Assembly (NCBI RefSeq): GCF_021869535.1 | Contig: NW_026262701.1 | Coordinates: forward strand, 21,576,001 to 21,640,000 | DNA length: 64,000 nucleotides | Direction of reading: 5' to 3' | Source: Mytilus californianus | Lineage: Eukaryota | In this document: piece by piece, positions 1-64,000 of the stretch | Position numbering within the stretch: the first letter of the stretch is position 1 | Layout of the letters: each line of letters begins with the position of its first letter | Notes under the pieces: model-generated | What the model saw: only the letters and a program-made list of their open reading frames with translations | The model's database searches: none | Told to the model about the DNA's origin: nothing | Translations under genes and position numbers: made by a program

Positions 1-2894
1 AATTTCTTTATAATTATGTTGGTTTAAAATTGGTTAATTATTATGAATTTTAGTCATCATTACTGTCTTTTCAATATAAAAACTAACATTTGCACCGACA
101 TCTGCCTTTCATACATCCAAAGAAGTTTGTTTCTCGATAAAAAAAAATTAAAATAATGGAAAATTTCCGCTTAAATATTTTATTTTTATTCTTGTTGTTG
201 GAAATTGGGAAATATCGAGTCACAAACACATTACACACAAAATATAATTCAAAGGTCAAAATGAGTATTGGATTTGATTTAAAAAAAAAATGATAATTTC
301 CATTTGCTTTTAATCCGATAAGAAAAAAAATTTTCATCTTAATGTAGGCAAAAAATAACTTATATGTAAGTAATATATAAATCAAAGTATAAAGAATTGT
401 AGATGATTTGAAATAACAGTCGCGTCTAGTCTAACGATTTAGAAACTGAACACGGAATTATGGCGTGACCAAATAGTTTTTTGCCTCCACCTCCATAGTT
501 GGTTTGCATGTATTTGTCCCCTATAGTGACATGTAAAATGAGACAAATCACTGTCACAGTTCAGAATATTTTAGTCAGATGAAGCGATATAATACTCTTA
601 TGATATAAAAGATGAAAAGTTATAGTCGATTTTTTATGTGTTGTACAAAATCTAAGGTTTTATTCGCCAAATCAAAATTGATGACAACGGTTTTTACTGT
701 TGTATTTCTTAACCCTGTTTGTTTCGATCATCTAACATCTCACTTTTCTTTTATATTTAACAAAATATTTGGTCCAGGAATATTTGATTAAGTCAATTCG
801 AAAACTATCTGGTCTGCTCATTAAAATAAACCTCGTGCGTTAATACCTAACATATGACATATTACGGTCACCATCATATTTCATTGTTTCATAGTAAGTG
901 TGTCACAAATGATAGTTCACATATTTCTCTCAATGTCTAAAGTTGTGTTACGGATGTGACCGTTATCGAATGTAACGTTTTATCGGTTTTTTAAAGAACA
1001 ACAATTATTCCGACCTCAAATTTACCGAAAAAGAACTTTCACTTTTTTTCTTATCAAGGAAATATGTGTAAGATAAATATTCAGAGAGTCATTAGGTATT
1101 CCAAGGGGTAGTAACTGTCCCTTTGCACTGGTCGTTCGGAATATGGCTGAAATATTTCAACTGGACGTTGAAAACCTGAAATATGTTCTAATGAACAAAT
1201 ATATTAACAAGATTGCATTTACATTTTTTGATAATAGCATTGCTGTTGCTGATTAAGAAAACAAAAATCTAAATTGGTTATCATCGAAGATAGTTTTTCA
1301 TTTATGTCCATTATACATCATATGATAAAACAGTGTTATGGAAATATAGAATTACCGATACAAGCTGCTAAAGTTAAAAGAAAGAGCACCAAGACTACAC
1401 AACTAAGCTTCATGTTGGCTAAAACTATGAGCTTTAATTGAATTGTTCTGTTGTTATATTGCATTATGAAACAGATGGTAATTGCACGCAAAAATTAACA
1501 ACAGGATTATAATGTAAAACATGCACAATGCATGAAAGTGCTCGTTTGACTTTTCATCGTAAGACGATGTTTTACAACATAAATATAGAGACGTAGGTTT
1601 ACAACATGATTATATTGTTACTTTTATTTAAAGAAAAAACATCTTAAGTTGTTTCCGTTGTTTGATTGTATTTCTACAAGGTGATCGTTCACAACTCACG
1701 CTAGAATGGTTTCATTTCACAGCCAATAATGCAATGTTAAATATGTTATGAACTTGAATTAAACTACTTCATTAATAGATATGCAATGTTAAAGTATTAA
1801 TCCCAGTTTCAAGCAAGAAGAATTATATTTGCAACTGTATTGCTCTCGTATACTTATAATTACTTTCTCTACTATTACAGTCAATTCCATTTTCTCGTCG
1901 TTATACAAAGGCTTGATACATTTTAGAAAGGAAAACACTTCACCACTAAAAAATTTGATATCAAAACTTTTCATATTTCGAGGAACAGATATGAATAGAA
2001 CTCGGAAGACAAAACATCATATTGGTGGAATACAACATATCACTTTAAATATTTCCGTTTAAAAGAGAGGCACATATAGCTTACATTGTAATCTACAGAG
2101 CTGGTAGAATAATTTTGAATGCTAGTATAAAGTTACTGTCCAGTAGAATCACTGAGACAAGTGTGTACACCAGGATATATCCAACCCGAATGTTATAAAA
2201 AAAAAACACCAATATTTTATCGGTATTCAAAGGCATACTGGTAAGTTACCGAGCTGAAAGAATCTTGAGGGATTATTTTGTCCACTGGTAGAGATTTTAA
2301 ACCAGTAGTGAAAATATTCTTCTGACACACGAAGAGTTAACAGTGGTACGTAAAGCATTATTTATCTCTCTGACTTTTAATCCTTTTATAACCAACGGAA
2401 ATTTTGTCCCTTGTAAGTTATTTTTGGCGTAAAATTTATGGGAATCAGTTATTATAAAGTATGAATCTATAAAACTATTGATATGTATTTCAACTCAATT
2501 TAATGTCACTTTAAATAAATCAACATCATATACTGAAACGGAGCTTATTTTAAATTTTAAATTTCATAAGTCTGTTCTAACTTCGGTATGTTGTATTTAC
2601 ACAACACGTCTGTGATTGCCTAAAATGTCAGGATGCAGTAACTGTAACTGTAACTGTATCCTAATTCAGTACTAATGCAACATCACATTTTGTGTATAAT
2701 TATGTATATGTTGCAGTCTGCATATGATAAAGCAAGATATGAGTTAAATGTACATGAAACTACAAACCAAAAACACAAAAAGATATTTCTCTTGATATAT
2801 ATTTGAATTTAGAAACTCTCACTTTTGAAAGAAGAAGATATTAATTTGTTTTGCCACTTAAACTTTTTTTCATGAACATCTTTCTAACACCGCT

Positions 2895-3247
2895 ACCGCC
2901 TCGGTGGTCTCGTGGTAGCGTATTCGCCTCGAGTGCGGAGGTCATTTGTTTGAACCCCAGCCAGGTCAAACGAAAGTCTTTAAAAATTGGACTGCTTCTC
3001 CGCTAAGCACGCGGTATTAAGAAGTAAGAGCAAAGACTGGTTGGCTCGGAGTCGGAATAATGTGTCCGGCTAAGGTGATTTGTCTTCCTGCGGACTGCTA
3101 CTTTGTGAACTAGCACGTTAAACATTCGACTCAGCATATCGGTCTAGTACAAAGCAGGGTTAATATTCATATTAAATTAACATGTTCTCGTCCTGAATAT
3201 GCATATTAATTTGCCGCTGGACGTTTAGCAGCCATCCATCATCATCT
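2895..3247 (+). mobile_element. tRNA-derived SINE (bivalve type)
   Basis: tRNA-like head with A-box-like TGGTCTCGTGG and degenerate B-box TTTGAACC, a GC-richer central domain (GCTTCTCCGCTAAGCACGC...GACTGGTTGGCTCGG) and an (ATC)n-like tail; exact family not verifiable without a database. Confidence 0.8.
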
Positions 3248-3462
3248 TCATCTTACACCGCTTTCTATCTGTTTTCAACGAAATTCTTCTGTCCACATTT
3301 AAAAACTTCATATTTCTTGACGAAACAAAAATGACAAAATGACGTTCCGTAGCATTAAGTAGAATCGAGAGATTGCCAGGACATCTGGCCCCATATGAAG
3401 AGATAGCATGCACTTTATTCTCATGGATTCATTAATAATCATGACCCTGATATCGAGATGAC

Positions 3463-4230
3463 ATGCTGGCCATTACTTCCCTTAATTCAAAAACTTACAT
3501 TCTCCCAAGACAAACCCCGTATACAATTTTAATTTTTAAAATTCTATTCTATATTGATGATAATCTGTCACTCAATAACCATCACTTCAATAAGTGCTTA
3601 CATCTTATATATCGCACAGAACTTGCGTTTAAGGATACTATCAAACCAAAAGTAGAAGGTCTGCTTCATATCTTGGTCGTTTCTTCGATTGACACAGATG
3701 GACGACTTCAAACTAAAATCTATGACAAACGTGACGTGATGATTTTAACACACAAATTGTCAACTTCCACTTTCTTAGCAGTTAAATACCATTTGCTGAA
3801 TCGTATGGCGTTTACATATCCCAGTTAATAATTTACGCTTGTGCATGTGCATACGGACTTCTTTAACAACGGTGTACTTCTTACACAACAGCTGCTCAAA
3901 CAGAGTTATGAGGAAAAACGACTGATATTGACGCTACACAGGTTTTGGACCGTGTTGGTGTCTCAACTCAATAACGACATGCTTTCGCAGTCTTAGTTCT
4001 TCAGATACATGTAAAGGAGTCTGATCTGTAAAGGAGTCTGATCTGTAAAGGAGTGAGATCTGTAGTTTTACCGATTGTGTCCTACTCCCGATTGTGACAT
4101 TTTGAATAAGACTAAATATACATAGCGGCTGAAGCATGTATAGTAGGAGACGATTACCTTGTCGACGCACCCTTTTGGAGTTCATGTGATTTTGTCAGTT
4201 TTTGTTTTATTCCTTGATTTGCCTCATATT
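3463..4230 (+). mobile_element. Decayed Penelope-like retroelement RT fragment
   Basis: Translation contains YIDD-LSLNN...IY..EL..KDT...IDTDGRLQTKIYDKRD, then frameshifted FHFL/YGVY.SQL remnants; same family as the better-preserved copy at 25740-26336. Confidence 0.75.
4010..4064. repeat. 17-bp tandem repeat x3 (TGTAAAGGAGTCTGATC)
   Basis: Read directly; third unit has a GAGATC variant. Confidence 0.9.
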
Positions 4231-4833
4231 AATCGATTAACGAGATTTGAAAATCGGTTATCTACTATCGCCTTAATTTATATTACAATATTGATAAGAA
4301 TCAAAAGATATAAAGTTGAAACAATATGTAAGTGTATAAAAATTGTCTACCAAAAAAACAAATTATTACTATTATATTGATTGCATTTCAGATTTGTTGA
4401 TATGAATGATAAATAAATAAATAAAGCTTAATTTATGGTTCCACTTACTTAATTTTTGTTTGTAGTTATTATTCATCGTTATCGTTGTTATTGGTTAGTT
4501 TGCAGACAGCATTGGACAATATACAAACATTTAAAGCCTTTCTAGAAATTTGAAAAAAAAGTTACCATGAATATGTTAAATTAATTGGATATTGATAATA
4601 AAAAAACAAAAAATATATAATTCTGAAAATTTGATTCACTATCTTAAAAGAAGGAAATGGGCCTGGCTTCATTTCGTTAAATAACGCATATGATCAAGTA
4701 ACTGGGTCAAACTATTGCGCAATTCAGTTTAGATAGGCTCCAATGTCAATAGCCTATTTTCCATTCCAACGTCCATATTATAGACTTGGATATGTACGAT
4801 GGCTAGTTTCGATGCACATAAACAAATGCTAAG

Positions 4834-5115
4834 ATGTTGTATGATTGCCAACGAGACAACTATCCACCAGACTTAACGTAGAAGTAAGTAATTATAGGCC
4901 ACCATACAGCCTTAAACTATAAGAAACACCTTTACCGTATGGTCAGCTTATTTACAATAAAACAAATTACGAAAATCAAATATGACGGACATGCACTTAC
5001 AACAACCACTGTACTACAGTCTCCTGACTTGAAACGGCCACATAAAGAATATGGCGGGGTTTAACATGTTTGTGAACGCCCAACCCTCCACAACATAAGA
5101 AAAATCTGTAAAATC
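4834..5115. mobile_element. High-copy Mytilus interspersed repeat, 'ATGATTGCCAA(T/C)GAGACAAC' family (non-autonomous, class uncertain)
   Basis: Same head and CCTGACTTG...GGCGGGGTT(T/A)AAC core recur at 5930, 33317, 34020(-), 36955, 38150 and 45685. Confidence 0.75.
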
Positions 5116-5420
5116 CAGTTGTAATTGGCTTAACTAAAAAACTGGTAAAACAATTTCGGGATACGAAGTTTCTTTAAATTTTTCTCAAATTTGGAAATAC
5201 CTAAAGACGTCCTCATTTGATGCAGCTTCAGCAAGTAAACAGTTCCTATTTTCACGTTTAAATTTCTAGACATTTAGTTTTTTACAAACAATCAATAACT
5301 CTAAGGTTTTACATCTTTCTTGTACTGTCATTTATAAAAAGAGAGCCGAAAGATACCAAAGGGTTATTCAAACTCATAATTCGAAAATAAAAAATGAAAA
5401 CAACACGTTATAAATTTCAT

Positions 5421-5462
5421 GCGTCCAAAGCGTTGTTCTGGAGTTACCTTCATCAGGAACGC
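5421..5462 (-). ncRNA. Degenerate minimal type-I hammerhead ribozyme in a Penelope-like terminal repeat fragment (5335-5580)
   Basis: Minus strand GCGTTC-CTGATGA-AGGTAACTCCA-GAAC-AACGCT-TT-GGACGC; homolog of 7882-7923 but GAAA is GAAC and the stem III palindrome is broken. Confidence 0.65.
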
Positions 5463-5924
5463 TCAAAACGGAATATTTGAAATCCAGGGATGAATAAAAC
5501 CGAAACAGTTGAGGAGGAGCTATATAACTAAAAAGGAACTAAAAATAGCCAAATCCATCTAAGGCCTACTTCACCTGACAAATTACCAAAACTAGAAGGT
5601 CGGTCTCATATCGTAATCTTTTCTTGATATTGACACAATTGGACGACTACAAATATGATGATTTCATCTTTTCAAAATATATACACTGTTTTAGAAAAAA
5701 CAATCATAAACGGTCATTTAATAAAATCATATTGCTATTCTATAGTCTAATGGAAATTAAACGTCAGTGTCGCGAAACTTCGCAACGAACTGGTCATAAA
5801 AGATACCGATTCAGACGTCTATGTTGTATGCCTACGGGATCATTTGGATGTAGTTGTCCTGTAGTTTGCATATTTCAAGCACCATCTATTTGGTACTGCC
5901 TTTAAAACAACGATTCTTTTTTTA

Positions 5925-6440
5925 TAAAAATATGAAGATGTGGTATGATTGCCAACGAGACAACTCTCAGCAAGAGACCAAAAGACACAGAATATTAACA
6001 ATAATAGGTCACCGTACGGCCTTCAACAATGAGTAAAACCAATACCGCATAGTCAGCTATAAAAGACCCCCAAATGAAAAATGTAAAACAATTCAAACGA
6101 GCAAAGTAGCGGCCTATTTATGTACTAAATAATGAACGAAAAACAAATATGATATACAGCAACAATCGACAACCACTGAATTACAGGCTCCTGACTTGGG
6201 ACAGACACATACATACTGTGGCGGGGTTAAACTAGTTTGAAAGCGCGCCAACCCTCCCCTAACCTAGGACAGTGGTGTAACAGTACAACATAAGACCAAA
6301 CTTCATGTATGAAAATCAGTTGAAAAGGGCTTAACTCATCAGATCAATCGTAAGCAGAAATACATTTAACAAAAACACAGAGTATACGTGGCATGGAACT
6401 TATACATCCCGACAACAGAAAGACACTAAGTGCAGATCTG
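5925..6440. mobile_element. ATGATTGCC-family interspersed repeat
   Basis: AAGATGTGGTATGATTGCCAACGAGACAAC head, CCGTACGGCCTTCAACAATGAG segment, CCTGACTTGGGACAG core. Confidence 0.8.
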
Positions 6441-7881
6441 ATCTATCATGATGTAATGAAAAAAAGTTCAACTGACTGAACTTCTGATGGACTCTGGCAA
6501 CAGTTACAATACACTGGACTTTACGCAACCAACAATAAATCAATCAGTTACAATACATTGAAACTATCATTTATTTTCTTATGATCAAAGGTATTGGTGA
6601 AATGTAAACACTTCTAAAGCATGGAAAAACTGAAACTTGTATGTTTTCAAGTTTGCTTCTCCCTCAATATTTTGGAAACCTTTATCATGGCAAATAAAAA
6701 TGTATGATACACGAAACATCTTTCCCGTTTCTATGCCAATTCTTCTCCCAAGATGCTGATGTTTCGTTGACTTCTTCTAAAAACGTGCTTGTTTTGCTTT
6801 GACGAATTTGCAGTGATTTCCCATATTGCAATGAACATGACATGAAAATTAATTAATCAACTTTCGAAACAGAGATGAAGCAAATATATACTTGTCAAAA
6901 CATTAGCTCAAAAAATTATTCTGTTTGCACGGCGTGAATATTGAAAATAACACTTTATAACTTTATGTTTTATACATATTTATGTGATTTATATTGATTC
7001 GCAGGTTGGCTATCAATTTATGAAAGTGTGCCATTCTCTTAATAGAGCATCCTGGTGTTCTTATTCTGTGATCAATGCTTTTCAACGTTTCAAATCTTTT
7101 CGTATTTCCTTATTTTGTTTCTAGCTCCATCAGTGGAAACATATTTTAAAATTAAAATTTTATGCACCTAATTAATTGTGTACTTGGAGTTTGTATTTTA
7201 ATTTTTGTTGTTTGTATCTTACTAGAAATAGATTTTTGATTATTTCGGTGTTCATGACTTTTTTTTTATAAATTGCACTTTTTAAGAAGATTTAATATAT
7301 TTTTCTCGAAACAAATATAAACTTCAAACAATTTTCACAATTATGGTTTGACAAGGAAAGTATGATATTGGTTTTTTACCATTTTTGTTGATCAGATCAA
7401 AACAACGGATCTTCTTTTGGTTGAAACGACCTTTGCGCACAAGAGCATTTCATTCAACGAAAAAACCCAATACCGTATAGTCAGCTATAAAAGACCCCAC
7501 CATCAGAAATTTTGATTTAAGAATAGCCCATTTTTCCGTTACCGAAATTGAGACTTTTATTAGAATACTGTGGTCAAAAGGAAAACAACTACTACAACTA
7601 CTACTACATGAGACAAACTGGTTTGTTGCGTTTAGCCACAGGAGCGTGTCTCCTATTTTATCTAACCCCTACATCTTTTTATAACGTCTAGGTTAAAAAA
7701 ATCTGAGACAAGTGCGTATGCATTAAACCTATACACAGGACGTATTAGTTTTGTTTTGTTTTTTATTTATTTTTGTTTTTTTTTAATTTTAACGTACAAG
7801 TATTTTAAATCTTTCGAATAAAAGATTGAAATTCAAAACTAGGTAGATGCAAAATTTCGGATTTCAAATGTTTGGCTTTGA

Positions 7882-7923
7882 GCGTTCCTGATGAAGGTAA
7901 ATCCAGAAAAGCGCTTCGGACGC
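7882..7923 (+). ncRNA. Minimal type-I hammerhead ribozyme (Penelope-associated type)
   Basis: GCGTTC / CTGATGA / AGGTAAATCCA / GAAA / AGCGCT / TC / GGACGC: 6-bp stem I (one GU), intact core, palindromic stem III AAGCGCTT, UUC triplet, predicted cut after 7917. Confidence 0.8.
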
Positions 7924-8554
7924 ATGAAATTATTAAACGTGTTGTTTTCAATTTTTTTCAAACACCGAAAGTTTCTGTAGAAGAAAGAAGCTTTATTTTC
8001 CTGTAATCTATAAAGCAAAACGAACCAGTGGGGAAATAAAAGCATCATAAGGAGGGACCAACGGCATAACATCGTTTTCAAATTGGAAATAAACAATAGG
8101 GAAAGAAAAACCGTCTCTTTTTAGTAACTTGCATAACTGTGAAACTGAAATATCGAAACTACGAAAAGAACAAATATTGTTCTTCATTTATATCTTTTGT
8201 TTTTAAATTGTGTTTCCTGGAGACAAATGTCAGCTGTAAAATTTAAGCATTTTAGGTTACTTAAACCATACACATCATTAAGTGACCCTGTTATATTTTA
8301 TTACCTATCAAAAAGATCAAGACGGATCTTTAAAGGGCTTGGCAAAAAAAAGGTGATTTATAACAATACCGTAACAAAAATGTTATCAAAGTGACGCAAT
8401 CCGTACCCATTGGAATATCACTTAAAATGTTTAACTTGATTACCGAAACGTACGTACACAATACAGTTGTTATTAAAACAAAAATGTATCATCTCATCAT
8501 TCACAGAGGTCTCTAGCTTATTAATTCTTATTTTCCTCGATAAAATTTCAGGAA

Positions 8555-8880
8555 AATACAGTAATCGCATTGTCAGTCCGTCATTCCATCCGTCTGTCCG
8601 TTATGTGACCGAAACAAATGGTTTTCGGAAGACACCCTTGCTAAATTTGAATGAAACTTACCGAGATGAAAAATACATGGAATAGAAAGAAGCCTATTGA
8701 TATTTGGGCAATAAGTCAAAGATCTAGGTCACTGTTACTAAAACACGGATGTTTTGGTGGAAAAAGGGTATCCAGATTAAAACTCTGAGGTCAATATGTC
8801 AATGGTTAAGGTAACTTTTGCTCTCAAACGACCTTCCTTGATTTTTAAATAAGACGGACTAACCTAAAATTAGACGTTCG
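8555..8880. mobile_element. HINE/Helentron-like non-autonomous element with (GTCC/GTCT)n tract
   Basis: CCGTCATTCCATCCGTCTGTCCG tract followed by AGGTCACTGTTACTAAA units; homologs near 29050-29350 and 52010-52350. Confidence 0.55.
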
Positions 8881-9099
8881 CAATTTATAGTGTCAAATCC
8901 TGACATGTTTTTAGCCACGGAAGACATTTTTCCAGCGGACCATGAGGTAATGCACTGTTTCTGGTAACCTGGTTTTGTCAAGACGTCGCAGAGATCTTTC
9001 CAATGTCTTTGCGATCGTATTTTTTTGCGGTCTCAGAGACGTCATATCGTGGTTGCTACGTCTATACAACTGGTGTTTTTGCAAAGGGGGAATAAACAG

Positions 9100-9230
9100 T
9101 TTAGGACAAAAAGCTAATTTATTCTAGCAAAAAGCAATAATGGACGTTACGCAACGTCGTACAAAACGCAACGTCAACAAAACACAACGTCAGACAAAAA
9201 AGCAAATATTCGACAAAAAGCGGTGTAATA
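9100..9230. repeat. Degenerate CAACGTCAGACAAAA / CAAAAAGC minisatellite
   Basis: Read directly; homologs at about 29570-29670 and 52580-52700. Confidence 0.7.
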
Positions 9231-9385
9231 AAAGCATTGATCATACATTTGATGAAAATAGTGGTAGTATGTCTAATTGAATCAAAAACTAAAAATGAAA
9301 AATAAAATATATTTTTTTGTAAACGTTTTATATAGTATATACTATCTGTATTTCTGTTTCAAGAGTTGTTCTATCAATGTACATA

Positions 9386-12300
9386 CAGTACTTGCAACCT
9401 TAGGCGTTACTGTTTGACGTGAACTTGACTGATCGGTGAATGATCGGTGACGGGTGTTTGACTGATCGATGACTGATCGGTGATCGATGACCTATAGAAT
9501 CCGTCAGATACGTCAAATAGGCTATATGAGAGTTACCGTGACAACGGTGAGCGATCGATCAGTAAATTAATTGTATGCACGGATCGGACGGATACGTATA
9601 TAATTAAAATTCTTATGTAAAACGAACTCCACAGTATTTACAGTCGATTAACGCGGACCTCTACGAAGACACCTTTACTCGTTAATAATGTACCACTAAA
9701 AAGCGATAACATTTTATCATTTAAAATAAGTACTCTATTTGTTGTCGTTTGATGATGAAAATAAAAATAGTATAACAGTAAAGATACATACAGCTTTGTT
9801 TGGATTCATTAATTTAGAGTGTTGTTTTAATTTTTGTTCCAGATTACCAATATTTCTTCTTCTTATAACATATAATGCAATGTTATTTCTGATTAGTTAT
9901 TTAAAAGGCCTCAAGAAAAGTTTCTTTGATAGAATTTTAAAAAATACGTATTAAATACTTAAACTTTAATTTCTGTTGATTAAAGATGTAATCATTTCAT
10001 TATTTTGTACTTTTTGTACATCAGGATTGGTCGTTTTTTACAAAAATTTGCTGAATTTCAGGAAAAAGATACTAAATTTTTGTTCGAGTTGCTTAAAAAT
10101 GCAAATATTTTTTTTTTTATATCAGAAATAATGCACGTCTATTGCAATCCGTCATAATGCATTCAGATAATTACTTTTGTACAAGATATGAATAATTTAA
10201 GGATAAATATACATACACTTTTGTTTTTATTAAATAAAAATTCAATAATTTCTCTTTTTTAATGGAAATTATTGGAACGCCTATTGTTTTTTGTACTTTT
10301 TATTGTTCAGGATTGGTTTTTTTTTATAAAATCAAAGTAATATCTGAGAAATATACTAAAATGTTGGTCGCATTGTTTAAAATTACAAATTTTTCTTCTT
10401 TTGATAAAAAATAATGAAATGTTATTTGTAACTAGTTATTTCAAAGTTCTCCAATAAGATTTTTTTGGTAAGAATTTTGATAATGTAAGGAGAATTTTAC
10501 TTAAACTTTTGTTTTGTGTTGAATACAAATTAAATAATTTCTTTATTTTGATAGAAATAATGAACCGTCATTTGATTTCGGTACATTTTGTACATCAGGA
10601 TTGGTTGTTCTTCATAAAATATGCTGAATTTCTGGGAAAAGATGCTAAATTTTTGATTACGTTGCTTAAATATGCAAATATTTCTTCTTTTATATCAGAA
10701 ATAATGCAACTTCAAATGCAATCAGTCATAATTAATGCATTCAGATTATTACTTTGGTATAAGATGATATGAATAGATTGTGGATAAATATACATACGCT
10801 TTTGTTTTTATTAAATTAGAATTCAATCATATCTCTTTTTTAATGGAAATTATTAGAACGCCTATGGTTTTTTGTACTTTTTATGGTTCAGGATTGGTTG
10901 TTTTTTTAAAAAATCAAAATAATATCTGAGATAATATACTAAATTGTTGTTTGCATTGTTTAAAATTACCTTTTTTCTTCTTTTGATAAAAAATAATGCA
11001 ATGTTATTTGTAACTAGTTATTTCAAAGTTCTCCAATAAGATTTTTTTGTTAGAATTTTGATAATGTAAGGAGAATAATACTTAAACTTTTGTTTTGTAT
11101 TGAATACAAATGAAATATTTTCTTTATTTTGATAGGAATTATGAACCGTCATTGGATTTTGGTTCTTTTTGTACATCAGGATTGGTTGTTTTTCATAAAA
11201 TATGCTGAACTTCTGGGACAAGATACTAAATTTTTGTTCGCATTGCTTAAATATGCAAATATTTCTTCTTTTATAACAGAAATAATGCAACTTCACTTGC
11301 AATCAGTCAGAGTTAATGCATTCAGATTATTACTTTGGTATAAGATATGAATTATTTAAGGATAAATATACATACGCTTTTAATTTATTAAATAAGAATT
11401 CAATAATTTCTCTTTTTTAAAGGAAATTATTGAACACCTTTGGCTTTTTGTACTTTTTATGGTCCAGGATTTGTTGTATTTCATACAATATGTTGAATAA
11501 AGGGAAAAGATTATAAATGTAATGTTCGCATTGCTTAAAAATACAAATATTTCTTCTTTTATATCAGAAATAATGCAACGTCAATTGCTATCAGTCATTA
11601 TAAATGCCTTTATATAAGTATTTTTAAATAAAATGTGAATAAATGAAGGATAAATATGCATAAACTTTTGTATTTGTTGAACAAGAATGCAACAATTTCT
11701 TTTTTTGAACGGAAATTATTGACTGCCATTAGATGTTTGTACTTTACATAGCTCAGGATTGATTATTTTTTCATAAAAGTAAAAGAAGATCATAAAAAAT
11801 ATCCTTTAATGTTGTTCGCATTGTTTAAAATTACCAATTTCTCTTGTTTTGTTAAAAAATAATGCAATCTTATTTGTAACTAGTTATTTCAAAGGCTTCA
11901 AGATTATTTTTTATCAGAATTTTAATACTGTAAGTAGAATAAGGCTTAAACTTTTGTTGGTGTTGAAAATGAATGCAATAATATCTTCATTTTGATAGAA
12001 ATAATGAATCACCATTGATTTCAGTACTTTTAGTACATCAGGATTGGTTGCATTTCATAAAATATGTTGAATTTAAGGAGTCAGATACTAAATTTAATAT
12101 TCGCATTGCATAAAAATACAAATATTTCTTCTTTTATATCAGAAATAGTGCAATGCAATTGCTATCAGTCATTATAAATGCCTTTAGATAAGTAATTTTT
12201 AATAAAATGTGAATAAAGAAGGATAAATATGCATAAACTTTTGTTTTTGTTGAAATAGAATGCAATAATTCCTTTATTTGAATGGAAATTATTGACCGTC

Positions 12301-13066
12301 ATTGGATTTTTGTACTTTTTATAGCTTAGGATTGATTATTTTTTATCAAGTTAAAAGACTATCAGAAAAAATATACTATAATGTTGTTCTCGTTGTTTAA
12401 AATTACCAATATTTTTTTATTTTTAGGAGAATTTGCAGCATTTTTATTTGTCATTTGTTATTTTAATGGCTTCGAGATAAGTTTGTTTAAAGAATTTTAA
12501 GATTATAAGGATAAAATCCTTTAAAATATTTAAGAATAATACATCGACATTTGCAATAAAAGATCATTTCATTTTATTTTCAAGAGCATTTGCGGAAAAT
12601 AATAAAATCACTGAAAATCGCGATAAACACCGTTTTAGAGATGTCCGGGTTTGAAAAAAATTAAAACGAAAATGACCATTCTTTAATAGTAATATATAAA
12701 TTAAGTTTTATATGCATATTTCTTTTCTTTTTATATTCTTAAAACTGTGCTAAATAATTAAAAATGAAAAAAAATGTTGATCATTTGTACTTGAATGTTT
12801 CGTATTTTCCATCTCGCCATTTTAATTAAATGAAACGAAACTAAGATTTCGTAATTTGTATTAGTTTATCATGTGACGTAGTAGAGTTCAATCCGTCAGA
12901 AAGGTCGATCGGTCCTATCCGTCCGATCCGTCCGATCAGTCAAATACTTTTACTATAAGTCTGACGGATTGGTGACGTGAGTTTGACGCGAACTTGACTG
13001 ATCGGTGACTGATCGATGACCGCTGATTGATCGCTAAAACAGTAACGCCTAAGGTTGCAAGTACTG
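9386..13066. mobile_element. Non-autonomous Tc1/mariner-type DNA transposon, 3681 bp
   Basis: Perfect 30-bp TIRs CAGTACTTGCAACCTTAGGCGTTACTGTTT (9386-9415; reverse complement 13037-13066), TA TSD at 9384-9385 and 13067-13068; empty site ...AATGTACA-TA-TCACGATC at about 52858 in the paralog block. Confidence 0.95.
9990..12500. repeat. AT-rich satellite-like array, ~144-bp monomer with ~288/~578-bp higher-order structure
   Basis: AAATAATGCA/GAAATTATTG-like motif recurs about every 144 bp (10127, 10265, 10410, 10555 ... 12285); CAGGATT recurs about every 288 bp; best matches are about 580 bp apart. Confidence 0.85.
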
Positions 13067-14652
13067 TATCACGATCTTGAAATATGGGAAATCACTATAA
13101 ATTTGTGAATAGAAAACCATGCTAAAGGTTGTTTTAAACAAATTAAAGGGGATTGGGGGACCCAACTTCATAACATACGAGTTATTAGTAACTCCATGAA
13201 TTATCAGTGTTAAAATTTCACCTTAACGTTTTGTTTTTTTTATTAAAGGAAAAGAATTAATGGTTCCATATTTATGTACCAGATCTAGAGCCAGTAAGTA
13301 TTCGAGAACGGAGACCTTTAAGTTAGACTGAATTGTTGATGTATAAGGCGATACGTTAGGCAATATGAAACAGATGGTGTTTAAAATATGCATAATACAA
13401 GAAAATCTGACACAAATAATCATGAAGCAAACACGTTTGTACCGGTATCAATTATGTTTGTTTTAATAAATTCATTCAGATGATGCAATGCTTTTAAACA
13501 AACATAAGACTCTAGTTCACAATAGACATGCGATTTCAGATTATATTATTAAATTGTGTTGTTAGTATCCGATTGTAACCTTAAAACAGTGCATTCAAGT
13601 GCAGAATAGATTAAGAATGGATACCTATTTATTTAAAAGCATTAGATTTTCATGTCTTTGGAAATTCAATGAAAAAAAACAAAATTTAAGTCGTTACTGA
13701 GGATGATCAGCAACAACAAAAAAATGTTAAAACACACATCTGAAGTATCAGAGTTTAAGCCTAGTATCTTTAATTAGTTGTTCCAACTAAAGTGATGTTA
13801 CAATATTTATCTTATGGATGGCCCGGTAAACGTTGTGTTTTATGTCTAAAGAAAGTGTATGCCTATTCTTTTAAAAGGCTCTGCTGAGCAAAATTTATGG
13901 TGTATATATGGCTAAGAATTGATTGACTCTGCTAGTAAAATCAGAATCTTCTTTTTTGAAGACTCAATTCTACTAAACTATAATCTTTGTAAGGAAATTG
14001 AAAAAAAATGTTTTATTTTGACTTCTTTAGGGTACTGCTATGTTTCGTTCTTCATTTGAATAGCCGGTGTAATTTGGATTTCTGTGTAGTAATTATTTGT
14101 TGTTCTATTTTTGGACTGTGTTTATAGCTGTATTCTTTTTCATATTTGTATTCAAATATAAAGAAGATCTACATCGTATTTCGAATAAAACCACCTATTC
14201 ATAGTCCCATTGCTTCTTATAGTATGCCTTTTTCAAGCATTTATAGCTATTTTTTCTGAAGTTCAAATAAAGTTGGAGTTATTTCATTGAAAAACTATTC
14301 CTTATCCTGATATGTGCTGAATATTCAACATACCTTCCATTAAAAATATTGTGTAAAACTGTTGCCGCGCATTTATATGTAAACCGTAAAATAAGTAAAA
14401 TACGAAAATATCAAGATATTTATGACGTCATGGTGACATCACAAATTACTGTTGTTCACTAAAGTAACAAGATTATATCAACCTGTTCATGTATCAATAA
14501 TATTCAGATTTTTCAAAGTTTGAGAGGATTTGCAAATATTTACATACCATTAACTAAACATTCGTGTTTTGCCAACTGCAAATCAATCGACCACAACAAT
14601 AACGATGGATTGATACATACAAAAAGTAATTAAGAGAAAACACAAATAAAGC

Positions 14653-14658
14653 TTTATT
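14653..14658 (-). terminator. Poly(A) signal AATAAA, mfp-3 copy 1
   Basis: TTTATT on + strand, about 80 nt after the stop; conserved in copies 2 and 3. Confidence 0.7.
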
Positions 14659-14736
14659 TATCTATCATTCATATCAATATTGATATCTTTCTTGTTTCAG
14701 TACTAATACAGATAGCCTTTGTTTCCCTAATATGAA

Positions 14737-14868
14737 CTAATATCCTCCCCATGGACCGTTATTCCAGCCCTTATTCCAACCATAACGTCCGTGATATCCA
14801 TTGTATCCATTATAGCCATAGTAACCATTGTTGTATGGCCATGGTGTATTATATCCTGGATCATAACC
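14737..14868 (-). CDS. mfp-3: Foot protein-3 slow variant, copy 1, exon 3: GYDPGYNTPWPYNNGYYGYNGYNGYHGRYGWNKGWNNGPWGGY*
   Basis: TTTTCATTTCAG acceptor, phase 0; peptide essentially the known Mfp-3S 45-mer; full precursor 69 aa. Confidence 0.95.
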   Translation of the reverse strand, partial: GYDPGYNTPWPYNNGYYGYNGYNGYHGRYGWNKGWNNGPWGGY

Positions 14869-14959
14869 CTGAAATGAAAAAAAACCATTAAATTTTGAAT
14901 TAATTATGATGTAGACATATAAAACAATTCAAAACCGATGCGTAACATCAGTTCATAAG

Positions 14960-15960
14960 ATGAAGATATATTAACTATGTAGTCGATGATTTAAGTCCAA
15001 TCGAAAATAAGGAGACAAAATCATGGCAAAAAAAAACGTAAAAAGAAATAAAGAAAAACAACACTATACAAAACGCAACAGGGAATGAAGACTGACCAAC
15101 ACGAACCCCAACAAAAACCGTTGGGATCTCAAGTCCTCCTAAAGGGTAAGCAGACCCTGTTCCACATTTTGCATCCAACATGTTACTCATGAACGTACAT
15201 ACCCGGTGATAAATCGTTTTCAGTAGGTCACATTCGAGGAAAAGAGGACGGGATTATGGGTATGACAATTTGTACATATCTGTTGTCATCTGTGAACTAG
15301 ATATTCCATAACAGTCAACCAACTGGTGATGGCGTCCGTTAAAATTTAGAAGGAAGGGTTTCAAGTTCACTACTTGGAACTCTTTGTTAAATACCTCCAA
15401 GGAAATCATGATACGAAATGCAAGGTCTGGAATATCGTATCAACTAGGAGAATCATATCCATATACAGGCGCTAATTAAATGTTGCAACGAGAAATGGAA
15501 AGTTCACAATTAATATAAAAATCTGAAATCATCTCTTTTGTTGTTAAGTCTTTTTTTCAAACAATCCTCATTGTCAATTTTTATATGTAAGTCAAAATAT
15601 GAGGCCGACTTAATAATATTTACCAATTTTGCTGCACTAGAAGGGCATTTCGACAATAAATGTCTTTTCAGTGATGCTCGAATCCAAAATGTTTGAAAAT
15701 CAAAAAAAATTATTAAAAAAAATTAAGAGCTTACAAACTACAAAGGTCAACAAGTATAACCTTAACTGTATTTGTTGTATTCTTTATTTCAAGTCATTGG
15801 GATACATGTGTTCAACAAAGTCATCAAATTTTTAATTATTCAGTGTGAGGACATCATCTTTATAGCGAAAGTGAAGTTAAAGGATAATGCTATCTTCTTT
15901 TCATTCTTCCTAAGAACCTCTTGAATGCAGTCAGCTTCATATTAATAAAAGAGGAACATG
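14960..15960 (-). mobile_element. Decayed Penelope-like retroelement 3' part inside mfp-3 copy 1 intron 2
   Basis: Reverse strand shows IVNFPFL-type remnant and the GGATCTGCTTACCCT...GGGGTTCGTGTT 3' tail shared with 25740-26336. Confidence 0.75.
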
Positions 15961-17024
15961 TCAGCAAAAAGAGGCGTACAGTTGGTTCCACCAGAATATA
16001 TATACATTAAAGGCGATGCGGCTTATACGTCAATCAATGGCAACACCAACCAATGCGACATATAGTATTCAAAATACCTTTAACAGTTGACAAATTTGTA
16101 TATACAATCTGTACCTAATCAAATCGCAGCTAAGCAGTAATGAAAACTATCAAACAGGGACGTAAAAATGTATTATAACATTAGATTCAAAGAAGGACAT
16201 TACGATATACCTATTAATCGATGACGAGGATTCTGATCATGAATTTAAAAAAAAACATTTGAACATAAAACAAGGTTCAACATTTTTTAAGCACACAACA
16301 AAAAGGCCATTTATGAAAATTTGAAAAGGTTTGTTTCCAAATTGAGACATCTATCCAACATGACAGAAAGACAAGGATGTGAATGACCTATAGTCACCGT
16401 ACGGCATGCAACTCTAGTTTAGTCTTCTTTTTTTTTGTATATTTGAAAATATTTGAACATGAGTTATATACCCAATAATAGATAAGACTTTTATAGTTAA
16501 TTGATATATTATTAATAAGTTAATATGTTTATAACGTGAAGTTACCACTAACAACGTTTATTTTGAACAAATTATATCAACGTTACCTCCTTTGTTGCGA
16601 AGAGTAAATGTAACGTGATTTTACCACTAACAACGTTTATTTTGTAAGATTGTACATATGTTTACCATGAATATCTTCCGTGAGGAGTGAAACCGGTAGT
16701 AACAATGTGAACAATGTAGACTATAGTTTTTTCAATATTACACACTGAGGGCTTATTGGTTGAAGGTTGATACGTAGAGTGATATGGAAAAAACCATCTC
16801 ATTTGAAAAAATGTTTGCCGTTTATCTATGTCCCTAAATTAGATGTTTATCACGTATCAATAAGACTTTGTAACCGTGACTGAATCGTCAGGGATGTTTG
16901 ACGCCGAACGATTTTCATTCATTGTATTATAAATAACGTTGACTTGTATTAACTGTTAAGTTTATGATAAAACCAAATATCTTGATGCCATACCATAAAA
17001 AACTTCAAGTATTTTTAAACTTAC

Positions 17025-17035
17025 ATAACCTGCGT
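17025..17035 (-). CDS. mfp-3: mfp-3 copy 1 exon 2, 11-nt micro-exon ACGCAGGTTAT ((G)AC GCA GGT TAT = DAGY)
   Basis: Flanked by (T)nCAG and GTAAGT; converts phase 1 to phase 0 and restores QSDA|GYGYD. Confidence 0.93.
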
Positions 17036-17610
17036 CTGAAAAAAAAAACGTTATCAATTATAATTAATCTTAATTTAGTCTTGAAAATAATATACTTGTA
17101 ATCATTGTCTGAAACTTTTATCTTTAAATAAAAAAAATATTTTTTATTATTTATGTGCCAGTAAATGATAATTTGTATAATTTATATATAAGAGTTATGG
17201 AAAACTATAAGAAGACAAACAATAGCAGAGCTATAATACATAACAAATTTTTTAACAACATCAAAATAATGACAAATAGTAAGGAAAAAATACTCACTTA
17301 AAGAAAACAAATTATAACTTTCTTCCTGTTTTCCCATCCCTTTGATGTTGTTGTAATTGCCAATTTTGGTAGGACATAAAGACTTAATTTAATTGTTTCA
17401 AGAGTTTGTTTGCTATTTTGAAAATGACGAAACCTATTCACAACGAAATTGATAGCTAGTATTTTTGCATGTAGCTAATGTCTCTATTTAAAAAATCCGA
17501 CATAACATATATATCAAGAGTTACGTACATACATATTGTTTGACAATTAATGAAAATATTAAAACAATTAAATATAATGAACCGCTTTAATAAGTCAAAC
17601 CTTTACTTAC

Positions 17611-17677
17611 CACTCTGAACTGCAAATAATCCAATAAGGACTAAAGCCAGCAAAACTGTGACACTGAATTTATTCAT
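17611..17677 (-). CDS. mfp-3: mfp-3 copy 1 exon 1, signal peptide MNKFSVTVLLALVLIGLFAVQS
   Basis: ATG at 17677, hydrophobic core typical of Mfp-3 precursors, GTAAGT donor in phase 1. Confidence 0.95.
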
Positions 17678-17706
17678 TGCTACTAAATCAAGTTTTCTGC
17701 AGGGAT

Positions 17707-17748
17707 AATCTGATTGCTGAGAAATACTCTTTATATACATTTCGCAAT
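17707..17748 (-). promoter_or_regulatory. Core promoter of copy 1: TATATAAAG (17729-17737), Inr-like TCAGATT (A at 17711), C/EBP-like ATTGCGAAAT (17739-17748)
   Basis: TATA start is 26 nt from the Inr-like A; same layout in copy 3. Confidence 0.7.
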
Positions 17749-17966
17749 CAAACCACTGCAAATCAAGAGGAAAAAACAATCGAACACATGTTTCTATTAC
17801 AATAAGATTAAAATAAAAATAAAAATTTCAGTGTATTACATAATCCGTATTCCTTGTCATATTAGATGCAAGAAGAAAATAAAAAAATTAAAAATACCAA
17901 AAGAATTAATAATATGTTAACTCTATGATTCATTAAAGGAAAATCATTAAACTACTGTTGTAATAA

Positions 17967-18300
17967 AAAGTAAAATAAAAAAAAAAAAATGAACTCCAAG
18001 GGAAATTCAAAGTGGAAAGTTCTTTAATAAAGTCAAAAGCTCAACCACATCAAACGAATGGAAAAGAAAACAACTGTCATATTCCGGATTTGGTACAGGC
18101 ATTTTCTGATGTAGAAAATAGTGGATTAAACCTGGCTTTATAGCTAGCTAAACATCTCACTTGTATGACAGTCGCATAGAATGTCATTATATTGACAACA
18201 ATGTGTGAGCAAAACATACAGACATAATAGGTAAAAATGTCAAAAAATGAAGTACAGCAGTCAACATTGTTATATAATCTTAATCACTATAAAAAACAAA
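17967..18300. mobile_element. Interspersed repeat inserted about 230 bp upstream of the copy 1 TATA box
   Basis: Absent at the homologous site in copy 2 (CTGTTGTAATAAGTGACAACC, about 35953-35973); carries the GG(A)TTTGGTACAGG...GGATTAAACCTGG core variant. Confidence 0.7.
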
Positions 18301-19229
18301 TAACTATTTCAACAAACAAAGGCAATGTTACTATAAAGCATTACTTTGCTACCTCACCCATTCAGTTATTCAAAATAGAAAAAAGTTAATTTAAAAATCA
18401 GCATATTCTAAATAGATTTTAACATATTTTGGGAAGTGGATTAACCGTATTTGTTGAACCCGTGTCTTTTTTTAAATAATTATTTATACGTTTTTATTGA
18501 TATTGCTCATACATAAACTGATTAGAATATGTCCATGACTCTAAAGTGACGTTCGGGTACAAATTCTGCCCAAACATTATTGTTTTGTTTTATTTGTTCT
18601 TTTTTCTAAACTTTTAGCAATTTCAGAAAAGAACTAATACAAAGCTACTGTTTCCAGCATAGTTTGTACAAAATAAGTTCCTATCGTACCTTCTGTTTAA
18701 AATACGCTGTTCTGTTTTCTGCTTTTTTGTAATGGACCTCTAACGTTGACGTCTAACCTTTATACAGAACAAACATCAGTTTGTACTTTTGATCAAATAA
18801 TGTTTAATGGCTCTACAACATATCAGGCTCTAAAAAAAGTGGGGAAAATGATTAAAATTAAGCAGAGAGAATGAGCGAGAGAATTCTTCTTGAAGTAAAC
18901 GTTTATAACGATAAGCGTAGAGTTTAGTGTGCAAGTAACGACTGCATTGCGAAAACATTGACGTGCCTTTGATGAAGCAAACTTAGAAAAATTGTTTGCA
19001 ATTTCGATCGCTAAACAATCGCTATATCTTTACAAAACAGGAATCGTAGAAAAGGAGTTCTATTTTGTGTTTGGAAGTAACCGTTTGGTAGCAGATGCAA
19101 TAGAAATAGCAAAGAAAGGAAAAGTCGCAAAAGTATATATTGATTAACAATTTCTGTAGATTATTTATACAATCTATTATACATAAGATAAGACCCTGAC
19201 TTTTCTTGTCGAGGATCATTATTCTAAAC

Positions 19230-19560
19230 TAAAAAAGAGGCAAAAGAAACCATAGGGATATACAAAACTCATAAGTCGAAAACAAAGGAGAGGTGAAAGA
19301 TACCAAAGGGACATTCAAACAGTCAAAATTAAAACTGACAACGACATGGCTAAAAAAGAAAAAGACCAACAGACAAACAGACAAACAACAGTACATAACA
19401 CACACAACATAGAAACTAAAGACTGAGCAACACGAACCCCACTAAAAACTAGGAGTGATCTCAAATGCTCCGGAAGGATAAGCAGATCCTGCTTCACATC
19501 TGGCTGCCAAACAATGTCATGGCTAGAAAACAAAAAACGACGAAAAGACAAACAACATAC
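19230..19560 (-). mobile_element. Penelope-like 3' tail fragments (nested)
   Basis: Reverse complement of GGATCTGCTTA.CCTTCCGGAGCA...GGGGTTCGTGTTGCTCAGTCTTTAG...GTATCTTTC. Confidence 0.7.
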
Positions 19561-22500
19561 ACAAAACACATCTGAGTATGCTACATTTGAAGAATTTAGC
19601 TTCGTTCTGATATGTTTATTTTACGTATCCATTCTTTTTCATTAGATGAAGAAAACAAAATTTAATTAAATTTTCTTGAGAATTTATTAAGTATCATCGG
19701 TTATCTTCAAAAAGGATGCCATACTCACATAAGATATGGTATAGTTCTTACCAATGACATTTTAAAATTCACAGAAAAATAATTAGTAAGCTGAGCAATT
19801 TCAAAAAAGGTTGTTATCGATTTTTTATATTGATTTCTTCATATTTGATAAACTTTCAATACCGTCAATCCTTCCTTTTCCCGACATAAACCACGAAAAT
19901 AGAAAACCCTATAAAATATGCACCTACAATATAATATGTGAAAAGTAATTAACAGTTTCAATTAAGTACACATTGTTCCGTGGCAAAACAGTTACTATAC
20001 GAGTCCATCTTATTTGTTTTATAAGTTAGATAGTTGGTAAAAATCGGTAAGATTTGCCAGTTCTTAGATATTCACAAATGTTTAAAAACTCAGTCAGATC
20101 TCATAAAGAATTTTTCAGTTGCATTATAAAGTTTGCAAATTTATTAATATTGTTGTTGGCTTTTAACAAGTTTGTTGAAATATATTCTACGCACTGCAAA
20201 ATATAAGCTGTGTCTTAATGCAATTTTGCAATTTTCAATGTTTATAACTTATCATGCTGCCGTTTGAATTCTTTCCATACGAATGAAGCTGGTAAAATAC
20301 AGAAGAAACGACCTTTCTTAATCTGTCTATGAACATTATAAGACCGTTTGGTGGGGTTTGTTTTGCTCGATCTTTACTTTTCTGTATTGTGTTTTAAATA
20401 CTTTAGCATGTCTTTAATTCGTTTTTCGTTTTTGTCATGACGTTCTCAATTTGTCATCGACTAATCAGTTTGAATGTCCTTTTGGTATCTTTTACCACTC
20501 TTTTGATCACATATATAAAGCAATATTGATTCATAAGAATAATACAGTACCTTTCTGCATGTTTTATTTTATCTTTATTTTGAATTGAGAACAGAAAACC
20601 TATGGTTTTTTTCTCTTTCAATTCTAAAAGGTCTTTTAATATGACATTAAAATTTAAAAAAAGACTAAAACAATATAAATTATAGTTAGTTTATGCCATT
20701 TTCAGGCTCACATTCAGGTACCTATTCTTAGTGAATGAAATTTTACGTGGTATACCTACAAAGACCGTCAATAAAAAGAACTATCCATCAAAGGTAAACG
20801 GTATTCGGCATGGAATTACAATGATTTTGGTCATTTAAATTATAAAGATCATTACTATTTAACTCAACTCTCAACTGGTTGATAAAAAAGAAGCGAATAT
20901 CTTATTTGATTAAAAAACGTTATAGAAATCCCTTTTTATACAAGATCGTGTCATTTTTGTTGAGCCTACAACGAAAGTCACGGAAGCGAGACATAGCGAT
21001 CGTACACCTCGTTGTCGTCGGCAACATTTATGTTTAATCTATGGTTACAAAATTATTCAGCATACATATCTCTATGGAAACTAAGACAAAAATTTCTTCT
21101 TTATCAAATGAAAGGCAGTTAAAAGAGTAAAAGAGGTAGGGTCAATTTCCCTTGTATTTATTTTACTACAGGGCCATATTCAAAAATGCTTTCACTTATG
21201 ACTTTTATTCATGGTATCACCGCACAATGTGTTTAACGTTTTAAAACATAATGTCTCATTTCTTAACAAATCAACAAATTATAATTTCCTGAATGAAGCC
21301 AAAAACTCAATTGTAACAGATTTTGCCAAATATCAAGTAATTTTCCTAAAAATATTTAAAAAGGAGTCCGGGAACCAAAACTTAAATTCTGTTGAAAGTA
21401 AGCCATGAATTGTCTTTAATATACAAAATAATTCATTATGATGAGCAATGTCCTTTGACGGAAAATCTGATAAATAAAACCCCTTTTGAATTTCAGTTGT
21501 ATATCAAAATTCTTTAAACAGCATCACGTAGCGCAAAATAACATTTTGATTTTATGGAAATGAACAAAGTAAAATTGGTAAAAAAATATATGTTACGTAT
21601 ATGATATATTGACCTGTCCATTTTTTCCCAAAAAATTAGATAATGGTATTTTCAATGTCTAGCAGGATTAAATACTTTTTATATTTTGACCATGTAAGTA
21701 AATCAAATACATATTTTTGTTTTCAATTTTCAGGTTGTTTTTTCATTTATCACTGACATACAATCGAACGATAAATTTTAAGACATAAACAACTGTGTTA
21801 TGTTACGACACTGATACTGTAAATAAAGAAATAGCATCTAAACAAAAAACCTTTTTTTTTTTCGTGTTTCACTTATAAATGGGCCGTGTTTTTGGCAGTC
21901 AACTTTACACTTTTACACAGACAGAAGCAATCGTAGGCGAGAGACGTATGCGGCGAAAGCCTTTACGGATATTTGACAATGTAAACAAGAAAATATAACA
22001 TCGAATCGCTACTTTTGTCCCTTTATTAAAAAAATGTAGAACAGAACTCTGATCAATTAAAGAATTTTTAATTAGTAGAAAATAAAATGTTTTACCTACT
22101 GACTTTCTTACAACTTCGTCAAGTAAACAGCAGTACGTGATCGTATCTGTTGCTTTTATCTAAAGATATGACACGGGTCGGTTGAACAGCACTGTATTTA
22201 TACAACAATACACACATATTATAATAAGTAAAAACGCATTCATTTTCAAAATATAATTCCAATTACAGATCTCACAGACTAGTATTTTGTCATTGTAAGA
22301 CGGGTACATGTTTACCGAGGATAACGTATCATAAGATCCCATAATTACTTTTAAACTAAATATGCCGGAGAAAAGTTCCGAATCTTGGATAGAACAAACA
22401 AGCACTCCCTTCCAAAGTGCGGACGTGACAGAAGACACCTTAATGTAGCATTTACAAGAGCCAATAACAAATAATGATGAAAACAACGTACATTACATTT

Positions 22501-22574
22501 TCATACTACTTTGAAATAAGTATTTTTACCTAGATAGGCAAATGTGTCTTATGATAATGATAAAATATCACACA

Positions 22575-23216
22575 ATATGAGTGCATAGGCCTACCCAGCT
22601 GCATCCAGTTATGTTTCTTGTATCTAAAAAATCTATCCTTGGATTATTGTTTTTGAGACAAGAGACAAAAACGCCAAAAAATGGTAAAAATCGTCATTTA
22701 AGGACAATAACTCTATTAAGGAGTATTCTGCAGATATCAGCCATGTCAGATTATCTGTAGATCTTGTCTTCTGATCAGTTTTGCTCTTAAAGTTTTCTTT
22801 ATCTGTTTTAGTTTACAAAATTATAGGCAAAAATTAAAAAAAGATAAAATCTGCAATTAAACAGCAATCACTTCTATACGAAGTCGCCATTTTATATACA
22901 TTGACAGTAGGTAGCTCGAATTGTATTGCAAATTTCTGCCAGTCAGATTTTCTCATTCTGAAGGGGTTTTGAAGAAAGTAAACACAAAACGTATTATATC
23001 CTCATGTTATTTTAATTTCTAGCCATGTCGACCGTGTTGGTTGGCGGACAGAATCATATGACACATTTTTAATATAGAATTATCACGGATGATTATTACT
23101 TAGTTTGGTTCCCATTGGCCAAGTAGTTTAAGAGGATTTTTGTAAAATTAAACGGATGACGGACGCCAAGTGATGAGAAAAGCTAACTAAGGCATTTTGT
23201 AAATTGAGCTAATAAT
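22575..23216 (-). mobile_element. HINE/Helentron-like non-autonomous element
   Basis: Minus-strand TTATTAGCTCA...AGCTTTTCTCATCACTTGGCGTCCGTC end and internal GGACAATAACTC units; homologs at about 37130-37890 and 61875-62495. Confidence 0.6.
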
Positions 23217-23389
23217 GAAATGCACTGCTAATCTGGTGTTGTTGGTTTTCTTACTAACAAAAAAAAAATGTATTTCTGGCCGGTTAATATTTCAAAACAA
23301 ATTTCAAGCCTTTATTAACAGTCAATAGGTTTAACCGTAAATGTGAATATATATTGTAAATTTGAAACGATGATAATTTCTTTGCAATA

Positions 23390-24351
23390 ACATTGAGAAT
23401 GGGAATGGGGAATATGTCAAAGAGACAACAACCCGACCATAGAGCAGATAACAGCCAAAGGCCACCAATGAGTCTTCAATGGAGCGAGAAAATCTCGCAC
23501 CTGGAGTGGGCCTCAGCTGGCGCTAAATAAAAATGTGTACTCGTTCAGAGAAATGGACGTCATACTAAACTCCAAAACATATAAATGAACTTAAATTAAA
23601 AAATATACAAGACCAAGAAAGGCCAGAGGCTCATGACTTGGGACAGGCGCAAAAATGCGGCGGGGTTAAACATGTTTTCTGAGATCTCAACCCTCCCCCT
23701 ATACCTCTAGCTAATGTAGAATAAAGAAACACACAGCAATACGCACAGTAAAACTCAGTTCAAAAGAAGTCCGAGTCCGATGTCAGAATAAGTAACAAAA
23801 GAAACTAAGGAAAATGACAATGATACATCAATAAACAAAGGACTACTAGCAGTTACTGACATGCCAGCTCCAGACCTCAATTAAACTGATTGAAAGATTA
23901 TGTCTTCATCATATGAAGAACAAGCACAATCCCTTCCGTTAGGGGTTTAGTATCATACCATCATAACATATATGAGAAGAACATAACCCGTATCATGCCA
24001 ACAACTGGTTTTAGAATAAATGTGTTTATTTCCGATGCAAATATCCTATCAGTGAATCAATATTAGTACCAAAATATGCCATTCTTAATGACTTGACAAC
24101 AGTATCGTAGCTATATCCATTCTGAATAAGTCTGTTTAAAGGTTTGGATTAGCTTTTGAGGTGAATGCCGACATTTTTGTGCTTTGTAAAACACCATGTA
24201 AAGAATATTACCATTAAAGATTAGATGTGAAATACCTGAACGTATAAGATGTCTGCATGTTGATTTATATTTACTAATGTGTCCTTGTACCGATGATAAA
24301 ATTTAGTAAAGGTATTGACTAGTTTGTGATATCGAAAACCCTGGTGTAATA
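23390..24351. mobile_element. ~960-bp interspersed repeat ('GAGAATGGGAATGGGGAA..GTCAAAGAGACAAC' family)
   Basis: Absent at the homologous site in the copy-2 block (about 38060-38075); AATA at both junctions; shared with block 3 at 62671-63621. Confidence 0.8.
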
Positions 24352-24779
24352 TTTTTTATAAAAGTATTCCTAAAATAAACCATCCAAGTTTGATACAGAT
24401 TTAACAATGAATTATTTGTAGTGAAATGAAACCATGCCAGCACGTGTTTTGAACAATTTCCTTGTCGAATAATCAAACAATGGAATTTTATTAGCATTGT
24501 TTTACAAATATAGATAACACTATAATTATGATGTAAATGTTATGTTATAATAATTATACTGTAAAATCATGCAGAGTCAAGCGAACAATTACATGTTTTA
24601 AATTATTATCCGCTTCTATTTGTCGTGTAATGTTTGATTTAGTCACCATCTGTTTATAATGTATTATACGATGCAATACAGCTATTGTGTAGTCTTGGTA
24701 CACTTTCTGGCAACTTTTACAGCTGATGAATATGGTGACTTTGCTGAACGCTTTCATCCCATGGAACTGAATATAAAGG

Positions 24780-25010
24780 TAGTCCACTGATATAGATAAC
24801 CTGCCTTATATCTAAATCTACATCTAGCAATTGACAATGAGGATAGTTTGAGTACTGAACTGTACAGTAAAAGACATGATCTAAGCTTTCATATTGTTAA
24901 CTTTCCATTTCTATGTATCAACATTCCAGCAGCGGTTTCATATGTACTATATATCTCCCAGTGTATATAATCTTACACAGCTTGCGTCTCCTATCTAGGG
25001 TGTTACCAAA
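24780..25010 (+). mobile_element. Decayed Penelope-like RT C-terminal fragment
   Basis: CTACATCTAGCAATTGACAATGAGG...CATATTGTTAACTTTCCATTTCTATGTATCAACATTCCAGCAGC. Confidence 0.7.
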
Positions 25011-25739
25011 TTTCCAACACCGACAGTTTCTATAGAAGCAATAGGCTTTATGTTCATGTAAGTTTTTAAGGAGCAGCGAACCAGTATGTCTAATATTTGT
25101 TTAGGATTCTAATAACTGAACCAATGTAGGTTCGTGGACTCGTCATTTGGACTCTTGTGGAAAGTTGTTCCATTACCACATCTCCTCATGTTTATGTACT
25201 AACGTGTAAGAGATTGAATAAATCTCAGGAAATTTAGGCCAAACCGTTACTCTAGACGCAATGTTTAAACCATAATAACTTTGTGTCGACCAATCAGGGC
25301 TTTTTTTTTAAGGTAAGGTTTATAACTTGATTAGTAAAATCTACCAAAAGTTTTATCTTTTAGTTTCAATGTTTTATTCACATAAGAAAGTTAGAAATAT
25401 TTTGGAAAACTACTTTTTAACCCTCTTGCTGCCGGTAGTTTTATATGGTTGCATTTCGTCAGCCAGAAAATACGACAGCTGGACAATTGTGACGTCATAT
25501 GCCTTAAAATGACGTCATTCGATATGTATGACGTCATGCCCATTATTAAACCTTTAAATTTTCATGACTATTTGTTCACGCGCTTTTGGCTTTCTGCGCT
25601 ATATAGCGTCTTTACTAAGCCTTTTATGCTGTATTTAAGTTGAACGAGTTGAACTGTGTGATAAGCGTTGCGAAAATTAGAACAAAGCAACACTTTACCC
25701 TATTCCAATTTGAAAAGATAAAGAGGTTAAGTATAACTT

Positions 25740-26336
25740 TCAACGATTTCAGCTTCCCAATTGTGAACTTTCCATTTCTATGTAGCAACATTCCGGCAGC
25801 GCCTGCATACGGTGTATATATCTCCCAATTGATACGATATTCCCGGGCTTGTGTTTCCTATTATGATTTCCTTGATAGAGGATTGCTGCTCACAAGGAAG
25901 CTATTAAGCCAAGAGTTCCAAATGGTGAAGTTGAAATCATCCCTTCGTAAATTTTACGGACGCCATCACGAGTTAATTAACCGTTATGGAATAACCGTTT
26001 CACAGATGATATTGGATATGTTCCTTATGTCGTAACTACAATATCCTTCCATTTTCACGAATGTGACTTACCGAATTAGACTATTTACCGGATTTGTAAT
26101 AACATAAGCAACACGACGGGTGCCACATGTGGAGCAGGATCTGCTTACCCTTCCGGAGCACCTGAGATCACCCCCAGTTTTTGATGGGGTTCGTGTTGCT
26201 TAGTCTTTAGTTTTCTATGTTGTGTCATCTGTACTATTATTTGTCTCTTTGTCTTTTTATTTTTGGCCATGGCGTTGTCAGTTTGTTTTCGATCTATGAG
26301 TTTGACTCTCCCTCTGGTATCTTTCGTCCCTCTTTC
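25740..26336 (+). mobile_element. 5'-truncated Penelope-like retroelement, well preserved
   Basis: ORF DFSFPIVNFPFLCSNIPAAPAYGVYISQLIRYSRAC...KLKSSLRKFYGRHHEL followed by a complete-looking 3' tail. Confidence 0.85.
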
Positions 26337-27269
26337 AAAGAGATAACTTTCCAAAAAAACCAACGATCAAAGATGTGAACAATGACAATAACAGTTTGCA
26401 GTACGACATTTTACAAAGAGCAAACCCCATACCACATAGTAAGCTAAACATAAACTATGACAAAATACCGAACACCAAAGCGTCGTTGCTCAACTCAATT
26501 TGTTACCATCAAACCGCCAATTGAAACTCGCAAATTTTTAAGTACTTAATACTTAATTCTCCTAATTTTCAACCAAAATTCCTTTTCCCAGGCCACATCG
26601 TAAGTATTATAATACAACAGCTGTAACTTGTTACCGTGTGATTGAATAGAAAACAATATATCAATAGATTAGGCATTACAGAAAAAAAGATTGAAAACTT
26701 GAACCGAATTAATCAATACAGATAGTTCTAATATGACGTTCTTTTTTCAAAGCGATTTTGTATTTCCAATGTAACAATTTATGCAAAATTCTTTATCTGC
26801 ACGTAACTCAATCTTATAAGTTTTTATGATATGAAAGGACGTTCTCAATAACAAAACGTACAAAATGATTTTCCGGCAAGGGCCTTATCAAAGTACTATA
26901 GTACTATTTACTCGGACGAATTAATCAATACAGATAGTTCTAATATGACGTTCTTCTTTCGCTTTGGAATCAAAATGTTACAATTACAATAGAATATGGG
27001 CTGCACGTGATTGACGTCACAATTGAAATTGCAAGTCTGTATTTTGAACAACGCCTGAAAACAAAATGGACATTTGTGTTGGCGTATCTCGCTAGGAAAT
27101 TAAATAAAATCATATTAAAAGTAAGTTAACATGCATCTGTTCATATTTTACCTTGAAACGGTAGATTTTCTAAATTGTTTTGGTTTCATAAATCATAATG
27201 GCTGCCATTCAAATGTGTATTATAGGCCAACTTCGAAGTACAAAAGTTCTAAATTTTCCCATTAGAATC

Positions 27270-27403
27270 GAAATAATTCTATCATGCCATGTTCTATGCT
27301 CATTTTAACATGGGTATGCTGACGCTAGGTATAAAGATATTGACAAATATAATGCCTTCCAATATTAAAATGAGCATAGAGCATGGCATGAAATAATTAT
27401 TTC
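27270..27403. mobile_element. 134-bp MITE-like inverted repeat
   Basis: CATGCCATGTTCTATGCTCATTTTAA (27283-27308) vs TTAAAATGAGCATAGAGCATGGCATG (27365-27390), 1 mismatch; arms extend imperfectly to about 39 bp. Confidence 0.7.
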
Positions 27404-29820
27404 TTAAGCATCTACTGATCCCCGTATAACTGGTAGAAGTATTTTAATTGTTTTTAAATACATAGGGCAATATATCAAGTATTAATGACGATTAGAATTC
27501 AACAAATTTGTGAGAAATTTTGGCACAGAGGATCGACATTTAAGAAGTTCTCAGGGAAGGGTCAGAATTATTGCTTTACAACATGACTCCAAAGACCCCA
27601 ACATATTTTACAAATACTCTTTTATTCGTTTGGTGTGTTTGAGATTTTTATCTTGACATCTTATAAAAGACTTTCCGAGTTCTTTATTTTTGTTATTTTT
27701 TTTTTTACCTGCAAAAAGACCTTTTCGGAAAATAAGTGAAATAATTATATGTATGGTCTAATCTGTTCCAATATTATTGTGCATTTTGTTAAAAAAATAA
27801 TATTTCAACTTATTGGACCATATTTCATATGTTCATGATTCTATGTATTCAATCTTGCAAAACATAAAGGTATCATGTTGTCCCTCTTTTTGCTCCGCAA
27901 GACAGGAAAGAACAAACATTTATATATCATACATTCGTTCGTTTCCGGCAGATGCTTTGCACTGAGAATACATATCAGAACTTGTAGTAAAGTGTTAACT
28001 TCTACGTCATTTGGCAATTATAACACCTCTTCTAGTGTTTATGACTATGATACAGTTGATTTGTTCCGACAGTGGACTCTTTCACGGGAAAATCAACCTC
28101 CAACGATTCAACTGATAAAAAACTTACCTTTTCGTGCCGTTGGCAGTTTTAATAAAGCTATAGAATAAGAGTAACAAACATTGAATAAAGAAAAATAAGT
28201 TGGAATATTAGAGCAAATTGACTAAAGAACACATAAGCTGAGAAAAAAAGGGGTCATGAACTTGAGTGTTTCAGACCAATTCGAAAAATGTAGTTCAATT
28301 AAGACGGGTCAATTGTAAATCTTAATTGTTCTTATCATAGTAATTTGAAAATGAAATATGAAATTTACTCCTCAGAACGTTCATTTTAAAATATCAATAT
28401 ATAACGACTATTTTCTATGTAAGGGAACGCTTGGTATCTTTTTTTTAAAAACGAAGACTGAAAACCGAAGGATTACAATAAAAAAAAACTTTAAGTTGAA
28501 GAGAAAAATACAGTTTTACAAAGCATAACACAGAAAACTAAAGACTGAGAACAACAAAACCACAGAAATGATTGATGGTGCTCGGGAAAGGTTTAGATCA
28601 TGCACCACTTGTGAAAACCATAGCATTGAACATGACAAGTAAAGGTGTAATTACATTTGTGGTAGCAATATCTCTGACTTGATCATTTACCAGTTATATA
28701 TAGAGCATGTTTATTGGTATCTTTTATCTATTCCATTCGTTTGATGTATTTGAGCTTTTGATTTTGCCATTTTGATAAGGGATTTTCCGATTTTAATTTT
28801 CCTTGGAGTTCGGTATTTTTTTGTTAACTTCTTTTTTTACGTAACTACAGACACGGGCATAACGAACCAGTAGGGAAATAAAGCACCATAATAAGGGACC
28901 AAAGGAGCATCATCGTTTTCAAATTGAAAATTAACAAATTGAATAGGGAACGTACGTATACAATATAGATGCTGTAAGGGACAAAATGTATTCATCTCAT
29001 CGCTCATAGTGGTCTCTATATTAATGTTTAGGTTCCTCGAAATTTTTTCAAGAGAATTGTCAATTCGTCATTCCATCCTTCTGTTGTGTGACCGAAAATA
29101 ATGGTTTCCGGAATACATCTTGACCATTCCTTCTTTAATTTGATTAATCTTAAACAGATGAAAAAAACGGGGAATGGAAAGAATCCTATTAATATTGGGG
29201 TCAATAAGTCAAAGATCAAGGTCGCTGTTACTCAAAACGGATTTTTTGTTGGGAAAATGGTTTCCGGAATAAAAAGTTTGAGGTAAATAAGGTAAGATTA
29301 AGGTCAATGTTGCTCCCGACCTTCCATGATTTTAAAATAAGACGAGCTTACATAAACTTAGATGTTTCGCAGTTTAAGTATCATATATTTACCTTTTTTT
29401 AAAACCACGGAAGATATTTTTTCAGCTTATCATGGTTTAATGCACTGTTTTCTGGTAACCTGGTCTAGTCAAGACAACACACAGATCTATCAAGTTTCTT
29501 TGAGACTGTAATTAAAGACGATCACAGATAGGTCATATCGCGATCGTAACGTCTATATATATATATAACAAAAAGCAATGTCAGACAAAACTCAACGTCA
29601 GTAAAAGCGCAACATCAGACAAAACGCAACATCATAAAATTAGCAAATAGCGGACAAAAAGCGCCTTATCAAAGGCATTGACCTTATATTTGATGAATAT
29701 AGTGGTAGAGGTATGTATCATTGAAAAAAGAACTAAAACTTGGAGAATTCAGATCAACTTAGATCTTTTGTTTTATAGTAATTATGTGTGCTTTATCGAC
29801 TTTCAAAAATGAAAATATAT

Positions 29821-30148
29821 AATAACATCGCATGTTGAATTGATGCATTTATCAAATATTATGACTATTTGTGATGTCCATTGGTATTATACCCATTTTT
29901 TTCTCATCTAAAGCTTTGTGATATTTTACCAAAAAATATATTAAAAAATAATTTACAAAATTTAATGTTTTTATTAATTTCGTTCTTTTTATTTGAGGCG
30001 GCTTTTTTGGGGGGACATTATTTGGTTCTGAACAAAGTAAGATATTCCATGACCTTAATTAAGAGAGAAAAGGTAAGATAATGCTATTTTTGGCTCTTTG
30101 AGTTTTGTCTTACATATTAGCATGAAGTCTTCAGGCTTATTTCATTAA
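29821..30148. repeat. ~330-bp segment duplicated at 39262-39604
   Basis: AATAACATCGCATGTTGAATTGATGCATTTATCAAATATTATGACTATT...CTTCAGGC.TATTTCATT(T)AA at both sites. Confidence 0.9.
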
Positions 30149-30451
30149 ACGCAAAACAGCAAAAACTGTCATAAAAAGCTTCATTTTGATATCTTGTCAT
30201 AAAAAATTAGATATAAGCATCAGCTCTACCTAAAATATATTTTCCTACATTACTTGGTAAAGAATTCTGCAGTATGATATTAGCCAGCTGAGACTGTGTT
30301 ATATGGTTTCTGTAATCAACTAGATATGTTGTGATGTTGACCATAAAATCAGATATAGATACGTTTTCATAGATTATAACCTTGTGATAGACAACTTGCA
30401 AATCGATATGATTCACAATAATGTATATATATATATATATAAATATATAAA

Positions 30452-31048
30452 TTCTAAATTGAAAACAACGTTCAAACCTATGATTGCGTTGGATAAAAAC
30501 CGCAATTTCTATACGTGTGCATGTAAAACAAATTTCTTGGTAGAGGGGTCTAAATACAGCACAAACAACAATTTCCAAAAAGACCAAAAAAAGTGAAAAA
30601 GTCTATTTTAACAAAACGCATATGACTAACAGGTCGAACAACTGATATTCTTAAACTCTGCTGACTGCCATTGGCGATTGCCAAATAAATTGATCACCAG
30701 ATCTAACGAAATGGATCTTAATAATTACTTTAACACCAAACAGAAAACAATAAACTTGCGGAGAAGATGGTATACCGCAAACATGAGGTGAAAAAATTTG
30801 TACACCATATCCGGATTTCGACAATCTCGTCAGTGATGTTAGGGATCGAAACGGTATTTGGAAGGCCATATAATTTACTTCAATTAAGGATAGACTCTTG
30901 AATTTTAAAGAGTCGAAATAGGATGAACGGATCATATAAACCCAAATGAAAACATAATACAAGCCCAAACGAAAAAAGATATAAAAGTCTAAATTGAAAA
31001 CAACGTTCAAACCTATGATTGCGTTGGATAAAAAACCGAAATTTTATA
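30452..31048 (-). mobile_element. Penelope-like terminal-repeat (pLTR) type unit with ~60-bp direct repeats and an internal hammerhead
   Basis: TCTAAATTGAAAACAACGTTCAAACCTATGATTGCGTTGGATAAAAA at about 30452 and 30988; hammerhead at 30802-30839. Confidence 0.6.
30802..30839 (-). ncRNA. Minimal type-I hammerhead ribozyme
   Basis: Minus strand ACATCA / CTGACGA / GATTGTC / GAAA / TCCGGA / TA / TGGTGT: 6-bp stem I, G10.1-C11.1 stem II, palindromic stem III ATCCGGAT, AUA triplet, predicted cut between 30808 and 30807. Confidence 0.85.
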
Positions 31049-33316
31049 TGTATATATATTTATTTCTATTCCGTTATATTTGGAATTTCCCTATTCTATT
31101 TCTATCTTTAGACTTGTGGTACAAGTTTGGCTAGTATGTAAATCAGAAGTGGTCTGATGTTACTGTTGTTTTCTGCACGAATATTTCGAGGGCGGTAGTA
31201 CGGGTGGGGTTTTATAGGCATATATAAGTCCTGATTACGTTTGATTATTATCGATGTGCTCCAGTAACTTTGATAGACGAAGTTAACGTTAAGCTCTGCA
31301 TAATATATTACAGTTATGTTTGTATTGATATGTATTTAGAGGACATTGTGAATGTATATAGATGGAATTGTGGTATATTTTTGTAATTTGTAAAATGTTT
31401 ACAAGATATTAAATGTTGTTTCGCTGAGAAAATAAGAAAGTTACTGCGAGCAAACAAACCTAAATTATGACTTGTCTCTTATTTAGCCATGTATTTAGTA
31501 TAGAAATGTTTTAAATTCGGACGAATTCATGAGGGAGAATTTAAATATAAATCATACGCATCTCGAACTCGGTAAAAATGTATTCTGCATTAAAATGGAA
31601 TATTATATTCAGTAAAAGTCTTGATCAGTATATAGTTTCTGTATCAATGTTGCAAGAGTTGTTCTAACAATGTATATATCACATTCTAGAAATTAAGAAA
31701 TCACATAAAAGTTTTAAAAAACGAAACCATATGTTTTTTTTTTAAATAAAGTTAAGAGGTGTGAAATTCCAAGTGCATCAACATACAAATAACCAACCCT
31801 GCCGTGCATTATCAGTGTTTAAATTTAACCATAACGCTTTAATATTAAAGGAAAAGAATGAATGCATCAATGTTTAAGTACTAGATGTACAGCCGGTAAG
31901 TATTCGAGTACGGAAAACTTTATGTTTGATTGAATCTTACATGAATCGTTATTCTAAATGGCAAAACTTTAGCCAATACCAAACAGATGGTGTGTGAAAT
32001 ATGAATTATACAAGAAAATTTGACACAAATAATCATGAAGCAAACGCCGTTTTTGCCGGTATCATCTGTTGGTTTTAATAAATTCATTCAGATGATGCAC
32101 TGCTTTTTAATCAACATAAGACTCTTGTACACACTAGTCTTGCGTTTGCTGTTTCTATCGTAAAATTGTGTGTTCAGTGTCTGATTGTAACCTTAAAACA
32201 GTGCATGCAAGTGCTGAATAGTTTAACATATATAACTATTTATTTAGAAGCATTAGATTTCAGCATCTTTGAAAATTCAATGACAAATACAAAATTTAAG
32301 TTGTTACTGAGAATGATCAACAACAAACAACTGTTATAACGCGTATTTGACTGACCAGAGTTTAAGCCTAGTATCGTTTATTAGTTTTTGCTAGTTGAAA
32401 AGATGTTGCAATATTTATCTAATGGCACGTTCTTTAAAAGGGTCTAACGAGCAATATTTTTCGTGTATATATGGCTATGAACCGATTGACCCAGCTAGTA
32501 GATAAGCATCTCCATTTTTGAAGACTCAATTCGCCTAAACTATAATCATTGTAAGGAAATTGAAAAATTGTTTTACTTGAAATTTTTAGGGTACTGCTAT
32601 GTTTCGTTCTTCATTTGAATAGCGGTGTAGCTTGTTCGTTTTACTCATTCGTCAGATGTCTGTGTAGTAATTATTTGTTGTTCTATTTTGGGGCTGTGTT
32701 TATAGCTGTATTTATTTTCATATTTGTATTCAAATATAAAGAAGATCTACATCCCTTTTAGAAGAAAACCACTAATTCACAGCCCCATTGATCTACTCAT
32801 ATAATAATATTTTACATAATATCCTATATTATGCCTTTTTTAAGCATTTATAGCTATTTTGTCTAGAGTTCAAGTCATTTCATAGAAAAACTCTACCTTA
32901 TCCTGACATGTGATGAAAATTTAACATACCTTCCATTACATATAAGGTTGCACTTGTTCCCGGAAGTTTGATAGTACAAAAACAGGTACTTCTGATCTAA
33001 GCAACAGGGCAAATATGCCCTCCTATCATGATTTCATATATTTAATTCATTATTCAAAAGAAACTTTCAACAATGGTTCTATAGTGATCCAAAGTCCTAA
33101 AGCTTTCATTTTATACCAAAATTATCCAAACAGTTTTCTTTTTGTCAAAGTTGCAGCTATGCGTATGAACTATTTTGTTTGAATTTATATGTTCTTTGTG
33201 AGCGGGCCCGGGCTAGTGGTTCTATACCTATAACAGAACCAAACTTGCTACATTGACTTCTCCTTTCGCCAATAAAATTTATGCTCTATTTCAAGCAAAG
33301 AAAAGTACATATATAA

Positions 33317-33950
33317 AAATAAGGAGATGTGGTATGATTGCCAATGAGACAACTATCCACCAAAGTTCAAATGAAGTGGATGTATGCAATTAAAGGCAAC
33401 CTCACGGCCTTCAACAATGAGAAAAACCCATACCGTATGGTCGGCTATAAAAGGCCCAGACATGAAAAATATGAAACAATTCAATTGAGAAAACTATTAA
33501 AACATTTTACGAAAAACAAATATGACAGACATGAACCAACGACAACCACTGAACTACAGACACCTGACTTACAACAGGCACATAAAGAATGTGGCGGGGT
33601 TAAACATGTTTGTTATCGCAGTTACTGATAGCTAGTTCAAAGCCAATAACAACTAATAAAAACAATCATGTATCTAAGACTAAAATATCAATCAGTACAC
33701 ATCCAACATCCAATGGATTTAGTGTAAAGACGTCTTAAACAATCAGAGAAAAACATGACCTTGTGCAATGCCAAACTATGTGTATCGAAAGGTTGTAGTA
33801 CCGTGAAAGTACATATGTGTAATATTTAGTATGATTTTAATTTACTTATAACAAAATCAATATTTATACCAATAAAACAATATTAAAAGATTTAATTACA
33901 GTGTTGAATAGAAAACCTTTTGGAATAAGTTTATTTAAAGAATTGATAAT
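33317..33950. mobile_element. ATGATTGCC-family repeat, long form
   Basis: Family head and core; inserted relative to the block 3 homolog (about 54510). Confidence 0.8.
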
Positions 33951-34019
33951 TTTACCCGGATCGTATCGTATATAAAATGTTTGTCCCAACATTGTTTCTC
34001 TTAATTCAAGTTCAAACTA

Positions 34020-34290
34020 AGTCCTGTCCTAAGTCAGGAACCTGTTGTTCACTGTATGTCGTTTGTCGATGTGGTTCCTAAGTGTTTCTCGTTTCTTGTT
34101 TTTTTTTATATGGATTAGACTTATGTTTTTCCTGTTGGAATGGTTTTACACTAGTCTTTTTTGGTACCCTTTATAGCTTGTTGTTCGGTGTGAGCCAAGG
34201 CTCCGTGTTGAAGGCCGTCCTTTGACCTATAATGGTTTACTTTTACAAATTGTGACATGGATGGAGAGTTGTCTCATTGGCACTCATACC
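34020..34290. mobile_element. ATGATTGCC-family repeat, opposite orientation
   Basis: CCTGTCCTAAGTCAGG...GTTGTCTCATTGGCACTCATACCACATCTTC is the reverse complement of the family head and core. Confidence 0.8.
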
Positions 34291-35201
34291 ACATCTTCTT
34301 ATATCTATAAATGGTAGTAACATTTGCGTTGTCCAAAGAAAACTGCATATGGATAATATTATAGTGACCGATATGAGACTTTTTCTATTATCAATAGTAA
34401 AAGTATGTAAATATCTACTCATTCAACAATGTTCTTACTTATAAGTCTTTATCTTATCAGAATTTGCTCATAGAATACAGATATAGTGCATGGTGCAAAC
34501 AGAAAATAATAACTGAGATTTTTGTCCCTCCTGTTTTCTGCAAGTAGGAAAACGAATATTTTTGGTGCACACCACACTTTTCCTGTGTATAAGATTACCT
34601 GGATAAACTCAGCAATTTATGTATCTCCTAGATAGGGCTTCAAACGTATTCTTTTTGGTGCAAAACAGCAAACACTGTCAAATTAGCCTCATTTCGATAT
34701 CTTGTGATTGATATTAGATACTTGTATGATTAATAGATTAACCCAATCGTGTGTAAAATGGCTTTTTGTGAAAAAACTGTTGCTACTCATTTATATGTTG
34801 ACCAAAAGCTTAGCTTCAATGTCCGTTTTAGGTAAATTACGAAAATTTCGAGATAATTATGACGTCATGGTGACACCACAAATTACCGTTTTCCATTAAA
34901 GTGTCAAGATTATATTAACCTGTTCATTTGTCAATTAAACTCAGATAAGTTGAGAGGCTTGATATCTACTTTTTTTTGCGATATCAGGGGCCACATAATT
35001 GCTCTTATCCTAGATCTCCTTTGAATGATAGGCGTTATTTAACGAAATGATTTTTCAAGAAAAATTGTTTTCTTTTGCAAAAATTTACACACAATTTATA
35101 AAATATTCGTGTTTTGCTGTCTGCAAATCAATGCAACACAACAGTAACGATGGATGGCTACAAACAAAAAGTTATTAAAAGGAAACACAAATAAAAAATT
35201 A

Positions 35202-35207
35202 TTTATT
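35202..35207 (-). terminator. Poly(A) signal AATAAA, mfp-3 copy 2
   Basis: Position homologous to copies 1 and 3. Confidence 0.65.
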
Positions 35208-35253
35208 CATCATTCATATGCATATCAATATTGATATCTTTCTTGTTTCAGTT

Positions 35254-35412
35254 CTAATTCAGATAGCCTTTGTTTCCATAATATGATCCTACCCATGGAC
35301 CGTTATTCCAGCCCTTATTCCAGCCATAACGTCCGTGATATCCATTGTATCCATTATAGCCATAGTAACCATTGTTGTATTGCCATGGTGAATTATATCC
35401 TGGATAATAATC
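35254..35412 (-). CDS. mfp-3: mfp-3 copy 2 last exon: DYYPGYNSPWQYNNGYYGYNGYNGYHGRYGWNKGWNNGPWVGSYYGNKGYLN* (in frame with exon 1 only if the cryptic acceptor giving exon start 35399 is used)
   Basis: Open, stop-free paralog of exon 3; the canonical acceptor is out of frame with exon 1 because the micro-exon is missing. Confidence 0.8.
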   Translation of the reverse strand, partial: DYYPGYNSPWQYNNGYYGYNGYNGYHGRYGWNKGWNNGPWVGSYYGNKGYLN

Positions 35413-35571
35413 CTGAAATAAAGAAAAACAATTAAATTTTGAATCAATTATGATGTAATCGACATACATTTATTTCAACAGTTACGTATATATAGTATGT
35501 TTGACAATTAGTGAAAATATTTAAAGAATTGAACTTGATGAACTGCTTTAATAACCCAAGCTTTTACTTAC

Positions 35572-35638
35572 CACTCTGCACGGCAAATAATCCAATAAGG
35601 ACTACAGCAAGTAAAACTGTGACACTGAATTTATTCAT
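35572..35638 (-). CDS. mfp-3: mfp-3 copy 2 exon 1, MNKFSVTVLLAVVLIGLFAVQS
   Basis: Intact ATG and GTAAGT donor; 4 synonymous and 1 non-synonymous difference vs copy 1. Confidence 0.9.
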
Positions 35639-35667
35639 TGCTTTTAAGTCAAGTTTTCTGCAGGGAT

Positions 35668-35725
35668 AAACTGATTGATGAGAAATATTCTCTATTCTGG
35701 CTGACAAATCTTTGCGCTTTATATA
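35668..35725 (-). promoter_or_regulatory. Copy 2 core promoter: TATATAAAG (35717-35725) with expanded spacer to Inr-like TCAGTTT
   Basis: 53 nt from TATA start to the Inr-like A vs 26 nt in copies 1 and 3. Confidence 0.6.
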
Positions 35726-36954
35726 CATTTGATATAGCAATCAACTCACTGCAAATGAAGAGGAAAACACCATCACAAACATGATCCTATTACATAAGAT
35801 TGAAATTAGAATAAAAAGTTTAGTGTATTACATAATCCGTATTCCTTGTCATGTTAGATGAAAGAATGAATATAAAATTTTTTAAAATACCAAAAAAATT
35901 ATGAATATGTTAACTTTACGATTCATTAAAAGAAAAAGAAAATCATTATACTGCTGTTGTAATAAGTGACAACCTTTTTCTTTCAAACAAAGGCAATTTT
36001 ACTGAAAGCATTTCTTTGCTATCTCACCCTATTCAAAATGAGAAGAAAGTTGATTTAAAAACCAGCACTTGTTAAACGGGTTTTAACAGAATTTGGGAAG
36101 TGAGATAACTGTGTTGAACCCACGGCTTTTTCAATAATTATTGTTTTCATTGATCTTGCCCATATATAAACTGATTAAAATATATCCATTGTGGGCTATA
36201 GCATGACTCCAAAATGACGTCAGGATACATATTCTGTCCAAACGTTATTGTTTTGTTTTAACGGCTCTTTTTTCTTAACTTTAAAAAGTATTTTCGCCTA
36301 GAAGTGGACGTTTATTACAAAGTTCTATTCGATCTATCAGAATGTCATTTGTTTCGCGCCTTTAACTTCTTTGACTTAACCATTATGATGCGGGGATACA
36401 TTTTTACACCTCTAATCTAGTTAAATAGTGGAGTGCTGGCTTAAAAATAATTTGCCACATGGGATTTTTTTTTTTCAGGAACTTGGCCAACGATGGCTCT
36501 GAATATCTTACATGCACTTTGCAAAGGGGTTTTAACTAAAGTTTCCGTTGCTGATTAACCGTTTTATATAATACTTTTTTATGCTTGTCTTTTTTAGAAG
36601 ACTTTTTCAGTTAAAATGAGATCTGATTATTCAATATCACAAAATTGTTGAAAATATCAAGAAGGGCTATAAATAGCTTGATTCGGACACCACACCAAGG
36701 GGCATAATTATCAATGTCCTATCTTCAACATTGCAGACCAGAATTAAAAATCATGACTACATTCTCTTTTTTGTTGATCTTGTATTGCTGATTATTTTTG
36801 TCTAACAGTATCTCTGTGTCGTCTATTGTTTTTGCTAAAACATAAAAAGGATTAAAACACACTCCTTTTAAGGGCAATAACTCCTATCAGAATACAACTG
36901 ACAAATTCTATGGTGACCTATTTGCAGATCCTGGCTTGCTGATTATTATAAAAA

Positions 36955-37080
36955 TAAGGAGATGTGGTATGATTGCCAATGAGACATTATGAACCAAAAT
37001 TCAAATGTAGTGGATTTAAGCAATTATAGGCAACCATACGGCCTCCAACAATAACAAAAAGGTCCCGATATGAAAATAGG
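36955..37080. mobile_element. Short ATGATTGCC-family repeat nested in HINE-like sequence
   Basis: GGAGATGTGGTATGATTGCCAATGAGAC head only. Confidence 0.7.
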
Positions 37081-38149
37081 TAGTGCAGACGAAGGATTCT
37101 AATAAAAACTGTAGTTAACTGGCCCGATAACACAGTTATTTGGTTGTGTTTTTTTTCAAATTTCTATTTATCCTTCATAGTTTTCAAGATAAAAGGCAAA
37201 TACGCAAACCATTAGAAAAAAGCATGTAGGCACAATAACTCCTATAAGGATTCGTCTGACGATTTCGGTCTTTTGACTTAATTGTGGATCATGTCTTGCT
37301 GATCTTGTTTCTTGTATCTAAAAAATCTATTTATGGATAACAGTTTTCAATATAATAGACAAAAATGCAAACAATGGTACAAATTGTCATTTCAGGACAA
37401 TAACGCCAATAAGGAATCGATGTCAGATTATCTGTAGATATTGTCTTGTGAATCAGTTTTGCTCTTAAACTTTTTCTTTATCTGTTATAGTTGTAAAGAT
37501 AAGAGGCAAAAATAAAAACAAAAATCACTCCTGCAAGACTTCGCCTGACAGATTTGATATAAATAGACAGTATGTAGCTCGCAAAATTTTGAACATTTCT
37601 GCCCGTCAGATTTTCCCATTTTATAGTTGCTAAAAAGATTAAACACAAATTGCATTTGCCCCTGTTGTCTTTTTTTCAGCCATGTCGACCATGTTGGTTT
37701 GCGGACAGGATCATTTGATACTTTTTGCGTTTAAATTTATCAAGGATGGTTTGAGGCTTAGTTTGGTTCTAATTGGCCAAGAAGTTGAAAGGTGAAGTTA
37801 TTTGTAAAAGTAAACGCATGACGACGACGGTCAATGACGAACGACGGACGCAAAGTCATGAAAATATCGCACTTGGAATTTTGGACAATTTAACGTAGAT
37901 TGAAATGCCAGGGTAATCTGGTGTTATTGGTTTTCGTACGAACGAACATTTGTATTTCTTGACGGCTAGTATTCTCTTTATCAAGCCTTATGAACAGTAA
38001 ATGGGTTAAAAGAAAAATTTAAATAGATATTGTAAAATAAAAACGAGGATAATTTTTTTGCAATATTTAATGTATTCCTAGAATAGTCAATTCAAGTTTG
38101 ATACATATTTAACAATGCATTATTTGTAGTGAAGTGAAACCATTATGAA

Positions 38150-38820
38150 GAAGGAGACGTAGTATGATTGCTGGTGAGACAACTATCCACCAAAGTTCAA
38201 ATGAAGTGGATGTAAGCAATTATAGGCAACCGTGCGGCCTTCAACAATGAGAAAAACGTATACCGTATTGTCGGCTATAACAGGCCCAAACTTGAAAAAT
38301 ATGGAACAATTCAATTGAGAAAACAACCGGCCTTATTCATAACAAAACAATTTACAAAATAGAATATGATAGACTTGAACCAACGACAACCAATCTAACG
38401 AAAACACATGTTGGACGTGGCAGCGTATCTATACATCCCACAAGAAAAAAGACTAAGTAAAGATCGCGAGTACTCGCAGGTACTGAGAGCTAGTTCAAAG
38501 CCATTAAACTAATAAAACAAATCATGTATCTAAGACTTACATATTGATAAGTACACATCCAACATCCAATAGATTTAGTATAAAGACGTCATTTACACTC
38601 AGAAAAAAACATGACCTTGTGGAATGCCAAAATGTAGGTATCAACAGATTGTACTATCGTGAATGTGCATATGTGTGTAACATTAGTATTTGGTATGGTT
38701 TTTATATTACTGATAACAAAATCAATATGTATATCAATAAAAACATTATTCAAAGATCAAATTACAGTGTTGAATTCGTAACCTTTTAGAATAAGTTTAT
38801 TTAAAGTATTGATAGGTTTA
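38150..38820. mobile_element. ATGATTGCC-family repeat, long form
   Basis: Colinear with 33317-33950 apart from an internal difference. Confidence 0.8.
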
Positions 38821-41417
38821 CCCGGGTCGTATCTAAATTTCTGGGCTCGTTAAACAACATCCTCGTAAGAATTAGTATGTGTTTTTCCGTTTGAAATAAG
38901 TCGTCTACAGATACAGTCAAACTAACACACAAAATCTTTGTATCTATGATAGAATTTAGTAAAAAAGATTATAGTAATTTGTGGTATCGTAATCACTGAC
39001 TTAATGATCTACCAGTAATACATACATAGATTACACTCATTGAATTTCAAAACTTCACTCGAACACGGGCATAGCGAACGAGTTGTGATATATAAACACC
39101 GTAAGACGGTGCCAAAGCAACATCACCGTCCAAAAAAGAAAATTTTAATTTTTTTATAGTAAATTAGGTGTGCTTGATCGACATTTTTTCCAATGTACAT
39201 GAAAGAAAAAGGTGATTAAAGTACTAGTTTTCTCTTTTTAATCCAACATGAATACACACGAAATAACATCGCATGTTGAATTGATGCATTTATCAAATAT
39301 TATGACTATTTTTGTTGTCCATTGGTGTTATACCCAATTTTTTTTTAAATCTAAAGCTTTATGATATTTTACCAAAAAAATGAAAAAAAAAATAATAATA
39401 ATTTACAAAATTTAATGTTATTATTAATTTCGTTGTCTTTTTTGTTTAATGCGTCTTTTTTTTTTGTAGAATTGTTTGGTTCTGAACAAAATAAGATAGT
39501 CCATGACCTTAAATAAGAAAGAAAAGGTAAGATAATGCCACTTTATTGCTCTTTGAGTTTTATCTTACATATTGGCACTTAGGCTTCAGGCATATTTCAT
39601 TTAAGGTAGATCGGGTGTTTAAATTTTAGCGCCTTCTGCGCAACATGTTGCGCATAGTGTTGTCAATTGTGCAATCTGTCGTTAAATTTTATCAAAATAA
39701 TATTGTAACTTATTATTTTTTAATTTCTGTGAAAATTATCAGAAACGTTTTTTAAATAGTATTTTATTCACTCAATCATCAAAATAATAATCTCATTTCA
39801 GTTTGATTGCTGCAAATTGTTTACTTCCGTTTATGGCGACCCGCACAACATGGTCAAGAATGGAAAAAAAATGAAAAATAAACTGTGATCGTGATACAGT
39901 GGACTGCTTTTTATAAATACTGTGATGTAGAATTGCATATTAACAATATGATCTTCGTCCTGGTAGCGTATGAAGCAATTCAACACAGATTCTGCACAAA
40001 AAGTAGACGACAGAAAAAATCTGAGGTAAACAAGTTAATTTTTGATTCAACCATGCTGGATCTATGCGATCACTCTGGTTTTGGAGATTGTGCAGAATAC
40101 TAAGTTGAAGATATATCATAGAACTAATTATGTGTTTTTACAACTTGCAGAAACTTTCTACACTATTTTAATCATGAACTGACAACTTTTGACATGTTAT
40201 TTGCCCTTAAATTAAGGAAAGATTGGTCGAACAACCCTTTTATTTTAGATATACACTTGCATATAGTTCCTTTGTAAATCAAAATTTATTATGATTCACT
40301 ATCTATGAATTAATTTGAAAAAGTATTTGTACATCAATTGAATCAGTTGATAATAATTTTGAAAGTATTATATTAGTATCTTATGCTTGAGTAAGTTATT
40401 GTTCAATGAAATTTAGGTCAACATGTGTATATATATATCTAAGTTGATTCCCACACTTTTTTGAAATGGTATTACTCCAATTCTTTCCATAGGCAAGTAA
40501 GAGTCAGTATGATTATCAACTGTCATGATTTTCAAATAATTACACTCAAAGGTGTCAGTATTAATTAAAAACAACCCCAGTCTTAATTCACCACAGTTAA
40601 TATATCATGACCTGTTACGTAATTAAATAGACACAATTTATTACACACCTAACTGAATACACACATTCTTGACCTTAATAGCAAACCTACAAATGTATTA
40701 ATTATTTTGATCTACACTAATTTAAAATATTCTGTCAATTTTGCTAGCTAGCTGAATGATTAATCAGATGTGGGTTTTTTTTTCAAAGAAAAGACAACAA
40801 ATGAAAAAAAAATATGTAAAAAAAATGCAAGCAAATTTTATTTCACAAGTAAAATCAGTGTCATTATCATCTGACATAAGTCAATAATCAAGTTCTTATT
40901 AATTAGTCACACTTATCAAAAAATTGGTTGAAATGATAATCAACTTGCGACTAAAGTCGCTCGTTGATTATCGTTTACGAATCCACTACTTCTTATCAAT
41001 TCTCTACTACAGAATGAACACCAATTTAGATAAAAAATAGTTATTATTTTCTTTAATTTTTGTTGTTGAGAAAGTGCATTTCCAAGGCCACTTTCTGAAA
41101 AATTATTAAGCCAGTTATTATTAATGGCATATAAAAAATATATTACTTGTTTGACGATTTCCCTTTCCATTTTTGTCTATACCATTAAATTGCAAATATT
41201 TATAAAAAAAATCTGACAGAGTGTAAGATTATAATATCAATATTTGCATCAGTATTGCGAAATTTTATAGTAAGATTGGAAAAAATATGGTCAGAAAGAA
41301 TATTCGACTAGCTATGAATATGGCTGGATCACAACATCGACGATGATTTGATTTTTTGTGTTGCTGCCTGCCGTAAGTATAATTTATATCGTATCGTCTG
41401 CAATAATCTTACAAATT

Positions 41418-41610
41418 ATGGTCGAAAGATCTCCATCAGGAAGATTCAAAAAAGCAAAAACGTACTTTAGGGCAAATAATTTTATTAACACTGACGACAA
41501 AAACTCACTTTCAGACCCCTCTTCTTCTTATCATAATGAAGACACAGCTTCTGAGATGCCTTCTGTACATGTAGAGGTTCTTGTCAATCTTGACCACACA
41601 TATGCCTTAC
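41418..41610 (+). pseudogene. Probable first coding exon of the transposase (MVERSPSGRFKKAK...DHTYA)
   Basis: Basic R..GRF start and DHxY motif resemble N-termini of this transposase class; followed by a repeat insertion. Confidence 0.45.
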
Positions 41611-41639
41611 CGCTGGTACCGCTGGTTTTCATACCACAA

Positions 41640-42143
41640 AGGGATGATTAGGATTGGCTTTAGGGGGTTATTTCTCAAACAGTTTAGGAATTAGGGACAA
41701 AAATTGGGAAAAAACAAGGGTTTCCTGGTTAATGGACAATTTAAAAGCAGTGTAAGGTAGGTAATACAAAAAAAAATTGAGATTATGACCATATCTTGAT
41801 GGAAAGAATTTTTTTTTGAAAAGGGGGAGGGGGTTAAAAAAGAAATTGTGAGGGCAATTTTTTTTTTTCATTTCAGATTTCAGAAATTAAAAAGAAAACT
41901 TCTTCAAATATTTATTTTTTTGGGGGTCAATTCGCAACAGCATAGTGTATTGCACAAAAGCAAAAAATTGAATATAAATTCAAATGATATAACCAATTCT
42001 AAGTTTATGTGTCAAATATTTAATTACAATCCAAATTCAGACCTGTATCAAGTGCGAATATTGTGTCCATTTTCGCCCCAACTGTTCAGGGTTGGACCTC
42101 TGCGGTCGTATCCAGCTGCGCTTAGCGAAGCATTTTATCTACT
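41640..42143 (-). mobile_element. HINE-like repeat nested in the Kolobok element
   Basis: Minus strand ATAAAATGCTTCGCTAAGCGCAGCTGGATACGACCGCAGAGG end; G/C-run-rich interior. Confidence 0.55.
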
Positions 42144-43616
42144 ATACATGCTATATATATATTCAGACAGAAAGTTTGGGATACACTGGTATCATTTGTA
42201 ACAACAAACATGCAAGTAACCATTTTTTCTGTATAGCACCGAAACCAACAACACAAATGTATGAAACAAATTCCTATAATATATTGACCTATATGTTGTA
42301 TACCCATTTTGCACTAGTGCAATATACCTTAAAAATTAATTGCGTCTATTATAAACAACAAAACAAAAATAAATTTTATTTTTATTAAGCTTGCTTTGAA
42401 AATTTTAATGCAAAATGAGATTCTTTTTTGGACAATATTCCGCATTAATCCTTCAAAAGCTCTATAATACATTTACCATTGATCTCTTTTGGAAAATTTC
42501 ATAATTTAGTCCTTGTTTATTTTCAAGTTATGTAAGTGGTTATAATTAACCACATTAAAATTTATAAGGAAATTCTGTTCACTCAAAAAGTACCATGTTA
42601 AGTTAAAAGGGACATAATCGGGTATATGTTCAAATGAACAGATTGCACACAAGAACACAGTTTTAATAATACATCGAAGATTTAGTTTGAGATCAGTATA
42701 CATACCGTCATTACAAATTTGTGAAAAATTACCAGTAATACATATTTTCAGCATATTGATACAAATGTACAGGATAATTTTCAAATAGAGTTAATAGTCA
42801 AATTACAGATGCAATCTTTACTGTCATGGTAACAATTTGAATATATATATATATAAACATGATAGATGAAAGCTTTATTTTTATACAATAGAAAATGAAG
42901 AAAAAAAGGAATCACAGTATCTGCAGACACTTGCTGGCAAAAAAAAAGGTTCTGGAAGGGCATATAATAGTTTGTCAGGCATGATATTAATTGAGCTTAA
43001 ACAACATGAACAAACAATCAGATAATTTATTTTATTATAAAAACTATTTTTCTGTTAAGCTAGATATATTAGGTCATAGGGTCCTATTTTTTTTTAATTT
43101 CACATTAATACATCCTTAACATTACCATTCTTAACTGTCATACAAAAGTCTCTTGTAGATCTGATAATTTCTCTGCAAATATTTTAGTTAAACTGAATTT
43201 TCATGAAACCTTTATATGAAAGATGAGTTTGAAGATGAATTTTGGTTTTCAAATCCTTCTAATTTATAATAATGACAGTTTATTTCCGTGAAAGGCATGT
43301 TATGTAGATATACACGAAGGAAAACATTTTTTGTCAGAATATTACAAGGGAAGATAATGTTGTGAAATTTTTGAAAGGGGAGACAATTCAGCTTGAAGGT
43401 TTTAACTGATTTAAACGAGAAATATAAAGCTTGGACAATAAATGGCAGAATAGACAAGGAGGAGGGTGTTTTCTTCTGTGAGCTTGATCAAAATAATTAT
43501 AGTTTGGGCTAATGCAGATATTGCTTATTTCTTACAATATTACAATATGGGGCATTTATGTCCTTTAAACTCAAAATTTTATTTAAGCTAGTTTAAATTG
43601 AAATAAATAATTTCAG

Positions 43617-44374
43617 GGGTATCAACATTGATCGCTAAAAATACAGGAGGAGTTGTCCATCATGCAATAAGATGTCAGCAATGCAGAATCTGTGACAGTG
43701 CAACAAAAAGGGGGATTCAGCCCAAAGAGCACAATTGTAAGAAAAAGTGGACAGGCTCAGCAAAGGCTATGGTGCCTGATATGCTAGTTCAGATGGTAAT
43801 GGATGTGAAGAACAAAGGGATCAACATAGATGAAATTGCAGGTGATGATGATACGACTGGATTCGACAGGCTGAAAAAGATATATCCCCAATCAAACATG
43901 ATTAAAACCAGTGACAGAAATCATGTCAAAAAGAAGCAGCTCTTAAAGGTTATGAATTCTTTACTAAAGATTTTTTCATTCATGATAGATCAAAACAAAG
44001 GTGATGTTGAAGGAATGGAAAATGGCCTAAAAGCTATAGTAGAGCACATGTATGTGGACCACACTAATTGTAATAGATCATGGTGTGGATTTCTTAAAGA
44101 CGGAGAAAAATATAAGCACAGTAATTTACCTCATGGAAAAGACCTGACGTCTGATTCATTACGGACAGACATGGAGAAGATATTTTTTGGGAATGAGTCA
44201 GTTAATACAAGCAAGCTTGCATCCCTGTCAAGCTCACAAGCAAATGAAAACTTTAACAACATGATTGCTGCAAAAGCTCCAAAAGCGAAGCACTACTCGT
44301 CATAAGCAAGCTTGGGCTACAGGGTAGATTCTTCTATCTTGCAAAAGAATGAAGGATATGCCTATGTTAGTGAG
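43617..44374 (+). pseudogene. DDE transposase core exon (CxxC...HNC, GDDDTT, DRNHVKK, HxxxDHxxC..WC, SQANENFN..AAKAPK)
   Basis: ORF 43628-44305 plus homologous read-through SLGYRV..ILQKNEG beyond a premature TAA (44303-44305); CAG acceptor and GT donor. Confidence 0.85.
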
Positions 44375-44961
44375 GTGTAACTATATGCACCTTTTATTAG
44401 CTCTTTGAAAAATTTAAAAGATAGATGATCAATGTATACTACAGTCTAAGAGTTACTACTCTGGAAATATTAACTTTAGCAGTTTTTGGCTTTTAATCCC
44501 AAACTACTGTAAATTCAGAAATTATTGCATGCATTTATTATTGCGATTTTTGAGAAATAAACGCTACTGCGAGATTAATAACTGCGATTTATTGCAGTGG
44601 CTCCGGATTTCCAGGTGACGAAATAATTTAAGCTTCTTGAAGCTTGTTGTTATAACTTTCATTCATTGGAAAAACACTACAAACATTCTCTATGGAGATA
44701 ATTATTTGAATGGTCTGAGAAAGAACATTTTTTTTTTCATATTAGGTGAATAAAAATTTAGGCAGATATATCAACAAAATGTATGCAAGATAAATCAACT
44801 TGAATGCATGGATATGGAATATTACATCAGTTACGACTTGTCGCTTTATTTACAACTACATCTAAATTTATATGCTATGTCTCTATTCATATCTTAATCA
44901 GTATGAAAAAAAAATAATTCAAAACTTTGTCTTATTTTCTTTATTTTATATATCTTTGAAG

Positions 44962-45161
44962 GTTCATGCATCCATGGGACTGTCTCCTGGAAAGGAAACA
45001 AAAACAAAGAAACTCCAGAATCAACATGAAAAGGAACTAAAAACAAAAAAAAAGGCAAAAACCAAAGAAGCCAAGAGAAGACGTTTCTTCTTAAAGCAGA
45101 CAAGAACATATGACTTCTAGTAAAGAAATAAGGGAAGGAAAAACTTACGAAAGTGAAATAG
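44962..45161 (+). pseudogene. Transposase C-terminal exon (GLSPGKET...KRRRFFLK...EIREGKTYESEI), one frameshift
   Basis: Splice phases match the neighbouring exons (0 in, 1 out). Confidence 0.75.
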
Positions 45162-45684
45162 GTATATATTAGTACTAAAAAGCCACCATTAATGTTTTCT
45201 GAAATATAATATTTAAATAAATCTTACATAATGAACAGAGTTTCTAACATCAAGGGCAGAATCAGGCGGGAGCGTGGTTGGCATGTGCCCCCCTATAATT
45301 TGTAAAGTATGGGTTGTCCAAAGCTTAATCTCAATAATTTTACCAAAAAAATCTGCGCCCACCTCTCCTTGTCATTTTTTTTTAGTTTGCACCGCCCCTC
45401 CCCCTTTTTTTTTCCCTGTACCTTAAATATTTCATTTAGTAAGATTCATTTATACTGTTATTATGAACTTTAAAATTGTATTTGGATAAATTGGGACTTT
45501 GCTTATTTATAGATTTTAATGTTGAAACAACCAATCTTCATATGTATATGCCTAAATACGATGAGATCTTCAGAATCTTAAAAATGACCACAACTATGCC
45601 AATTCAATACACATGTTTTATACATTTGTATGTTATAAATAAATATTAAAAGAATGCTGTCTTGTGTAGGGGGAAAATATAGAT

Positions 45685-46250
45685 ATAAGAAGATGGGGTA
45701 TGAGTGCCAATGAGACAACTCTACATCTAAGTCAAAATTTATAAAAGTAAACCGTTATTGGTCAAAGTACGGTCTTCAATACGGAGCCCTGGCTCACACC
45801 AAACAGCAAGCTATAGAGGGCCCCAAAAATTACTAGTGTAAAACCATTCAAACGGGAAAACCAATGGTCTAATCTACTAGTATATAAAATACGAAAAACG
45901 AAAACACTTATGAACCACATCAACAAACGACAACTACTGAACATCAGATTCCTGACTTAGAACAGGTTCAAACAATTGCAGCGGGTTTAAATGTTTTAAT
46001 GGTACCAAACCTTCACCCTTATCTGAAACAACAGTGTAACATCACAACATAGAAAGACACACTATAAAATATCAATTGAAATGGCTTAACTCAATCAAAA
46101 GACATATTAACACCAGTGAACATACACTGAACAAATAAATTTGATCTATGATACAATGTAAATACAAAACAAATAAATTAAGGGAAGAATAATTAAAGTA
46201 ACATGTTATACCGCTGTGAAATGTTAAACAATTTAAGAAAAACAATATCC
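45685..46250. mobile_element. ATGATTGCC-related repeat nested in a Kolobok intron
   Basis: AAGAAGATGGGGTATGAGTGCCAATGAGACAAC head and CCTGACTTAGAACAGG core. Confidence 0.8.
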
Positions 46251-46884
46251 TTGAACAAAAATATCAGCCATTTGCAATTACTTTAAACACAGGTAAATGA
46301 AAATAATTTTGTTGTTAGGTATACATGTACAGTTCAAATAGAGAACGGAAATATTTTTACAAAATAAATAATTTTGATGTTCATAGTACGAAGAAGTGAA
46401 AATTTATAGTAATACCAAACACTTATCAAAGCTGGTATAAAGACCAGATATAACCCTGAATAGCATTAAATAACAAAAAAGCATTACAATTAGTATCAAC
46501 AGGTCAAATAAACAAGAAAGTACGATTTGAGAGTACTCGCAGTTACTGACAGCTAGCTAAAAGCCAAAAACATGCATGTATGTAAATATTTTAGAGACAC
46601 TTCCTTTTCTGGTTCTTCTTTGTGATTACTACAGTCTGTGTGAATTTTTTAAATGTATTGAGTTAATTAAAAATGTTGTTTCAAAATTTAAATAAAAGAT
46701 ATAAGGAGATGGGGTATGGGTGCCGATGAGAAAAGTTAATTTAAGAGGATTACTACAATAGATACTTACTCTATGCAGGGATAAAAATCTGTGGTACATT
46801 ACATTTTATATTATCTGCTATTTGAATTATACAAGGTGCACAATGTACATGTTAATCCTTCAATAATTTATGATCAAATTATAG

Positions 46885-47019
46885 GATTAAAACCTGAAGT
46901 AACAGACAAGGAGTCCCAGGAGATTCCTGAAATACAAGACATCACAAAGATCTCTTTGAATGAACAAGAGGTTATCAAAGCACCAGTAATAATTTTTGAT
47001 TTAGAGACAACTGGCCTCA
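46885..47019 (+). pseudogene. Exon ending in DEDD exonuclease ExoI motif IIFDLETTGL
   Basis: TAG acceptor, GTAAGT donor, phase 1 on both sides. Confidence 0.8.
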
Positions 47020-47561
47020 GTAAGTGTAAAATTAACGTCTAATGTTTTAATCTAAGTTTAATTTTGTGATGCACGTCACTTTGATGTGAAAAATGCAAAT
47101 TATACTTGTACATGAATATTGTATGCATGGTAAAAAAAAGTCCATGAGTTAAAAAATGTTTTGCTTACAGTACATCAACAAAAAATTGTTATCAGCACAA
47201 AGCGATTTGTTTATTTTTTTATACAACAGGAAAATTTGAATCACAAAGTTGCGTGCACTATTAAATAGAAACTTTTTGAGTTTATTGTTTGATGTCAATT
47301 GGTTTGTCCAGAACAGATTTAGTGTCAAACATGCATCATTTTTCCTTGGTTAGTTGCTGTCTCTTTCATACATAGCCCATTTTCATTATTTATTATATTT
47401 TATATTCACCTTGACATGCATGTGTCAATAATAATTAAATGCAAGATTTTGTGGCTTTATAAGTGTGTAAATGTGTATGTATGAAGCCAGATAAAAGTTG
47501 TTTTGATATTTCACTTACTCCTTGTCATCAAAGATTCATTTTATTTATTGTTCTATTGTAG

Positions 47562-48105
47562 GTTGGAAATCTGATATTACCCAATTAGCAGCCTATTCAG
47601 AAACAGTGAACTTTAGCACTTACATTTTTCCGTCCCAGGCAATATCCAAAGAAGCATCAGAGGTCACACAAATTTTTGTGAACGGTAATCAGATGTTTCA
47701 CAACAGTACTGCAGTACAATACAAGATGGCCCATGAAGCATTGATGAACTTTATTATATTTTTATCAAGTTTCTAGAAAATGTATTTGTAATTGAAAGAG
47801 GGAATTTTCAGGATAATGTGGTAAAATTTTCATTACCTGTTAGTTATCCTTATGATTCACATGTTATCCAAGAAAACTTGAACACTTTTTCTCATGCTAT
47901 AAATTGTAAAGCAATTTCAAAATCTTGTGCGCTGAAGGCATCAAAATCTAACCTTAAATTGTCTCATTTGAAATTAGCAGCACATCGAGATGGTATGGAT
48001 GGACTTAAAGCCTTACTTGCTGAAAGGTCTAACAAGGGAAGTGTGATAGTAACTAAATGTACAAGAGTTATTCAAAAACTGTTTGATTTTCTGCATGAAG
48101 ATTGA
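47562..48105 (+). pseudogene. DEDD exonuclease body (SDITQLAA...FSTYIFP...ISKEASEVT) and C-terminal KASKSNLKLSHLKLAAHRDGMDGLKALL domain; premature stop and probable internal deletion
   Basis: Splices in frame to give TTGLSWKSDITQLAA; TAG at 47774-47776; ExoII/ExoIII motifs not found. Confidence 0.75.
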
Positions 48106-51100
48106 AATAACATGTAACAATCAAGTCATGAAAAATTACCTGGTTCTCAGGTTTACCAAATGATACAGGGGGAAGGAATTTTATTATGCCCCAATCATAA
48201 AAAGGGAAAGGACCATTTAGATTTACCCTTGTCCTTCCATATATCCTGATCTTGGTTAATTTTTTACCTGCGTTGCAAAAAGCATCATTTATGTTTATCC
48301 TTATACATTTGTATGTAATGATATTGGTTCAGTTTATACTACTGGAGTTCAACGGATAGAAAACTTTCGTCAATGTTTTCTTGGCTTTTATGACAGAGAA
48401 TGCAAATGATTTTAATATTTGTTCTGGGAATGATTATTTATGCTATGGAATACATATTACCTCAATCAATTGAATGCAGACGCAGGTCCTGACCCAGTAT
48501 TTGTCTTGTTGTGTATATATGTCTGTTTCCTAGACATATACATGGTATAGCAATGAATCTAGGGTATTTGAGGGTCCATTTTACACCAAATAAATTTTAA
48601 AAAAGCCAACATTTTTTAATTTTTAAAAAGTTTTGCCAAATTAAAAAGAAATGATTTGCACCATAAACGTGATAAAGTTTACATGAGGTAGAGTCTGAGG
48701 ATCAAGAAATAAATTCTATTTGGTTTAAATAAGAAGATTTATGATGATGTAATTTCTAATGACTGTTTTATAGTATAAAAAAATATGCTTTGTATTTGTT
48801 GGAAAATGTCAAATATATCCTCATTTCCTGATGAGCAATAAATAATCGTACATGGTCCAAATTTGTTGCCATTTTTTTCATTTCAGAAACACACAATATG
48901 AGTGTGACATGTGTGATCTGATCAACATTACTAAATTCCTTCCACACCGACTGAAGGATACATATCCAAACTTATCCAGTGTACTATAGTCTGTAGCTGT
49001 TACTCAAAAAATTAATTGATCACAGAAAATTATCATTTTTTTCCCATTTCAAAACTATCTATTCAATTATATTCAAGATGGATCTTAAGTCCCCCTTTTT
49101 GATGTTGTTGAAGGCGTGATAAAGATTGTTATGAATTCGTCGAGTAATTATATAAGAAACTGGATAAGTGCACTGTAAACCTGGTTTTACCCACAAATTG
49201 CACATGCAAATGTCATTACACAGTCAGAAGTAAGATGGTTGTCTACGGTTTTGACAATGCGTCCACTTATTTCCCGTAAAAGGATATACCAAAAATTGTT
49301 TTTATGAAAATGCAATACAAGCTCTAGCTTCACATGTCAATACTAAAAATATCAATTATTGACCTTGGGTTCAAAGGTCAAGGACACATGCAGTCCTTAT
49401 AGCACATGACCTTCCCTCATTTGATTATACACATACATAACAAACTTCATATTAATATATATAACAATGCAAACAAAATTGTTGACATCCAATCAATCAT
49501 GCATACTTGAAATATCAATTATTTAACCTTGAAGCCAAATGTCAAGGCTTAATTGCTAGCTGTCATGATGGTATATAACAAGCTGTCCCATGGTTTTACA
49601 AAAACATACAATACATCATTGATTTATCTCAAAAGACTAAAATGTTAAGGCTCGCACAATTAACTACAGGTTTATAATATAACACTTCGTAAGTTCAATT
49701 ATTTGACCTTGAAATCAAAGGTCAAGTGAAAAATGTGGTCTTTTTGGTACACAACTCACCCTCTCAATATTAGACACTAACATACCAAATTCCATTGATA
49801 TATCTAAAGAAACAAATAAAATCTGAACAAGAAAAATAGTAAATCTTCAAATTTATTCAATTTATGAATTAAAAGTTAACTCCCTTTTTTGTCTATTTTC
49901 TTGTCTCAATTAACTCGTATCTTTCTTATATGGACGGTGACCTACCATTTTTTTTATTTTCAACTTTTAAATTAACATTTGGAGAATTCAATTACAAAAA
50001 ATAAAAAAATTCTATGGATTAGAAATGCCACTTTTTATTCAATAAATGTATCAAATAACGTTTTTTCCTTCATTGTCTATATGAAATTTGCGTCAAAATG
50101 TTCATTTTACCTTAAATTTTCAAATCAAAACTTTGAGCTTGGAACACTGGTGACCCCATTTTTTTATTTGATAATTTCGAAGTACATATCACTAAGAAGT
50201 TTTCCTTAGAAAATAAAAAAACCCTTGGATAAAAATTTAGACCCCCCATCTACCTTAACGGACTGAACTTCTGATTGACTCTGGCAACAGTTACAATACA
50301 CTGGGCTTTAAGCAACCAGCAATCAATCAATCAGTTACAATACATTGAAACTATCATTTATTTTCTTATGATCAAAGGTATTGGTGAAATGTAAACACTT
50401 CTAAAGCATGGAAGAACTGAAACTTGTATGTTTTCAAGTTTGCTTCTCCCTCAACATTTTGGAAACCTTTATCATGGCAAATGAAAATGTATGATACACA
50501 ATTCTTCTCAAAATGATGCTGATGTTTCGTTGACTTCTTCTAAAAACGTCTATTGCTTGTTTTGTTTTCACGAATTTGCAGTAATTTCCCATATTGCAAT
50601 GAACATGACATGAAAATTAATTAATCAACTTTCGAAACAGAGATGAAGCAATTATATACTTGTCAAAACATTTGCTTAAAAATTTATTCTGTTTGCACGG
50701 CGTGAACATTTTCACCAAATGAAAATTACACTTTATAACTTTATGTTTTATACATATTTCTGTGATTTATATTGATTCGCAGGTTGTCTATCAATTTATG
50801 AAAGTGTGTCATTCTCTTATTAGAGCATCCTGGTGTTCTTATTCTGTGATCAATGCTTTTCAACGTTTCAAATCTTTTCGTATTTCCTTATTTTGTTTCT
50901 AGCTCCATTAGTGAAAACATATTTTAAAATTCACATTTTATGCACCTAATTAATTGTGTACTTGGAGTTTGTATTTTAATTTTTGTTGTTTGTATCTTAC
51001 TAGAAATAGATTTTTGATTATTTTGGTGTTCACGACTTTTTTTTAAAAATTGCACTTTTTAAGAAGATTTAATATTTTTTTCTTGAAACAGATATAAACT

Positions 51101-54100
51101 TCAAACAATTTTTACAATTATGGTTTGACAAGGAAAATATGATATTGGTTTTTTATCATTTTTGTTGATCAGATTAAAACAACGGATCTTCTTTTGGTTG
51201 AAACGACCTTTGCGCACAAGAGCATTTCATTCAACGAGAAAACCCAATACCGTATAGTCAGCTATAAAAGACCCCACCATCAGAAATTCTGTTTGAAGAA
51301 TAGCCCATTTTTCCCTTACCGAAATTGAGTCTTTCATTAGAATACTGTGGTCAAAAGGAAAACAACTACTACAACTACTACAACTACTACTACATGAGAC
51401 AAAGTGGTTTGTTGCGTTAAGCCACAGGAGCGTGTCTCTTATTATATTTAACCCCTACATCTTTATATAACGTCTAGGTTAAAAAATCTGAGACAAGTGC
51501 GTATGCATTAAACCCATACGCAGGACGAACTAGTTTTGTTTTGTTTTTTATTTATTTTTGTTTTTTTTATTCTAACGTACAAGTATTTTAAGTCTTTAAG
51601 AATGAAATTCAAAACTAGGTAGATGCCAAATTTCTTTTATATCTTTTGTTTTTAAAGTGTGTTTCCTGGAGGCAAATGTCAGCTGTAAAATTAAAGCATT
51701 TTTGGTTACTTAAACCAATGGCATACATACCATCAAGTGACCGTGTTATATTTTGTTACCTTTCAAATAAATTAAGACGGATCTTTAAAGGGCTTGGCAA
51801 AAAAAGGTAATTTTATAACAATACCGTAACAAAAATGTTATCAAAGTGACGCAATCCGTACCCATTGGAATATCACTTAAAATGTTTAATTTGATTACCG
51901 AAACGCACGTACACAATACAGTTGTTGTTAAGGACAAAAATGAATCATCTCATCACTCACAGTGGTCTCTAGCTTATCAATTCTTATTTTCCTCGACAAA
52001 ATTTCAGGAAAATACAATAATCGCATTGTCAGTCCGTCATTCCATCCGTCTGTCCGTCTGTCCGTCATGTGACCGTAACAAATGGTTTTCGGAAGACAAC
52101 TTGAATATCCATTGCTAACTTTGAATGAAACTTACAGGGATCAAAAATACATGGAATGGAAAGAAGCCTATTAATATTTGGGCAATAAGTCAAAGATCTA
52201 GGTCACTGGTACTAAAACACGGATGTTTTGGTGGAAAAAGGGTATCCAGATGAAAACTCTGAGGTCAATATGTCAATGGTTAAGGTAACTGTTGCTCTCA
52301 ACCGACCTCCCTTGATTTTTAAATAAGACAGACTAACCTAAAATTAGATGTTTCGCAGTTCTAGTGTCAAATGCTGACATGTTTTTAACCACGGAAGACA
52401 TTTTTCTAGCGTACAATGAATTAATGCACTGTTGCTAACCAGGTTTTGTCAAGACGTCGCAGAGATCTTTCCAATGTCTTTGCGATCGTATTTTTTTTTT
52501 TTGCGGTCTCAGAGACGTCATATCGCGGTTGCAACGTCTATACAACTGTTGTTTTAGCAAAGGGGGAATATACAGTTTAGGACAAAAAGCTAATTTATTC
52601 TAGCAAAAAACAATAATGGACTTTACGCAACGCCGTACAAAACGCAACGTCAACAAAAGACAACGTCAGACAAAAAGCAAATATTCGACAAAAAGCGGTG
52701 TAATAAAAGCATTGACCATACATTTGATGAAAATAGTGGTACTATGTATGATTGAATGAAAAACTAAAAATTAAAAATAAAATATAATTTTTTGTAAACG
52801 TCTTTACAGTATATACTATCTGTATCTCTGTTGCAAGAGTTGTTCTATCAATGTACATATCACGATCTTGAAATATGGGAAATCACTCTAAATTTGTGAA
52901 TAGAAAACCATGCTTAAGGCTGTTTTAAACAAATTAAAGGGGATTGGGGGACCCAACTTCATAACATACGAGTTATTAGTAACTCCATGAATTATCAGTG
53001 TTAAAATTTCACCTTAACGTTTTGTTTTTTTTTTTATTAAAGGAAAAGAATTAATGGTTCCATATTTATGTACCAGATCTTGAGCCAGTAAGTATTTGGG
53101 AACGGAGACCTTTATGTTAGATTGAATTGTTGATTGATAAGGCATTATTTTAGGCAATATGAAACAGATGGTGTCTAAAATATGCAAAAATACAAAAAAA
53201 TCTGACACAAATAATCATGAAGCAAACACGTTTGTACCGGTATCAATTATGTTTGTTTTAATAAATTCATTCAGATGATGCAATGCTTTTAAATAAACAT
53301 AAGACTCTTGTTTACAATAGACATGCGATTTCTGTTAATATCATTAAATTGTGTTGTTAGTGTTCAATTGTAACCTTGAAACAGTGCATTCAAGTGCTGA
53401 ATAGATTTAGAATGAATACCTATTTATTTAGAAGCATTAGATTTTCATGTCTTTGGAAATTCAATGAAAAAAAAAAAATTTAAGTCGTTACTGAGGATGA
53501 TCAACAACAAAAAACAAACTGTTAAAACACGCATCTGAAGTATCAGAATTTAAGCCCAGTATCTTTAATTAGTTGTTCAAACTAAAGTGATGTTACAATA
53601 TTTAACTTATGGATGGCCTGGTAAACGTTGTGTTTTATGTCTAAAGAAAGTGTATGCCCATTCTTTTAAAAGGGTCTGCCGAGCAAATTTTATGGTGTAT
53701 ATATGGCCATGAACTGATTGTCTCTGCTAGTAAAATCAGAATCTTCTTTTTTGAAGTCCCAATTCTCCTAAACTATAATCATTGTAAGGAAATTGAAAAC
53801 AAATGTTTTATTTGAACATCTTTAGGGTACTGCTATGTTTCGTTCTTCATTTGAATAACGTTGTAATTTGTTCGTTTTACTCATTCTTCAGATTTCTGTG
53901 TAGTAATTATTTGTTCTAATTTTGGACTGTTCATTGTACTCAAATATAAAAAAGATCTACATCCCATTTCGAATAAAACCACTTATTCATAGCCCAATTG
54001 CTTTCTATGCTATAGTATGCCTCTTTGAAGCATTTATAGCTATTTTTTCTAAAGTTCAAATAAAATTGCAGTTATTTCATAGAAAAACCATTCCTTATCA

Positions 54101-55320
54101 TGATATGTGCTGAATATTCAACATACCTTCCATTACAAATAAGGGCTCGCTGGTTTCAGGAAGTTTGGTAGTACTAATCAGGTACTTCTGATCTTGGCAA
54201 CAGTGCAAATATGGCATCATATCATAATTTCATATATTTCTATTTCAATATTTAAAAGAATATTTAAAAAATGGTTCTACAGTGATCCAAAGTCCATAAG
54301 CTTCCATTTGATACTAAAATTATCCAAACAGTTTTCTCTTTGACAAAGTTGCAGCTATGCGTAGGAACTATTTTGTATGAATTTGTATATTCTTTGTGAC
54401 CGAGCACAGATTAGAGGTTCTATACCTAAAACAGAACCACACTTGCTACATTGACTTCTCCTTTCCTCAATATCATTATGCTTTATTTCAAGCAAAAAAA
54501 AAGTACATAAAAAATTTGTACCAACATTGTTTCACTTAATTCAAGTTAACACTAAACTGGTAGCAACATTTTATCCAAAGAAAACAGCATATGGATAGTA
54601 TTGTAGTGACCGATATGAGACTTTTTCCATTATTAATAATAAGAGGCATAGTATATAAATATCTACTCATTCAACAATATTGTTCTTACCTTAAGTCTTT
54701 ATCTGAACAGAATTTGGTTATTGAATATAGATATAAAACTGCAAACAGAAAAAGAAATTGAGAATTTTGTCCCTCCTATTTTATGAAAAGGGATATTTTT
54801 GGTGCACACCACACTTTTCTGTATATGTAATAACATGGATAAACTCGAGCAATTGATGTATCTCCTAGATAGGGCTCCAAACATATTACATTTGGTGCAA
54901 AAACAGTAAATGTGTCCAAAATAACCTCATTTTGATATCTTGTGATTATTATTAGATATTTGTATGATTAACCGATTTACCCAAAAATGTTTGTAAAATG
55001 CCTTTTTGTGTAAAACTGTTGCTGTGCATTTATATGTTGACCAAAAACTTAGCGTAAAATATGTAAAATACGAAAATATCAAGATATTTATGACGTCATG
55101 GTGACATCACAAATTACTGTTGTTTACTAAAGTAACAAGATTATATCAACCTGTTCATGTATCAATAAAATTCAGATTTTTCAAAGTTTGAGAGGATTTG
55201 CAAATATTTACATACAATTAACTAAACATTCGTGTTTTTCCAACTGCAAATCAATCGACCACAATAATAACGATGGATTGATACATACAAAAAGTAACTA
55301 AGAGGAAACACAAATAAAGC

Positions 55321-55326
55321 TTTATT
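55321..55326 (-). terminator. Poly(A) signal AATAAA, mfp-3 copy 3
   Basis: Homologous to 14653-14658. Confidence 0.7.
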
Positions 55327-55370
55327 TATCTATCATTCATATCAATATTGATAACTTTCTTGTTTCAGTA

Positions 55371-55529
55371 CTAATACAGATAGCCTTTGTTTCCCGAATA
55401 TGATCCTAAATATGGACCGTTATTCCAGCCCTTATTCCAACCATAACGTCCGTGGTATCCATTGTATCCATTATAGCCATAGTAACCATTGTTGTATGGC
55501 CATGGTGCATTATATCCTTGATCATAACC
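55371..55529 (-). CDS. mfp-3: mfp-3 copy 3 exon 3: GYDQGYNAPWPYNNGYYGYNGYNGYHGRYGWNKGWNNGPYLGSYSGNKGYLY*
   Basis: TTTCAG acceptor, phase 0, open to TAG; full precursor 78 aa. Confidence 0.95.
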   Translation of the reverse strand, partial: GYDQGYNAPWPYNNGYYGYNGYNGYHGRYGWNKGWNNGPYLGSYSGNKGYLY

Positions 55530-55605
55530 CTGAAATTAAAAAAAAAAACATTAAATTTTGAATTAATTATGATGTAGACATATAAAACAATTCAAAACCG
55601 ATGCG

Positions 55606-55882
55606 TTAATAAAGGCAACAGTAGTATACCGCTGTTTGAAACTCATAAATCGATAGAGATAAAAACAAATCCGGGTTACAAACTAAAACTGAGGGAAACG
55701 CATCAAATATAAGAGGAGAACAACGACACAACAAAAACACAACATTAAAATGTAACACACACACAGAAACGAACTATAATATAACAATGGTCATTTTCCT
55801 GACTTGGTACAGGACATTTTATGAAAAAAATGGTGGGTTGAACCTGGTTTTGTGGCATGCCAAACCTCCCGCTTTCATGGCG
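55606..55882. mobile_element. ~277-bp repeat insertion in copy 3 intron 2
   Basis: Absent in copy 1 (ATGCG|TAACATCAG, about 14942); GCGT at both junctions; carries the CCTGACTTGGTACAGG core. Confidence 0.8.
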
Positions 55883-55899
55883 TAACATCAGTTAATAAG

Positions 55900-56850
55900 A
55901 TGAAAATATATTAACTATGTAGTCGATGATTTAAGTCCAATCGAAAAAAAGGAGACAAAACCATGGCAAAAAAAAACGTAAAAAGAAAAAAAGAAAAACA
56001 ACAGTATACAAAACGCAACAGGGAATGAAGACTGCCCAAAATGAACCCCAACAAAAATCGTGGGGATCTCAAGTCCTCCTAAAGGGTAAGCAGACCCTGT
56101 TCCACATTTGGCATCCAACATGTTACTCATGAACGTACATACCCGGTCAAAAATCGTATTCAGTAGGTCACATTCGAGGAAAAGAGGACGGAATTATGGG
56201 TACGACAATTTGTACATATCTGTTGTCATCTGTGAACTAGATATTCCATAACAGTCAACCAACTGGTGATGGCGTCCGTTAAATTTTAGAAGGGAGGGTT
56301 TCAACTTCACTACTTGGAACTCTTTGTTTAATACCTTCAAGGAAATCATGATACGAAATGCAAGGTCTAGAATATCGTATCAACTAGGAGAATCATAACC
56401 ATATACAGGCGCTAATTGAATGTTGCTACGAGAAATGGAAAGTTCACAATTAATATAAAAATCTGAAATCATCTCTTTTGTTGTTAAGTCTTTTTTTCAA
56501 ACAATCCTCATTGTCAATTTTTATATGTAAATCAAAATATGAGGCCGACTTAATAATATTAACGGTACCAATTTTGCTGCACTAAAATTAAAAAACTTAT
56601 TTAAAAAAAAGAGCTTACAATCTACAGATGTCAACACGTATAACCTTAACTGTATTTGTTGTATTCTTTATTTCATGTCATTGGGATACATGTGTTCAAC
56701 AAAGTCATAATTGTTTTAGTTATTCAGTGTGAGGTTATCATCTTTATAGCGAAAGTGAAGTTAAAGGATAATGTTATCTTCTTTTCATTCTTCCTAAGAA
56801 CCTCTTGAATGCAGTCAGCTTCATATAAATAAAAGAGGAACATGTCAACA
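55900..56850 (-). mobile_element. Decayed Penelope-like fragment in copy 3 intron 2
   Basis: Paralog of 14960-15960. Confidence 0.75.
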
Positions 56851-58017
56851 AAAAGAGGCGTACAGTTGGTTCCATCAGAATATATATACATTAAAGGCGA
56901 TGCGGCTTATACGTCCATCAATGGCAACACCAACCAATGCGACATATAGTATTCAAAATACCTTTAACAGTTGACAAATTTGTATATTCAATCTGTACCT
57001 AATCATATCGCAACTAAGCAGTAATGAAAACTATCAAACAGGGACGTAAAAATGTATTATAACATTAGATTCAAAGAAGGACATTACGATACATCTATTA
57101 ATCGATAACGAGGATTCTGATCATGAATTTGAAAAAAACATTTGAACATAAAACAAGGTTAAACATTTTTTAAGCACATAACAAAAAGGCCATTTATGAA
57201 AATTTGATAGGTTTGCATCCAAATTGAGACATCTATCCAACAAGACAGAAAGACAAGGATGTGAATGACCTATAGTCGCCGTACGGCATGCAACTCTAGT
57301 TTAGTCCAATTTTTTTTTATTTTATATATATTTGAAAATATTTGAACATGAGTTATATACCCAATAATAGATAAGACTGTTATAGTTGATTGATATATTA
57401 TTAATAAGTTAATATGTTTATAACGTGACGTTACCACTAACAACGTTTATTTTGAACAATTTATATCAACGTTACCTCCTTTGTTGCGAAGAGTAAATGT
57501 AACGTGACTTTACCACTAACAAAGTTTATTTTGAAAGATTGTATATATGTTTACCATGAATATCTTCCGTGAGGAGTGAAACCGGTAGTAACAATGTGAA
57601 CAATGTACATGTAGACTATGTGAACAATTTTTGATACAACGATATATATGCATTTTCTTCTTTTTTTTTTCTTATATACATATATTACTGTATAGAGTGC
57701 GCAATCTCACGTCTATAGTTTTTTCAATATTACACACTGAGGGCTTATTGGTTGAAGGTTGATACGTAGAGTGATATGGAAAAAAACCATCTCATTTGAA
57801 AAAGTGTTTGCCGTTTATTTATGTCCCTATATTAGATGTCTATCAGGTATCAATTAGACTTTGTAACCGTGACTGAATCGTCACGGATGTTGGACACCGA
57901 ACGATTTTCATTCATTGTATTATAAATAACGTTGACTTGTATTAACTGTTAAGTTTATGATAAAACCAAATATCTTGATGCCATACCATAACAAACTTCA
58001 AATATTTTTAAACTTAC

Positions 58018-58028
58018 ATAACCTGCAT
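58018..58028 (-). CDS. mfp-3: mfp-3 copy 3 exon 2, 11-nt micro-exon ATGCAGGTTAT (DAGY)
   Basis: (T)nCAG / GTAAGT flanks; one synonymous change vs copy 1. Confidence 0.93.
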
Positions 58029-58511
58029 CTGAAAAAAAAACGTTATCAATTATAACTTTACATAAAAAAAATATTTCCTCTTATTTATGTGCCAGTAAAT
58101 GATAATTTGTATAATTTATATATAAGAATTATGGAAAACTATAAGAAGACAAACAATATATAACCAATTTTTCAACAACATCAAAATAATGACAAATAGT
58201 AAGGAAAAAATACTCACTTCAAGAATACAAATTATAGCTTTCTTCCTGTTTTCCCATCCCTTTGATGTTGTTGTAATTGCCAATTTTGGTAGGATATAAA
58301 GACTTAATTTAATTGTTTCAAGAGTTTGTTTCCAATTTAAAAATGAAGAAATTGATAGCTAGTATTTTTGCATGTAGCTACTGTCTCTATTTAAAAAATC
58401 TGACATAACATATATATCAAGTGTTACGTACATACATAATGTTTGACAATTAATAAAAATATTAAAAAATTAAATTTAATGAACGCTTTAATAAGTCAAA
58501 CCTTTACTTAC

Positions 58512-58578
58512 CACTCTGAACGACAAATAATCCAATAAGGACTAAAGCCAGCAAAACTGTGACACTGAATTTATTCAT
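58512..58578 (-). CDS. mfp-3: mfp-3 copy 3 exon 1, MNKFSVTVLLALVLIGLFVVQS
   Basis: ATG at 58578, GTAAGT donor in phase 1. Confidence 0.95.
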
Positions 58579-58607
58579 TGCTACTAAATCAAGTTTTCTG
58601 CAGGGAT

Positions 58608-58649
58608 AATCTGATTGCTGAGAAATACTCTTTATATACATTTCGCAAT
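58608..58649 (-). promoter_or_regulatory. Copy 3 core promoter: TATATAAAG (58630-58638), C/EBP-like site (58640-58649)
   Basis: Same layout as copy 1. Confidence 0.7.
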
Positions 58650-58876
58650 CAAACCACTGTAAATCAAGAGGAAAAAACAATCACACACATGTTTCTATTA
58701 CAATAAGATTAAAATTAAAATAAAAATTTCAGTGAATTACATAATCCGCATTCATTGTCATATTAGATGCAAGAATGAAAATAAAAAAAATTAAAAATAC
58801 CAAAAGAATTAAGAATATGTTAATTCTATGATTCATTAAAAGAAAAAAGAAAATCATTAAACTGCTGTTGTAATAA

Positions 58877-59094
58877 AAAGTAAAATAAAAAAAAGAATAA
58901 AAAAAAAAAACCTGAACTCCAAGGGAAATTCAAAGTGGAAAGTTCTTTAATAAAGTCAAAAGCTCAACCATATCAAACGAATGGAAAAAAAAACAACTGT
59001 CATATTCCGGATTTGGTACAAGCATTTCCTGATGTAGAAAATGGTGGATAAAACCTGGCTTTATAGCTAGCTAAACATTTCACTTGTATGACAG
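58877..59094. mobile_element. Promoter-proximal repeat shared with copy 1, truncated by a deletion
   Basis: Paralog of 17967-18171. Confidence 0.75.
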
Positions 59095-61874
59095 CCATAA
59101 ACCACGCAAATAGAAAACCCTATAAAATACGCACCTACAATATAATATGAGAAAAGTAATCAACAGTTTCAATTGAGTACACATTGTTCCGTGGCAAAAC
59201 AGTTACTATACGAGTCCATCTTATTTGTTTTATAAGTTAGATAGTAGGTAAAAATCGGTAAAATTTGCCAGTTCTTAGATATTCACAATTTTTTGAAAAC
59301 TCAGTCAGATATCATAAAGAATTTTTCAGTTGCATTCCATTATAAAGTTTGCAAATTTATTCATATTGTTGTTGGCCTTTAACAAGTTTGTTGAAATATA
59401 TTCTACGCACTGCAAAATATAAGCTGTGTCTTAATGTAATTTTGCAATTTTCAATATTTATAACTTATCATGCTGCCATTTGAATTCTTCCCATACGAAT
59501 GAAGCTGGTAAAATACAGAAGAAACGACCTGTCTTAATCTGTCTATGGACATTATAAGACCGTTTGGTGGGGTTTGTTTTGCTCGATCTTTAGTTTTCTG
59601 TATTGTGTTTTAAATACTTTAGCATGTCTTTAATTCGTTTTTCGTTTTTGTCATGACGTTCTCAATTTGTCATCAACTAATCAGTTTGAATGTCCTTTTG
59701 GTATCTTTTACCACTCCTTTGATCACATAATATTGATTCATAAAAATAATACAGTACCTTTCTGCATGTTTTATTTTATCTTTATTTTGAATTAAGAACA
59801 GAAAACCTATATTTTTTTTTCTCTTTCAATTCTAAAAGGTCTTTCAATATGACATTAAAATTAAAAAAAAGACTAAAACAATATAAATTATTAGTTTATG
59901 CCATTTTCAGGCTCACATTCAGGTACCTATTCTTAGTGAATGAAATTTTACGTGGTATACCTACAAAGGCCGTCAATGAAAAGAACTATGCATCAAAGGT
60001 AAACGGTATTCGGCATGGAATTACAATGATTTTGGTCATTTAAATTATAAAGATCATTACTATTTAACTCAACTCTCAGCTGGTTGATAAAAAAGAAGCG
60101 AATATCTTATTTGATTAAAAAACGTTATAGAAATCCCTTTTTATACAAGATCGTGTCATTTTTGTTGAGCCTACAACGAAAGTCACGGAAGCGAGACATA
60201 GCGATCGTACACCTCGTTGTCGTCGGCAACATTTATGTTTAATCTATGGTTACAAAATTATTCAGCATACATATCTCTATGGAAACTAAGACAAAAATTT
60301 CTTCTTTATCAAATGAAAGGCAGTTAAATAAGTAAAAGAGGTAGGGTCAATTTCCCTTGTATTTATTTTACAACAGGGCCATATTCAAAAATGCTTTCAC
60401 TTATGACTTTTATTCATGGTATCACCGCACAATGTGTTTAACGTTTTAAAACATAATGTCTCATTTCTTAACAAATCAACAAATTATAATTTCCTGAATG
60501 AAGCCAAAAACTCAATTGTAACAGATTTTGCCAAATATCAAGTATTTTTCCTAAAAATATTTAAAAAGGAGTTCGGGAACCAAAACTTAAATTCTGTTGA
60601 AAGTAAGCCATGAATTGTCTTTAATATACAAAATAATTCATTATGGTGAGCAATGTCCTTCGATGAAAAATCTGATAAATAAAACCCCTTTTGAACTTCA
60701 GTTGTATATCAAAATTCTTAAAACAGCATCACGTAGCGCAAAATAGCATTTTGATTTTATGGAAATGAACAAAGTAAAATTGGTAAAAAAAATATATGTT
60801 ACGTATATGATATATTGACCTGTCCATTTTTTCCAAAAAATTTAGATAATGGTATTTTCAATGTCTATCAGGATTAAATACTTTTTATATTTTGACCATG
60901 TAAGTAAATCAAATACAGAAGTAATTGGCCCTACCTACTTTGACATATTTTTTGGCCAAATTTAAAAACATATTTTTGTTTTCAATTTTCAGGTTGTTTT
61001 TTCATTTATCACTGACATACAATCGAACGATAAATTTTAAGACATAAACAACTGTGTTAGATCATCCTTCAATGTTACGACACTGATACTGTAAATAAAG
61101 AAGTAGCATCTAAACAAAAAAGCTTCTATTTTTTTCGTGTTTCACTTATAAATGGGCCGTGTTTTTGGCAGTCAACTTTACACTTTTACACAGACAGAAG
61201 CAATCGTAGGCGAGAGACGTATGCGGCGAAGGCCTTTACCAATATTTGACAATGTAAACAAGAAAATATAACATCGAATCGCTACTTTTGTCCCTTTATT
61301 AAAAAAATGTAGAACAGAACTCTGATCAATTAAAGAATTTTTAATTAGTAGAAAATAAAATGTTTTACCTACTGACTTTCTTACAACTTCGTCAAGTAAA
61401 CAGCAGTACGTGATCGTACCTGTTGCTTTTATCTAAAGATATGACACGGGTCGGTTAAAAAGCACTGTATTTATACAATAATACACACATATTATAGCAA
61501 GAATAATAAGGAAAAACGCATTCATTTTCAAAATATAATTCCAATTACAGATCTCACAGACTAGTATTTTTGTCATTGTAAGACGGGTACATGTTTACCG
61601 AGGATAACGTATCATAAGATCCCATAATTACTTTTAAACTAAATATGCCGGAGAAAAGTTCCAAATCTTCGATAGAACAAACAAACACTCCCTTCCAAAG
61701 TGCGGACGTGACACAAGACACCTTAATGTAGCATTTACAAGAGCCAATAACAAATAATGATGAAAACAACGTACATTACATTTTCATACTACTTTGAAAT
61801 AAGTATTTTTACCTAGATGGGCAAATGTGACTTATGATAATGATAAAATATCACACAATATGAGTGCATAGGCC

Positions 61875-62495
61875 TACCCAGCTGCTTCCAGTTATGTTTC
61901 TTGTATCTAAAAAATCTATCATTGGATTATTGTTTTTGAGACAAGAGACAAAAACGCCAAAAAATGGTAAAAATCGTCATTTAAGGACAATAACTCTATT
62001 AAGGAGTATTCTGCAGATATCAGCCATGTCAGATTATCTGTAGATCTTGTCTTCTGATCAGTTTTGCTCTTAAAGTTTTCTTTATCTGTTTTAGTTTACA
62101 AAATTATAGGCAAAAATTAAAAAAAGATAAAATCTGCAATTAAACAGCAATCACTTCTATACGAAGTCGCCATTTTATATACATTGACAGTAGGTAGCTC
62201 GAATTGTATTGCAAATTTCTGCCAGTCAGATTTTCTCATTCTGAAGGGGCTTTGTAGAAAGTAAACACAAAACGTATTATATCCTCATGTTATTTTCTAG
62301 CCGTGTCGACCGTGTTGGTTGGCGGACAGGATCATATGACACATTTTTTTAATATAGATTTATCAAGGATGATTATTACTTAGTTTGGTTCCCATTGGCC
62401 AAGTAGTTTAAGAGGATTTTTGTAAAATTAAACGGATGACGGACGCCAAGTGATGAGAAAAGCTAACTAAGGAATTTTGTAAATTGAGCTAATAA
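61875..62495 (-). mobile_element. HINE/Helentron-like element
   Basis: Paralog of 22575-23216. Confidence 0.6.
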
Positions 62496-62670
62496 TGAAA
62501 TGCACTGCTAATCTGGTGTTATTGGTTTTCTTACTAACAAAAAAAAAACTGTATTTCTGGCCGGCTAATATTTCAAAACAAATTTCAAGCCTTTATTAAC
62601 AGTCAATAGGTTTAACCGTAAATGTGAATATATATTGTAAATTTGAAACGATGATAATTTCTTTGCAATA

Positions 62671-63621
62671 ACATTGAGAATGGGAATGGGGAATATGTCA
62701 AAGAGACAACAACCCGACCATAGAGCAGATAACAGCCAAAGGCCACCAATGAGTCTTCAATGGAGCGAGAAAATCACGCATCCGAAGTGGGCCTCAGCTG
62801 GCGCTAAATAAAAATGTGTACTCGTTCAGAGAAATGGACGTCATACTAAACTCCAAAACATATAAATGAACTTAAATTAAAAAATATACAAGACCACCAA
62901 AGGCCAGAGGCTCATGACTTGGGACAGGTGCAAAAATGCGGTGGGGTTAAACATGTTTTCTGAGATCTCAACCCTCCCCCTATACCTCTAGGCAATGTAG
63001 AATAAAGAAACACACAGCAATACGCACAGTAAAACTCAGTTCAAGAAGAAGTCCGAGTCCGATGTCAGAATAAGTAACAAAAGAAACTAAGGAAAATGAC
63101 AATGATACATCAATAAACAAAGGACTACTATCAGTTACTGACATGCCAGCTCCAGACCTCAATCAAACTGATTGAAAGATTATGTCTTCATCATATGAAG
63201 AACAAGCACAATCCCTTCCGTTAGGGGTTTAGTATCATACCATCATAACATATATGAGAAGAACATAACCCGTATCATGCCAACAACTGGTTTTAGAATA
63301 AATGTGTTTATTTCCGATGCAAAGATCCTATCAGTGAATCAATATTAGTACCAAAATATGCCATTCTTAATGACTTGACAACAGTATCGTAGCTATATCC
63401 ATTCTGAATAAGTCTGTTTAAAGGTTTGGATTAGCTTTTGAGGTGAATGCCGACATTTTTGTGCTTTGTAAAGAGTATTACCATAAAAGATTGGATGTGA
63501 AATACCTGAACGTATAAGATGTCTGCATGTTGATTTATATTTACGAATGTGTCTTTGTACCGATGATAAAATTTAGTAAAGGTATTGACTAGTTTGTGAT
63601 ATCGAAAACCCTGGTGTAATA
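62671..63621. mobile_element. ~950-bp interspersed repeat
   Basis: Paralog of 23390-24351. Confidence 0.8.
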
Positions 63622-64000
63622 TTTTTTATAAAAGTATTCCCAAAAATAAACCATCCAAGTTTGATACAGATTTAACAATGAATTATTTGTAGTGAAATCA
63701 AACCATGCCAGCACGTGTTTTGAACAATTTCCTTGTCGAATAATCAAACAATGGAATTTTATTAGCATTGTTCTACAATATAGATAACACTATAATTATG
63801 ATGTAAATGTTATGTTATAATAATTATACTGTAAAATCATGCAGAGTCAAGCGAACAATTACATGTTTTAAATTATTATCCGCTTTCATTTGTCGTGTAA
63901 TGTTTGTTTTAGTCACCATCTGTTTATAATGTATTATACGATGCAATACAGCTATTGTGTAGTCTTGGTACTCTTTCTGGCAACTTTTACAGCTGATGAA

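What the first reader, a model, noticed from the sequence alone, without database searches (positions are those of the whole stretch)
39601..50270. Kolobok transposon sits exactly at the duplication breakpoint: candidate transposon-driven amplification of an adhesive-gene cluster
Seen: the element has TTAA on both sides, but its flanks do not rebuild one empty site. The right flank TTAACGGACTGAAC aligns to the start of block 1 (TCAACTGACTGAAC, 6468-6481), and homology stops exactly there, at a one-mismatch TTAA (TCAA). Established: alternative transposition of cut-and-paste elements (e.g. maize Ac/Ds) creates tandem direct duplications with the element at the junction. Inference: the ~33-kb unit 6468-39604 (copies 1+2) was duplicated by a Kolobok transposition event. 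An adjacent deletion after an ordinary insertion is the main alternative.
Basis: partly seen in the sequence, partly recalled or inferred. Interest (0 to 1): 0.8.

Follow-up and report, generated by a model that had tools for sequence, protein, structure and literature searches.

The report
Transposon riding a mussel glue-gene array

Summary
The element at 39605-50254 is a genuine KolobokD-type transposon. It has TTAA on both sides, GG..CC tips and a 20/23 terminal inverted repeat. It carries a Mutator-like DDE exon and a DEDDh/PML-C exonuclease, and at least 7 other full-length copies share the same ends.

Extending 200 kb downstream shows a wider picture than one duplication. There are five direct units of [A+B mfp-3 block + Kolobok], and the element sits at all four joints with identical flanks. 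An inverted partial unit follows. The transposon copies diverge exactly as their neighbouring units do (0.7%, 1.9%). The array therefore grew by unequal crossover, with the element as cargo.

For the founding joint, the left flank, the TTAA and the next two bases (CG) continue a small dispersed repeat seen intact at a paralogous site. Homology to block 1 most likely starts only at 50261, 6 bp beyond the transposon tip. This fits an ordinary insertion with a true target duplication and a nearby non-transposase breakpoint. Alternative transposition would need two substitutions in six bases (P about 0.02).

A transposon-triggered break is not excluded. Short-read contigs could not bridge the joint. 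The decisive test is haplotypes or sister species with the pre-duplication state.

The parts
6470..39604 (.). Unit 1 of the tandem array (block A1 6470-about 28000, plus older paralogous block B1 28949-38065 and the B end).
   Evidence: Self-BLAST and BLAST of unit 2. Identity to unit 2 rises from 91% (6470-18171) to 96-97% (19885-25517) to 99.4% (25539-39604).
6468..6481 (+). X|A1 boundary site, TCAACTGACTGAAC. It holds a single copy of the tetranucleotide, with no element and no footprint.
   Evidence: The inverted copy X'|A6 reads the same apart from a 4-bp slip.
14715..17700 (-). mfp-3 gene of block A1: signal-peptide exon about 17600-17690, Tyr/Gly/Asn/Trp-rich body exon 14715-14880.
   Evidence: Translations. 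The body exon is present in every unit.
35266..35661 (-). mfp-3 copy of block B1 (body exon 35266-35422, signal exon about 35563-35661).
29821..30149 (+). P1, the 12.5%-diverged paralogue of the element's left flank.
30120..30249 (+). Intact copy of the small dispersed repeat M'. It starts about 28 nt before 30149 and runs to about 30249.
   Evidence: Many genome-wide copies. The consensus runs across the TAAA/TTAA site in at least 25 copies. A local second copy lies at about 34640-34740.
39262..39604 (+). P2, the left flank of the element. Its last 28 nt or so are the 5' part of an M' repeat.
39601..39604 (+). Left TTAA target-site duplication.
39605..50254 (+). KolobokD-type DNA transposon, copy TE1 (10,650 bp).
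   Evidence: Family definition from PMC9587614.
39605..39627 (+). Left terminal inverted repeat, starting GGTAGAT.
   Evidence: 20 of the first 23 bases match the reverse complement of the right end.
43607..44302 (+). Transposase exon: C-terminal half of the DDE domain, with CCHC finger, DDD, DRNH (DxxH), a second zinc finger and NENFN.
   Evidence: Pfam PF20700 Mutator-like transposase, E = 1.4e-29, profile positions 177-357. Motifs read from the translation.
46785..48102 (+). Exons of a DEDDh-type 3'-5' exonuclease (DLETTG motif at 46785-47039; 47507-47773) and a PML-C-like tail (47737-48102).
   Evidence: Pfam PML_C E = 8.3e-16. Exu_RNase_H_like E = 0.0034, below its cut-off. The KolobokD lineage is defined by such an exonuclease (PMC9587614).
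50232..50254 (+). Right terminal inverted repeat, ending CCATCTACC.
50255..50260 (+). Right TTAA target-site duplication plus CG, read as the surviving two bases of the interrupted M' repeat.
50261..64000 (.). Start of unit 2 (block A2). The secure homology to 6474 onward begins here. The unit runs on to 80062 outside the window.

Best explanation
The window shows the first one and a half units of a tandem array in the mfp-3/mfp-5 glue-gene cluster. Earlier notes of this scan give the organism as the California mussel; I did not test that.

One unit is about 40 kb. It holds block A (one mfp-3 gene), the older paralogous block B (a second mfp-3 copy) and a 10.6-kb KolobokD transposon.

Shown:
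- There are five direct units and one inverted partial unit.
- The transposon sits at all four direct joints with identical flanks.
- Its copies diverge in step with the neighbouring units.
- The edge unit is a mosaic, old on its left side and young on its right.

Inferred from this: the array grew from two units to five by unequal crossover between units, with the transposon carried as cargo.

For the founding joint, the most likely history is as follows. The transposon inserted in the ordinary way into a TTAA inside a small dispersed repeat (M') at the far edge of the ancestral unit, making a true TTAA duplication. A tandem duplication then arose whose breakpoint fell 2 bp past that duplication, 6 bp from the transposon tip. 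It joined ...TTAACG to GACTGAAC... of block A by end joining or replicative template switching, not by transposase.

Whether the closeness to the transposon is chance or reflects a break or stalled fork at the element is open.
For: Array and passenger status:
- The element is found at 39605, 80063, 121014 and 151530. Unit map.
- All four right flanks and the three intact left flanks are identical. The fourth element has lost its left end.
- TE1-TE3 are 0.7% apart and TE4 is 1.9% from them. Units 2-4 are 0.5-0.7% apart and unit 5 is 2.0-2.5% from them.
- Identity of unit 1 to unit 2 runs 91% to 97% to 99.4%.

Ordinary insertion and genuine target duplication:
- TTAA abuts both tips in every listed copy of the family.
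- The left flank P2 is a paralogue of P1.
- P1 runs straight into repeat M', whose consensus crosses the site in at least 25 genomic copies and in a second local copy.
- P2 + TTAA + CG follows that repeat through base 50260. All similarity is lost from 50261, where block A homology starts.

Against a transposase-made joint:
- The first six flank bases differ from block 1 at two positions, while local A1-A2 divergence is 3.5%. P(2 or more of 6) is about 0.017.
- One of the two differing bases (G at 50260) is the base the M' repeat predicts.
Against: - The discrimination between readings rests on two nucleotides (50256 and 50260).
- The tree near the boundary groups A1 with the inverted A6. Their shared TCAACT is therefore one lineage, and no outgroup polarises the two differences.
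- A breakpoint only 6 bp from a transposon tip is itself unlikely by chance. My rough estimate is 1-2%, given the density of transposon ends. That argues for some causal link to the element.
- No copy of the array end with transposon + intact M' survives. Unit 4 carries a 9.6-kb deletion and unit 5 ends in an inversion.
- Long-read support for the assembly of this near-identical array was not tested.
Confidence: 0.58

Rival explanations
1. Alternative (sister-chromatid or reversed-ends) transposition. The transposase joined the right tip of a Kolobok sitting at the far edge of the unit to a TTAA at the X|A boundary of the sister chromatid. One step would create both the tandem duplication and the element at its joint.
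For: - The element lies at the joint, and the outer X|A1 edge has no element and no footprint. This is the argument used for Ac-made duplications in maize (PMC3744419).
- 12 of 14 flank bases match, with the same spacing as in A1.
- The element is 90-93% identical to other family members, which is similar to the 91% A1-A2 identity. The family may therefore have been active at that time.
- The Kolobok family is strictly TTAA-specific.
Against: - The site in A1 and A6 reads TCAA, not TTAA.
- The next-but-one base also differs. That makes two differences in six bases at 3.5% local divergence.
- The differing G, together with the preceding C, is what the interrupted M' repeat predicts. The original right flank therefore appears to be still attached to the element.
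- All four joints are copies of one joint, so at most one event could be of this kind.
Confidence: 0.12
2. A tandem duplication already existed, with a larger unit and a joint elsewhere. The Kolobok inserted normally into the spacer. A later deletion next to the element removed the spacer, the old joint and the end of X, leaving block A 6 bp from the tip.
For: - It gives the same final sequence as the best explanation.
- Deletions beside this element do occur here. Unit 4 lost 9.6 kb of block B plus the first 103 bp of the element.
Against: - It needs three events instead of two.
- No remnant of X sequence lies at the joint. The R repeat near the B end is a different subfamily, only 73% like the one in X.
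Confidence: 0.15
3. Unequal crossover between two Kolobok copies, one at the far edge of the unit and one (possibly polymorphic) at the X|A site, produced the first duplication.
For: - Elements that cut and paste often hop locally (general knowledge).
- A crossover between homologues could leave X|A1 empty.
- The element is present at every joint.
Against: - It predicts the same right flank as alternative transposition (block A's own TTAA and next bases), so it meets the same two-base conflict.
- It needs two independent full-length insertions 33 kb apart. The end searches found about nine copies outside the array in 1.65 Gb, seven of them with both ends.
Confidence: 0.04
4. The array, or part of it, is an assembly artefact: near-identical haplotypes or collapsed/expanded repeats laid in tandem.
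For: - Units 2-4 are 99.3-99.5% identical over 30 kb.
- Mussel genomes are highly heterozygous (general knowledge).
- Short-read contigs did not bridge the joint.
Against: - There are no N runs in the 264 kb examined.
- Each unit has private structural marks: a 927-bp deletion in TE3, a 242-bp stretch missing from TE1 but present in TE2-TE4, a nested 3.4-kb element in TE4, and the truncation of unit 4.
- The graded divergence (0.7%, 2%, 4-6%) is hard to get from two haplotypes.
Confidence: 0.04

Closest known systems
[quoted passage not shown]
   Same: TTAA target duplication, 5'-RR..YY-3' tips (here GG..CC), a DDE transposase with CCHC finger, DxxH motif and second zinc finger, and an added DEDDh exonuclease. 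The lineage is reported from molluscs.
   Different: This copy is 10.65 kb, while the other genomic copies are 12.4-13 kb. The N-terminal transposase exons were not found, so it may be internally deleted and non-autonomous. The PML-C-like tail is not mentioned in the passages of that paper I read.
Tandem direct duplications made by alternative transposition of maize Ac/Ds (PLoS Genet 2013, PMC3744419)
   Same: An element lies at the joint of two direct repeats, and no element lies at one outer edge of the duplication.
   Different: There, the endpoints coincide precisely with the element tip, and the target duplication is shared with the reciprocal product or outer edge. Here the joint is best placed 6 bp outside the tip, the original target duplication appears intact, and the outer edge reads TCAA. 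The TTAA specificity also makes the target-duplication test uninformative.
Tandem gene arrays grown by unequal crossover (non-allelic homologous recombination)
   Same: Identical joints in all units, interior units nearly identical, edge units older and mosaic, and cargo such as transposons diverging in step with the units.
   Different: None for the growth phase. This model does not explain the founding joint.
Microhomology-mediated break-induced replication / fork stalling and template switching, and gap repair after transposon excision
   Same: A joint without a target duplication of its own, similar short strings (T-AAC) on both parents, and a nearby inverted duplication in the same locus.
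   Different: There is no clean microhomology at the exact joint, no templated insertion was recognised, and the link to the transposon is only positional.

Membership tests
Kolobok superfamily | [quoted passage not shown] | tested here: met
   TTAA on both sides of all intact array copies. TTAA also abuts 25 of 25 listed left ends and all 100 listed right ends of 525 genome-wide matches. Definition from PMC9587614.
Kolobok superfamily | Termini 5'-RR ... YY-3' with short terminal inverted repeats | tested here: met
   GG...CC tips. 20 of the first 23 bases are inverted-repeat matches.
Kolobok superfamily | DDE transposase with C/DxxH motif and a zinc finger between the second D and E | tested here: inconclusive
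   Exon 43607-44302 matches Pfam PF20700 at E = 1.4e-29 and shows CCHC, DDD, DRNH, H..H..C..C and NENFN by eye. The exon with the first catalytic D was not found, and no Kolobok-specific profile was available.
KolobokD lineage | Encodes a DEDDh (DnaQ-like) exonuclease similar to exuperantia/TREX/ERI1 | tested here: inconclusive
   DLETTG motif in exon 46785-47039. Exu_RNase_H_like E = 0.0034, below the curated cut-off. PML_C E = 8.3e-16. A PDB sequence search of one exon gave nothing.
Duplication by alternative transposition (Ac/Ds type) | Duplication endpoint coincides precisely with the transposon tip | tested here: not met
   TTAA + CG after the tip continue the M' repeat of the left flank. 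Block A homology is secure only from 50261. This rests on two bases, so it is not absolute.
Duplication by alternative transposition (Ac/Ds type) | The target sequence next to the joint element equals the sequence at the outer edge of the duplication | tested here: not met
   TTAA at the joint versus TCAA at X|A1 and X'|A6. A1 and A6 are sister copies, so this counts as one lineage.
Duplication by alternative transposition (Ac/Ds type) | No element and no excision footprint at one outer breakpoint | tested here: met
   X|A1 has a single tetranucleotide and the same spacing as the joint flank.
Duplication by alternative transposition (Ac/Ds type) | Reciprocal deletion product, or far end of the array with footprint or element plus original flank | not testable with these tools
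   The far end is remodelled by the unit 4 deletion and the unit 5 inversion. No other haplotype copies exist in this assembly.
Array growth by unequal crossover | All joints identical, and cargo diverges in step with the units | tested here: met
Array growth by unequal crossover | Edge units older and mosaic | tested here: met
   Unit 1 runs 91% to 99.4% identity. Unit 5 runs 96-97% at its start to about 92% distally; as substitution distance, about 2% to 4-6%.

The most novel reading that the evidence does not exclude
The founding duplication of the mfp-3 unit was triggered by the Kolobok without being joined by its transposase. One route: after excision from one chromatid, gap repair re-copied the element from the sister, ran 6 nt past its tip and then switched template to the start of block A. 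A transposon-induced break would thus have seeded a glue-gene array, which later expanded by crossover.
Probability: 0.25. Interest if true: 0.6.

Novelty: new member of a known kind. Interest (0 to 1): 0.36.

Why it matters
mfp-3 is one of the main surface-bonding proteins of the mussel holdfast, and it is known for its many variants.

This locus shows how the gene number grew. A 40-kb unit with two mfp-3 copies is repeated five times in direct order and once, in part, inverted. The transposon-linked units encode a body exon with a different C-terminal end (…GPYLGSYSGNKGYLY against …GPWGGY).

The case is also a caution. A transposon exactly at a duplication joint looks like the signature of alternative transposition. 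Here a few bases of surviving flank, read against a dispersed repeat, point to an ordinary insertion next to a non-transposase breakpoint.

If the break was nevertheless caused by the element, this would be a natural animal example of a DNA transposon seeding the expansion of an adaptive gene family.

Tried and rejected
1. Public reads. Only short Logan contigs were available. They break at the high-copy transposon end and at a 35-bp high-copy motif (50299-50333). No listed piece bridges 50254|50255, so they give no verdict on the joint, on empty-site alleles or on other species.

2. Fetching other Kolobok copies. Family divergence therefore comes only from BLAST identities, and flanks only from pattern output.

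3. Search for an empty-site or alternative context in the same assembly. Block A starts and P2 occur only in this locus, so no haplotig offers the earlier state.

4. Search for the lost continuation of the left flank. The sequence after P1 turned out to be a dispersed repeat, which changed the reading rather than locating 'Y'.

5. Kolobok tips at other breakpoints. None were found at the older A/B boundary, at the inversion joint (186129) or at the outer palindrome edges.

6. TE4's extra 3.4 kb as an 'ancestral full length'. Rejected: it is a nested element with its own inverted ends.

7. PDB sequence search of one exonuclease exon: nothing.

8. One search was a wasted alignment.

9. N-terminal transposase exons were not found by ORF scan.


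Full report
Coordinates. The window is G000:C121:21576001-21640000 of a 1.65-Gb eukaryotic genome. I joined the window with 40 kb upstream and 160 kb downstream. All positions are in window coordinates (C121 position minus 21576000). Positions above 64000 lie in loci L025-L040 and negative ones in L021-L024.

THE ELEMENT

The stretch 39605-50254 is bounded by TTAA on both sides. Seven other copies of 12.4-13 kb elsewhere in the genome match both ends, and their homology begins at the element's first base and ends at its last. Two more on contig C2 match the left end and only part of the right. Pattern searches that print the matched letters show TTAA next to the tip in all 25 listed left ends. 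The same holds for all 100 right ends listed out of 525 matches. That large number points to a family of short derivatives sharing the right end.

The tips are GG..CC, and 20 of the first 23 bases form an inverted repeat. Exon 43607-44302 matches Pfam PF20700 (Mutator-like transposase) at 1.4e-29. It shows a CCHC finger, DDD, DRNH, a second zinc finger and NENFN. Downstream exons carry a DLETTG exonuclease motif, a weak exuperantia-type RNase H-like match and a strong PML-C match.

These features are the published definition of Kolobok: TTAA duplication, RR..YY tips and the C/DxxH motif. The added DEDDh exonuclease defines the KolobokD lineage, reported from molluscs (PMC9587614). The first catalytic exon was not found, and this copy is about 2 kb shorter than its relatives, so it may be non-autonomous.

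THE ARRAY

The map is:

| Segment | Coordinates | Note |
|---|---|---|
| X | -4863 to 6469 | upstream flank |
| Unit 1 | 6470-39604 | |
| TE1 | 39605-50254 | |
| Unit 2 | 50255-80062 | |
| TE2 | 80063-90966 | |
| Unit 3 | 90967-121013 | |
| TE3 | 121014-130976 | |
| Unit 4 | 130977-151537 | lacks the last 9.5 kb of block B |
| TE4 | 151530-165886 | lacks its first 103 bp; holds a nested 3.4-kb element |
| Unit 5 | 165887-186129 | |
| Inversion joint | 186129 | |
| Unit 6 | 199398 back to 186130 | inverted partial unit |
| X' | 199399-211118 | inverted copy of X, 92-96% identical |

There are no N runs in these 264 kb.

Every unit carries an mfp-3 body exon in block A, and units 1-3 carry another in block B. 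The translated exon is the Tyr/Gly/Asn/Trp-rich sequence expected of mfp-3 from my own knowledge. The species name and the gene layout come from earlier notes of this scan, which I checked only in part.

GROWTH OF THE ARRAY

All four right flanks and the three intact left flanks are identical, so they are copies of one joint. Repeated transposition would have given different targets.

| Comparison | Substitution distance |
|---|---|
| TE1-TE3, pairwise | 0.7% |
| TE4 vs TE1-TE3 | 1.9% |
| Units 2-4, pairwise | 0.5-0.7% |
| Unit 5 vs units 2-4, next to the joint | 2.0-2.5% |

The transposon thus diverges exactly as its neighbouring units do. Unit 1 is a mosaic: 91% identical to unit 2 on its left, 96-97% in the middle and 99.4% over its last 14 kb. 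Identical joints, co-diverging cargo and old mosaic edge units are what unequal crossover between units produces. The transposon was cargo in this phase.

ORDER OF EVENTS NEAR THE BOUNDARY

In the first 3 kb of block A, units 1 and 6 are closest to each other (3.2-3.7%), and these are the two units attached to X. Units 2-5, attached to the transposon, form the other group. The two groups differ by 3.9-6.6%. The split between the X-linked and the transposon-linked block A is therefore the oldest event. The inverted copy X'-A6 arose later from X-A1. Because A1 and A6 are sisters, their shared TCAACT counts as one observation.

THE FOUNDING JOINT

That holds at BLAST resolution. The left flank P2 (39262-39604) has one paralogue, P1 (29821-30149; 12.5% substitutions), and their BLAST match ends at the TTAA. 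Block A is preceded by X in both X-linked copies.

The sequence after P1, however, is not unique DNA. It is a dispersed repeat, M', with many copies. In at least 25 copies its consensus runs across the site, reading (C/T)TT(A/G)CATTTAGT followed by GCAAAACAGC. A second local copy shows the repeat starting about 28 nt before the site. P1 reads CATTAAAC then GCAAAAC. P2 plus the right flank reads CATTTAAC, then G, then GACTGAAC.

So the left flank, one TTAA and the two bases CG rebuild a continuous piece of M'. The expected CAAAAC is replaced from 50261 by block A. This is the picture of an ordinary insertion into a TTAA inside M', with a true target duplication and a separate breakpoint 2 bp past it.

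The alternative-transposition reading makes TTAACG homologous to TCAACT of block 1. It needs two substitutions in six bases where the next 400 bp differ by 3.5%. The probability of two or more is about 0.017. One of the substitutions must also have produced the very base that M' predicts. I estimate a likelihood ratio of roughly 30 to several hundred against it. This rests on two nucleotides and has no outgroup.

WHAT MADE THE BREAKPOINT

The exact joint has no clean microhomology, although both parents read T-AAC just before it. End joining or a replicative template switch fits. The same locus also holds an inverted duplication and a 9.6-kb deletion without Kolobok tips, so such events happen here.

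A breakpoint only 6 bp from a transposon tip is unlikely by pure chance; my rough estimate is 1-2%. A break or stalled fork at the element therefore remains a live possibility. One example would be gap repair that re-copies the element from the sister chromatid and then switches template. I give this about 0.25.

Adjacent deletion in an older array gives the same sequence with one more event (0.15). Crossover between two Kolobok copies meets the same two-base conflict as alternative transposition and needs a second nearby insertion (0.04).

TIMING

The array element is 90-93% identical to other family members, and block A1 is 91% identical to A2 on the same measure. The family may therefore have been active around the time of the first duplication. 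This is compatible with all readings.

COMPARISON WITH KNOWN CASES

Duplications made by maize Ac have endpoints that coincide precisely with the element tip, a target duplication shared with the reciprocal product, and no element at one outer edge (PMC3744419). Of these, only the last is met here. The first is not met on the best reading, and the second is not informative because every Kolobok target is TTAA.

WHAT COULD NOT BE DONE

- Public runs were available only as short contigs, which break at the repeats around the joint.
- No other haplotype of this locus is in the assembly.
- The far end of the array, where the two models differ most, has been remodelled.

VERDICT

The transposon is a known kind. 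The transposase-driven mechanism is not favoured, although a looser causal role of the element in the founding break is open.

Noticed in passing
L037:2129 (window coordinate 186129) with L038:5399-L039:7118 (199399-211118): About 25 kb (X plus the first 13 kb or so of block A) is present again in inverted order. It is joined to unit 5 without any Kolobok tip, giving a large palindrome-like end to the array. The outer edges lie at -4863 and 211118.
   Followed up: partly
L033:7537 (151537) and L037:2129 (186129); equivalent to window 29979-30063: The 9.6-kb deletion of unit 4 and the inversion joint of unit 5 both break inside the P1 segment, only 84 bp apart in unit coordinates. This may be a fragile spot rich in A/T runs.
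   Followed up: no
L033:8687 to L034:2061 (152687-156061): A 3,375-bp element with its own inverted ends (ACCCAG...CTGGGT) is nested in the fourth Kolobok copy only.
   Followed up: partly
window 14715-14880, 55383-55541 and equivalents in L028, L032, L035, L038: The mfp-3 body exon ends ...GPWGGY in the two X-linked copies (A1, A6). It ends ...GPYLGSYSGNKGYLY in the four transposon-linked copies (A2-A5). The array therefore multiplies a distinct C-terminal variant.
   Followed up: partly
It is absent from units 2-6, so it entered after A1 and A6 split.
   Followed up: partly
L025:839 (64839), also 105781 and 145882, and a variant in unit 5 near 181150: A second, short Kolobok-like end (TTTA then GGTAGATGGGGG) lies inside an extra 1.2 kb or so that units 2-5 have and unit 1 lacks. 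The region did not resolve into a clean insertion.
   Followed up: partly
window 50299-50333: A 35-bp motif with very high copy number in four short-read data sets from three labelled species. Contigs end on both sides of it.
   Followed up: no
window 5913-6448 and L040:1467-2286 (215467-216286): The interspersed repeat R in X is cut off at about 6448, some 21 bp before block A starts, whereas a fuller copy runs on for 300 bp more. The X|A region may itself hide an older breakpoint.
   Followed up: partly
G000:C2:50569361-50582497 and C2:51000458-51014126: Two Kolobok copies 431 kb apart share the same truncated right end, which suggests another segmental duplication carrying this element.
   Followed up: no
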